In this document: piece after piece, positions 1 to 32,000 of the stretch | Layout: each line of letters starts with the position of its first letter | Numbering within the stretch: the stretch's first letter is position 1 | Notes under the pieces: model-generated | The model's input: the letters and a program-made list of their open reading frames with translations, nothing else | Database searches by the model: none | What the model was told of the DNA's origin: nothing | Translations under genes and position numbers: made by a program | Assembly (NCBI GenBank): GCA_964640155.1 | Contig: CAZXEQ010000006.1 | Span: forward strand, 99,013-131,012 | Direction: 5' to 3' | DNA from: an uncultured bacterium | Lineage (GTDB): Bacteria > Auribacterota > JACPWU01 | Length of the DNA stretch: 32,000 bases

Positions 1-1
1 A

Positions 2-451
2 ATTCCGCCCTTGAAACTTCCACCTCCTGAAGCCGATGGAAGTTGGAGAATGCAACAAGAAGATGTTGAGCGTGCCCAAGAATTTCACAAATGTATTGAA
101 TGTTTTCTTTGCCAAAATGTTTGTCATGTATTACGCGACCATGACAAAAAAGAAGTCTTCGCCGGACCTCGATTCCTCGTCAAAGTTGCTTCGCTCGAAA
201 TGCATCCCTTAGATACAGCTTCTCGCACAAAATTTTTGAAAGAACAGGCTGGAATTGGATTTTGTAATATTACGAAATGCTGTACTGAAGTGTGTCCTGA
301 AAATATCCACATTACCGACAATGCGATTATCCCTCTGAAAGAACGCGTTGCTGATGAATATTATGATCCGCTGAAAAAGCTGGTCAGAAAAATCAAGAAA
401 GCTGTGACTGGTAATTCTGCACCAGAGGCGCATCCGCCTTTGGTGGAGTAG
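2..451 (+). CDS. sdhB: Succinate dehydrogenase / fumarate reductase iron-sulfur subunit, C-terminal part (5' end upstream of window)
   Basis: The frame is open from the window edge, so the TTG at 11 in the ORF track is not a real start. Cys clusters CIECFLCQNVC and CNITKCCTEVCP are typical Fe-S ligand motifs of SdhB/FrdB. Stop TAG at 449-451. Confidence 0.85.
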   Translation: MPPLKLPPPEADGSWRMQQEDVERAQEFHKCIECFLCQNVCHVLRDHDKKEVFAGPRFLVKVASLEMHPLDTASRTKFLKEQAGIGFCNITKCCTEVCPENIHITDNAIIPLKERVADEYYDPLKKLVRKIKKAVTGNSAPEAHPPLVE

Positions 452-474
452 CTTATCGTTTATAACAAAAAACA

Positions 475-753
475 TTACAATCGACTTTCTTCTTGATAAA
501 TCTCTCGCCGATGGCCAATCCGAAGAATCAAAACAGTCTGATTTTCAATTTTATAAATCACACGATAATCCCCTACTCTTAATTTCCATAAACCTTTAAG
601 TGTAAATCTTAGAGGCTCTCCAAACTCATGAGGTAATGTCATAAGCTTTTGCTCAATCGCTTTTCGAATTCTACTCTTGTCTGGAGAAGAAATTTTGAGG
701 AGATCTTTAGAAGAAACATGAGGATGATAAATAACTTTGAAGGAAATGTTCAT
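475..753 (-). CDS. relE: RelE/ParE-superfamily type II toxin
   Basis: 92 aa. C-terminal signature LRVGDYRVIYKIENQTVLILRIGHRREIY is characteristic of RelE/StbE-type toxins. It lies directly downstream of a small RHH-like ORF on the same strand. Confidence 0.85.
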   Translation of the reverse strand: MNISFKVIYHPHVSSKDLLKISSPDKSRIRKAIEQKLMTLPHEFGEPLRFTLKGLWKLRVGDYRVIYKIENQTVLILRIGHRREIYQEESRL

Positions 754-775
754 TGTTTTATAAGTTTCAAAAAGC

Positions 776-1009
776 CTATTTACCCCAAACTTGACGATGA
801 GACAATGATTTTTTCTTTGGGAAATCCTTCATGCGCCCTTCTGCTTCATGCGCCCAAAATATATCTTCATAAAGATTTAAAGACTCTCGGATCAAATCTC
901 TCGCCATAAGGGACATTGAAACATGCTCTCTTTTAGAAAGATTCTGAACAGCCTTATAAACAGAAGGCTCTAAAACAACATTCAACCGTGGCAATTTTGT
1001 CGACATCAT
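776..1009 (-). CDS. Ribbon-helix-helix (CopG/RelB-like) antitoxin
   Basis: 77 aa. The N-terminus RLNVVLEPSVYKAVQNLSKREHVSMSLMARDLI fits a beta-strand plus two-helix RHH layout. It sits 22 nt upstream of the RelE-like gene. Confidence 0.6.
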   Translation of the reverse strand: MMSTKLPRLNVVLEPSVYKAVQNLSKREHVSMSLMARDLIRESLNLYEDIFWAHEAEGRMKDFPKKKSLSHRQVWGK

Positions 1010-1027
1010 AACCTCTCTTATTGTAAA

Positions 1028-1045
1028 GTAAGTGTATCATAAGTG
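1028..1045 (-). promoter_or_regulatory. Possible operator: direct repeat RTAAGTG spaced about one helical turn, upstream of the antitoxin start
   Basis: gtaagtg (1028-1034) and ataagtg (1039-1045) lie 19-36 nt upstream of the ATG at 1009. This rests on position and repeat only. Confidence 0.2.
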
Positions 1046-1144
1046 ATGAACTATGTAAAGATCCTTGTAAAAGGAGCTTCTGACTTCTTATTTTATATTA
1101 ACACTCCACATGGCAAGGATTTGCCAGTTTATGGGATCCACACC

Positions 1145-1606
1145 TCAATGCCCACAAATACATGCATATTCGGAACGCTTGCAAGTACCACAAATATGAT
1201 CTTCATATACAAAGCGGAAGTTACGTGCTTTGCTCTCAGGAGTTTGCTTAAACCGTATGACAAGATTGAGTGCATGCTCTTTGGGCAGCTGACCTTTACT
1301 GACGAGCACATCCCCTTTTTTCTCGAAATCTAATGTTATTTTCTTTCCGCCTGTTTCTGCAATAACAGATACATTTTGTTCTGCAACTGCAATAGGTTTT
1401 AATATTTTATCATAAAAAGTGATTGTCGCAGAGAGGTCTTTTTCCACAAAAAATTCAGCATGAGGAGAAGTATTTTCGAGCAATCGGCCACCTTTAGGCC
1501 CTCCGATAGGAGCACTATGCTCATGACCGTGTGGAGTCTCGGCATGCATATAAGATGTAACAAAGAGAATGCTTGCGATAATAACCAGTTTGGATAAATT
1601 TTTCAT
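1145..1606 (-). CDS. Exported His/Cys-rich small protein, last gene of the efflux operon (putative periplasmic metal-binding accessory protein)
   Basis: 153 aa. Signal-peptide-like N-terminus MKNLSKLVIIASILFVTSYMHA, then HGHEH. The C-terminal motif is CGTCKRSEYACICGH (C-x2-C-x6-C-x-C-x-H). The start overlaps the pump stop codon (ATGA at 1603-1606). Confidence 0.6.
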   Translation of the reverse strand: MKNLSKLVIIASILFVTSYMHAETPHGHEHSAPIGGPKGGRLLENTSPHAEFFVEKDLSATITFYDKILKPIAVAEQNVSVIAETGGKKITLDFEKKGDVLVSKGQLPKEHALNLVIRFKQTPESKARNFRFVYEDHICGTCKRSEYACICGH

Positions 1607-4600
1607 GATGGAGTTCCTTTAATTTTCTTTGATTTTTTATGTTCTAACCACTCATAAAGCACCGGCAGTAAAACCAAGGTGAGAAAAGTGGATGTTATAA
1701 TACCGCCAATAACGACAGTGGCAAGGGGTCGCTGGACCTCCGCACCTGCTCCATGTGCAATCGCCATAGGTACAAATCCAAGTGAAGCCACAAGCGCTGT
1801 CATAAGTTTGGGGCGTAAACGCAGCAAAGAGCCATCCCAGACGGATGTTCGTAGATCGGCTCCTTGTGCACGCAGTTGATTAAAGAATGTAATAATCATA
1901 AGTCCGTTTAAAACCGCAATACCACTTACAGCAATAAAACCAACTCCGGCTGAAATACTAAACGGCAGGCCTCGTAAAGCAAGAGCAAATACTCCTCCTG
2001 TTACAGCAAGAGGAACAGCTAAAAATACTAAAATCGACTGACGAAAACTACGAAGAGCTACAAAAATCAGAGCAAAGATAAGAAGCATCGCAACAGGAAC
2101 GACGACGCTAAGTCGACGTTTGGCCTCAATCAAATTCTTGAACTGTCCGCCAAATTCGATGGTGTAACCGTCTGGTAACTTGAGTTGATCCTTAATTTTT
2201 TGTTGGGCTTCCATCACAAAACTTTCTACATCACGGCCACGTAAATTAATCATAATGGCGGCACGGCGCTGGCTAAATTCACGCGCAATGGCTGCAACCT
2301 GCTCAACAATTTTAAAGTCAGCAACCTGGCCAAGTGTCAGCAATCCACCATCATCTACCCGTACTGGCAATCTCTTTAACTCGTCAATATTTTCCCGAAG
2401 ATTTTCGCCCAGCCGTACCACAATGTCAAAACGTCGATTGCCTTCAATCAGTTTTCCCACTTCCTCTCCCGCTAACGCTGTATTCACTACCCGGTTCAAT
2501 TCTGCGGCGTGAAGATTGTATTTACTCATTGCCTCTCGCTTCGGAACAATTTCTAATAAAGGAGCCTTTCCCAACGCATCAAATTCCACATCGGCTGCCC
2601 CCGGTACTTTTTCTAAAATTTCTCGAGCTTCACTGGCAATTTTTTCAATCACAGGGAAATCATCCCCAAAAATTTTCACTGCAATGTCTGCTCGAGTTCC
2701 TTCAAGAATCTCGTTAAAACGCATTTCAATAGGCTGACTGAAAAGGTGCGCCTCTCCTGGAACATATTTACCCAGTTCCTCTGTCATCAGATTAGCCAGT
2801 TGATCTTTCGTGAGACGCTTGCCTTCTATTTTTCTCCATTGCTTCTCGGGGTTGAACATGATGTAGGTATCTGCCACATTGACACCCATGGGATCGGTTG
2901 CAACTTCTGCCGTTCCCAAGCGGCTAAAAATATAATCCACCTCTGAAAATTTTTCTAACAGCATCTTTTCGCCACGTTTTTGCATATCAATACTTGCATT
3001 AATCCCAATACTCGTGGTTCGAATCATATGAGTGGCAAATGAACCTTCATCGAGCTGAGGCACAAACTCTGCACCAAGATTATTGAAAATAATGACGGCC
3101 AAGGTAAAAAGTCCTACCCCCATCCCGATGACAGTTTTACGTGACCTCAATGCAAAATTTAAAATGGGGGTGTATACTTTTTTTGCCACACGCACCAGCC
3201 AGGAGTCTTTTTCTTTAATATCCCCACCCAGCAAATAAGAAGAAAGTGCAGGCATCAGAGTCAGAGCCAAGATCAGCGCTCCTATAAGCGCAAAAATCAC
3301 AGTGATCGCCATAGGTCTAAACATCTTGCCCTCAATCCCAGTCAATGCCAAAATCGGAAAATAAACCACCATAATAATAAGGACTCCAAAAAACATGGGA
3401 CTGGCAACTTCTTTTGCAGAACGCAAAACTTCGTTAGAACGCTCTAAGGGAGTAAGCCTGCGCTTAAGCTGATGCTGCTTTTCTGCGATGTGGCGAATCA
3501 TATTTTCAACCATGACAACCGCTCCATCAACAATCAGACCGAAATCAATGGCTCCCAAACTCATCAAATTACCAGAAACACGACCTTGCACCATTCCCAT
3601 CATTGCAAACAACATAGAAAGAGGTATTGCAAGCGCAACAATAAGGGCTGCCCTCCAATTACCTAGCATCACAAGAAGCACCACCACAACGAGAATTGCA
3701 CCTTCAAACAAACTTGACTCCACCGTATAAATGGTGCGATCCACAAGCTCGGTGCGGTCATAAACTGGAATAATTTTCACACCTTCTGGTAGTTTAGTTT
3801 CTAATTCTTTTAATTTTTCTGCCACCGCTTTTGCGACAATACGGCTGTTCTCACCAGCTAGCATCAAGGCCGAACCTAACACACACTCCTCACCGTTATA
3901 AGTACTTGCGCCGTTTCTCACGGCCTTGCCAATCACAACATCTGCCACATCTTTCACACGAAGTGGTGTTGCTCTCGAACCAAACTTGAGTGGCAGCTGT
4001 TCAATCTCCTCCAGAGTTTGCACACGGCCAGCGGCCCGCACAGCCACCTGCTCACCGCCAATTTGAATCACACTGCCGCCGGCATTTTCCACATTTTCAC
4101 CAATAGCCGCTGCAATTTCACTAAAGGACATTCCTACACTCTTGAGTTTGTCTGGATTCGCCTGAATAACAATTTGTTTTTCGTAACCTCCCGATGAATT
4201 GACTTCAGCAAGCCCTGGTGTTGAACGCAAACGCGGTTTAATCATAAAATCGTGAATGAGCTTAAGCTCCATAAGCTGAGCCTCTCGCGCCGAGGGTTTA
4301 CTCCGTGCATCAGAGGCGTACTCCACGACATAGTAAAAAATTTCTCCAAGACCCGTACTGATGGGTGCAAGTTTAGGTGTAAGATCTGGCGGAATTTCAT
4401 CCATCACAGTTTGCAGACGTTCACTTACCAATTGTCGCGAACGATAAATGTCTGTACCTTCTTTAAAAACAAGCGTCACCTGAGAAAGACCAAACTTGGA
4501 AAGTGAGCGCAGTTCTGTCAAGCCTGGTATTCCTGCCATTTCATTTTCAATGGGAAAAGTAACAAGTTTTTCAATTTCTTCTGGAGCCAGAGCAGGAACA

Positions 4601-4755
4601 ACAGTATTCACCTGGACTTGAATATTCGTAATGTCAGGGACTGCATCAATGGGCAATCGCATTGCCGACCCAATTCCAACAGTGATGAGTCCGACCGTAG
4701 CGATGACTACAAATAAACGTTGTCGAATAGAAAATTCAAGGATTCGATTTAGCAT
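1603..4755 (-). CDS. Heavy-metal efflux RND pump, CusA/CzcA family
   Basis: About 1050 aa. The N-terminus MLNRILEFSIRQRLFVV is typical of HME-RND pumps, and the layout shows 12 TM segments with two large loops. I prefer the ATG at 4755 over the track's TTG at 4767. That ATG lies 2 nt after the adaptor stop codon. Confidence 0.9.
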   Translation of the reverse strand: MLNRILEFSIRQRLFVVIATVGLITVGIGSAMRLPIDAVPDITNIQVQVNTVVPALAPEEIEKLVTFPIENEMAGIPGLTELRSLSKFGLSQVTLVFKEGTDIYRSRQLVSERLQTVMDEIPPDLTPKLAPISTGLGEIFYYVVEYASDARSKPSAREAQLMELKLIHDFMIKPRLRSTPGLAEVNSSGGYEKQIVIQANPDKLKSVGMSFSEIAAAIGENVENAGGSVIQIGGEQVAVRAAGRVQTLEEIEQLPLKFGSRATPLRVKDVADVVIGKAVRNGASTYNGEECVLGSALMLAGENSRIVAKAVAEKLKELETKLPEGVKIIPVYDRTELVDRTIYTVESSLFEGAILVVVVLLVMLGNWRAALIVALAIPLSMLFAMMGMVQGRVSGNLMSLGAIDFGLIVDGAVVMVENMIRHIAEKQHQLKRRLTPLERSNEVLRSAKEVASPMFFGVLIIMVVYFPILALTGIEGKMFRPMAITVIFALIGALILALTLMPALSSYLLGGDIKEKDSWLVRVAKKVYTPILNFALRSRKTVIGMGVGLFTLAVIIFNNLGAEFVPQLDEGSFATHMIRTTSIGINASIDMQKRGEKMLLEKFSEVDYIFSRLGTAEVATDPMGVNVADTYIMFNPEKQWRKIEGKRLTKDQLANLMTEELGKYVPGEAHLFSQPIEMRFNEILEGTRADIAVKIFGDDFPVIEKIASEAREILEKVPGAADVEFDALGKAPLLEIVPKREAMSKYNLHAAELNRVVNTALAGEEVGKLIEGNRRFDIVVRLGENLRENIDELKRLPVRVDDGGLLTLGQVADFKIVEQVAAIAREFSQRRAAIMINLRGRDVESFVMEAQQKIKDQLKLPDGYTIEFGGQFKNLIEAKRRLSVVVPVAMLLIFALIFVALRSFRQSILVFLAVPLAVTGGVFALALRGLPFSISAGVGFIAVSGIAVLNGLMIITFFNQLRAQGADLRTSVWDGSLLRLRPKLMTALVASLGFVPMAIAHGAGAEVQRPLATVVIGGIITSTFLTLVLLPVLYEWLEHKKSKKIKGTPS

Positions 4756-4757
4756 AA

Positions 4758-5549
4758 TCAGTGGCAATGCCCTCCCCCTTTGGTCGCACGCAGTTCAATA
4801 AGCCAGAGAGTTTCTACGGGTTTTGCTACTACTTGATCGCCCGGATACAATCCCTCAGTAATTTCAATTTTTTCATTCGTTTTGCTTCCTACTGTCACTG
4901 CCGTGCGATAATACGCATTACCATTCACCACGTAGACATAAGTTCCCATGACCGTGCGTAAAAGCGCAGAACTTGGAATGACAGTGACTGACTCAGTCCG
5001 TGGCACAGAAATCGTGGCACCCACAAACTCGCCATCTTCGATTTTGCTTCCCGCCGTAGTCACTCCAACAATAATTTCAATTTCTCCATGGGCAAGTGGC
5101 CGCTGAAGTGACACAACAAATCCATCCAATGTTTCACCGTGAGAAGTTTGAAATTTGATAGGCTGCTTTGGTTTTACCAAAGCCGCCTGATCAGTAGGTA
5201 AAAAGCCAGAACCATGAATTTGACAGCCGGTATGATCCATATTAAGATCCGAAAAACGATGCGTTTCACCGAAAAGCTGAACATTCAATTGAATAACATG
5301 AGGTAAAATCTCCTGTGTCACATCCACAATCTCAAGTCCTATGATTTTACTTGTCTCATCTGTAACAATAACTCCTTTGCCTGCCTTAAAGGATGCTCCA
5401 GAAGGTGATTCTTCTTCGCCATGTCCGCTCTCAGCGTTCTTTTTATCATGACTTTGGCTATCACCTCCATTACCACCACAACCTAACGGAAGCATTGTAA
5501 CTACACTCAGAAACAAAATAGATAAGATAGAAAGGGTTATCAGTCTCAT
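4758..5549 (-). CDS. Efflux RND periplasmic adaptor (membrane fusion protein), unusually short and apparently lacking the alpha-hairpin
   Basis: 263 aa. Lipoprotein-like leader (LPLGCGG). The C-terminal half VTVIPSSALLRTVMGTYVYVVNGNAYYRTAVTVGSKTNEKIEITEGLYPGDQVV matches the beta-barrel/membrane-proximal part of MFPs. It sits between the TolC-like and pump genes with a 4-nt overlap to the upstream gene. Confidence 0.75.
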   Translation of the reverse strand: MRLITLSILSILFLSVVTMLPLGCGGNGGDSQSHDKKNAESGHGEEESPSGASFKAGKGVIVTDETSKIIGLEIVDVTQEILPHVIQLNVQLFGETHRFSDLNMDHTGCQIHGSGFLPTDQAALVKPKQPIKFQTSHGETLDGFVVSLQRPLAHGEIEIIVGVTTAGSKIEDGEFVGATISVPRTESVTVIPSSALLRTVMGTYVYVVNGNAYYRTAVTVGSKTNEKIEITEGLYPGDQVVAKPVETLWLIELRATKGGGHCH

Positions 5550-6859
5550 TGAGTATTACCCAAACTTATTTTTACAAGCGATAAATCAGCACCCGTCATG
5601 AGTTCCAGCTGAGTCGCAGCTTCAAGCGCCTCCTTCTTTGTCTCTTGCAAACCTTCAATCGTATCCAGATATTGAGATTGAAGTTCGATATAAGTGGAAA
5701 CAGGTACTGCCCCTAGCCGATAATGACGGTCGGCCAATTCGGCCGCTTCCTTAAAGTGCTGGATTGAATCCGGTTGCCAATTTTCCATTTCTTTCAATTT
5801 AGTTTCATACGTACCAATAGCTTCAACGACACGACGCTGCGCATCACGCTGTGCCACATCAAAAGAAGTTTCCGCTTGCATTTGTTGCGCTTTAGCAGTC
5901 TCAATATTGCCTTCATTGCGATCCCATAACGGTAGCGGCAATGATATTGCTGCGCCGATCATGCGTTCGCGCTCACCGGCCTGCTCAATGGCAATAACCG
6001 GTCCAATTGTAATGTCAGGAAATCTTTCATTTTTTGCAAGCCTGACACGACGGCTCTGTCTTTCTAATTCAATCATACGTAAACGAACCTTAAAATCATT
6101 GGCCTTCCCAAGATTTATAAGTTCACTTTTATCCATTTCAATCGGACGAAATATCAAATTCATTCGGGTCATCTTCAATGCATCATCTGGTGTCACTCCA
6201 CGCAGCTGGTTTAGATCAAATAAAGCTGCTTTTGCTTTAAGTGAAGCTTGACTGGCCTTACGTTGCATATTAATTTCTATCGCTTCAATAACACGCGCTT
6301 CCAACAAAGGGGTTAATCCTGCCTGATCACGCTGTAGAAGAACCTCGCGCAAAGCGCGAAAATGTTCAGCTATTTCCTGGGTTGCTTCTACTTTTTCCTG
6401 CGCAGCACTCCATACATAAGCTGCTATTTTTACACGCACCTTAAGTAAACTACAAAACTGCTCCAAACCAAGTTGCGCAAGTTCAATATCTCGATCCGCT
6501 ATCGCTTCGCGTAAGCGAATTCGTCCAGGCCACGAAAAAGACTGCGTCACCATTATCTCACTTGCTACTCCTGTTTTATCTTCATCAGAGCTGCTACTAA
6601 CTCTCTTGCGCCCCATAGATCCGCTGAACTCAGGATTTTTCCAAAGACTGGCTGTCTTGCGTAATCCTCTTGCTGCTAACACTTCTGCTTCATAAAATTT
6701 AAGTTCGGGATTATTTTCAAGAGCTTCATTAACTAAAGCTTCAAGCGATTGCATTGTCTCATCAATCTGCGAAGAAAGAGATTCCCGGACCAGGGCGATC
6801 AAAACGAATAAAAAAACGCTCATGACTATCAACCAACTTGGTATAAAACGGTTTTTCAT
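5546..6859 (-). CDS. TolC/CzcC-family outer membrane efflux protein
   Basis: 437 aa with an N-terminal leader. Two helical repeat halves carry TolC-like segments (LSLEALVNEALENNPELKFYEAEVLAARG, and later ETSFDVAQRDAQRRV). It is the first large gene of the efflux operon. Confidence 0.8.
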   Translation of the reverse strand: MKNRFIPSWLIVMSVFLFVLIALVRESLSSQIDETMQSLEALVNEALENNPELKFYEAEVLAARGLRKTASLWKNPEFSGSMGRKRVSSSSDEDKTGVASEIMVTQSFSWPGRIRLREAIADRDIELAQLGLEQFCSLLKVRVKIAAYVWSAAQEKVEATQEIAEHFRALREVLLQRDQAGLTPLLEARVIEAIEINMQRKASQASLKAKAALFDLNQLRGVTPDDALKMTRMNLIFRPIEMDKSELINLGKANDFKVRLRMIELERQSRRVRLAKNERFPDITIGPVIAIEQAGERERMIGAAISLPLPLWDRNEGNIETAKAQQMQAETSFDVAQRDAQRRVVEAIGTYETKLKEMENWQPDSIQHFKEAAELADRHYRLGAVPVSTYIELQSQYLDTIEGLQETKKEALEAATQLELMTGADLSLVKISLGNTQ

Positions 6860-6968
6860 AAAGGAACTCTGTATTTGAAATTTTTTAGCCTCATCAAAAA
6901 TATTAATTTAAAAAGACTAGAGTAATGCCGCTTGAGATTACGAATAAACACACGAATTGCGTCTAAGA

Positions 6969-7280
6969 CTAGACGTACAGAGGCGGATGAAAAATGGATC
7001 TGATAGGCGGATCAGGGATAAAACTAAAAACAGAGGGAACAAATAGAGAAGTGCTTAAATTTGAAAAAACTTTCATCGTTGGAGTTGATGAAAGCCACTG
7101 ATGATGAATCGAGCAACAAAGAAAGCAACATTCAGAATCATCCATCGAATTTGAAGCAGGATGATCCTCTTTACATGCATGAGCAGGCTCAATCACCACG
7201 GAATTGATAAAGCCTATCAAAGCCACAAACGCTATTAGCACAATGAACATACGTTTCATGTAATGCATGCTAGCATTCAT
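6969..7280 (-). CDS. Small hydrophobic-leader Cys/His-rich protein upstream of the efflux operon (hypothetical)
   Basis: 103 aa. The likely real start is the internal MKRMFIVLIAFVALIGF. Contains HACKEDH and ECCFLCCSIHHQW (CC-x2-CC-x2-HH). No family recognised. The coding call rests on ORF length, the leader and position. Confidence 0.4.
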   Translation of the reverse strand: MNASMHYMKRMFIVLIAFVALIGFINSVVIEPAHACKEDHPASNSMDDSECCFLCCSIHHQWLSSTPTMKVFSNLSTSLFVPSVFSFIPDPPIRSIFHPPLYV

Positions 7281-7372
7281 TGCTAACTACCGTCAATTTA
7301 ATTATGAACTAAATACTAGCTTCAAAACAAGCTTTCACAAGTTTCTACAAGTTTTTATAGTGCTTTAGCATA

Positions 7373-7388
7373 GTCCCCGTCAGGGGAC
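7373..7388 (-). terminator. Stem-loop just downstream of gltD (weak terminator candidate)
   Basis: gtcccc-gtca-ggggac is a 6-bp GC-rich stem 15 nt after the gltD stop. No clear U tract follows, so intrinsic termination is uncertain. Confidence 0.3.
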
Positions 7389-7402
7389 ACGATGTTACTG
7401 TT

Positions 7403-8887
7403 TTAAGGCAGTTCCGTCGATCCCATGAGGTAACGATCGCATTCTCGCGCAGCACCGCGGCCTTCGTTGATGGCCCAGACCACAAGGCTTTGTCCACGCC
7501 GGGCATCTCCTGCCGCAAATACACCTTTAAGGTTGGTGGTATATTTTTCCCAGTCAGCTTTGATATTGCTACGAGCATCTTGCTCAAGCCCCAAATCTTT
7601 TAAGAGTTGCTCTTCCGGTCCTAAAAATCCAAGAGCCAAAAGCACCAATTGGGCAGGCCAGATTTTTTCAGAGCCAGGAACTTCTTTCATCACAAATTTT
7701 CCGTCAGCACCTTTTTCCCACTTAATTTCAACGGTATGGACTTCTTTGAGTTTCCCATTCGCATCTGCAACAAAGCGTTTGGTAGAAATAGAATAAGCTC
7801 TGGGATCCTTTCCAAAAACAGAAGCTGCTTCTTCTTGGCCATAATCCATTTTATAAACCTTAGGCCATTCAGGCCACGGATTGTCTGTTGCTCTTTGCAT
7901 GGGAGGTTGAGGCAAAATTTCAAATTGAACTAAGCTTTTGCATCCATGTCGCATGGCCGTTGCGACACAATCTGTCCCTGTATCTCCTCCTCCAATCACA
8001 ATCACATCTTTTCCTGCAGCAGAAATAAATTGGCCATCTTGATGCCGACTATCTAATAAACTCTTTGTATTTTTATGCAAAAATTCCATGGCAAAATGAA
8101 CACCTGAGGCGTTACGTCCTTCGGTTGTTAAGTCACGAGGTTTAGTTGCACCCGTGCAAAGCACCGTAGCATCAAATTCTTGAAGTAATTTTTTGGCAGG
8201 ATAATTTTTCCCCACTTCTGTATTTGTAACAAATTTTACACCTTCTTTTGCCATCAAATCCACACGCCGCTGAACAATTGTTTTATCTAATTTTGGATTT
8301 GGAATGCCGTACATTAAAAGGCCACCCACGCGATCTGATCTCTCAAAAACAGTGACCTCATGACCTGCTTTATTTAATTGCGCGGCACAGGAAAGACCCG
8401 CAGGACCGGAACCAATCACCGCTACTCGTTTTCCTGTTCTTATCTTCGGGATTTCAGGAGTCACCCAACCTTCATCAAATCCTTTATCAATGATAGAACT
8501 TTCAATATTTTTGATGGTAACAGCAGGTGCACTCATACCCAGCACACATGAACCTTCGCAAGGAGCTGGACAGACACGTCCCGTAAATTCCGGGAAATTA
8601 TTTGTTTTATGCAACCGTTCTAATGCTTCTTCCCACAATCCTCTAAAAATCAAATCATTCCATTCCGGAATCAAATTATTAATAGGACAGCCTGAAGCCA
8701 TACCACTGATCAAAGTTCCCGTATGGCAAAATGGAATACCACAATCCATACAGCGCGCACCTTGCTGTTTTAATTTATCTTCTGGCAAATGAAGATGAAA
8801 TTCATTCCAATCCTGCATCCTTTCAGAAGCAGAACGGTCTTGTGGCAATTCTCTTGTATATTCTAAAAATCCTGTTGGTTTACCCAT
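7403..8887 (-). CDS. gltD: Glutamate synthase (NADPH) small subunit
   Basis: 494 aa. [15 protein letters not shown]...[12 protein letters not shown]...CPAPCEGSC Fe-S motifs, and the dinucleotide-binding motif [14 protein letters not shown]. It lies directly downstream of gltB. Confidence 0.95.
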
Positions 8888-8892
8888 ATTTT

Positions 8893-8981
8893 AGTCACCA
8901 GTCTCCAGTCACCGGTCTCCGGTTCCCAGCTTCCAGTTATTTATTTTTCCTACTGACTGGAGACTGGCAACCCGTGACCGG
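8893..8981. repeat. Heptanucleotide tandem array with an inverted partner in the gltB-gltD spacer
   Basis: Six tandem 7-mers at 8898-8939 (ccagtct ccagtca ccggtct ccggttc ccagctt ccagtta). Inverted units follow at 8954-8981 (tgactgg agactgg caacccg tgaccgg). 8898-8911 is perfectly complementary to 8954-8967 (14 bp). Confidence 0.85.
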
Positions 8982-8990
8982 CAACTTTTT

Positions 8991-11900
8991 TTAATTTCCC
9001 CCAACCCTTGACAGATCTCTCTTATTCTCCTCAAAAGCCGCCATCACTGCTTCATCTCCACTCAAACCGCTGGCTTTCACACGAGCAATGGCACTTAAGA
9101 CTCGTTTATAATCCTTAGGAATCACTTTTACAAATTTTGGCAACATGCTTTCCCAATTTGAAAGAATTTTTTGAGCATGTTCACTCTTTGTATATTCTAC
9201 ATGACGATGAATCATTTGATGAACTTCCTGAATCTCATCTTTTTCTGTGAGCTTTTCTAAATCCACCATTTGAGAATTACATTTAGTTTTGAAATCCCCT
9301 TTTTCATCAAAAATATAAGCAATGCCTCCAGACATACCCGCAGCAAAATTTCTACCGGTAGGACCTAAAACTACCACGCGTCCGCCGGTCATGTATTCAC
9401 AACCATGATCACCAATTGCTTCAACCACGGTTCTAACGCCACTATTTCTCACACAAAATCTTTCACCGGCCATGCCCCTGATATAAGCTTCCCCACTGGT
9501 CGCTCCATAAAAAGCAACGTTTCCAGTAATCATGTTTTCTTCCGGAACAAAAGTAGCGTTCTTATGAGGATAAAGAATAATTTTTCCTCCAGAAAGTCCT
9601 TTACCTAAATAATCATTGGCATCCCCTTCTAAAATCAAAGTCATTCCTTTGGGCATAAAAGCCCCAAAACTTTGCCCCGCAGATCCCGTAAAATGAATTT
9701 GAATGGTATCTTCAGGAAGTCCTTTAGCTCCATGGCGGCGCGTTAATTCACTACCCGTAATCGTTCCCACCACACGATTGACATTACGAATAGGAAGAGC
9801 GGCTTTTACCTTTTCCCCTCTGGCTAAAGCTGGCTCACAAATTTTTAAAAGTTTCTCATTATCCAAAGCCGTATCTAATCCGTGATCTTGCGGAATCTGG
9901 CAAAATCTTCCAACATTCTCAGGAACATTTGGCTGATAAAGAATATTTGAAAAGTCCAAGCCTTTTGCTTTCCAGTGATCAATTGCTTTACGAGGTTCCA
10001 AACGATCTGTACGACCCACCATTTCTTCAATGGTTCTAAATCCCAATTGAGCCATCAATTCACGAGCTTCTTGGGCTACAAATTTCATAAAATTTACAAC
10101 ATGTCCTGGATCCCCTGTAAATCGCTTGCGAAGTTCTGGGTTTTGAGTCGCCACTCCAACAGGACAAGTGTCCAAATGACAAACACGCATGATAATGCAG
10201 CCTAAAACCACCAAGGGTGCTGTTGCAAAACCAAATTCTTCTGCACCTAATAAAGCTGCAATTACAACATCTCGACCCGTTTTTAATTGTCCATCTGTTT
10301 CAACAGCAATACGACTACGCAAATTATTCAGCACGAGCGTTTGATGTGTTTCTGCAAGTCCTAATTCCCAAGGAAGACCCGCGTGTTTGATACTGGTTTG
10401 AGGAGAAGCACCCGTGCCTCCATCAAATCCACTGATCAAAACCACATCCGCATGAGCCTTTGCAACTCCAGCGGCAATCGTCCCTACTCCCACTTCCGCT
10501 ACCAACTTTACACTGATACGGGCATGATGGTTCGCATTTTTCAAATCATGAATCAGCTCGGCTAAATCTTCGATGGAATAAATATCATGATGTGGCGGAG
10601 GTGAAATCAACCCCACCCCCGGCGTTGAAAGTCGAACTTGAGCAATCCAGGGATAAACTTTTGAGCCAGGCAATTGTCCGCCTTCACCCGGTTTGGCCCC
10701 TTGTGCCATTTTAATTTGAATTTCCTGGGCCTTGACTAAATAAAGGCTGGTGACACCAAAGCGACCTGAAGCAACCTGTTTAATAGCGCTATTTCTTGAA
10801 TCGCCATTTGCATCTAGCGTATAACGTGAAGGATCTTCTCCTCCCTCTCCTGTGTTACTTTTTCCACCCAAACGATTCATCGCAATTGCTAAAGATTCAT
10901 GTGCTTCCTTACTAATAGAACCATAAGACATGGCTCCGGTTTTAAAGCGCTTACAAATGGATTCCACAGATTCCACTTCTTCGATGGGAATAGGCTTTGG
11001 TGTTAATTTCAAATCTAAAAGTCCACGTAAAGTACATAAATTCTTAGACTGTTTATTCACTAAATCCGCATATTCTTTATAGGTGGGATAGGCATTCGTG
11101 CGACAAGCCTTCTGAAGCTTGTGAACACTTTCTGGATTAAAAAGATGAAATTCACCTTCTTTACGCCATTGATATTGTCCACCCACATCCAATGTTTTAC
11201 TATCTGTTGAAATTTCTGAAAAAGCATGTTGATGGCGCAATTGTACTTCTTTCGCAATTTCATCTAAACCAATTCCACCGAGTCGAGAAGCTGTCCAAGT
11301 AAAATATTGATCGATCACATCTTGACCCAGCCCAATCGCTTCAAAAATTTGTGCTCCACGATAACTTTGAATCGTTGAAATACCCATTTTAGAAGTGACT
11401 TTGACAACACCCTTGGTCGCAGCCTTGATATAATTTTTCACGGCTGTTTTATGATCGATATTTGAAAGCATTCCTTGATGAATCATGTCATCCAAAGTTT
11501 CAAAAGCCAAATAAGGATTAATGGCGCCCACCCCGTAACCAATCAAAAGAGAGAAATGATGGACTTCACGAGGGTCACCAGACTCCAGAATCAAACCCAC
11601 TTTTGTTCGAGTTCCTTCTCGAATCAAATGATGATGAAGACCCGATACAGCTAAAAGTGCTGGAATAGGTGCATGCTTTAAATCCACCCCACGATCGGTT
11701 AGAACAATCAAATTGGTTCCATCAGCAATGGCTTTACTTGCCTTTTGATAGAGCTCCTCCATTGCTTTCTTAAGCCCTTTCCCACCTTCTTTCGGGTTAA
11801 AGAGAATCGGCAAATCAATCGCTTTAAAACCCTGATGTCCTGCCAAATGTCGTAGCGTTGCCAATTCTTCGTTATCCAGAATCGGAGTTTTGATTCGAAT

Positions 11901-13613
11901 CTGATGCGCACTTTCAGGTGTTGGATTTAAAAGATTTCTTTCTGAGCCTAAAGTAGTTTCTGTTCCCGTGACAATTTCTTCACGAATACAATCAATGGGC
12001 GGATTGGTCACTTGAGCAAAAAGCTGTTTAAAATAATTATAAAGAGATTGAGGTTTGTCAGAAAGCACCGCCAAAGGCGTATCCGTTCCCATAGAACCAA
12101 TAGGCTCTACACCCGTTTGCGCCATAGGCGTCATGATCACACGTAAATCTTCAAAAGTATAACCAAACGCTTGTTGACGATGAAGCACTGTTGCATGATC
12201 AGGCTCATAAACATGAGGAGGCTCTGGCAAATCTTCTAATTTTACCAAATGATCCTTCAACCATATGCGATAAGGTTGTTCTGAAACGAGTTTTCCTTTT
12301 AATTCTTCATCAGCAATGATGCGACCTTTTTCAGTATCGATCAAAAACATACGCCCTGGCTGAAGGCGCCCCTTTTGCAAAATTTGTTCAGGAGGTATAT
12401 CCAAAACGCCTACTTCGGAAGCCATGATCACTCGATCATCTTTGGTCACATAATAACGCGAAGGTCTTAAGCCATTACGATCCAAAACCGCTCCCATTTG
12501 AATTCCATCTGTGAACGCAATCGATGCAGGACCATCCCAAGGTTCCATCAAACAAGCATGATATTCATAAAAAGCTTTTCTTTCATCAGGCATATTTTCA
12601 TGATAAGACCATGGCTCTGGAATCATCATCATCACAGCATGTGCTAAAGAGCGTCCCCCTAAAACCAAAAACTCAAGACAGTTGTCAAACATGGCAGAGT
12701 CACTACCATCTTCACAAACAATCGGAAAAAGTTTTTTCAAATCATCCCCAAAAAGATCGCTCTCAAGCATGGACTCTCGGGCATGCATCCAATTGATATT
12801 GCCTCTGAGCGTATTAATTTCACCATTATGAGCCACATAGCGATAAGGATGCGCGCGTTCCCAACTTGGAAAAGTGTTGGTGCTAAATCTTGAATGAACC
12901 AGTGCTAATGAGCTCTCTATAGAGGGATCTGCCAAGTCGGGATAAAACTCATCGACTTGTTCGGACATCAACATTCCTTTATATACAATCGTCTTATAAG
13001 ACAAACTTGGAATATAAAAAGATTCACATCCTTTTCTTTTTGAATAACGAATTTTATTTTCACAAAGTTTACGAATGACATAAAGCTTTCGTTCAAAAGC
13101 CATGTCATCCTGAATCTTTGAATTTCTGCCAATAAAGATTTGGCGAACCACAGGCTCAGAAGATTTTGCTGTATTCCCCAATGTCGCATTTCTTGTGGGA
13201 ACTGTTCTCCAACCCAAAAACTTCTGCCCTTCGTTTTGAATAATCTCTTCAAAAACTTTTTCACAATATTTTCGGTCAGCATCATTTTGAGGAAGATAGA
13301 CCATTCCTACGCCATATTCACCTGCAGAACCTAATTGGATTTTTTCTTTGGCGCTGACTTGTTTTAAAAAAGTATGCGGCACTTGAAAAAGGACACCTGC
13401 ACCATCTCCTGTATTGACCTCACATCCACAGGCTCCCCGATGACGTAAATTCAAAAGCACCGTCAGGGCATCTCTCACAATCGCATGAGATTTCTTCCCC
13501 TTCATATTGGCCACAAAGCCTACACCACACGCATCATGCTCATAGCGCGGATCATATAAACCTTGTTTGGGTGGCAGTCCCATTTGTATTTGATGACCGT
13601 TTTTATTTTTCAT
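8991..13613 (-). CDS. gltB: Glutamate synthase large subunit
   Basis: About 1540 aa. The amidotransferase N-terminus is ...[16 protein letters not shown], and FMN and GXGXG domain motifs run throughout. I place the start at the ATG at 13613 ([22 protein letters not shown]...). The 24 upstream codons in the track run through a palindromic repeat unit. Confidence 0.95.
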
Positions 13614-13638
13614 AATTGTTACCATTGTGTCAAAGCAT

Positions 13639-13719
13639 GTCATTCCCGAAGGTTTGTATCGGGAATCCATTTTTAGCAAAGACAAACATGGATCCCCGAT
13701 TAAAGCACTCGGGGATGAC
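13639..13719. repeat. Pair of REP/MITE-like palindromic units in inverted orientation
   Basis: gtcattcccgaaggtttgtatcgggaatccat (13639-13670) and atggatccccgattaaagcactcggggatgac (13688-13719). Each forms an 8-bp stem (attcccga/tcgggaat, atccccga/tcggggat). Related copies lie at 16722-16759, 27716-27747 and 27764-27795. Confidence 0.85.
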
Positions 13720-13721
13720 CG

Positions 13722-14627
13722 CTACGCAGTCATTCTTGATATTTGATTCTCATTTTCCCCTTCTTGCAAAAGGGAAATAAACTGCTGAACATTATAATTT
13801 AATTTTCTGCCACGTCGATGAATAATTCCTAATGGACGAACCCATTCTATTTTTGAGAAAGGAATCGCCACAAGAGTTCCTGTAGCGACTTCCCTATCTA
13901 AAGTCGGACGTGGCAAAATTGAAATGCCAGAATTAATTTCTACAGCTCTTTTAATGGCTTCAATATTATCAAACTCAAGAACCACATCAACTTTTACATC
14001 ATAGCGCTTAAAAAAACGATCTACTTCTTTTCGAATCACAAGATTTTTATCAAATCCCACAAACTTCTCATCCATCATTTGAGAAGGTTTTATTTTGTGC
14101 AACCGAGCTAATAAGTGATCTGGATGACAAGCAACCACCATTTCTTCCACTTTCCAATCAATCACCGAAAGATCTCTTCCACCTTGAGGAAAAGAAACAA
14201 TCCCTAAATCGTCTCGTCCCTCTCGCACATTTTGATACACTTGATCGGGATGCAAATACTCTAAATGAATTTTGGTTTTTGGATAAAATCGATTAAACCT
14301 TTTCACATAATCACTCATATGACGAAGTCCCACCGAATAAATACACCCCACATTGACTTCCGCACTCACATCTTCATGCAAATGTTTAACTTTTCTTTCT
14401 AATTCATCATATCGATCAATAATCTCATGACATCCTTCATAGAATATTTTTCCAGCATCTGTTAGCTGCCATGGCCGATGAGATCGATCAATCAAGGCAA
14501 CTCCTAAATTCTCCTCCAACTGATGCACTGCTTGACTCGCAGCTGACTGAGACACATGATTCTCTCGAGCCCCCAGCGAGAAACTTTTAAGTCGCGCCAC
14601 TTGGTAAAACATCTTTAAAGTTTCCAT
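13722..14627 (-). CDS. LysR-family transcriptional regulator
   Basis: 301 aa. N-terminal wHTH FYQVARLKSFSLGARENHVSQSAASQAVHQLEENLGVALIDRS, followed by a substrate-binding-type C-terminal domain. It lies upstream of and co-directional with gltBD. Confidence 0.9.
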   Translation of the reverse strand: METLKMFYQVARLKSFSLGARENHVSQSAASQAVHQLEENLGVALIDRSHRPWQLTDAGKIFYEGCHEIIDRYDELERKVKHLHEDVSAEVNVGCIYSVGLRHMSDYVKRFNRFYPKTKIHLEYLHPDQVYQNVREGRDDLGIVSFPQGGRDLSVIDWKVEEMVVACHPDHLLARLHKIKPSQMMDEKFVGFDKNLVIRKEVDRFFKRYDVKVDVVLEFDNIEAIKRAVEINSGISILPRPTLDREVATGTLVAIPFSKIEWVRPLGIIHRRGRKLNYNVQQFISLLQEGENENQISRMTA

Positions 14628-14650
14628 AGAATCTCTGAATAAGTAAATCT

Positions 14651-14672
14651 AATATTAAGAATATTTAATATT
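14651..14672. promoter_or_regulatory. AT-rich dyad AATATTA-N8-TAATATT upstream of the LysR gene (possible LysR-type box)
   Basis: Perfect 7-bp inverted arms 24-45 nt upstream of the LysR start. It contains a T-N11-A arrangement. The sequence is low-complexity AT-rich, so a chance occurrence is plausible. Confidence 0.2.
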
Positions 14673-14792
14673 CATTTTACTAATTCAATATATTAATGCG
14701 ATTTTTGAGAAAAATGTCAAGGGATTTTGAGATCGAATTCTTAAGCTTGCTTTTTACTTCCCTTTTAAGAGAATTTGAGCTACTTTTAAAGC

Positions 14793-15041
14793 ATGGACTC
14801 TGTACTGTTAAATTATCTGTTTGTGGACCCTCAGGTGCATCATGGAAAACCTTGTTTTCGGGGAACACGAATTCCAGTGTACGTAATCCTAGAGCTTCTA
14901 GAAGGTGGCTTAAAATCTGAAGAAATCATTGGACAAGAGTATTATCCCCAATTGACTATGGATCACATACGAGCGGCTCTCCACTTCGCAGCTGAATATG
15001 CTAAAAACCTCGAATACACCCCATTTGAAGAATCCATATAA
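14793..15041 (+). CDS. DUF433-family antitoxin-like protein
   Basis: 82 aa. DPQVHHGKPCFRGTRIPVYVILELLEGGLKSEEII...YPQLTMDHIRAALHFA matches the DUF433 pattern (GKP-x-GTRI ... eeI ... aAl-yA). It lies immediately upstream of a DUF5615-like gene. Confidence 0.75.
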   Translation: MDSVLLNYLFVDPQVHHGKPCFRGTRIPVYVILELLEGGLKSEEIIGQEYYPQLTMDHIRAALHFAAEYAKNLEYTPFEESI

Positions 15042-15043
15042 AT

Positions 15044-15391
15044 ATGGTTCACATGAGATTTCTTATTGATGAAGATGTTCCCGTTAAGCTTCTAAAAACT
15101 CTATCAAAATTAGGCCACGATGTGATACGAGTGGAACCTTCAACGAAAGATCCTGATGTTGCCAAATTAGCCAGAGAAGAAAAACGGATTCTCATCACAC
15201 TGGATAAGGACTTCAAAAATACAGTGCTTTATTCCCCAAAAGAATTCAATATTGTCTATATCCAAATTCATCCACCCTATGCAGATCGGCTTATAGAGGC
15301 ATTCCAAAAACTTCTCGATCAGACCAACAGTGAAGCGTTTACAGGACTTATCATCCTCGGAGAAAAAGGCCATTTGAGAATTGTGAAATAA
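15044..15391 (+). CDS. DUF5615-family PIN-like toxin candidate
   Basis: 115 aa. MRFLIDEDVPVKLLKTLSKLGHDVIRV...AREEKRILITLDKDF matches the DUF5615 N-terminal acidic and DxDF layout. An alternative start at 15053 (MRFLIDE) is at least as plausible. Confidence 0.75.
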   Translation: MVHMRFLIDEDVPVKLLKTLSKLGHDVIRVEPSTKDPDVAKLAREEKRILITLDKDFKNTVLYSPKEFNIVYIQIHPPYADRLIEAFQKLLDQTNSEAFTGLIILGEKGHLRIVK

Positions 15392-15418
15392 CTTTGAGAT
15401 AACAGAGCACCTTGATTT

Positions 15419-16087
15419 TCATGCATAAGTTGACGTAATATCATGAATAAGTTTTGGAATATAGGTCTCCATCCACTGACTTTCTTTTCGAGTCAAGACT
15501 TCCTTTGTCCCCCGACCAGAAGTAAGCTGTAAACATCGTTGAAGCTGAACAATGAGTTCCTTCACCTCCAAACTTTTGGCGAGATATTCCAAGGCCAATT
15601 TAAATTCTCCTGGATAAGTTTGATGAAGAAGACAAAGATCATAAAGATCGGTAGGCTCAATACGATCCACAATGCAAGAGAGCTTTTCAAGAACCATGTC
15701 TTTCTCGCACAAAATAGGACATCGCAATTGAAGATCGTAAAGCAATGTCGTAGGATGCCAAATCTTTCCAATATCCACTTTGATTTCTTTTCTCTTTGGA
15801 TAACTGACAAAGATTTGGCAAAAATGTTCCCCTCGTCGAGTGATACGACAGCTTATTTTTTCTTTCTTACATTTACTGACAACTTCCAGCATAGCCTTAT
15901 AGCTTGAAATGTCCTCTCGAGAAGACAGAACATCCACATCTCTGCTCAAACGAGACACTTTCGGAAGTCGCAAAGTTAACCAAGTTCCACCCGCTAAAGC
16001 ATAGTTTTCCTTGATCAAGGGACAAGCCAAGATCCAAGCAGCCAATGCGAGAATATCTTCTTTTGAAGGAAGATTAGGAATGCTCAT
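15419..16087 (-). CDS. Nucleotidyltransferase AbiEii/AbiGii-family toxin (type IV TA-like)
   Basis: 222 aa. YALAGGTWLTLRLPKVSRLSRDVDV resembles the GGTAL...R-S-D-D NTase core of AbiEii (DUF1814). It overlaps the upstream HTH gene by 14 nt. Confidence 0.65.
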   Translation of the reverse strand: MSIPNLPSKEDILALAAWILACPLIKENYALAGGTWLTLRLPKVSRLSRDVDVLSSREDISSYKAMLEVVSKCKKEKISCRITRRGEHFCQIFVSYPKRKEIKVDIGKIWHPTTLLYDLQLRCPILCEKDMVLEKLSCIVDRIEPTDLYDLCLLHQTYPGEFKLALEYLAKSLEVKELIVQLQRCLQLTSGRGTKEVLTRKESQWMETYIPKLIHDITSTYA

Positions 16088-16472
16088 AAAGACCTTGAAT
16101 AAGGTGTTTTCTCACAATGCGTTCAAGACGGGTTCTTCCATCACGAATATAACGGTTCACAACAGAACGTTGAATCATTTTGGGAATCAAATCAGGGGCT
16201 CGATTCAAAAGAATGTGCAGAACTTCGTCTTCATGAGGACGTTTTCTCTCACGCCAGAAAACAGAAGGGAAAGCGTGCCGCGCAGGCCTCCCAACTTTAT
16301 AATGCTGTCTGGCCCGACGGAATTTCTCAAGTTCCGATTTGGGAATAAACCAGATTTTCCCCTTACGTGTCACATGACTTAACCGTCCCTGCCGACAGTA
16401 ACAAGCCATCCGTTCCTTGGAAATACCTAACTGTAATGCCGCTTCTGTGGCCGTTAAAAATTCTGTTTCCAT
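16074..16472 (-). CDS. Excisionase/MerR-like HTH protein, putative cognate antitoxin/regulator of the AbiEii-like gene
   Basis: 132 aa. LTATEAALQLGISKERMACYCRQGRLSHVTRKGKIWFIPKSELEKF is an HTH_17/excisionase-type DNA-binding motif. It is translationally coupled to the NTase gene. Confidence 0.6.
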   Translation of the reverse strand: METEFLTATEAALQLGISKERMACYCRQGRLSHVTRKGKIWFIPKSELEKFRRARQHYKVGRPARHAFPSVFWRERKRPHEDEVLHILLNRAPDLIPKMIQRSVVNRYIRDGRTRLERIVRKHLIQGLYEHS

Positions 16473-16588
16473 GATAAATAATTATACACTATTGTGAATA
16501 ATTAAAAATAAAAATGACGGACCCCCATTCCGAGGATCAGTAATAGTTTAGCTACAAGAACTAGCCCTCAAGATTTTTATAGCCCTTC

Positions 16589-16674
16589 GGGCTTTTGCAG
16601 TCCCTTTGGGATAGGGTTAGGGTTCGCTGTACCTTTTTATTATTAATTTTTATCCTAAAGGACTGCAAAAAGCC
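16589..16674. repeat. Long imperfect inverted repeat (about 20-nt arms, about 43-nt AT-rich spacer)
   Basis: gggcttttgcagtccctttggg (16589-16610) against cctaaaggactgcaaaaagcc (16654-16674). The arms pair except for two single-nucleotide bulges. A small hairpin agccc-ttc-gggct precedes it at 16581-16593. Confidence 0.7.
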
Positions 16675-16721
16675 TGAGGAGAGGTACTACCCAGTAGGTA
16701 TAGTAGCTTTGCTATTCGTTG

Positions 16722-16759
16722 GTCATCCCCAAGTGCCACTATCGTGGTCGGGGATCCAT
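16722..16759. repeat. REP/MITE-like palindromic unit, same family as 13688-13719
   Basis: gtcatccccaagtgccactatcgtggtcggggatccat shares the termini GTCATCCCC...TCGGGGATCCAT with the other copies. Confidence 0.75.
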
Positions 16760-16822
16760 AGAAGTTTATGCCTGAGCGGTAAAAGCGATTCAGTGTTTCT
16801 CGAGGCTGCCTGCTTAGTCTTA

Positions 16823-16975
16823 TTACGCCATCATCTGAGTATATTCCAGAGAACGTCTGTCATTTCCTATATCGTGTGGGGCTTGAGAAGCAGGAGGTAA
16901 AAGATATTTTTCCAATGCTTTCTTCAGATTCTCTTGAGAACATTCCTTTTTCCTTCAATTTTTAGTGTGGATAAG
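16823..16975 (-). pseudogene. Frameshifted remnant copy of the 3' end of the giant ORF
   Basis: The minus-strand translation of 16823-16933 is ENLKKALEKYLLPPASQAPHDIGNDRRSLEYTQMMA-stop. The giant ORF ends EDLKKVLEKYLLPPASQGQHEMGNQRHAQEYAEMMA-stop, giving 24/36 identical by hand alignment. A 31-nt identical DNA core lies at 16882-16912 and 17575-17605. Upstream similarity (LKIEGKRNV against LKGENI) is in a different frame, and an in-frame stop intervenes. Confidence 0.7.
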
Positions 16976-17005
16976 CTATACTTAAGAATAGGAAGGAGAT
17001 CAGTA

Positions 17006-17221
17006 ATGCGTAAGAATAAATTTTTAGTTGTCATTGAAAAGGATGAAGATAATATGCTCGTTGCAACTGTCCCCGCTTTAAAAGGTTGCCATACACAAGC
17101 CAAAAACCTTCCTATCTTACTTGAACGCATTAAAGAAGCCATCCAACTTTGTCTTGAAGTTGAACGTCCTAAAGTTGTACCTCTTGAATTCGTCGGACTC
17201 CAAGAGGTTGAAGTCAACTGA
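17006..17221 (+). CDS. hicB: HicB-family antitoxin
   Basis: KFLVVIEKDEDNMLVATVPALKGCHTQAKNLPILLERIKEAIQLCLE is the HicB/UPF0150 fold signature. RBS ggaaggag lies 7 nt upstream of the ATG at 17006, and the track's 16934 start is unlikely. The stop overlaps the hicA start (ATGA-type, 17219-17223). Confidence 0.85.
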   Translation: MRKNKFLVVIEKDEDNMLVATVPALKGCHTQAKNLPILLERIKEAIQLCLEVERPKVVPLEFVGLQEVEVN

Positions 17222-17445
17222 TGCACAGGCTGACGCCTCTCAAACCCGCTGAAATCATTCGCATATTGAAACGTCACAGTTTCACCCCCATTCGCCAAAA
17301 AGGAAGCCACATCTACTTTCGACACATGGACGGTCGCTCCACTGTTGTTCCCTTGCATAAGGGGGAAGACATCGGCAGAGGACTCTTGCGCAGTATATTG
17401 CGGGACATCGAGCTTTCCTGGGAAGAATTCCTTTCCAAAAAATAA
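17221..17445 (+). CDS. hicA: HicA-family mRNA interferase toxin
   Basis: 74 aa. LKPAEIIRILKRHSFTPIRQKGSHIYFRHMDGRSTVVPLHKGEDIGRGLLRSILRDI is a canonical HicA/YcfA sequence pattern. Confidence 0.9.
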   Translation: MHRLTPLKPAEIIRILKRHSFTPIRQKGSHIYFRHMDGRSTVVPLHKGEDIGRGLLRSILRDIELSWEEFLSKK

Positions 17446-17515
17446 ACACGGTCAATCTCAGAAAAGCGGACTGGCTGGAAACAAGCGGAGATTAATTTTA
17501 AGAAGCAGTGACTCT

Positions 17516-20500
17516 TTACGCCATCATCTCAGCATATTCTTGAGCATGTCGTTGGTTTCCCATCTCATGCTGGCCTTGAGAAGCAGGAGGTAAAAGATAT
17601 TTTTCTAATACTTTCTTGAGATCCTCTTGACTCCTAATATTTTCTCCCTTTAAATTAATAAGGACTGAATTCCAATAACTGAATCTGGTAATCATTTGAC
17701 AGATTAATTGTCTCTGATCGGTTGTAACAGGAACAGGGGTATTGGGAATTACTGATCCAGATGTTGTCATCTCTTGAAATATTTTTACTTCTCCATTCGA
17801 CATGTTAAGCTCAATACTTTCAGACTCATCATCTAGCTTTGACCAAATAATTTGTGCCAATGAAGCAATCGTTCGATCTTGTAAATTTTTCTGAATACCT
17901 TTAATTTCAAAATGAGCCTTTCGAACACGCTCAGCCTCTTCCACATCTTCTAATGCTTGTAATCTTTCAGCAAGAACTTCGGCTACTGCTTCTACCCAAT
18001 AGTGATTAAGCATTCCAATATCATGCCCATTCATCACCATACGGCGAGGTCTTCCTTCTGTCTCTCTAGAAGCAGCCTCTACGGTTTCAGCTAATTGTGT
18101 TACATCCAATTTTTTAATGTTCAAAAGTTGAATTGCTAAGGCTTTTGCAAGAGCTTTATTTAATTCTTCTAATTCTAAGGCAGTTACCTCTGCAGCTTTA
18201 GCCACTTGTTGAGTGGTTCTTGGATCTTTTTTATATCCATTATTTTTTCTCCATCGATGTCGCTCCACTTCTATTCTCAAAAGAATATTCAAAAGCTCTG
18301 GTCTTTCTTTAGCTAAATATTCTAATGTGTCTCGTCCTATGTATATACTTGGCAGTAGAATTGATTCTGTATTTCGTTCCATTGCCTTGCCCTGATATCC
18401 CATGTGAGCAAAGCTGATTCCATCCAGAAGCTCCATGGACGTATGTCCATGATTCCTTACTTTTGTTTCAGATAGAGCGCTAGTCCCCGAAGAGGAATCC
18501 ATGGAGGTGATTCCATGGATTTCCTCGTAGTGGGATTCATTTTTCTTAGAATCTCCTAAAGAAACAAAAGCTTGATCGCCCAATGCAAGAAGTCGCATAT
18601 TTTCTAAAGCCTTCTTCACTGTACGATCTAAGTCTCGATAAGCATCTGTCATGGTGTAATGTTTTAAAGCTTGATCTAAAGAGGACGTTTCTTCTCCCTT
18701 TTTAGCTAGCTCTCCTAATTTATTAAACATCACACTCACTGTTTTTCCCACTACTTGAGTTTCTCTTGTCGCTTTAACTTTAGTCAGAGTTTCACTCAAA
18801 GTTTTTCCTACTGTTTGATCACTGATAACGCCTTGAGAAAAATTATCATCATCAAGAGAAAGTGGTGTTCTTCGAGCCTTAAGCAAAGCCAGCCTCTTTC
18901 TAATAGTCACGACTTTGCTTTCTTTTCCAGCAAGGGTATTAAACATCCCATTAAAGCCTGGGGCTAAAATTTCGCTCAAAAAATCATCTGCAACCGTTGG
19001 AATTGCAGCGACCACCTCTTTCAATCTTGAAACAGCATTTTCTGGGGTTGTATCCGGTGAGTCAAGCCAGTCCGTTCTAATTTCTCTAACTAAGGTTTTA
19101 AATTCATCCGCCTCAGCAGAACTAGATATTTGAAAGCTAGTTTCAAGATGCCTTATCACTAGTATAACTTTTGGCACATTAGCGAAAGTTACATTCTCAC
19201 TTTCAAACCAATTCAATGCTGTTTCAAAAACAAATCTTCTTCTATTTTCATTCCCTGCATAATCTGACAATTCCATTATATGGACTAATATATAAGAAAT
19301 ATTTTCACCTACTACCTTTGTATTCTCAATCCATAGAGAAGCTAAACTAAAAAAGTTTGAAATTTCCCCAACAACCCTATTCTCTAATTCTTTTTCTGAA
19401 TCACCTTGCTTATGCATATTTATCATTATGTCATTAAGAGCTCTAAGCCTTTTTTTAAATTTCTCGCTAGAATAGAGCGCCACCTCCAATGCTATTACAA
19501 CGGTATCCGTATTCAGCTTTCCACTTTGAACCCACTTTAAAAGTGTTTTTAAAGTTTCTATACTTTCACGATTAGTAAACCTTTTCAGATCTGTGATTGA
19601 AGTTAACAATTTTTGAATTTTTTTAGAGTTTGCTTCTGTTATAAGATTTCTTTGCCTCATCTCAGAAAGTAATTTTTCAACCAAAGCATTTTTGAGAACA
19701 AGATTTACAGGATATCGTTCTTGAACTTCATCTTCTGTAGCTTCTCCATTAGTCTCATTGGCCATCACAATATGTCCAATCTCATGTTCCCAAAATTCTC
19801 TCTTGGCTTCTCGTGAAAGACTTCGAATGAATTGTACTTGTACTGGTGAAAGATAAATTTGGCGCAATTGATGATTGAAAGCTTCTCCACCTCGACCTGG
19901 ATGAGCAACAAGAAAACCATCAAATTGGCTGAGGCTTGAAATTTCATAAACACTTACATTATTCGCTTGAATGAACCCATCAGGATCCAAATCTTTAAGC
20001 TCCTCAGATGTTATAGCTCTTTGAACCTCACTAATAAAAGCTTCACGAATTGTCGTATTAACAGCCTCATGTTGTACTGCTGACAATTCTTCACCAGTAA
20101 TTGTAACGGCGCCAGCAGTATTTATAGGCTGTGTACCTTTTCTATTTAAATAACTTTCATAATCAATTGGGCTAAGCTGTTTAAGCAATGCCCGTAGAGG
20201 AGGCATACGCTTGTTCCAATCAAGAGCTAAAATTCTGACTATTTCTTTTTTTGTTGTTTCCAGAGTTTTTGAGTCTTTGCCTTCAAGAGCCTTCATTATA
20301 TAGTACAAACATGAAAAAACTGTACTATCGGAATTGGTTATCTTTCTTAGTTCTTCTATATATTCCCCACATGTCTCAATCTCCAATTTTCTTCTTCCTT
20401 CTCCATCAGTATTCGAGAAAAGACGAAGCAAATCAAAAAAGCCCTTTTTAAAAAAGATTAATACATCCTCTCGATCCATCTTTTGAACAATATCTGTCAT

Positions 20501-23500
20501 TAACAGGAGAATTGCCTGTCGATCTTCTGGCGAAAGGTTTAAACTGTTTAAAGATTTCCTCCATGATCGAATGTCTCTCCAATAAAGACCAGAAGAGCCC
20601 CATTTCTCTATCATAGCGAATAATAATTGTTCATATTCTCCATATTCTTTTGCATTTTGAATTTCTTTGGATATAAAGGATTCATCAGATTCTACGTCAT
20701 CTCGAATGGGTATAAATCCTAAAACACATCGACGAAGCTCTCTCGTTAATTCCATTTTTGTTTCATCTTCACAATATTCTGGTATAGCACTTAACAAACG
20801 TGGTTCAATCAAATCAAGGATTCTAAATGAAAATGGATAATCACTTTCTTCTAAATTTTCTAGAATCACTTGTCGCATCACCTGTCGAACTTGACTCAAG
20901 GGCAAATTCCCTTTTGTACTTTCTTGAATAACTGCCAAGCGTGTCAAGATTCCAAAGACCAAACGATCAGAAAACTCCATTTCCCAATAGCAAGGTTTTT
21001 CTGGCTTGTTTACTCTGTCTAATGTTTCTTGGAGGACTTGCCATTGCTGATGATTTAATAAATCGCGATCCATTTGTTGAGGTGTTGTATCAAGGCGGTT
21101 GGTGCGTCTAAGAATACCCGTATTAACTTGAGCACCTCGCCTAAAAGGTATAAAAATATGGTTTGAAAATGCCATTCCTACTGTTCCTCTGCTGCGCATA
21201 AAAAATTGAAGACCTACCCATCTCCATCCGATTCTCCAAATGCGAGCTGCATTTCTATCATCTGGGTCAGACAAAATCATTTTTCCAGACGGATCCATCA
21301 TAATATTAACTCTAAATCTACCAAATTGATCTGCATCTCTCGAGCAAGCTTGATAAAGACGATAAAACTCATCAGAAAGTAGCAACTCTACATTTTCTTC
21401 TATAATTTGATTCATCTCATTGGAAGGAGCTAAAAGCCTTTCATGACTTGCTTGAGCCAATATGGTTATTTCATCAGTTAATCTGCTACTTCTAGGAATT
21501 GACGAATTTCCAATCCCAAACCTAGTGTTTAAAAGCCATTCTTCCCTCTGCTGAGGAGTCCCTTGAAACAATTTCTTCAACTCTCTCATGGAGGGCCCAT
21601 CAAGTCCCATGTGTATATCTGATCGCTCCACAGCCACATGAAACAGAAATTTTCTTAATTCTGAAGGATTCTCAAGAAGTTCAAGATTAAGAAAAATTTG
21701 ATTTCGCTCAACAGAATAGTGGGCTCTTTGCCCTTTAATAAAAATGATCTTAGTGTTTTCTAGATGAAATTCTATTTCTAAGTCCTTGATAGCATCATCA
21801 AGCACTTTTAAATGTGCTGGAGAAATTTGAATTTTTTGTTCTTGCACTTTAATGGGCCCAACTTTACGTATATTACCTTGGGTATCACTAAGCTGCGTGT
21901 TATAGTAAAGATCTATTTGGGCCAATTCTCTCGAAGGTTTACCGCGCTTCTCCACTTTTGTTACGATCCCTACACATGCAAATTCTCCATTCACCAAAGC
22001 ATCGCGTATTCCACCGTCATCACTGAGCAAATGATCATAATCAGCTTGGATGACCCCCTTCTGCAATTTGGATCCCGTCAATGTCACATAACGATTGGAG
22101 GCAATATGCATAACAAGACCTGATAAGAAAATAGCCCAGGGAATCAAACTAGCTGAAAAAATAAGAGGAGCAACAAGACAAGCTACAATACCAATAGTAG
22201 ATATAATCGAAGGAATTAATATTTTCTCAAACAATGTTCTCTTTCTTCCTTCTAGTGGTGCATGATCCTGAAAAGCATGAAGTGCGACAAAAAGAATACG
22301 AGCTGCTACATAAGCCCATGGACCTAGAAGAAAAGTTAACATTAATAACCCTTCTTCAATCACAGGAACAATAAAATCTTCTTTTGTATCTTGACTGATA
22401 GGCTTCATCAGTAACACATTCAATGGAGAAACCAGTGCATCTGTTATTTTGTAAACAGGAATCAAAACACCTTTGCCTGCCTCCACAGACTTAACAGGCT
22501 CTGCCGATCTTGTCTCATCAGATTTAATCTCTACTTCACCTTCCCGTTCTCCACCTTTCTGCATCACGCCGCCTTCCATTGCATCAAAAGCCAGTGGACC
22601 ACTGACAGGACGTGTCAGCGTTGGTAAATTTCGGCCGATAGGATCTGTGCTTCTAAAACCCCTATTAGGAGAGTCTGAACGACCGAGAATACAAGTACTT
22701 ACACCCGTATAAAATCCGGCAACCTGCTCTGCATACGCACATGAAAATGTTAGAGAAACACCATTCCATATACCAACTGCAGCACGAGCAGTGACTTCAT
22801 GTTGATTTGGGAAAACCGTAAAAAGAGGTTCATTGGGAGGTGTGGCATATCGATACGCTGCGCCGATCAAAACAGGAAGATCTGATGGCACCCATGTAAT
22901 ACTTCCTCCATAAATAGATGATTCGGGTATTCCACCACTTGGTGGACGATACACATAAATTCTCTTTCCTGCATATCCCCATGCCGAAAGGCCCCAAGTT
23001 GAAGTTAATCCAACTACCACTCTCCAATCTAATGTTTCATAAGGGATATCCACAAGCGAAACCCTCATTCCTGACCAAACACGAACAGGGGCTGATTCTG
23101 GCAATGCGGCCCTTAAAGCAGCAACATTAAAATGAAAATTTGTATATAATCCTGACAACACAAACCTATCTGTCGGAATATCTGATCTAGGAGCTGAAAG
23201 AGAACTATAAGGGTATATAACCCCTGCTCTACCTCCAAAGTCACTTGTAGGTAAACCAACTATTCTTCCTCCTAATCTTAGTGCAGCTGCCGTATGAGGT
23301 GATTCATATGTCATATTTGCTTGAATATCTGCTCCAGGTGCAAAATAACCGCCTGGGGTTAAACTTCCTAACAATCTTAGATCACTGGCTATTGAGAGAC
23401 GATCTGAGGGACGATCTATGAGATTTCCCCAGAAAGAAGCTCCTAAATTGACTACAGCCCAAGATAAGGTGCGAATATTTCCTCGATGTCGATACGGAAT

Positions 23501-26500
23501 ATTTTGCCAGGTCAGCCCTGCATAAATAGGCATATGTCCATTAAATAATCCGTCCCATATTCTGACATTCGCTGTTGCTTCACGTAAATTAACTTGTGGG
23601 TCGACAGGCCGCGGCCCAATAAAAGTTCTTGTTAGTGGATCAATATCGGGTGCCTCATTTGGAAAAGAAAGAGAACCTGAAAAGCGATAAGTAAAGCGCC
23701 TTTCTTGAGCTGGTGTCAGTGTGGGCGTTATTGTTGATGTTGCTGATGCTTCAGATTCCGAAGCTGGTGGAGTTAATCTTCCTACTGGCAAAGAAAACCT
23801 ACCTGACCCTATAGGTGGTAAATCTGAAATTTGGGTTTGTGATACAGTCGTTTCTTGAACAGATTGTAGGGTCTCTTCTTCACTTGTTGTTGGCATTTCT
23901 ACCGGTTGAAGTCTTTCTGCAGCAGGAGCCGTAACTGTTGGAGGAACGGGCTGCGCTTGAGCAATCAAAGGCGCACTTAAAGCAGTTGCAACAGCAATAG
24001 CCAGGGCAGCAACATTAGATTTTATAGAAGATCTTTGAATAGCAGAAGGACGGGCATTTTTGCGTGGTTCTAAATTAACATCTTCTTTAATAACCTCTCC
24101 TTTACCTTTTTGCATTCGACTTCGATCTTGTCTTATTCCTGCATCTCGTGTTACACCCTGTGGAGTTTGTCTAAGGATGACCGTTGGATCCTCTGAACCC
24201 AAAGCTCTCTGAAAACGTTCGATATCTTCTGGTCGATCGAACCAAGGTATCAAAATACGTACAGGAATAGAACTGCCCCGTAAGCGATTCGCAAACTCTC
24301 CTGCAGCTTCTTCTTGTGCTGTCACAACTTCTGTAGAATAATGCATAGGTACAGCAACTACCGGTCTGATCACCGCTGCTGCTTCAGCAGCCTGCTGAGC
24401 ATCCATTGTAAATCCATGACCTCCAACGGGCAAAAGTGCTATATCCAGGTTATCATTTGAAAGATCACGCATTTCCGGAATAAAGTCTGTGTCTCCTGCA
24501 TGATAAAGCCTTCTTCCATCTGGAGTTTCAATCACATATCCTACCCAGTTATTTTCACGAGGATGAGTATTAGCAATAGGGTCAGGGTTCGTAGTATAGG
24601 CTGGCACTGCTTTAATCTTTATTCCCTCAATTTCGAGATGATCTCCAGGCCTTACCACATGCACGACATTCGGTGCTCCCGCCGCTCTCAAACGATCTGC
24701 TACATCCTGCGGTGCCACAAAAATAGTGTTTGGTCTAGAAATTAATGGAAGATATTGTCGAGGATTGAAATGATCATAATGTGAGTGCGTGATGAAAATA
24801 ATATCAGCAGGATGAGAACTTTCGCTATCGGACAACCAATAGGGATCAATATAAACTGTTTTATCTCCCACTTGAAAACGAAAACTTGATTCCCCATGCC
24901 AGAGCAAGTGCTTCACCAGTTCGTTCAACTCTTCCGGCGTCCGAGGTCTTCTTGAAGAAAGTCGAATGACGTCTGGAGCAGCATCACGCATATGTGCAAA
25001 TGCATTAGCAGCAGTCGGAGGAGCCCGCAATTGGGGTGGTGGTGTATTCGGACTTCCCATAAACATAAGAGATAGAGATATGCAAGCAGCAGCAATTGCA
25101 AAAATAGCAACAAGACAGCCTATTGACCCTCTATTTGCAAAGAAAACCTTTGAATCTTTTTTCGCTGTAGTTGCAGGAGAAAGTTTTTCCTTAACTAGAG
25201 AATGAAGCGCTTCGGCATGAGCTAAAGCATAAACTCGCTTTGGATCTTTTTCATCAGGAAACTTTTGAGCAATTTCCTTTTTCGCTTGATCATACGCTTC
25301 AATAAAACTTCTTACGACCTCAGGACTCATGGCCTGAACTTGCTCTTTAAACCTTCTAGACACAAACTCATCCTCAAATCCTGTCTCAGCCAATGCAGCA
25401 AGGGTGTGATAAATGTTGTTGGGATTATCTTTTGGAAGAGATGCGTCAAGCGGCAAAATTAGCATTTCATAGATTTCATGGAAAGCACCAATGGCATTGC
25501 CGGATGTGACAAAAACATGCAAAGTACCACTATCAATGTAAGAACCAGCCCGAATGGGCAACCCTTGCTCATCTCGAATGATTTCACTTTCTGGAATAGT
25601 ATGAAATTCTATTCTTTGTGCAGGTAGTGGTCGCTCACTTTGTCGACTAAGCTCAGCTAGGACTTCTTGTACATTTTCTCCACGCATCAGCCTTTGCACG
25701 AGAACAACATCTCTTTCAAAATCCGGAAACGCTGCTTTAAATTGTGGTGTCTGCGCTTGCTTGCCAAGGACCAAGCTTTGAGCAAGGCTCGTTGCATTTT
25801 CCATTACAGGAAACTTCTCAATTCCCTTTTCCTTTACTTTAGCTTCAAACTCTATTTTCTTCATTTTAGAGCCAATGGGTTTGGCGGTGGCAGACTTTGA
25901 TTGAATATTCTTGGGTTTTAATACCATAGCTCCAACAACAAATTTCGAACCCTGTGATCCAGTGGAGGTCCCCACCGGAACTCTCTCCCATTCCCAAAAG
26001 GTTTTTCCATCAATCCAGGGACGTACCTGATAATCAAATTTTTTCTCAACTTCTCTTTCTAATATATCTGTACCAAGCATCACCATGGGATTACCCTGTA
26101 AGATCTGGCCAGTCCAGTATCTTTGCATCCTAATTTCTGCAAGTGTATCTGAAAGATAAACTCTTCCTTGAGGCTGAACCCATCTTGCGAGTTGTTGAAT
26201 ATGGCGCGAAGGAAGCTCTGTTGCGAGCCGATTAAGAGCAGCTAAAAAGGAATGGTTATTTAAAATATTAGGACCAAACTTTTTTGAAAATAAATTGTGA
26301 CTGTATTGATAAATAAAAGAAGCCAACTGTGTCATTACAAGGGATGAAACCACATAAGAAGCTTGATAAGAACTCAAATCTATATTACGGATTTCAAGAG
26401 ATTGAATTAATTTTATTAACTGTGCTACAGCATATTCTGGCAAAGCAGAAGTTTTTACAATTTCTTCCACACGAATTGAAAAATCAGCCAAAACACCACT

Positions 26501-29017
26501 TAAATCCTCTACTCTGACAACAAATTTTTGACTTAAAGGGGAGCGACCTTTTTCTACTAAATATTGATCTAATTCTCGTAGAGTTGTTCGAACACCTTCT
26601 TCATCTATATCTACTACCACAATTCTTTCAAATTGATTGGCGAGTTTTTCTAAACCTTCAGGGGTATACTCCATACCATTTCCAAGCCCTAATAAAAGAG
26701 CTGTCCCAGAAAGACCCTGAGCTCCTTCTAGAATAAGATCGCGACTTCTTTGAATATGTCCTTGATATTCGGCGGCATAACGAACCAACCATTCCCTAAG
26801 CCCTCTATTTTGTTTCTGAAATTCAGCGATGATACCTTCCGTAGGTTTTGGTTGTTTCTTCACCCACGCCTTAGCCAGTACCACAAGCCCAGGTTGATTT
26901 TCGCCATAGCGTTTGATCAGAGCTTCTGTGATCTCTGCAGCATCACCTGTTGTTTCTCTTAACTCCTCAAGTTCGGAAAAAAATTGAGTAACGATGGTGT
27001 CAGGATGTGCTTTTTTGAGTGATTCAATGAGATTTGTTACTTGCTCTAAACTTAATTTCTCTAATGCCCCTGCCCATTGATCCAGTGCATCTTTGATGTT
27101 CCCTTGTACATTCATCCAAATTTGTACAAGTAAGTCTGCATCTGTCTGTTCATATCGACCTGCTGCAAATCTCTTTAAGATACCCCCATACAACACCGCT
27201 GGGGTAAGCGTCCATCTCCCATCTTCTGTTTTTTCATGTGCAGCTAGTTTCTTTTGAGAAAATTCTGTTTGCTCAAAATCATACGGGCCTTGCATACCTT
27301 TTTCATAAATACTTTCATCCACTTTGCCCTGCATGTTAGGGATTACAACAGCGTAAGATATTCCCTTCTCGTCTAAGATTCTTTCAATACCTTCGGTGTG
27401 AAAGCCACCTGTTACTAAAACTGTAGTTCGTATCTCGTAATTCGTATTTCGTAAAAATACTTGTTCTTCTATACTTCTTGCTTCCTGTCTCCTGCTTCGT
27501 GCTTCTATTTGCTTTAATGCATTTTCCGCCATAACTTGATCCCGAGCTAAAGCTAGATCGTAAAAATGAAGGGATTCGTTGAGGAGGGATGCTAAACTAG
27601 ATGTCATTGCGAGTCCCGATGTTTTTAATTGGGACGAAGCAATCTGACTCAAAGCATCATTCAATTGGATCGCCACGTCGGCCCTCGGCCTCCTCGCGAT
27701 GACATTATCTTTATATGGATCCCCGACAGAAACACTCGGGGATGACAAACCCTCAAATTTCCTGTCATTCCCGAAAGCTTGTATCGGGAATCCATTTTTG
27801 AGTCGTTCATTCAGTTCCAAAATAAAATTTTTAATATTTATTTCTTTAACCTTTTCCAATCCTTTTCTCGTCGCTTTCAGCGCTATCAAATCCTTAATCA
27901 ATCCCCACTCTCTTACCATACGTTCTTCTTGAATTACGTTGTGGGCTTTTGAAAGCTCTAGCATCAAAGTATTGATCTTTTGCTCTAGCTCTTCATAGAT
28001 AGATTCTGATTTAAGATCTTCTTGATGCAGCTGAAGCTTGTAGTAATGAGAAAGTCCTGGATAGTTTTCTTCTAAGGATAATCCATTTTTTTCATAAGCC
28101 TCTTTCAAATGAGTCAAATATTCCAATATTCCCATTCGACCTAATCGATATTCTAAACTCCATTTCACCATTTCTTTTAATTCCTCATTTTTGAGACGAT
28201 GGCTTAATTCATCTAAAAGCTTCTTTAAGTCTGATTGAATTGTTTTGCTTTGTATGGCTTTAGCTGTTTTTAGGATTTCAAGCATTTCTTTTAAGTGGCC
28301 ATCCAGCTTCTGTCCATTCTTTTGTAATAAAACATCTAATTGTATTAATGCTTCGTCTAATTTCAGCTCGCCTTCTTTAAGTTGATTTTGAAGGTTTAAA
28401 AGCTCTTTCATCTCGTGAATGTAAGTCTTTTCGATGATGTTTTTGATTTGTTCATCAATTTTGTTTATTTCAGAAGAAAGTTCTTTGGCAAGTCTGCGTA
28501 CTTTAAGAAAGGCTTGTAGATTTTCTATGTAAAGCTTGCTCTCTTCTATTCCATATAGATCCAGTGAGTTCTGAAGCCCTGAACGCAATGCCGCGTATTC
28601 TGCACCAGTAAGATAACCCTCTTTTAGAAATTGCAAGCCCACTTTGCCCCGTACTTTATCCTCTGGAAAAGCCTTCAAAAGTTCTAAATCAAATTCTCCT
28701 TCTGCTCCTTCCATAAAGACATTTTTAAGGCCCAGCTCTTTTTGAAATACTTCAAGGGTCTTAGCAATGTTGATTTGGGCTTCTTCTTGGCAATGTAAAT
28801 CACGAATGAGAATAAGGAGAGAATCCTTATTTTTACCTTCTTTGATTTTGGAAAGGGTGACATCCGATAGTTTCAATTGTTTTAGTTGATCTAAAACTGA
28901 GAGGTTTTTAAGTGTAGATGATGATGAAGCCGCTGAAGAAAGAACCTCTGCCATCGATTGATGGTCTGGGAAAATACAGTTCGCAAAGAATATAAATATT
29001 AAAAGGATTCGCAACAT
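17516..29017 (-). CDS. Giant (3,833 aa) multidomain, multi-TM protein of unknown function
   Basis: Uninterrupted 11.5-kb ORF, ATG at 29017, TAA at 17516-17518. Domain-level motifs are listed as separate sub-features. I recognise no overall family. Confidence 0.85.
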   Translation of the reverse strand: MLRILLIFIFFANCIFPDHQSMAEVLSSAASSSSTLKNLSVLDQLKQLKLSDVTLSKIKEGKNKDSLLILIRDLHCQEEAQINIAKTLEVFQKELGLKNVFMEGAEGEFDLELLKAFPEDKVRGKVGLQFLKEGYLTGAEYAALRSGLQNSLDLYGIEESKLYIENLQAFLKVRRLAKELSSEINKIDEQIKNIIEKTYIHEMKELLNLQNQLKEGELKLDEALIQLDVLLQKNGQKLDGHLKEMLEILKTAKAIQSKTIQSDLKKLLDELSHRLKNEELKEMVKWSLEYRLGRMGILEYLTHLKEAYEKNGLSLEENYPGLSHYYKLQLHQEDLKSESIYEELEQKINTLMLELSKAHNVIQEERMVREWGLIKDLIALKATRKGLEKVKEINIKNFILELNERLKNGFPIQAFGNDRKFEGLSSPSVSVGDPYKDNVIARRPRADVAIQLNDALSQIASSQLKTSGLAMTSSLASLLNESLHFYDLALARDQVMAENALKQIEARSRRQEARSIEEQVFLRNTNYEIRTTVLVTGGFHTEGIERILDEKGISYAVVIPNMQGKVDESIYEKGMQGPYDFEQTEFSQKKLAAHEKTEDGRWTLTPAVLYGGILKRFAAGRYEQTDADLLVQIWMNVQGNIKDALDQWAGALEKLSLEQVTNLIESLKKAHPDTIVTQFFSELEELRETTGDAAEITEALIKRYGENQPGLVVLAKAWVKKQPKPTEGIIAEFQKQNRGLREWLVRYAAEYQGHIQRSRDLILEGAQGLSGTALLLGLGNGMEYTPEGLEKLANQFERIVVVDIDEEGVRTTLRELDQYLVEKGRSPLSQKFVVRVEDLSGVLADFSIRVEEIVKTSALPEYAVAQLIKLIQSLEIRNIDLSSYQASYVVSSLVMTQLASFIYQYSHNLFSKKFGPNILNNHSFLAALNRLATELPSRHIQQLARWVQPQGRVYLSDTLAEIRMQRYWTGQILQGNPMVMLGTDILEREVEKKFDYQVRPWIDGKTFWEWERVPVGTSTGSQGSKFVVGAMVLKPKNIQSKSATAKPIGSKMKKIEFEAKVKEKGIEKFPVMENATSLAQSLVLGKQAQTPQFKAAFPDFERDVVLVQRLMRGENVQEVLAELSRQSERPLPAQRIEFHTIPESEIIRDEQGLPIRAGSYIDSGTLHVFVTSGNAIGAFHEIYEMLILPLDASLPKDNPNNIYHTLAALAETGFEDEFVSRRFKEQVQAMSPEVVRSFIEAYDQAKKEIAQKFPDEKDPKRVYALAHAEALHSLVKEKLSPATTAKKDSKVFFANRGSIGCLVAIFAIAAACISLSLMFMGSPNTPPPQLRAPPTAANAFAHMRDAAPDVIRLSSRRPRTPEELNELVKHLLWHGESSFRFQVGDKTVYIDPYWLSDSESSHPADIIFITHSHYDHFNPRQYLPLISRPNTIFVAPQDVADRLRAAGAPNVVHVVRPGDHLEIEGIKIKAVPAYTTNPDPIANTHPRENNWVGYVIETPDGRRLYHAGDTDFIPEMRDLSNDNLDIALLPVGGHGFTMDAQQAAEAAAVIRPVVAVPMHYSTEVVTAQEEAAGEFANRLRGSSIPVRILIPWFDRPEDIERFQRALGSEDPTVILRQTPQGVTRDAGIRQDRSRMQKGKGEVIKEDVNLEPRKNARPSAIQRSSIKSNVAALAIAVATALSAPLIAQAQPVPPTVTAPAAERLQPVEMPTTSEEETLQSVQETTVSQTQISDLPPIGSGRFSLPVGRLTPPASESEASATSTITPTLTPAQERRFTYRFSGSLSFPNEAPDIDPLTRTFIGPRPVDPQVNLREATANVRIWDGLFNGHMPIYAGLTWQNIPYRHRGNIRTLSWAVVNLGASFWGNLIDRPSDRLSIASDLRLLGSLTPGGYFAPGADIQANMTYESPHTAAALRLGGRIVGLPTSDFGGRAGVIYPYSSLSAPRSDIPTDRFVLSGLYTNFHFNVAALRAALPESAPVRVWSGMRVSLVDIPYETLDWRVVVGLTSTWGLSAWGYAGKRIYVYRPPSGGIPESSIYGGSITWVPSDLPVLIGAAYRYATPPNEPLFTVFPNQHEVTARAAVGIWNGVSLTFSCAYAEQVAGFYTGVSTCILGRSDSPNRGFRSTDPIGRNLPTLTRPVSGPLAFDAMEGGVMQKGGEREGEVEIKSDETRSAEPVKSVEAGKGVLIPVYKITDALVSPLNVLLMKPISQDTKEDFIVPVIEEGLLMLTFLLGPWAYVAARILFVALHAFQDHAPLEGRKRTLFEKILIPSIISTIGIVACLVAPLIFSASLIPWAIFLSGLVMHIASNRYVTLTGSKLQKGVIQADYDHLLSDDGGIRDALVNGEFACVGIVTKVEKRGKPSRELAQIDLYYNTQLSDTQGNIRKVGPIKVQEQKIQISPAHLKVLDDAIKDLEIEFHLENTKIIFIKGQRAHYSVERNQIFLNLELLENPSELRKFLFHVAVERSDIHMGLDGPSMRELKKLFQGTPQQREEWLLNTRFGIGNSSIPRSSRLTDEITILAQASHERLLAPSNEMNQIIEENVELLLSDEFYRLYQACSRDADQFGRFRVNIMMDPSGKMILSDPDDRNAARIWRIGWRWVGLQFFMRSRGTVGMAFSNHIFIPFRRGAQVNTGILRRTNRLDTTPQQMDRDLLNHQQWQVLQETLDRVNKPEKPCYWEMEFSDRLVFGILTRLAVIQESTKGNLPLSQVRQVMRQVILENLEESDYPFSFRILDLIEPRLLSAIPEYCEDETKMELTRELRRCVLGFIPIRDDVESDESFISKEIQNAKEYGEYEQLLFAMIEKWGSSGLYWRDIRSWRKSLNSLNLSPEDRQAILLLMTDIVQKMDREDVLIFFKKGFFDLLRLFSNTDGEGRRKLEIETCGEYIEELRKITNSDSTVFSCLYYIMKALEGKDSKTLETTKKEIVRILALDWNKRMPPLRALLKQLSPIDYESYLNRKGTQPINTAGAVTITGEELSAVQHEAVNTTIREAFISEVQRAITSEELKDLDPDGFIQANNVSVYEISSLSQFDGFLVAHPGRGGEAFNHQLRQIYLSPVQVQFIRSLSREAKREFWEHEIGHIVMANETNGEATEDEVQERYPVNLVLKNALVEKLLSEMRQRNLITEANSKKIQKLLTSITDLKRFTNRESIETLKTLLKWVQSGKLNTDTVVIALEVALYSSEKFKKRLRALNDIMINMHKQGDSEKELENRVVGEISNFFSLASLWIENTKVVGENISYILVHIMELSDYAGNENRRRFVFETALNWFESENVTFANVPKVILVIRHLETSFQISSSAEADEFKTLVREIRTDWLDSPDTTPENAVSRLKEVVAAIPTVADDFLSEILAPGFNGMFNTLAGKESKVVTIRKRLALLKARRTPLSLDDDNFSQGVISDQTVGKTLSETLTKVKATRETQVVGKTVSVMFNKLGELAKKGEETSSLDQALKHYTMTDAYRDLDRTVKKALENMRLLALGDQAFVSLGDSKKNESHYEEIHGITSMDSSSGTSALSETKVRNHGHTSMELLDGISFAHMGYQGKAMERNTESILLPSIYIGRDTLEYLAKERPELLNILLRIEVERHRWRKNNGYKKDPRTTQQVAKAAEVTALELEELNKALAKALAIQLLNIKKLDVTQLAETVEAASRETEGRPRRMVMNGHDIGMLNHYWVEAVAEVLAERLQALEDVEEAERVRKAHFEIKGIQKNLQDRTIASLAQIIWSKLDDESESIELNMSNGEVKIFQEMTTSGSVIPNTPVPVTTDQRQLICQMITRFSYWNSVLINLKGENIRSQEDLKKVLEKYLLPPASQGQHEMGNQRHAQEYAEMMA
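19772..19786 (-). other. Giant ORF: HExxH zinc-metallopeptidase motif
   Basis: REFWEHEIGHIVMANE. The HEIGH codons are atgtccaatctcatg on the plus strand. The context is GGEAFNHQLRQIYLSPVQVQFIRSLSREAKREFWEHEIGH. Confidence 0.55.
22080..22400 (-). other. Giant ORF: CPBP (CAAX protease / bacteriocin-processing, Abi) type intramembrane protease signature
   Basis: VIEEGLLMLTF has the EE of motif 1 at 22352-22357, but no Arg at +5. LFVALHAF is FxxxH, 26 residues later. LVMHIASN is HxxxN, about 57 residues later (22094-22114). All three lie within hydrophobic helices. The spacing matches the CPBP family. Confidence 0.5.
22700..23700 (-). other. Giant ORF: beta-strand-rich, outer-membrane-barrel-like region
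   Basis: Repeated amphipathic, aromatic-ended segments: FTYRFSGSLSF, RTLSWAVVNLGASFW, ADIQANMTYE, AAALRLGGRIVGL, FVLSGLYTNFHFNV, VRVWSGMRVSLV, DWRVVVGLTSTWGLSAWGYAGKRIYVY, VLIGAAYRYA, GVSLTFSCAYAE. A Ser/Thr/Pro-rich linker precedes the region. Confidence 0.45.
23949..24115 (-). other. Giant ORF: internal Met plus Sec-type signal-peptide-like segment
   Basis: MQKGKGEVIKEDVNLEPRKNARPSAIQRSSIKSNVAALAIAVATALSAPLIAQA-QP has a basic n-region, a hydrophobic core and an AxA (AQA) cleavage-type motif. The Met codon is at 24113-24115, in frame. Confidence 0.55.
24330..24895 (-). other. Giant ORF: metallo-beta-lactamase-fold hydrolase domain (UPF0173/Lactamase_B_2-like)
   Basis: VYIDPYW...ADIIFITHSHYDHF (the HxHxDH motif lies at about 24770-24790), then YHAGDTDF and LLPVGGHGFTMDAQQAAEAAAVIRPVVAVPMHY. 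Confidence 0.85.
25050..25130 (-). other. Giant ORF: transmembrane segment
   Basis: GSIGCLVAIFAIAAACISLSLMFMGSP is an uninterrupted hydrophobic stretch followed by a Pro-rich linker. Confidence 0.7.
26140..26750 (-). other. Giant ORF: class I SAM-dependent methyltransferase fold
   Basis: Motif I ALLLGLGNG (about 26674-26700). The acidic end of beta-2 is IVVVDID (about 26603-26623), and beta-3 is RVEDLSG. Motif IV-like ASYVVSSLVMTQL, and post-IV LARWVQPQGRVYLSD (compare LKPGG-x-l-x-sD). Confidence 0.65.
27428..27504. repeat. Two heptanucleotide tandem tracts inside the giant ORF
   Basis: 27428-27455 reads tcgtatc tcgtaat tcgtatt tcgtaaa. 27477-27504 reads cttgctt cctgtct cctgctt cgtgctt. They are translated as ...EARSRRQEARS...RNTNYEIRTT... 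Confidence 0.8.
27603..27795. repeat. Four consecutive palindromic repeat units inside the giant ORF, read through in frame
   Basis: The units are 27603-27644 gtcattgcgag...gacgaagcaatc, 27669-27704 gatcgccacgtcggccctcggcctcctcgcgatgac, 27716-27747 atggatccccgacagaaacactcggggatgac and 27764-27795 gtcattcccgaaagcttgtatcgggaatccat. The last two match the intergenic units at 13639-13719. Confidence 0.85.
28943..29017 (-). other. Giant ORF: N-terminal hydrophobic leader (signal peptide or signal anchor)
   Basis: MLRILLIFIFFANCIFPDHQSMAEV has a basic residue followed by a hydrophobic run. FANC is only loosely lipobox-like. Confidence 0.6.
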
Positions 29018-29285
29018 ATTCTCTTTTCTTTTTTGATGATTAGCTTACAGAACCTACAAGCAAAAAGTAGTATACCATAAAAAGCTCAAAACTCCAAATC
29101 TAGAGATAATATAATTTTATAATATACTCTTAGAGAATATATTATAAATAAAACAAAACTTATATTCCAATGAATATACCAATGCTAGGATAACCGATAG
29201 ACTCTTCATTAGATATTTTGACTTCATTTCCACGAGAAACCAGAGTATCATAGCTTCCAGAAGCCAAATAGAAAGAGAACTCCAA

Positions 29286-29564
29286 ATGAACTCCACCCTG
29301 CTTAAGGGACTATTAGAAGAACGAATTGTTTCCCTAGGTTCTAAAGATCTATCAAGATTTCCATTTCCCATCAAAGGGATTGTGAGAATATTAAGCAAAA
29401 AGGGAGACACGGTGGCCATTCTTTTCAGCAAAGAAGCGTTGGAAGAATTCGAAGAAGAACTGGATGCTACAGATCCCTCATTTCTCGCTTCACTCGAAGA
29501 TTCTCGCAAGTCAGGTCTGACCTCAGCTAAAGAACTCAAGAGGAAAATGGGTCTTAAGAAATGA
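29286..29564 (+). CDS. Phd/YefM-like antitoxin candidate
   Basis: 92 aa. GIVRILSKKGDTVAILFSKEALEEFEEELDATDPSFLASLEDSRKSG resembles Phd/YefM-type antitoxins. The stop overlaps the RelE-like start (ATGA at 29561-29564). Confidence 0.55.
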   Translation: MNSTLLKGLLEERIVSLGSKDLSRFPFPIKGIVRILSKKGDTVAILFSKEALEEFEEELDATDPSFLASLEDSRKSGLTSAKELKRKMGLKK

Positions 29565-29812
29565 CTTATGAGTTCACCAAACATGCTGAAAAGGAATTCC
29601 TCAAACTTCCGCTCAACATACAAGTGCGCGTTCTTAAAAAGATTGAATCTTTTCTTCGTACAAGCAATCCTCTTTCCTTTGCCAAACCCTTGGTTGGAAC
29701 GACTAAAACCTTCAGATTTAAAATCGGAGATTATCGAGCTATTTTCGATTGGCAAAAAGATTACATTCTTATATTGAGAGTTGGGCATCGAAGAGAAATT
29801 TACAAAAAATAA
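29561..29812 (+). CDS. relE: RelE/ParE-superfamily type II toxin (paralog of 475-753)
   Basis: 83 aa. FRFKIGDYRAIFDWQKDYILILRVGHRREIYKK carries the same GDYR...GHRREIY signature. Confidence 0.85.
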   Translation: MTYEFTKHAEKEFLKLPLNIQVRVLKKIESFLRTSNPLSFAKPLVGTTKTFRFKIGDYRAIFDWQKDYILILRVGHRREIYKK

Positions 29813-29905
29813 TTCAAGACGATCTAGATTTGCAATCACCCCCAACACCAGAAAAACAATCGCCCAAACCAGAAGCAAACCCATCAGACCACATTCGAAA
29901 AATTC

Positions 29906-30634
29906 TTATTCTTTCTTCAAAATGGAAGGTTGAGTAGAGATAACAGGAGGTTGATTTTCTGAGAGGACAATAAAACGATATTCGTAAGTATTTAAGATAG
30001 ATGTTTTTTGATAAATACTTATTTGATTATCAACGATGTTTTCATAAGCCGTATGGCCATGAAGCCAAAGCGTAGGAGTCAAATCATCCATTAAATGCCT
30101 AAAACATTGAAAACCTCGATGACATAAATCCGCATCATCATGAATTCCAAAAGGTGGGGCATGAGATACAATCATCAATTTATGTTTTTTTCCTTTAAAC
30201 CAATCCACAAAACGCTGAATACCAAACTTAAGTTCTGAATTTCGGACAATCTTGGCCATGTCATTTTCACTGTATTGAGGCCCTTTTCCATTATACCAAA
30301 GGCATCCTTCAAACCCCATTAACACCCAATCTTTAAAAACAAACAATTGTCCATGAATATCCTGAAGGCTGTGTAAGTCCTGATGATACATGGGAATTTC
30401 AAGAAAGGTATGGGGTTCTTCCTCTGCTTCCTGTTTCCACCCTCTCCTGGGATCATGATTGCCACGCACACACACCACTTCTTTATCTAACCGATGTGAC
30501 AAAAATTCAAGGTAGGATGCGGGTAAATCTCCGCATGAAACAATGAGATCAACTTCCCTTAAATCTTCAGGAGAAGTTTCAATCCAATGAATCAGCCGAG
30601 TGCTCTCTTTATCAGAAACCGCTAAAATTTTCAT
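29906..30634 (-). CDS. Calcineurin-like metallophosphoesterase
   Basis: 242 aa. KILAVSDKES (motif I has Asp but no His), VSCGDL, VRGNHD, IVSHAPPFG and WLHGHTAY. It overlaps the upstream gene by 4 nt. Confidence 0.8.
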   Translation of the reverse strand: MKILAVSDKESTRLIHWIETSPEDLREVDLIVSCGDLPASYLEFLSHRLDKEVVCVRGNHDPRRGWKQEAEEEPHTFLEIPMYHQDLHSLQDIHGQLFVFKDWVLMGFEGCLWYNGKGPQYSENDMAKIVRNSELKFGIQRFVDWFKGKKHKLMIVSHAPPFGIHDDADLCHRGFQCFRHLMDDLTPTLWLHGHTAYENIVDNQISIYQKTSILNTYEYRFIVLSENQPPVISTQPSILKKE

Positions 30635-31494
30635 TTGGGTTTAATAAGCCCTTTTAAAACCCCGACAAAATCTTTAACACGGCCGGGCAAACTTTCAAAA
30701 AAATTTACATGACTAAATTTTTCTACAAAATCCCTTCGAGTAAAGTCAAAGCCCACATCATACCCTGCCTTTTGACTCAAATAATATTTATGAAGCATCA
30801 TCCACACATAAAGATCCGTATAGGTTCGATGAGGGAAATCATCCAAAAGCTTATCTTCAATGAAGGTATTGATAGCAGGAAGAAAACGAGTTTCATACCA
30901 AAGGAAGCTTGCATAAATAATATCTTTATTTGCAATACTCCCCACTTCATAATTCTTTTTAAAATCTAAAATTTCTTCGTAAAGCTTGCTAAAACTGGTT
31001 AATTCAGAAACTTTGAGGGGATGAATAAGAATTTTGTTTTTTAAATAGGTTTTCTTTTGAAAAGAATCTTCTTCAATCGCAATCAAAAACTGTTTCGCTT
31101 CCTCTGTCGAAAACTTGTATTTCTTTTTGGGATCTAATTTTAAATCAAAACGAATTTCTCTAATCTCCGCATCAATAAACTCTTTTTTTTCTTCAAATTT
31201 GGCGACACTCACACGGTGATGACCATCAATGACAAAATATTTATCATCGACTTGATAGACTTGAATGGGAGGAAGCTCCATTCCTTGCTGGATGGCCTGT
31301 AAAACACTTAAATATTTTTCATCTGTTTTTTTACTTCGAGGTAAAAAATTATTATTAAAATCTCTATATCTTCCCAAACTTCCAACTATTTTTTTGATAG
31401 GAATAGCACGAATTCCCTTATGAACTTCTGAAACACGTTCTAAGTTTTCCTGAACTGTTGAAAAATCGATCAATTGACCTTCTCTACCGATCAC
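30631..31494 (-). CDS. ParB/sulfiredoxin-fold (ParB-like nuclease N-terminal domain) protein with an uncharacterised C-terminal domain
   Basis: 287 aa. ELPPIQVYQVDDKYFVIDGHHRVSVAK is the ParBc-type core (DGHHR). I do not recognise the C-terminal ~150 aa. Confidence 0.65.
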   Translation of the reverse strand: MIGREGQLIDFSTVQENLERVSEVHKGIRAIPIKKIVGSLGRYRDFNNNFLPRSKKTDEKYLSVLQAIQQGMELPPIQVYQVDDKYFVIDGHHRVSVAKFEEKKEFIDAEIREIRFDLKLDPKKKYKFSTEEAKQFLIAIEEDSFQKKTYLKNKILIHPLKVSELTSFSKLYEEILDFKKNYEVGSIANKDIIYASFLWYETRFLPAINTFIEDKLLDDFPHRTYTDLYVWMMLHKYYLSQKAGYDVGFDFTRRDFVEKFSHVNFFESLPGRVKDFVGVLKGLIKPK

Positions 31495-32000
31495 GATTCA
31501 CCTCCAACCTCAATGCTTCAATCTTTTGTAATAAGTCTTCCACGTTCAATCTAGGACTTTCTAAATTTTTATGCCTAAAACGAAGCACCTTTTCTAAATC
31601 TTTAAATGAACTTTTTGTAATACCCTCTCTTATTCTTTCAACTAACTTTAAAGGATCTAAGGATTCCCCTCCATATTGAAGTATCATATATTGAAAAGCA
31701 TTTAAAAGAAAAATTTGTTCTTTCTTCTCATCTAAAAAGCCTTGAATGTGATAAACCAATTTTTCCATATTTTGAATATATTCCAACCAACTCCTCCCTT
31801 TCAATCTTCCATCCATAAAATCGATAAGCATCAAAGAACTTTTCCCTTTTGCTTGCAAAACTTTCTGTGTCCATTCATCCATTTGTTCTAAACGCTGATT
31901 GACTTCTTCATAGGTTGGCAAAGCAACATTGAAAGTGGTTCCTTTGTCCACTTCACTTTCTACCCATAATCCACCTTGATGCGCTAACACCAACTGTTTA
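31484..32000 (-). CDS. Sensor histidine kinase, C-terminal part (N-terminus beyond window) with a ~140-aa unassigned tail
   Basis: The frame is open to the window edge. LAHQGGLWVESEVDKGTTFNVALP is the G2-box end of an HATPase_c domain. It overlaps the ParB-like gene by 11 nt. Confidence 0.7.
   Translation of the reverse strand, partial: KQLVLAHQGGLWVESEVDKGTTFNVALPTYEEVNQRLEQMDEWTQKVLQAKGKSSLMLIDFMDGRLKGRSWLEYIQNMEKLVYHIQGFLDEKKEQIFLLNAFQYMILQYGGESLDPLKLVERIREGITKSSFKDLEKVLRFRHKNLESPRLNVEDLLQKIEALRLEVNRDR

Follow-up and report, generated by a model that had tools for sequence, protein, structure and literature searches.

Gene organization and coding status of the locus

The 32,000-nucleotide stretch of Auribacterota DNA analyzed here (the window) carries on its minus strand a giant ORF (17516..29017) that runs as one ATG-to-stop frame of 3,833 aa and 11.5 kb, and the single contiguous coding frame of 3,833 codons claimed in the original prediction is thereby confirmed. 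Frame 0 contains no stop in 3,833 codons, whereas the two shifted frames meet roughly one every 10-20 codons, so that the probability of a frame this long staying open by chance lies far below 1e-100. When scored with the window’s own codon usage, all segments of the ORF, including those for which no homolog was found, are coding in frame 0 only; codon usage is native and uniform across the cassettes, with GC3 between 0.21 and 0.33, and the parts held in common with a syntenic locus (L001) show dN/dS values of 0.12-0.34. The giant ORF is a genuine single gene that has been kept intact by selection, and the parts common to it and its syntenic relative are under purifying selection.

The gene neighbors gltBD, LysR, an RND efflux operon and TA pairs, and the TA-dense surroundings originally described are represented by AbiEii/HTH_17, DUF433/DUF5615 and ParE. 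The 32-kb window showed no genes of phages or of conjugation, no tRNA and no Rfam element, and promoter and terminator scans remained at chance level. Upstream of the giant gene, ORF X (29117..29884, minus strand; 255 aa, dN/dS 0.39) features an N-terminal TM helix and matches no Pfam family, and its homolog in the syntenic relative is fused in frame after the TM3 module described below. At 16823..16937 on the minus strand lies a diverged duplicate (83%) of the giant gene’s last 115 nt, stop codon included, left over from an earlier gene terminus; such gene-end relics, 83-84% identical, flank the giant ORF.

Leader and TIKI-like N-terminal domain

As predicted, the protein opens with a hydrophobic leader, which by hydropathy resembles a Sec signal or signal anchor (28952..29017, minus strand; aa 1-22, hydrophobic over aa 1-19), and nearly all members of the family introduced below begin in the same way. 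The region behind it had been described as a coiled-coil-rich module; homologs and modeling instead reveal a conserved domain of alpha/beta type into which a large helical segment is inserted. This family-defining N-domain (27158..28846, minus strand; aa 58-620), delimited by homologs, structure model and motif conservation, comprises about 550 aa, with a helical insertion of about 300 aa added to the alpha/beta core (pLDDT 80-93). In this confident model the core appears to be built of parallel strands, of which there are five or six, all short (63-72, 99-102, 153-157, 530-536, 553-558) and set amid helices at pLDDT 80-93.

The domain bears the signature D73-x-H75 ... E103 ... R492-D493 ... 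H540, in which the Asp at His-2 is found in 57 of 58 members and a His-to-Glu spacing of 28 in 54 of them. A 28-residue spacing likewise characterizes the TIKI superfamily, as in H85/E113 of Bcr135 and H3902/E3930 of RRSP (PMC6254334), and the 2His/2Glu-type site of the TIKI/TraB/ChaN/erythromycin-esterase superfamily has its counterpart here in D73-x-H75, E103 and H540, at that same spacing. Matches to PF04187 recur in the same register in four of ten spliced N-domain cores, weakly or below threshold, and Foldseek with a 1,200-aa composite model that included the N-domain returned no significant match. On the strength of motifs and sub-threshold matches we refer to the domain as TIKI-like, its signature matching that of the TIKI/ChaN/erythromycin-esterase superfamily.

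Central cassettes

The ‘M’ region (25901..26836, minus strand; aa 728-1039) is an orphan segment with a Rossmann-like beta-alpha-beta at GLGNG/VVVDID. It had been read as a methyltransferase (MTase), and the strings on which that call was built, like all others quoted at the time, are indeed present in the translation, yet neither profiles nor structures support it. No MTase family of Pfam or NCBIfam matches the region even at E<=10, comparison with PDB sequences yields SDR reductases alone (E~1) and no MTase, and no similarity was found to the neighboring, bona fide MTase of another locus (L002). In the model of aa 717-1087, for which there was no alignment depth (pLDDT 30-75), a single beta-alpha-beta is formed, at GLGNG/VVVDID; Foldseek with this low-confidence model gives weak Rossmann/LDH matches, and MTases enter the ranking no higher than 30th, with E~5. 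The M region is missing from the syntenic relative. Adjoining it is module 1 (25172..25900, minus strand; aa 1040-1282), which contains a conserved GAFHEIYE (HExxE) helix and is 34% identical to its homolog in P0008 and 64% identical to that in P0009, a protein with five further HExxE modules.

The expected TM helix is present at aa ~1297-1319 (25061..25129, minus strand; hydropathy 2.58) and is conserved in the syntenic relative. It is followed by a metallo-beta-lactamase-fold (MBL), UPF0173-like hydrolase domain (24248..24907, minus strand; aa 1371-1590), an enzymatic call of the original prediction that profiles and PDB matches confirm: Lactamase_B_3 is matched at E=8.5e-27, curated cut-offs are exceeded for both PF13483 (94.5 bits vs. 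24) and PF12706 (80.4 vs. 27), and UPF0173 hydrolases of the PDB match down to E=3e-24, the best being 3kl7. The metal-ligand motifs are intact (HSHYDH at 1411, THPREN, GDTD and PMHY), and dN/dS relative to the syntenic locus is 0.34. Whole-domain alignment to UPF0173/Lactamase_B_3 hydrolases (3kl7 and TM_1162, PDB 3x2z) brings the HxHxDH motif and the downstream His/Asp/His ligands into register; those enzymes, however, are free-standing proteins of about 230 aa, whereas the present domain is embedded between the TM helix and a signal-like segment, and its NCBIfam score of 113.7 lies under the equivalog cut-off of 144, so that orthology with the UPF0173 equivalog is not implied.

That segment, RKNARPSAIQRSSIKS-NVAALAIAVATALSAPLIAQA|QP (23954..24070, minus strand; aa ~1650-1688), is real as a sequence feature, with a basic n-region, a hydrophobic core and AQA|Q, which places Ala at -3 and -1, and it forms the start of a cassette missing from the syntenic relative. 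A Pro/Thr/Ser-rich linker (aa 1689-1789) and a beta-rich orphan region (aa 1790-2150) come next (22568..23953 together, minus strand), recognized by beta periodicity and composition. The beta-rich character noted earlier is well founded: the ratio of beta to alpha hydrophobic moment, 1.58, is the highest in the protein, and the composition includes 10.5% Gly and 0.3% Lys. The region has neither homolog nor family in Pfam and NCBIfam (to E<=10) or in genome and metagenome scans, and no outer-membrane beta-barrel family is among its matches at E<=10. Outer-membrane barrels inserted via BAM are expected to have a free C-terminus with a beta-signal; the beta region is internal and runs straight into inner-membrane helices. 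A duplication of the linker flanking the beta cassette is marginal (shared MQKG, 26% identity over 23 aa).

TM3 is a conserved membrane module of three to four helices (22046..22483, minus strand; aa 2179-2324) with the motifs IEEGLL, LHAFQD and HIASN, delimited by its homologs in the syntenic relative and in a distant protein of Ca. Theseobacter (L006; E=4e-26). In CPBP proteases the motifs EExxxR, FxxxH and HxxxN/D occupy successive TM helices, and TM3 had been assigned to this class. The part of that claim concerning the residues holds in part: as in CPBP/Rce1 proteases (PF02517), EE, FVALH and HIASN sit in canonical order and at similar spacing within a hydrophobic block of about 95 aa (aa 2215-2310), and EE, F..LH and HIASN are conserved between the giant and its distant homolog, with a TM3 dN/dS of 0.12 against the syntenic relative. 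The family membership, on the other hand, finds no profile support. The third motif is missing in the syntenic relative and the Arg of EExxxR in all three proteins; PF02517 is absent from the Pfam/NCBIfam matches of the giant at E<=10 and from those of the two homologous TM3 modules at E<=1, and a three-sequence TM3 profile searched against the PDB gave no match, Rce1 included.

Zincin-type modules and the C-terminal region

Downstream of TM3 the protein contains three further modules, which were revealed by exhaustive HMMER search, while a word-indexed search with the C region gave no match. Module 2 (21503..22030, minus strand; aa 2330-2505) has the family motif AHYSxGRNQIYLD...HExxER in a degenerate form (FHVAVER). 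Module 3 (19628..20155, minus strand; aa 2955-3130) features H3039, H3078-E3079-x-x-H3082 and E3095, and the HEIGH string singled out at 3078 belongs to this conserved zincin-like module with its invariant HExxH and Glu: over 26 aligned sequences H3078, H3082 and E3095 never vary, and at least 90% keep E3079. The C-terminal helical region common with P0009 (17918..19684, minus strand; aa 3112-3700) includes the degenerate module 4 (RIEVERHRW).

In the model of module 3 (pLDDT 84.7; elements H41-56, E83-86, E100-102, E114-117, H130-149 and H156-162) the HExxH and the downstream Glu lie on consecutive helices, in keeping with the published description of the zincin-like core fold (PMC5512222). 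Foldseek ranks ZMPSTE24 first (E=0.03, probability 0.84), ahead of BlaR1, 3e11 and serralysins, a BFVD search yields SprT/IrrE-like matches (best E=0.05), and the module has no match in Pfam or PDB sequences. Module 3 is accordingly described as zincin-like, a metallopeptidase module whose catalysis is predicted from conserved residues and the model. A common origin of the four HExx(H/E) modules as copies of one domain was considered and set aside, as profile-profile comparison links modules 2 and 3 (E~1e-3) and modules 3 and 4 (E~2e-3) weakly and leaves module 1 unrelated; modules 1-4 are treated as separate module types. A DnaB_2 match at aa 3155-3205 (23 bits vs. a cut-off of 22) was left out of account as a borderline similarity between helical sequences.

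A family of mosaic proteins and exchange of cassettes

The N-domain was found in 43 genome loci and about 30 metagenome proteins, always N-terminal and behind the leader, in a family of 0.5 to >5.5 kaa proteins from Auribacterota, Omnitrophota and Elusimicrobiota that spans three to four phyla. In P0009 (5,549 aa) the N-domain (75%) and module 1 (64%) precede the C-terminal region just as they do in the giant, around a different middle, and the Ca. Theseobacter protein (at least 3,957 aa) shares the N-domain and TM3. Cargo in other members includes a lytic transglycosylase SLT domain, CofD/FBPase/PGM with five HTH domains, PGK/FBPase, PGM/MPI/CofD and Pkinase. ATP-dependent cargo (kinase, PGK) is hard to square with an extracytoplasmic location.

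The order of domains in the giant is unique, as had been supposed: the protein forms a singleton cluster, represented by one MAG contig, and its exact architecture stands alone because the closest relatives are without three of its cassettes. The syntenic relative lacks aa ~728-1282, ~1658-2180 and 2311-3833 and has at this locus 811 + 647 aa only, themselves frameshifted; metagenome scans with the beta region and with TM3 plus the C region recovered no close relatives. Inside the giant gene dS is 2-4 times that of flanking gltB. We infer that the exact architecture arose by in-frame cassette exchange or recombination between paralogous genes.

Discussion

Unlike modules are, as originally noted, fused here in one chain with several membrane crossings. 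The accompanying view that no described family is comparable has to be abandoned, as the giant belongs to a recognizable, if unnamed, family, and multi-enzyme mosaics with a signal peptide and TM segments have been reported from Omnitrophota (West-Roberts et al. 2023, bioRxiv 10.1101/2023.11.21.568195; 2026 preprint 10.64898/2026.06.07.730766). The giant is a variant of these very long mosaic proteins and not a wholly new kind of system. The Omnitrophota proteins are likewise encoded by single huge ORFs, are largely invisible to Pfam, combine a signal peptide with scattered TM helices and embed cytoplasmic-type enzymes such as methyltransferase and phosphoglucomutase; some Omnitrophota proteins also have the giant’s N-domain. 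In contrast, they reach at least 10-100 kaa, compared with 3.8 kaa for the giant from Auribacterota; their hallmark domains (SecA-DEAD, C39/S8 peptidase and dockerin) were not found in the giant by Pfam, and conversely keyword searches of the two papers brought up neither a TIKI-like N-domain nor zincin-type modules.

In light of these results we propose that the giant is probably an exported, membrane-tethered modular multi-hydrolase of the long-mosaic-protein kind, encoded by a single genuine gene of the unnamed family. The family plan consists of a leader, a TIKI/ChaN-like domain of about 550 aa and a variable string of cassettes, including zincin-like HExxH/HExxE modules and assorted enzymes, the catalytic roles of which are predicted from sequence. 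In the giant this string reads as a Rossmann-like orphan with an HExxE module, a TM helix with the MBL domain, a captured unit of signal peptide and beta-rich region, TM3, and a helical C-terminal region in which one zincin module (HEIGH...E) is intact and two are degenerate. The leader would export the TIKI-like domain, and, judging from hydropathy and the positive-inside rule, the TM segments may place the beta region outside, with the MBL domain and the C-terminal region facing the cytoplasm. The helix at 1297-1319 breaks the positive-inside rule under this preferred topology; it is also important to note that most relatives have no TM segment past the leader, so that the side of the membrane on which homologous modules lie would differ from one member to another. 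By analogy with the Omnitrophota proteins, the giant could work as a platform for several hydrolases, either at the cell envelope or on other cells.

A possibility compatible with this multi-hydrolase, rather than a true alternative to it, is that the chain is a processed polyprotein, cut by signal peptidase at AQA|Q (aa 1688/1689) and by its own zincin-like and/or TIKI-like peptidase modules, the pieces going to different compartments or being released in a target cell. We regard this as rather unlikely, albeit with several observations in its favor. The original polyprotein idea gains some plausibility from the internal site of signal-peptidase type, where the full n-h-c layout is present, from the zincin-like module 3 with its intact HExxH...E set and from the TIKI-like domain with its intact 2His/acidic set. 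Relatives moreover intersperse zincin-type modules among their cargo (five HTH+module units in P0019, six HExxE modules in P0009), the same arrangement as in the polyvalent proteins of phages and conjugative elements, where zincin-like HExxH...E modules are interspersed and autoprocessing has been proposed (Iyer et al. 2017, PMC5512222), and MARTX toxins are processed mosaics with a TIKI-family effector (PMC6254334). Against it, two of the four modules are degenerate in the giant, the module types are only weakly homologous, the internal signal-like helix may equally be an uncleaved TM segment, and the cleavage sites are purely putative.

The two parallels deserve closer comparison. Polyvalent proteins (PMC5512222) resemble the giant and its relatives in combining many unrelated catalytic domains per polypeptide with interspersed zincin-like modules and extensive mosaicism; they are, however, encoded by phages, plasmids and conjugative elements and carry anti-restriction and DNA-directed domains, whereas the giant is chromosomal, lies between gltBD/LysR and TA genes and has a Sec-type leader and TM segments, and the cargo of its family consists of metabolic-type enzymes and hydrolases. 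MARTX toxins are secreted giant mosaics of exchangeable enzyme domains as well, and their effector RRSP (PMC6254334) is a TIKI-superfamily protein with a 2His/2Glu site and the His-to-Glu spacing of 28 residues seen in the giant’s N-domain. By contrast, the RTX/glycine-rich repeats and autoprocessing cysteine protease domain of MARTX have no Pfam/NCBIfam match in the giant, searched whole or tiled; the TIKI-like domain is a constant N-terminal head in the giant's family but a swappable effector in MARTX toxins, and the giant gives no sign of a MARTX-type eukaryotic (or other) target. A broader proposal, to which we attach slightly less weight still, is that viral polyproteins and phage polyvalent proteins might have in this family a cellular counterpart targeted by Sec, in which TIKI-like head, zincin modules and host signal peptidase would cut one product into several enzymes sent to different compartments or into another cell, and in which in-frame capture of cassettes would supply new cargo. 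Should the chain indeed be processed by its modules, the locus would represent a polyprotein system on a bacterial chromosome.

That the ORF is instead an assembly chimera of paralogous genes from co-occurring strains, or a recent, non-functional and decaying fusion, appears improbable. Such an origin could be read from the singleton on one MAG contig, the short, frameshifted remains in the syntenic relative, the resemblance to P0009-type ends around an L001-type core and the gene-end relics on either side, and no independent contig contains the beta or C regions or confirms the junctions. Yet every one of the junctions, of which there are at least five, keeps the frame in a gene with no stop and with uniform, native codon usage and GC3, and the relics, at 83-84% identity, are old diverged duplications and not collapsed repeats. 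The junction from TM3 to the C region (HIASNxYVT...LQKG) is conserved in the distant Ca. Theseobacter protein, the order N...module 1...C is independently reproduced in P0009, and ORFs of similar length with the same N-domain exist in other genomes.

Least tenable, and very improbable indeed, is the envelope-spanning machine originally envisaged, with a SAM methyltransferase, an outer-membrane beta-barrel and a CPBP intramembrane protease in one polypeptide, for even though the motif strings stand in the right order at plausible spacing (EE...26...FxxxH...57...HxxxN) with EE, LH and HIASN conserved in a distant homolog, the strongly beta-periodic region is preceded by a signal-like segment and GLGNG/VVVDID is modeled as a beta-alpha-beta, none of the three families is found at E<=10 for the giant, nor PF02517 for its TM3 homologs, the PDB offers neither Rce1 nor anything beyond SDR reductases (E~1) for the Rossmann part, the EExxxR Arg is missing, C-terminal tethering of the beta region to inner-membrane helices would preclude the normal assembly of an outer-membrane barrel unless the chain is cleaved, and the M and beta cassettes are missing from the closest relatives, which argues against a co-evolved machine.

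Returning to the exported multi-hydrolase and its family, the N-domain and two to three recurrent zincin-type modules, which lie outside Pfam and NCBIfam, could yield profiles for annotating hundreds of large orphan ORFs, and a head domain with a TIKI-type signature offers a handle on some of the “dark” long proteins that PVC-related and candidate phyla encode. Comparison of the locus with its syntenic relative further shows a route by which such proteins grow, with entire cassettes, among them a complete unit that carries a signal peptide, being inserted or exchanged in frame while purifying selection continues to act on the shared modules.

Coding Frame and Protein Family

The giant gene runs from ATG to stop over 3,833 codons (17516-29017, minus strand), and its frame is real, coding from end to end, and native in composition: frame 0 contains no stop and both shifted frames roughly one per 10-20 codons, while a codon model trained on the housekeeping genes of the window gives each segment, homolog-less ones included, a positive score in frame 0 (+0.16 to +0.31 bits/codon) and negative scores in the two others. 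GC3 (0.21-0.33) and RSCU distances fall inside the range of gltB, gltD, acrB, and other reference genes, and the higher GC of the MBL and beta-rich part stems from codon positions 1 and 2. The single 11.5-kb minus-strand frame of the original prediction therefore stands.

An initial N-terminal search returned just six relatives, sharing aa ~27-614 and each derived from an Omnitrophota- or Auribacterota-type MAG; searching GTDB genomes with the family alignment yielded 43 loci, from Ca. Auribacterota (nearest, 74%), Ca. Theseobacter exili, Omnitrophota, Elusimicrobiota/Endomicrobia, and FCPU426. The family-defining domain (N-domain, aa 58-620) is always N-terminal, following a Sec-like leader in host proteins of ~520 to >3,900 aa. 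Motifs raised the suspicion of a TIKI/TraB/ChaN/Ere relationship, and PF04187 (ChaN, Tiki superfamily) is the sole family recurring among members, in 2 of 16 full-length proteins and 4 of 10 insertion-spliced cores, in the same register and always sub-threshold. The site of active TIKI enzymes is of the 2His/2Glu type, with a His-to-Glu distance of 28 residues, as in Bcr135 (H85/E113) and RRSP (E3900-x-H3902/E3930) (PMC6254334); the N-domain signature comprises D-x-H (Asp in 57 of 58 members), a Glu exactly 28 residues on (spacing kept in 54 of 58), and a second His in GGFHT. We consider a TIKI-like assignment likely.

N-domain genes are frequently adjacent paralog pairs. Such tandems (L009, L011, L016, L021, L028-L030, L034, L036, L040, and L042), especially in Elusimicrobiota/Endomicrobia, join a long copy of ~1,800-2,000 aa to a second nearby copy of 517-608 aa where complete, lengths being minima for the several second copies that end at a fetched-locus or contig edge; the paralog recombination proposed below could readily draw on such pairs.

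Modules of the Giant Protein

Searching the full protein and ten overlapping tiles against Pfam and NCBIfam (E<=10) recovered a single domain, the anticipated MBL hydrolase at aa 1371-1590, matched by PF13483 (E=8.5e-27), PRK00685 (E=9e-33), and, at E as low as 3e-24, PDB UPF0173 hydrolases. The methyltransferase proposed for the orphan region M (aa 728-1039) is unsupported: the same profile searches gave zero matches to one, a PDB sequence search with its GLGNG/VVVDID part returned SDR ketoreductases only, at E~1, M has no similarity to a true Methyltransf_23/11 gene adjoining a family member, and its low-confidence AlphaFold model contains one beta-alpha-beta only.

Hydropathy delineates six hydrophobic segments, at aa 1-19, ~1297-1319, ~1668-1686, and within the block 2215-2310. 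The third belongs to the internal signal originally described, a sequence feature with a textbook n-h-c layout ending AQA|Q ahead of the beta region (aa 1790-2150). The beta-rich character of the latter also holds (beta/alpha moment ratio 1.58, Gly 10.5%, Lys 0.3%), and homolog searches and the Pfam/NCBIfam tiles (E<=10) retrieved zero homologs and zero families for it, so that the suggested barrel is a candidate fold only. For the membrane module TM3 (aa 2179-2324), the suggested CPBP assignment gained no profile support: neither the giant nor two TM3 homologs match a profile, but the flagged residues IEEGLL, LHAFQD, and HIASN are kept in a distant Ca. Theseobacter protein whose N-domain identity is only ~31%. 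TM3 is thus a membrane module that has been conserved along with the polar residues buried in it, and a candidate CPBP member only.

A word-indexed search with the C-terminal 1,530 aa gave no match; an exhaustive HMMER search found 41 proteins, most of which also have the N-domain by local comparison. Two modules recur here. Module 2 (aa 2330-2505) follows AHYSxGRNQIYLD...HExxER, the giant's own version being degenerate (FHVAVER). Module 3 (aa 2955-3130) follows HPGRGG...IY(L/M)SP...HExxH...E, and across 26 sequences H3078, H3082, and E3095 never vary, while E3079 almost never does (>=90%). Its model (pLDDT 84.7) places an N-terminal helix, three strands, the HExxH helix, and a Glu helix in the order of the zincin core described in PMC5512222; the HEIGH motif of the original prediction lies in this module. 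The top structural neighbors, ZMPSTE24 (E=0.03, prob 0.84), BlaR1, a "zincin-like" structural-genomics protein, and serralysins, together with SprT-, IrrE-, and Zn-protease-like proteins in a viral structure library, are none of them individually significant, yet all point toward a zincin-like fold. Module 1 (aa 1040-1282, GAFHEIYE) is also part of a protein with an SLT domain, and P0009, a 5,549-aa relative, carries it six times.

Predicted Topology and Function

At least three hydrolase-type centers (TIKI-like, MBL, and zincin) retain intact catalytic signatures, and the best-supported reading is thus a long mosaic protein that is associated with the envelope and acts as a multi-hydrolase. 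In the probable topology, the leader would send the chain to Sec, leaving the TIKI-like head, M, and module 1 outside; the helix at ~1300 would bring it back to the cytoplasm, where the MBL domain would reside; the signal-like segment at ~1670 would export the linker and beta region; and TM3 would return the C-terminal zincin region to the inside. This arrangement carries one positive-inside violation (the ~1300 helix), against two in the alternative. The chain may also be processed, either by modules of its own or by signal peptidase.

Multi-enzyme giants with signal peptide and TM segments are already documented in Omnitrophota (West-Roberts et al. 2023, 10.1101/2023.11.21.568195; 2026 preprint 10.64898/2026.06.07.730766), but the giant has neither their size nor their hallmark domains. 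Phage and plasmid polyvalent proteins have interspersed zincin modules with proposed autoprocessing (PMC5512222), and MARTX toxins include a TIKI-family domain (PMC6254334); the giant lacks the mobile-element context of the former and the RTX repeats and cysteine protease domain of the latter. The giant is best regarded as a novel version of a known type, the long multi-enzyme mosaic; its N-domain head and modules have no Pfam/NCBIfam annotation. The source lineage, Ca. Auribacterota, is described as free-living fermenters.

Cargo in other members comprises CofD/FBPase/PGM, PGK/FBPase, PGM/MPI/CofD, SLT, and five XRE-type HTH domains, most of which directly precede an HExxH module. Leader-bearing members without further TM segments (P0019, P0029, L005 9752-16903, and L015 480-10646) hold enzymes needing cytoplasmic substrates (PGK, FBPase, PGM, MPI, CofD, with the protein kinase of P0009 in the same class) or DNA-binding domains (the HTH set); where all this cargo resides is hard to reconcile with what it would do.

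Locus Comparison and Proposed Cassette Exchange

In L001, the syntenic locus of a close relative (flanking gltB, LysR, and AbiEii genes 92-97% identical), an 811-aa and an overlapping 647-aa gene occupy the giant's place and encode N-domain, TM helix, MBL, and TM3, without aa ~728-1282 (M and module 1), ~1658-2180 (signal and beta region), and 2311-3833 (C region). The two ORFs (834-5179) overlap by 34 nt in an apparent frameshift just ahead of the MBL domain, and Arg replaces the conserved His75 of the N-domain; either decay of this copy or a mistake in sequencing may account for these features. Over the common parts dN/dS is 0.12-0.34 (gltB, 0.03) and dS is 0.8-1.7, 2-4 times that of gltB (0.42), which suggests allelic or paralog exchange. 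P0009 keeps the order of N-domain (75%), module 1 (64%), and C-terminal region around a 3,400-aa middle unlike the giant's that includes its protein kinase domain. The TM3-to-C junction is kept in the Ca. Theseobacter locus L006, whose 3,957-aa ORF has no Pfam family over its full length and carries, after TM3, at least five tandem ~95-aa repeats (~20000-21544, aa 3440-3957; PYFNGSY...LGFxLDW).

Relics flank the gene itself. The terminal 115 nt with the stop codon (17516-17630) recur 693 bp downstream at 16823-16937 with 83% identity. Just upstream lies ORF X (29117-29884, minus strand; 255 aa, N-terminal TM helix, no Pfam family), whose L001 homolog (84% nt) shares one reading frame with the MBL-TM3 gene, being fused to that gene's end at a junction within a TM helix; its dN/dS is 0.39 and its dS of 0.29 lies below that of the giant's modules. 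Together with the L006 junction and the L001 and P0009 comparisons, these relics fit an origin of the architecture by in-frame cassette exchange between paralogs. The same facts argue against an assembly artefact. Cluster look-up and metagenome scans for the beta region and for TM3 plus C region found no independent contig spanning the junctions.

Between the two end copies sits a 144-aa ORF (16924-17358) with no Pfam family, and part of the interval shares homology with a HicB-like gene in L001, which has HicA/HicB directly upstream of its gene copy; the HicB-like fragments that bound the variable segment on either side may be recombination sites. The neighborhood is toxin-antitoxin-dense, as originally noted, with DUF433/DUF5615 (PIN-like), HTH_17/AbiEii, and ParE around the gene (14793-16472, 475-753). 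A 263-aa ORF without a Pfam match (4758-5549, minus strand) lies between an AcrB-type pump (1603-4767) and an OEP outer-membrane factor (5546-6859), where an RND operon is expected to encode the periplasmic adaptor. The region's best sigma-70-like match, TTGGAA-18-TATAAT (10/12; 29141-29170, minus strand), lies ~125 nt ahead of the giant's ATG, within the 3' end of ORF X, and serves as a pointer only, promoter-like counts overall being at chance level.

Follow-up and report, generated by a model that had tools for sequence, protein, structure and literature searches.

The reading that we favour, at a probability of roughly 55%, is that some 510 codons (residues ~1669-2181), inserted in frame and specific to this lineage, encode an exported beta domain within a mosaic giant membrane protein. 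The protein is encoded on the minus strand of the window, which is the whole 32,000-nucleotide stretch of DNA analysed here. The insertion site is a short linker that has an MBL-fold hydrolase domain on its N-terminal side and a conserved five-helix membrane block on its C-terminal side. In this reading, the insert carries a signal-like hydrophobic core whose basic n-region comes from the host linker, an extended spacer of about 85 residues that is rich in Pro/Thr/Ser, an all-beta orphan domain of ~350 residues that is Lys-poor and Gly- and aromatic-rich, and a second, diverged linker copy as a target-duplication-like scar. The features are, in the order of the protein:

17516..29017, minus strand: host gene, mosaic membrane protein of 3,833 aa (from the ORF)
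25061..25117, minus strand: hydrophobic helix TM2, residues 1301-1319 (Kyte-Doolittle mean 2.58, 4 K/R in the N-flank)
24269..24907, minus strand: MBL-fold metal-dependent hydrolase domain, residues 1371-1583 (Pfam Lactamase_B_3, 8.5e-27)
24014..24115, minus strand: copy 1 of the linker peptide (X), residues 1635-1668, MQKGKGEVIKEDVNLEPRKNARPSAIQRSSIKSN, host sequence
23954..24013, minus strand: start of the insert, signal-like hydrophobic core and c-region, residues 1669-1688, VAALAIAVATALSAPLIAQA, then QP (hydropathy peak 1.93)
23696..23953, minus strand: spacer rich in Pro/Thr/Ser/Glu, residues 1689-1774 (from composition)
22643..23695, minus strand: strand-rich orphan domain, candidate barrel, residues 1775-2125 (from periodicity and composition)
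22565..22642, minus strand: tail of the insert, residues 2126-2151 (read from the translation, unmatched in any relative)
22475..22564, minus strand: copy 2 of the linker peptide (X-prime), residues 2152-2181, MQKGGEREGEVEIKSDETRSAEPVKSVEAG, end of the insert
22043..22474, minus strand: conserved five-helix membrane block, residues 2182-2325, KGVL...QKGV (from alignment A1, 21 blocks)

The host protein belongs to a family whose members have 1,200-7,700 aa and come from MAGs of the PVC group. The alignments showed that the N-terminal domain (residues ~50-600), the membrane block and the domain next to it are common to the family. The neighbouring gltB is 77% identical to that of Omnitrophota MAGs, and the nearest full-length homologue of the 3,833-aa protein is from Auribacterota. 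Compared with the syntenic relative L081, the protein identity is 69.5% in the N-domain and 52-53% in the MBL and membrane-block regions; as judged from these alignments, the giant gene is mosaic and fast-evolving. Long and giant membrane-anchored mosaic proteins have been surveyed in Omnitrophota and other PVC bacteria (West-Roberts et al. 2023, bioRxiv 10.1101/2023.11.21.568195; bioRxiv 10.64898/2026.06.07.730766). The present protein shares with them the very long single ORF, an N-terminal hydrophobic segment, internal transmembrane helices and the accretion of enzyme-type domains, but at 3,833 aa it is shorter than the ~10,000-residue proteins that the surveys stress. The MBL domain scored 94.5 bits against a Pfam gathering cut-off of 24, and its HxHxDH motif reads THSHYDH; the match to NCBIfam PRK00685 (8.9e-33) is under the cut-off of that model. 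The TM2 helix lies upstream of this domain and was also found in ORF1 of L081. The window further encodes a TolC-like OEP (1.2e-31) and an RND pump of the AcrB type, which indicate that the host is diderm and has an outer membrane.

By alignment with its homologues, the module is a discrete in-frame insert. Residues ~1669-2181 were unmatched in every family member, and the alignments left residues 1663-2149 empty. Two relatives run through the insert site uninterrupted, with RYLDSS, 5 residues and KGVL. L081 has flanking gltB, gltD, LysR and AbiEii genes that are 92-97% identical in nucleotides to those of the window and has 114 bp in place of window positions 24031-22402; its product P0002 reads MQKGGGEIIKEDVDVEPRKNARPSVVQRYLDSSASKIDKGVL... 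and then continues directly into the membrane block. P0007, a distant homologue of 4,498 aa from Ca. Theseobacter exili (Auribacterota), reads NRYLDSSKPAAGKGVL with identical spacing. Since L081 is a decayed copy with one frameshift and two other large deletions, the missing module in this locus is weak evidence by itself. The uninterrupted junction is most simply ancestral because the distant P0007 has it with the same spacing, the polarity being argued from the match to this one outgroup. The module is known from a single sequence, which is alone in its 90% cluster. A preliminary description of this DNA had proposed that the block is a module with a true boundary at a flanking peptide repeat. 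Both homologues confirm the insertion, and neither L081 nor P0007 contradicts a module boundary at the MQKG repeats.

The repeat itself was examined at both ends. The ATG at 24113-24115 is M1635 and opens MQKGKGEVIKED, and the ATG at 22562-22564, 517 codons further on, is M2152 and opens MQKGGEREGEVEIKSD, both as first described. Copy 1 and the linker of the module-free relative L081 share about 80% identity (score 129). When this ancestral linker was compared with copy 2, the score was 36 (shuffle p about 0.02), the top non-self match in the whole protein, and copy 2 adjoins the right junction, which was mapped independently of the repeat. For these two reasons, the flanking peptide repeat is probably real. 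The tetrapeptide MQKG alone is unremarkable, being one among 137 repeated 4-mers in the protein where 112 were expected, and no repeat at the DNA level was found between the two linker copies. Compared directly with each other, the copies in the window scored only 29 (shuffle p 0.05-0.07). Copy 2 has diverged from copy 1 much more than copy 1 from L081, which is awkward for a simple recent duplication. Insertion of a transposable element was considered and rejected: neither terminal inverted repeats nor a transposase nor a short DNA target-site duplication was found around the insert, the DNA repeats were short and at chance level, there was no second open frame, and the duplication is at the peptide level only.

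The base composition was then analysed by codon position. Counts of 29, 23 and 16 G+C reported for three 60-nt rows were exactly reproduced, and the raw G+C of the module (0.437) is above that of the C part (0.372) and the N part (0.388). However, this enrichment is not specific to the module: the upstream MBL segment has 0.451, and the rise begins about 340 codons upstream of the module, inside the MBL domain. It is the first and second codon positions that carry the excess (GC2 0.53-0.59), and not the synonymous sites (GC3 0.19-0.26); the four-fold-site G+C of 0.25 equals that of the C-terminal part, and synonymous G+C is flat or lower. The raw rise is therefore due to amino-acid composition. 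The codon usage is native, with RSCU values that correlate with the rest of the gene at r = 0.81-0.85. Flat G+C and codon usage had been named beforehand as the outcome that would undo the compositional argument for a foreign origin, and this outcome was obtained at the synonymous sites and in the RSCU. Horizontal acquisition as judged by composition was rejected with a GC3 of 0.23, the four-fold G+C of 0.25 and the native RSCU. The 517 codons are open in the frame of the gene only, the other five frames having 17-41 stops, which argues that the insert is maintained coding sequence.

The insert starts with the core of a hydrophobic segment (residues 1668-1686) that has 4 K/R in the 15 residues before the core and ends with ...LIAQA-QP. 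The core VAALAIAVATAL is followed by SAPLIAQA-QP, with a Kyte-Doolittle mean of 1.93 and Ala at -3 and -1 by rule-based assignment. Originally called a textbook Sec signal, it resembles the signal peptides of the Sec/SPase I pathway in its basic n-region, its Ala/Leu/Val/Ile core, its helix-breaking Pro and its AQA-QP site. It differs from them in that its core lies ~1,668 residues into the chain, beginning at residue 1669 of a single unbroken ORF, that the n-region is a pre-existing host linker which occurs also in the module-free relative, and that the cleavage site is putative. The core is missing from both L081 and P0007.

The Ser/Thr/Pro linker described after this segment was confirmed, since residues 1689-1774 contain 43% Ser+Thr+Pro (T 16%, P 15%, S 12%), with 10.5% E; Lys, Tyr and Trp are absent, and no periodicity was detected. 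The strand-rich stretch that had been reported to follow was also recovered by rule-based features. Over about 350 residues (1775-2125), the amphipathic periodicity is of the beta type (z=3.1 relative to shuffled sequences), with none of the alpha type; long alternating hydrophobic runs are over-represented (z=2.2-3.0), and about 16-17 candidate strands were counted by eye. The domain has 10% G, 12% aromatics, 0.3% K, 7.7% R and two Cys. Its beta-type periodicity makes it a candidate, as yet unproven, for an outer-membrane barrel. Homologues of the module were found neither among 1.84 billion representative proteins nor, free-standing or embedded, in metagenome and viral contigs, and Pfam, NCBIfam and PDB sequences gave no match at E<=1-10. 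Because the module has no homologues, the single-sequence AlphaFold model (pLDDT 31) was unusable.

According to the favoured reading, the hydrophobic segment would engage Sec/YidC and begin the translocation of the spacer and the beta domain toward the periplasmic side. The marginally hydrophobic first helix of the downstream block (GVLIPVYKITDALVSPLNVLL) would then return the chain to the inner membrane, so that the beta domain would be an extracytoplasmic loop of a polytopic protein. This topology conflicts with itself when the positive-inside rule is applied: 4 K/R lie in the N-flank of TM2 (1301-1319) and another 4 in that of the signal-like segment (1668-1686), with no helix between the two. 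An extra crossing would also reverse the parity of the helices in the downstream block, unless the first of them can move between an interfacial and a transmembrane position.

It had been proposed that the module is a formerly independent outer-membrane protein gene that was captured by the giant ORF. A porin-like gene that once stood alone, signal peptide included, would have been inserted in frame, and its product would still be assembled by BAM into a barrel with an inner-membrane tether on one or both sides. The insertion is real, the host is diderm, and the signal-like core with its AQA site and the periodicity, alternating runs, aromatics and Gly content of the ~350 residues are consistent with this origin. 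The periplasm could in principle be crossed, with ~88 residues before the first candidate strand and ~70 after the last. There is also a precedent in PelB, for which a single-polypeptide bridge of two membranes has been proposed (PMC12141448). PelB likewise combines an uncleaved or N-terminal inner-membrane helix, a long periplasm-spanning segment and a barrel in one diderm chain. However, the barrel of PelB is C-terminal and has recognisable homologues, whereas the candidate here is internal, without homologues or structural support, and precedes the five-helix block and 1,500 more residues. A capture is rather unlikely, given the native codon usage and an n-region that belongs to the host, and it is not demonstrated because no free-standing homologue of the module was found in any of the collections searched. 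An internal domain also cannot have a C-terminal beta-signal: the last candidate strand ends with ...GVSTCILG, about 1,700 residues then follow, and no chain-end aromatic beta-signal is present. A Lys content of 0.3% and two Cys are unusual for an outer-membrane barrel protein, and soluble beta sandwiches have amphipathic strands too. Among 916 long Omnitrophota proteins surveyed in 2026, there were zero beta-barrel topology calls (bioRxiv 10.64898/2026.06.07.730766). The inverse autotransporters (intimin/invasin, type Ve secretion) have the same order of signal peptide, linker, beta domain and large C-terminal region. This identity was rejected, as the protein has no Pfam match to their barrel domain and the downstream region opens with hydrophobic helices, the five-helix block, and not with Ig-like passenger repeats.

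The topological oddity would disappear if the signal peptide were N-terminal in a nested or processed product of ~2,150-2,200 aa, made from an internal start at M1635 (or M2152) or by a signal peptidase cut at AQA-QP or in the linker. M1635 lies 33 residues ahead of the hydrophobic core, and its missing Shine-Dalgarno sequence is uninformative because the genes of the window mostly lack such sites. M2152 has GGAAGG 8 nt upstream, with a weak hairpin and T-run at 22606-22590, but a similar SD-like 4-mer precedes 7 of the 80 in-frame ATGs. The matches to promoters (30 against 28.4 expected) and terminators (9 against 9.8 expected) were at chance level, and there is no stop codon to end an upstream product. 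Since L081 keeps the MQKG methionine and the linker without any signal core, M1635 is an inherited linker residue and not an evolved start, and we regard a nested product as very unlikely. A topologically inert or non-functional insert is just as improbable. Here, the hydrophobic segment would translocate nothing, or would follow a periplasmic MBL domain and serve as a reverse stop-transfer, and the beta stretch would be cytoplasmic or a recent passenger of low function. The charge bias of TM2 would indeed put the MBL domain outside and make the next hydrophobic segment an out-to-in anchor, and an orphan module known from one sequence in a mosaic, fast-evolving gene would fit. In contrast, the charges around residues 1668-1686 fit the in-to-out orientation, coding is maintained over 517 codons with all other frames closed, and the composition is organised and non-random, with Lys nearly absent and Gly and aromatics abundant.

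A more far-reaching reading is improbable. Either a true outer-membrane barrel would be covalently joined on both sides to inner-membrane segments as a single-chain envelope staple, or a cut at AQA-QP would split the giant precursor in two, an enzyme half facing the cytoplasm and a half spanning the envelope. In the staple, the N-side tether would be the signal-like helix with the 88-residue spacer and the C-side tether the ~70 residues with the five-helix block; an internal barrel with inner-membrane tethers at both ends would be unprecedented and relevant to the handling of non-terminal barrel domains by Sec, chaperones and BAM. The cleavage, if true, would be a polyprotein-style processing by the bacterial Sec machinery. 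For the favoured insert, the locus offers a datable, boundary-resolved case of the growth of a giant mosaic bacterial protein, in which a signal-plus-domain cassette entered an inter-domain linker, the linker was duplicated and basic residues of the host became the n-region of the signal. If the domain is exported, one insertion is enough to give a polytopic giant protein a new membrane topology.

The membrane block that follows the insert was predicted by AlphaFold as 5 helices (pLDDT 89.6). The residues P, E, E, Y, R, F, H, P, H and N are invariant in the 21 blocks of alignment A1. The EE, F-x3-H and H-x3-N on separate helices resemble the motifs of the CPBP/Rce1-type intramembrane proteases, but the Arg is displaced relative to EExxxR. 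An identity as a CPBP/Rce1 protease was rejected: PF02517 matched 0 of the 21 blocks, PDB had no sequence match, and Foldseek gave no match at E<=0.001 (best E=2). With its invariant E-E/R-F-H/H-N residues and no PDB counterpart, the block is an uncharacterised candidate intramembrane enzyme.

The giant protein is encoded by the following parts of the window:

17516-29017 (-): giant gene, a single unbroken ORF of 3,833 aa
24031-25173 (-): TM2-MBL-linker segment, with a hydrophobic helix (TM2, residues 1301-1319) and an MBL-fold hydrolase domain (MBL, residues 1371-1583)
22475-24013 (-): module, residues ~1669-2181
22043-22474 (-): membrane block, residues 2182-2325
21428-22012 (-): following domain, residues ~2336-2530

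The peptide MQKG was found at residues 1635 (ATG 24113-24115) and 2152 (ATG 22562-22564) with a spacing of 517 codons, as in the preliminary description; the linker peptides starting there are called copy 1 and copy 2. Between them, a hydrophobic peak at residues 1668-1686 (Kyte-Doolittle 1.93) is preceded by four Lys or Arg residues within 15 positions and terminates with SAPLIAQA-QP. The spacer of residues 1689-1774 is rich in Thr (16%), Pro (15%), Ser (12%) and Glu (10.5%), and Lys, Tyr and Trp are all absent. In residues 1775-2125, the beta domain, the beta-type hydrophobic moment exceeded that of shuffled sequences (z=3.1) and an alpha signal was absent, whereas the N- and C-terminal parts of the giant protein showed the reverse pattern (alpha z about 4). 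Long alternating hydrophobic runs were also enriched (z=2.2-3.0). By eye, about 16-17 candidate strands were picked, flanked by spacers of about 88 residues before the first and about 70 after the last. The module is open in the frame of its own gene only; the other five frames have 17-41 stops and no long ORF, so the module is not what is left of a gene read in a different frame or from the opposite strand.

The origin of the module was analysed by comparison with relatives. An exhaustive phmmer search with residues 1600-2799 against 1.84 billion representatives returned 29 hits, none of which had its best stretch inside the module; all matched the membrane block (residues ~2180-2325) or the following domain. 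When the full giant protein was compared with these hits by BLASTP, residues 1663-2149 stayed uncovered except for two spill-over extensions. One relative, P0002, is encoded on the syntenic contig L081 (GCA_041906985.1) and is 67% identical to the giant protein over the matched stretches; the AbiEii, LysR, gltB and gltD genes of the two loci share 92-97% nucleotide identity. In L081, 114 bp stand in place of window 24031-22402, and the protein reads ...GGMQKGGGEIIKEDVDVEPRKNARPSVVQRYLDSSASKIDKGVLVSTYKL... across the site, with one linker copy and neither hydrophobic core nor beta domain. The L081 giant gene is decayed by a frameshift and has lost residues ~723-1226 and all beyond ~2301, and the absence of the module from L081, taken alone, could reflect a deletion. 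P0007, a distant homologue of full length (4,498 aa; Ca. Theseobacter exili, Auribacterota), reads ...NRYLDSSKPAAGKGVL... ahead of its membrane block and shares with L081 the identical six residues at the identical spacing. Since an imprecise deletion would not restore this junction, the uninterrupted form is ancestral. The alignments indicate that the window lineage gained an insert between ...QR-SSIKSN and (A)GKGVL, at about residues 1669-2181. The discrete module proposed earlier and its boundaries are thus real; the site is uninterrupted in L081 and P0007, and no family member aligns to the module.

The direct peptide repeat proposed at the module ends held in part. MQKG by itself is unremarkable, as the giant protein has 137 repeated 4-mers against 112 expected, and copy 1 aligned to copy 2 with a score of 29 (shuffle p 0.05-0.07). 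The ancestral-type linker of L081 gave a score of 36 with copy 2 (p=0.02; GG-MQKGG---GEI-IKED...EPRK / GGVMQKGGEREGEVEIKSD...EPVK). Because copy 2 is the top non-self match to the ancestral linker across the 3,833 residues and its end coincides with the independently mapped right junction, we accept that the repeat probably arose when about 25-30 host-linker codons were duplicated and then diverged. In the DNA, the copies have only ATGCA(A/G)AAAGGT left in common. Terminal inverted repeats and long direct repeats were not found in the module region, and an IS-type insertion with DNA repeats was rejected. The basic n-region of the signal-like segment (RKNARPSAIQR...) belongs to the host linker and is also present in L081; the newly gained part is the hydrophobic core and what comes after it. 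A 14-nt direct repeat with 13 of 14 positions identical, CGATCTTGTCT(T/C)AT, occurs at window 24123-24136 and 22505-22518, 1,618 nt apart. One copy lies just outside copy 1 and the other inside copy 2, in differing reading frames. It is probably a coincidence, as we roughly estimate about 0.3 chance pairs for this 2-kb region.

Raised G+C had been cited for the module as a captured or duplicated gene. The three spot counts of the preliminary description were exact, and the raw G+C of the module (0.437) exceeds that of the N part (0.388) and of the C part (0.372). With 0.451, the adjacent TM2-MBL segment upstream is richer still, so the compositional block starts about 340 codons ahead of the first MQKG. 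The excess of the module sits at codon positions 1 and 2 (GC2 0.53-0.59), and its GC3 of 0.19-0.26 is not above the rest of the gene. The module and the C part have the same four-fold-site G+C (0.25), against 0.32 for the N part, and the RSCU of the module correlates with that of the rest of the gene (r 0.81-0.85). The rise is a matter of amino-acid composition (rich in Ala, Gly, Pro and Arg; Lys 0.3%) and no foreign-DNA signature, which refutes the compositional argument. The other proposal was a nested product from an internal start. An SD-like 4-mer precedes 7 of 80 in-frame ATGs, M2152 among them, and gene starts in the window are mostly without Shine-Dalgarno sites. Promoter-like hits (30 against 28.4 expected) and terminator-like hits (9 against 9.8) are at chance level, and the MQKG methionine, present in the L081 linker, is older than the insert. 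Nothing in the Shine-Dalgarno, promoter and terminator signals, all at chance level, speaks positively for a nested product.

As to what the module encodes, Pfam and NCBIfam gave no family, PDB sequences contained no relative at E<=10, the metagenome and viral contig scans found no relatives, and neither the window nor L081 or L082 has a paralogue. Internal repeats are absent, and a repeat origin was rejected. The single-sequence AlphaFold model was unusable (pLDDT 31). A candidate barrel is suggested by periodicity, strand-length runs, composition and the strands picked by eye; soluble beta domains, however, also contain amphipathic strands. The host is a diderm, as the window carries a TolC-like OEP gene together with an AcrB-type pump, so an outer-membrane destination is possible. 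The flanking spacers could in principle be long enough to cross the periplasm. The nearest precedent is PelB, a single chain that may bridge both membranes (PMC12141448). Among surveyed long proteins, many have a signal peptide and transmembrane helices, with no barrel calls (bioRxiv 10.64898/2026.06.07.730766). Of the earlier reading, the signal-like core, the spacer and the strand-rich stretch stand; the barrel and an origin from a free-standing outer-membrane protein gene are undemonstrated, with no homologue in any of these collections. We favour, at slightly better than even odds (about 0.55), a lineage-specific insertion in a PVC-group bacterium, by which an orphan domain, strand-rich and putatively exported, entered a giant membrane protein that is mosaic and evolves fast. 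The gltB gene next to it shares 77% identity with Omnitrophota MAGs, and the 80 gltB loci from the genome-contig scan contained no giant-gene homologue.

Both TM2 and the signal-like segment have basic N-flanks. For a new in-to-out crossing, the membrane would have to be spanned by helix 1 of the membrane block, which is marginally hydrophobic (mean hydropathy about 1.4, our estimate). The block is conserved, with one or two per protein in about 20 giant proteins, has the invariant residues P36, E39, E40, Y54, R58, F61, H65, P87, H122 and N126 and is bracketed by KGVL/QKGVL motifs. AlphaFold predicted five helices (pLDDT 89.6). The block had no metagenome relatives in the contig scan and no match in Pfam, PDB sequences or Foldseek PDB; CPBP proteases have similar motifs, but membership was rejected for want of support from these three. 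Possibly it is a hydrolase-like intramembrane domain not yet described, or else a site of processing.

The following domain has the core motif IIFIKGQxAHYSVGRNQIFLD..LL...L..xLxHExxER, is common to many large proteins, is tandemly repeated in P0006 and has no Pfam family. Several of its carriers also contain what we take by eye to be sugar-phosphate-enzyme-like sequence. In the giant protein, looser copies seem to recur at residues ~1165, ~3080 (HEIGH) and ~3560. The helical C-terminal region has a borderline match to Pfam DnaB_2 (window 19403-19555 (-), residues 3155-3205; E=6.5e-5, 23 bits, cut-off 22), which probably has no meaning.

Over the whole giant gene, four-fold G+C is 0.25-0.32 against 0.40 in neighbouring housekeeping genes (1603-14627: gltBD, RND pump, LysR), making it more AT-rich than its neighbours at synonymous sites. 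In the sister genome (L081 1-5739 against window 16760-29978) it is split into two frameshifted ORFs of 811 and 647 aa. The TM2-MBL-linker segment is poor in Lys (1.3%) and rich in Arg (9.2%) and is only 66.5% identical to L081 2956-4100 in nucleotides and 52% in protein; for the N-terminal domain the values are 84% and 69.5%, and for the flanking genes 92-97%. These differences suggest that the middle section is mosaic or recombined.

The giant gene is densely surrounded by genes of toxin-antitoxin or abortive-infection type:

475-753, 14793-15391, 15419-16472, 16934-17221 and 29286-29812: toxin-antitoxin/abortive-infection-type genes
29117-29884 (-): 255-aa ORF, antisense to the ParE toxin/antitoxin pair at 29286-29812 (+)

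ParE, a HicB-like antitoxin and AbiEii were confirmed by Pfam. The RelE-like ORF and small two-gene pair at 14793-15391 are presumptive assignments by eye, and the HTH_17 assignment beside them was taken from the syntenic L081 gene. In L081, the ParE/antitoxin cassette lies downstream, not upstream, of the giant gene, and a HicAB pair takes the upstream place. The 255-aa antisense ORF is almost certainly spurious; in L081, gene calling fused the same antisense sequence onto the C-terminus of P0002.

Follow-up and report, generated by a model that had tools for sequence, protein, structure and literature searches.

Hairpin repeats, probably of the NTS/SRM kind, lie in frame in a predicted loop of a giant Auribacterota protein

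We found that four hairpin units occupy positions 27603-27795 of the window (the 32,000-nt stretch of an uncultured Auribacterota genome analysed here), all of them inside an ORF of 3833 aa on the minus strand, and that they are most probably copies of a mobile hairpin-forming repeat of the NTS/SRM kind. The four units are translated as about 65 residues (N408-T472) with no stop codon. Both the positions and the peptide are exactly those given by a sequence-only reading of this DNA. Two of the units are read in the sense of the gene, with the peptides VIARRPRADVAIQ (u2) and (L)SSPSVSVGDP (u3), and two are antisense to it, with the peptides SQIASSQLKTSGLAMT (u1) and GFPIQAFGND (u4).

Table 1. 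Hairpin units and related features (coordinates of the window, except for the L021 gene)
Feature	Position	Strand	Sequence or structure	Remarks
u1	27603..27648	+	GTCATTGCGAGTCCCGA..TTGGGACGAAGCAATCTGAC; nested hairpin, outer class-2 stem ATTGCGAG/CGAAGCAAT around inner class-1-like stem-loop TCCCGA..TTGGGA	fold z -3.15
u2	27667..27703	-	GTCATCGCGAGGAGGCC..GGCCGACGTGGCGATCC; class-2 hairpin, GTC-ATCGC..GGCC-GAG-GGCC..GCGAT-CC	weak fold, z -0.96
u3	27715..27746	-	GTCATCCCCGAGTGTTTCTGTCGGGGATCCAT; class-1 hairpin, GTC-ATCCCCGA-(9 nt)-TCGGGGAT-CCAT	fold z -3.64
u4	27764..27795	+	GTCATTCCCGAAAGCTTGTATCGGGAATCCAT; class-1 hairpin, GTC-ATTCCCGA-(9 nt)-TCGGGAAT-CCAT	fold z -4.11
Doublet, first unit	13639-13670	+	class 1	lysR-gltB spacer; tail-to-tail with next
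Doublet, second unit	13688-13719	-	class 1	lysR-gltB spacer
Single unit	16722..16759	+	class 1, longer loop	intergenic; related copy, seventh in window
Copy of 3' end of giant gene	16823-16937
3833-aa ORF	17516..29017	-		intact, 11.5-kb frame
N-terminal module	27293..28900	-		~aa 40-575
Two 7-nt tandem-repeat arrays	27423-27454, 27474-27505			not hairpin units
GIY-YIG gene of L021	7260-7550			Omnitrophota, 97 aa; PF01541 E 9e-17; doublets both sides

The units are dispersed repeats rather than gene-specific sequence, as the sequence-only reading had held: the window has seven copies, and the exact pattern was also found in 74 viral-contig stretches and in at least 120 genome stretches, all from MAGs, that span many phyla. 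The same reading had noted that the types of u3 and u4 recur in the lysR-gltB spacer in opposite order, and indeed the spacer units are tail-to-tail (+ then -) and u3/u4 head-to-head (- then +). Identity to the respective spacer copy is 30/32 positions (94%) for u4 and 28/32 (88%) for u3. The pattern GTCATYCCCGA-N5-16-TCGGGRATCC matches the window four times, where 100 dinucleotide shuffles give an expectation of 0.00, and a second type, GTCATYGCGAG..GCRATC, matches twice, again with an expectation of 0.00. Folded as single-stranded DNA, five of the seven units form hairpins with 8-bp stems (z -3.1 to -4.1), with weaker folding of u2, whose like is present in other genomes (for example, L057), and of the 16722 copy (z -1.66). 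Across genomes the units are mainly intergenic: the median open frame over a unit is 92 codons, compared with 324 at random positions, and frames of at least 300 codons cover 10% of the units versus 55% of random positions. Adjacent copies mostly form inverted tail-to-tail pairs (72, with 15 head-to-head and 12 tandem).

Judging from sequence comparison, the insert is not ancestral. The closest homologue locus (L001) is syntenic with the window at 84-97% nucleotide identity and is without the window's copies at all three sites. Its lysR-gltB spacer has no doublet, its alignment with the window ends exactly at the edge of the single intergenic unit, and its giant protein (P0001; 69-72% amino acid identity, with 84% nucleotide identity in the insert flanks) has no units at residues 408-472, where the sequence-only reading had suggested comparing orthologues. 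No such units were found at this place in P0002 and P0003 either, and P0009 is also without the insert sequence.

The 3833-aa ORF starts with a signal-like segment and the conserved N-terminal module and also contains a metallo-beta-lactamase domain (aa 1371-1560); its long remainder is unassigned. Its start was seen again in an independent sample, L125, which ends 870 nt before the cluster; the in-ORF cluster is known from one assembly. Modules of this kind stand at the head of giant proteins and form a very large, uncharacterised family. The Glu motif (E103) precedes the insert and TGGFH (536-540) follows it, and the 7-nt arrays extend a second loop, the one that connects the FYDxAxxRD helix to TGGFH. 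In an AlphaFold2 model based on 38 sequences (pLDDT 76.3, pTM 0.72), the insert is a low-confidence excursion that joins two confident helices (395-408 and 473-513), which agrees with the earlier proposal that it is tolerated in a loop between the Glu motif and GGFH. Residues 416-453 and 462-467 fall below pLDDT 50, compared with about 80-96 in the flanking blocks, and residues 454-461 are part of a helix (446-461) modelled with low to moderate confidence; part of the reason for the insert's low pLDDT is that no homologues align over it. The insert is probably a disordered extra segment, and it may well be harmless to the protein.

We found such repeats in at least five other members of the module family, either in the insert loop or in the neighbouring one. 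The insert loop holds two units in L070, one in L102 and the peptide NGFPTKAFGND in P0019, while the next loop holds a canonical NTS doublet (VIPAKAGIH..DSRFRGND) in P0071 and VIARERSDRSNL in P0039/P0041. This recurrence raises the possibility that the loop is specifically targeted, or is a hypervariable site under selection, serving preferential landing, surface diversification or in-gene Ssn cutting beyond mere tolerance. All seven units of three giant ORFs (the window, L070 and L102; 7111 codons) are in one loop, and eight of the ten repeat-peptide matches among 150 family members (392,773 residues) are no more than 130 residues upstream of TGGFH, in the two loops around the FYDxAxxRD helix, which account for about 3-5% of the residues. 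Moreover, the same loop is filled by a different repeat family in the sister genome (L001), and NTS copies in Neisseria are concentrated near variable genes and make incoming ssDNA recombine less. However, the borders of the insert fall at the ends of two confident helices, so that structural tolerance is enough by itself to account for the constant position. Units occur in only about 3% of family representatives and in none of 65 metagenomic ORFs with the module (1.04 Mb in total), whose loci hold two strict units altogether, and no common target sequence was seen at the junctions. We therefore regard a targeted or selected loop as rather unlikely.

The flanks bear on which repeat family is involved. 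All seven window units have GTC immediately 5' of the palindrome and C immediately 3' of it. Outside the search pattern, 150 copies from other genomes show position preferences (Y at -1, 93%; A at +1, 93%; G/T at +2, 85%) that agree with NTS, and about 60% of the hairpins that a stem-only search found for stems beyond that pattern have TCAT/ATCC flanks. Unit-bearing loci also carry canonical GTCATTCCCGCGAAAGCGGGAATCC copies, 88 matches to the published SRM motif and 299 generalised units, versus 9 in shuffles. A spread as REP/REPIN elements by RAYT (REP-associated tyrosine transposase, IS200/IS605-like), unrelated to Ssn, would fit short imperfect palindromes that are mostly extragenic, with a conserved 5' head and a strong, REPIN-like excess of inverted doublets. 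This origin is improbable, since the flanks are of the NTS type (GTC..C) and not the GTAG head of REPs, no Y1 transposase ORF was found in 194 unit-containing stretches (a weak test, by iterative search with an approximate IS200 TnpA seed), and GIY-YIG genes accompany the units in some loci.

In related loci, single-domain GIY-YIG genes have units on either side. One unit flanking the L021 gene differs from u3 by a single base, and in L115 two GIY-YIG ORFs, confirmed by PF01541, sit between units. The unit-bearing loci L006 (confirmed by PF01541), L105 and L157 (both by local HMM search only) also contain GIY-YIG ORFs. Because only about 3% of the 194 unit-containing stretches hold one (six ORFs), the link between units and Ssn rests largely on the literature. 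No GIY-YIG gene was found in the window, in L001 or in a further 5 kb from this genome. An Ssn nuclease of the same organism may recognise or spread the copies.

It is very unlikely that the insertions mark the onset of decay of the N-terminal module or the whole gene, an alternative that the sequence-only reading had offered. The sister gene in L001 is split (811 + 647 aa), rearranged and about 2000 C-terminal codons shorter, and the window contains a copy of the gene's 3' end. However, all 3833 codons are open in the window, invariant family residues are kept on either side of the insert (D73, C76, Q81, E103, G104, F485, Y486, R492, D493, G537-H540), and the gene is likewise intact in relatives such as P0009 (5549 aa). 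Ordinary ancestral coding sequence that seeded the intergenic copies is barely conceivable; in our view, the distribution across phyla has already refuted it. Similar peptides, G[FS]P....G[ND]D, do occur at the homologous place in L070, L102 and P0019, but they differ in unit number, order, orientation and subtype, and their likeness stems from separate copies of the same repeat family rather than from residues conserved in distant orthologues. Furthermore, the same 30-nt sequence is found in many phyla, mostly between genes, the closest relatives P0001 and P0009 are without the stretch, and the copies are more alike (88-94% identity) than the orthologous DNA on either side (84%). An assembly or binning artefact is just as remote: every genome match is a MAG and the short-read Logan contigs that cover this genome have breaks at 7372 and 28949, but different projects, with independent assemblies, show comparable in-frame insertions (L070, L102, P0019, P0071), the frame is kept through 193 nt and the copies differ mutually at several positions, unlike a collapsed repeat.

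We thus favour copies of an NTS/SRM-kind repeat, which would have entered three sites of this genome after its split from the nearest sequenced relative. Two sites are intergenic, and the third would be the connection between two helices of the giant protein's N-terminal module. Class-1 units contain stop codons in only one of six reading frames, so a frame-keeping insertion would merely lengthen the protein, and selection would retain such insertions only where the fold permits. The outcome would be the extra residues in an otherwise intact gene. We know of no copying mechanism for NTS/SRM elements, and no target-site duplication was seen at the window's copies.

The likeness to Rickettsia palindromic elements drawn by the sequence-only reading holds as an analogy but not as an identity, as the units described here, of the NTS/SRM kind, measure 30-46 nt and the Rickettsia elements 100-150 bp. 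None of the window's units fits the degenerate SRM motif as published, so we file them as an NTS/SRM variant. Their variant features are an A-T closing pair (CCCGA/TCGGG), a 9-nt loop and a second stem class (ATYGCGAG../..GCRAT) besides class 1. One member of the NTS/SRM family is the dRS3/NTS element of Neisseria, a target that small GIY-YIG Ssn nucleases bind and cut in its single-stranded form; the two determinants of SsnA cleavage and binding are GTC immediately before the palindrome and C immediately after it (PMC11893778). The dRS3 core, ATTCCC..GGGAAT, matches that of our units, whose oriented flanks and core, YGTC-AT[YCCCGA]-loop-[TCGGGR]AT-CCAK, parallel Neisseria NTS/dRS3 and the "Ssn-related motifs" (Chenal et al. 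2025).

The four hairpin units lie inside the coding frame of the giant ORF (3833 codons, 17516..29017, minus strand) at 27603-27795, just where the sequence-only reading had located them, and they are read without a stop as N408-T472, identical to the peptide quoted there. The units (u1-u4) represent two stem classes. Class-1 units have a 9-nt loop on a YCCCGA/TCGGGR stem. In class 2 (u1 and u2), an inner hairpin is enclosed by an outer stem ATYGCGAG../..GCRAT; the inner hairpin of u1 is itself class-1-like (TCCCGA..TTGGGA), and ATTGC..GCAAT in u1 versus ATCGC..GCGAT in u2 is a compensatory change. The same unit types were said to occur in the lysR-gltB spacer, and we found there an inverted pair (the spacer doublet) whose members match u4 at 30 of 32 positions (13639-13670) and u3 at 28 of 32 (13688-13719, minus strand). 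The further copy claimed at 16722-16759 is likewise a related unit, and the density is seven copies per 32 kb. All seven window copies can be written as GTC-AT[stem]-loop-[stem']AT-C(C). The window has a G+C content of 40%, and it contains four matches to the class-1 pattern and two to the class-2 pattern, against 0.00 expected for either. In single-stranded DNA folding, five of the seven units form hairpins with 8-bp stems (z -3.1 to -4.1), while u2 and the 16722 copy are weaker than these five. Class-1 units carry a stop codon in only one of their six frames.

Coordinates of the in-frame hairpin units and the N-terminal module in the window, and of a different dispersed repeat in the nearest syntenic relative
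Feature	Sequence	Position	Strand	Description
u1	window	27603-27648	+	antisense to giant ORF; class 2 with inner class-1-like hairpin
u2	window	27667-27703	-	sense to giant ORF; class 2
u3	window	27715-27746	-	sense to giant ORF; class 1
u4	window	27764-27795	+	antisense to giant ORF; class 1
Module	window	27293-28900	-	aa 40-575 of giant ORF
GTTCTCGAC-N4-GCTCGAACAGTA copies	L001	1840-1866, 2114-2144, 2236-2264		in frame in the module protein P0001
GTTCTCGAC-N4-GCTCGAACAGTA copies	L001	5288-5359, 5757-5866		intergenic

A terminator reading was rejected because a T run is absent and four copies lie inside an ORF. The canonical unit resembles the type I-E CRISPR repeat; a CRISPR-like reading was rejected because the copies are irregularly spaced and inverted and form no arrays with spacers. 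At the junctions of the spacer doublet and the in-ORF cluster we saw no target-site duplication, a MITE trait, although divergence of the empty sites prevents an exact call. Rfam gave no match at the units, either at gathering scores or at E up to 5, and the tRNA/tmRNA scan returned none. Beside the 16722 unit there is also an intergenic inverted repeat (16584-16609 / 16654-16679) with 26-nt arms, 77% complementary and 44 nt apart, which has no Rfam or tRNA match.

We scanned for the exact class-1 pattern, taking one genome per species, and found it in at least 120 genome stretches. IMG/VR yielded 74 further stretches from viral contigs, some of which have at least 10 copies. The units are thus dispersed repeats and not gene-specific sequence, as had been proposed. 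The hosts among the matches listed are Nitrospirota, Omnitrophota, Auribacterota, many CPR groups, Ignavibacteria, Elusimicrobia, Zixibacteria, Dehalococcoidia, several proteobacterial classes, Bacteroidota and others. All host records among the matches listed are metagenome-assembled genomes (MAGs), including some with the names of cultivable genera (Janthinobacterium, Polaromonas and Sphingorhabdus). This MAG-only occurrence of the class-1 variant could reflect host ecology or mis-binned contigs. Unit-rich predicted viral contigs include L135, L142, L165 and L199 (IMGVR_UViG_3300028837_002970), with at least 10 copies on one 39-kb contig.

In 810 kb of genome loci, a structure-aware detector picked out 299 units, compared with 9 after shuffling. 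Stem pairs covary (CCCGA/TCGGG, CCCGC/GCGGG, CCGGC/GCCGG, ACCCGA/TCGGGT and others) against constant flanks, and the detected units include the classic GTCATTCCCGCGAAAGCGGGAATCC. The genome loci contain class-2 units too, in 12 copies. Adjacent units are arranged tail-to-tail in 72 of 99 pairs, and loop lengths are bimodal, with 46 copies at 5 nt and 83 at 9 nt. Most units are intergenic: when the longest open frame across each unit is taken, its median length is 92 codons, versus 324 at random positions, and a frame of at least 300 codons spans 10% of the units versus 55% of random positions. Three loci have a unit embedded in longer tandem repeats, with periods of ~205 nt (Nitrospirales, at least six copies; L093), 203-227 nt (L032) and 124 nt (Azospirillaceae; L076), the last alternating with canonical NTS units. 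Units also occur in frame within genes for unrelated proteins: an ORF of at least 1994 aa in Marinamargulisbacteria has a doublet between its Ig-like domains (L117 4450-4514), an ORF of at least 1318 aa in Doudnabacteria has a single unit (L006 3534-3560), and the C-terminal tail of an Omnitrophota histidine kinase is made of a doublet (L021 3656-3720).

The hairpins resemble a known repeat. The Neisseria NTS, CGTCATTCCCGCGMAVGCGGGAATCYRG, includes the dRS3 repeat ATTCCC-N8-GGGAAT and is a substrate of SsnA, a GIY-YIG protein of 94 aa that binds and cuts it solely as ssDNA; cleavage is governed by the triplet 5' of the palindrome, and binding by the C directly 3' of it (Chenal et al. 2025, PMC11893778). 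NTS-like "Ssn-related motifs" (SRM) border ssn genes, of the single-domain GIY-YIG type (cd10448), in many phyla, and the published degenerate search motif is HGTCWYN(0-2)YYVSBRHN(0-5)WNVSBRGN(0-2)RNCYNB (PMC11893778). The ssDNA-hairpin palindrome with a dRS3-like core ATTCCC..GGGAAT is present in u3, u4, 13639 and 13688, where the arms are ATTCCCGA..TCGGGAAT (u4 and 13639) and ATCCCCGA..TCGGGGAT (u3 and 13688); u1 and u2 have another stem. GTC stands directly 5' of the palindrome, and C directly 3' of it (..AT-C), in seven of seven window units. In 150 copies from other genomes, position +1 is A (93%) and +2 is G/T (85%), as in the NTS ..AATCYRG, and position -1 is Y, also as in the NTS; these positions lie outside the search pattern. 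A stem-only search for stems outside the pattern found the flanks TCAT and ATCC in ~60% of hairpins. The published SRM motif has no match in the window or in L001 and 88 matches in 120 unit-containing loci, and the window units fail it at the A-T closing pair and in loop length. Because the motif misses all of them, we file the window units as a variant of NTS/SRM.

A candidate nuclease gene accompanies the units in other genomes. In L021, an Omnitrophota locus, a single-domain GIY-YIG gene (97 aa; PF01541, E 9e-17) has doublets on both sides, and one of the flanking units is one base off u3. L115 has two GIY-YIG gene copies amid units, and further GIY-YIG ORFs occur in the unit-bearing loci L105 and L006 and in the predicted viral contig L157, where the ssn-like gene adjoins the units. 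No family scored above the cut-off when these genes were searched against NCBIfam. There is no GIY-YIG gene in the window, in L001 or in L123-125, which include 5 kb more of the source genome.

We compared the window with its nearest relative, L001 (GCA_041906985.1), which is syntenic for the module gene, the MBL part, AbiEii, lysR and gltB. DNA identity is 84% in the module and 92-97% in the adjacent genes. All three window sites differ between the two genomes. The spacer doublet is absent from L001, the alignment ends at the edge of the 16722 unit, and the four-unit site holds 153 nt of unrelated sequence. Copies of a dispersed repeat, GTTCTCGAC-N4-GCTCGAACAGTA, build this 153-nt stretch and a second in-frame insert at L001 1767-1871. 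Since the loop, the second loop and the intergenic region of L001 hold this other repeat, different repeat families have been active at the same sites in two close relatives. The loops at the insert site in P0002 (Ca. Theseobacter exili, Auribacterota) and P0003 (Omnitrophica) are short and unrelated. Judged by its nearest homologues, the source organism probably belongs to Candidatus Auribacterota or an adjacent PVC lineage. An alignment of orthologues over residues ~408-472 had been suggested as a check, and the units are missing at that place in L001, P0002 and P0003 alike. The window copies are 88-94% alike, compared with 84% for the orthologous flanks, and thus were either gained after the split from L001 or are being homogenised.

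The two loci differ in other respects too. L001 is a mosaic in which the module gene (811 aa) overlaps an MBL gene (647 aa), and ~2000 C-terminal codons of the giant ORF are missing. L001 4441-5136 matches window 29888-29212, upstream of the giant gene in the window. Window 16823-16937, ~690 nt downstream of the giant gene and ~60 nt from the 16722-16759 unit, duplicates the final 115 nt of the giant ORF (17516-17630) at 83% identity, and it is to this downstream copy that L001 aligns. This suggests an insertion or rearrangement between 16823-16937 and the end of the giant gene, taking in the 144-aa ORF 16924..17358. The 255-aa ORF at 29117-29884 (minus strand) is probably spurious: in Logan contigs of the source genome, the genes called here are on the opposite strand and encode a ParE-family toxin of 83 aa and a partner of 92 aa. 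Toxin-antitoxin genes are frequent nearby, with AbiEii at 15419-16087 and HicAB in L001.

The insert lies in the N-terminal module of the giant protein, between the invariant E103/G104 and TGGFH (536-540), and ends 12 residues before FYDxAxxRD (485-493). A word-based homologue search gave only three relatives, making the module family seem rare, while an exhaustive HMMER search gave 8801 representatives (50% clustering) at E <=0.001 and 5263 at E <=1e-30. Giant proteins headed by the module reach 7683 aa and have varied C-terminal enzymes, including an AceK kinase (P0019), a methyltransferase with HPr (P0071) and MBL (the window); among the best 150 of the 8801 representatives, most have 1000-7683 aa. 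A PDB sequence search and a relaxed Pfam scan gave nothing meaningful for the module, and there was no NCBIfam match. A first AlphaFold model from four sequences was too weak (pLDDT 56.9). With 38 sequences, the model reached pLDDT 76.3 and pTM 0.72; its ten-residue blocks score 80-96 over ~50-410, except for one block (73-79), 82-96 over 471-510, and 35-50 across 411-470. The helices 395-408 and 473-513 directly abut the insert. The proposed loop placement agrees with the prediction, in which a low-confidence 411-470 separates two confident helices. This fits a surface excursion in the predicted structure, although no homologue aligns there. Neither model had a significant Foldseek match in the PDB; the erythromycin-esterase-like BcR135 (3b55/2rad) recurs at E 0.2-1.4, a non-significant lead. 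The second loop (QEARSIEEQVFLRNTNYEIR) is made longer by two in-frame 7-nt tandem arrays, 27423-27454 and 27474-27505 (GTAATTC and CTTCCTG, 4.6 copies each), an extension shared with P0009 and not with P0001.

Other module homologues have repeats at corresponding places. L070 and L102, which were fetched through the DNA pattern scan, encode module homologues with units in the same loop. In L070 (24% identity, E 4e-25), a tail-to-tail doublet is translated as SFPHVFRRES..GSPTKTFGDD, 12 residues before FYD; in L102 (Ca. Auribacterota), one unit is translated as GSPDVTSGDD, 11 residues before FYE. Among the 150 best representatives, P0019 has NGFPTKAFGND in the insert loop, and the next loop contains a canonical NTS doublet (VIPAKAGIH..DSRFRGND) in P0071 and the class-2 peptide VIARERSDRSNL in P0039 and P0041. 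These 150 proteins (392,773 residues) have ten repeat-peptide matches, eight of them no more than 130 residues upstream of TGGFH; the other two correspond to background level (2.7 expected in shuffles). No unit is found elsewhere in the 7111 codons of giant ORF from the window, L070 and L102. Strict patterns were used for metagenome loci, where a loose hairpin detector gave AT-rich false positives only. The 65 module ORFs in 79 metagenome loci (1.04 Mb) have no units, and these loci hold two strict units altogether; the insert is therefore not ancestral to the module family. It appears in unit-rich genomes, at the same helix connection or a neighbouring loop. Because number, order, orientation and subtype differ between the cases, the sequences argue for separate insertion events.

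The window has seven copies of a mobile NTS/SRM-type hairpin repeat. One cluster of them is placed in frame within an intact gene, at a connection between two helices, and the same or a neighbouring connection hosts repeats in other homologues. An Ssn-type GIY-YIG nuclease acting on ssDNA may recognise the copies and perhaps spread them. Stop-free, frame-keeping insertions would survive only at positions that the fold tolerates, and the 65 extra residues would form a disordered loop with little effect on function. By analogy with NTS in Neisseria, one may speculate that four putative Ssn sites, on both strands of the gene, affect the recombination of incoming DNA. We regard it as rather improbable that Ssn-type hairpin elements preferentially land, or are retained, in the two loops beside the FYDxAxxRD helix. 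If they did so, a mobile repeat associated with an ssDNA nuclease would, in the PVC group and in other uncultured bacteria, be a recurrent source of protein-loop diversity and bring sites for nuclease action and recombination control into a gene.

These findings widen the NTS/SRM-Ssn system, which now takes in uncultured lineages (Auribacterota, Omnitrophota, CPR, Nitrospirota and others), hairpins that escape the published search motif, an arrangement in inverted doublets and copies residing in frame within genes. They provide a second clear case, after the Rickettsia palindromic elements (RPEs), of palindromic repeats translated within proteins, with direct evidence that the same structural loop is repeatedly struck in distant homologues. 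GFPxxAFGND, VIPAKAGIQ, DSRFRGND and VIARxxSDxxNL in predicted proteins should be taken as marks of the repeat and not as protein homology. A very large unnamed family of N-terminal domains of giant proteins is also brought to notice.

RPEs are ~100-150 bp long, each encodes a conserved peptide, and they occur in frame in unrelated ORFs, where they are translated and thought to occupy fold-tolerated positions (PMC10969869). The likeness to RPEs drawn in the sequence-only reading stands for the outcome, since the window repeats are in frame, translated and at a fold-compatible site, and fails for the element itself: the window units are clustered and only 30-46 nt long, not peptide-encoding elements of ~100-150 bp. 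REP/REPIN sequences are likewise short, mostly extragenic palindromes with a conserved head, inverted doublets and clusters. They differ in head sequence, are rarely found within genes, unlike the in-ORF window units, and are associated with a Y1 transposase, whereas the associated gene here is GIY-YIG. No RAYT-type (Y1 HUH transposase) ORF was found in 194 unit-containing stretches and the window, though this test is weak. Neisseria intergenic mosaic elements (NIME) and Correia elements are intergenic mosaics in which dRS3-type inverted repeats border arrays of 50-150-bp repeat units. The window shares dRS3-type inverted repeats as array borders with them, but has no 50-150-bp repeat units between its hairpins. 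The closest counterpart is NTS/SRM. In both, oriented hairpins with an ATTCCC..GGGAAT core, GTC on the 5' side and C-A-G/T on the 3' side are multi-copy and mostly intergenic in many phyla, and a single-domain GIY-YIG gene of ~95 aa can stand in an NTS-gene-NTS layout (L021). The units described here differ in their A-T rather than C-G closing pair, in their loops of 5 or 9 nt rather than 3, in the second stem class (ATTGCGAG..) and nested units, in the predominance of tail-to-tail doublets, and in their hosts, which are uncultured PVC, CPR and Nitrospirota lineages. They also reside in frame inside genes, whereas Chenal et al. (2025) make no mention of in-frame copies or of the uncultured lineages reported here (PMC11893778).
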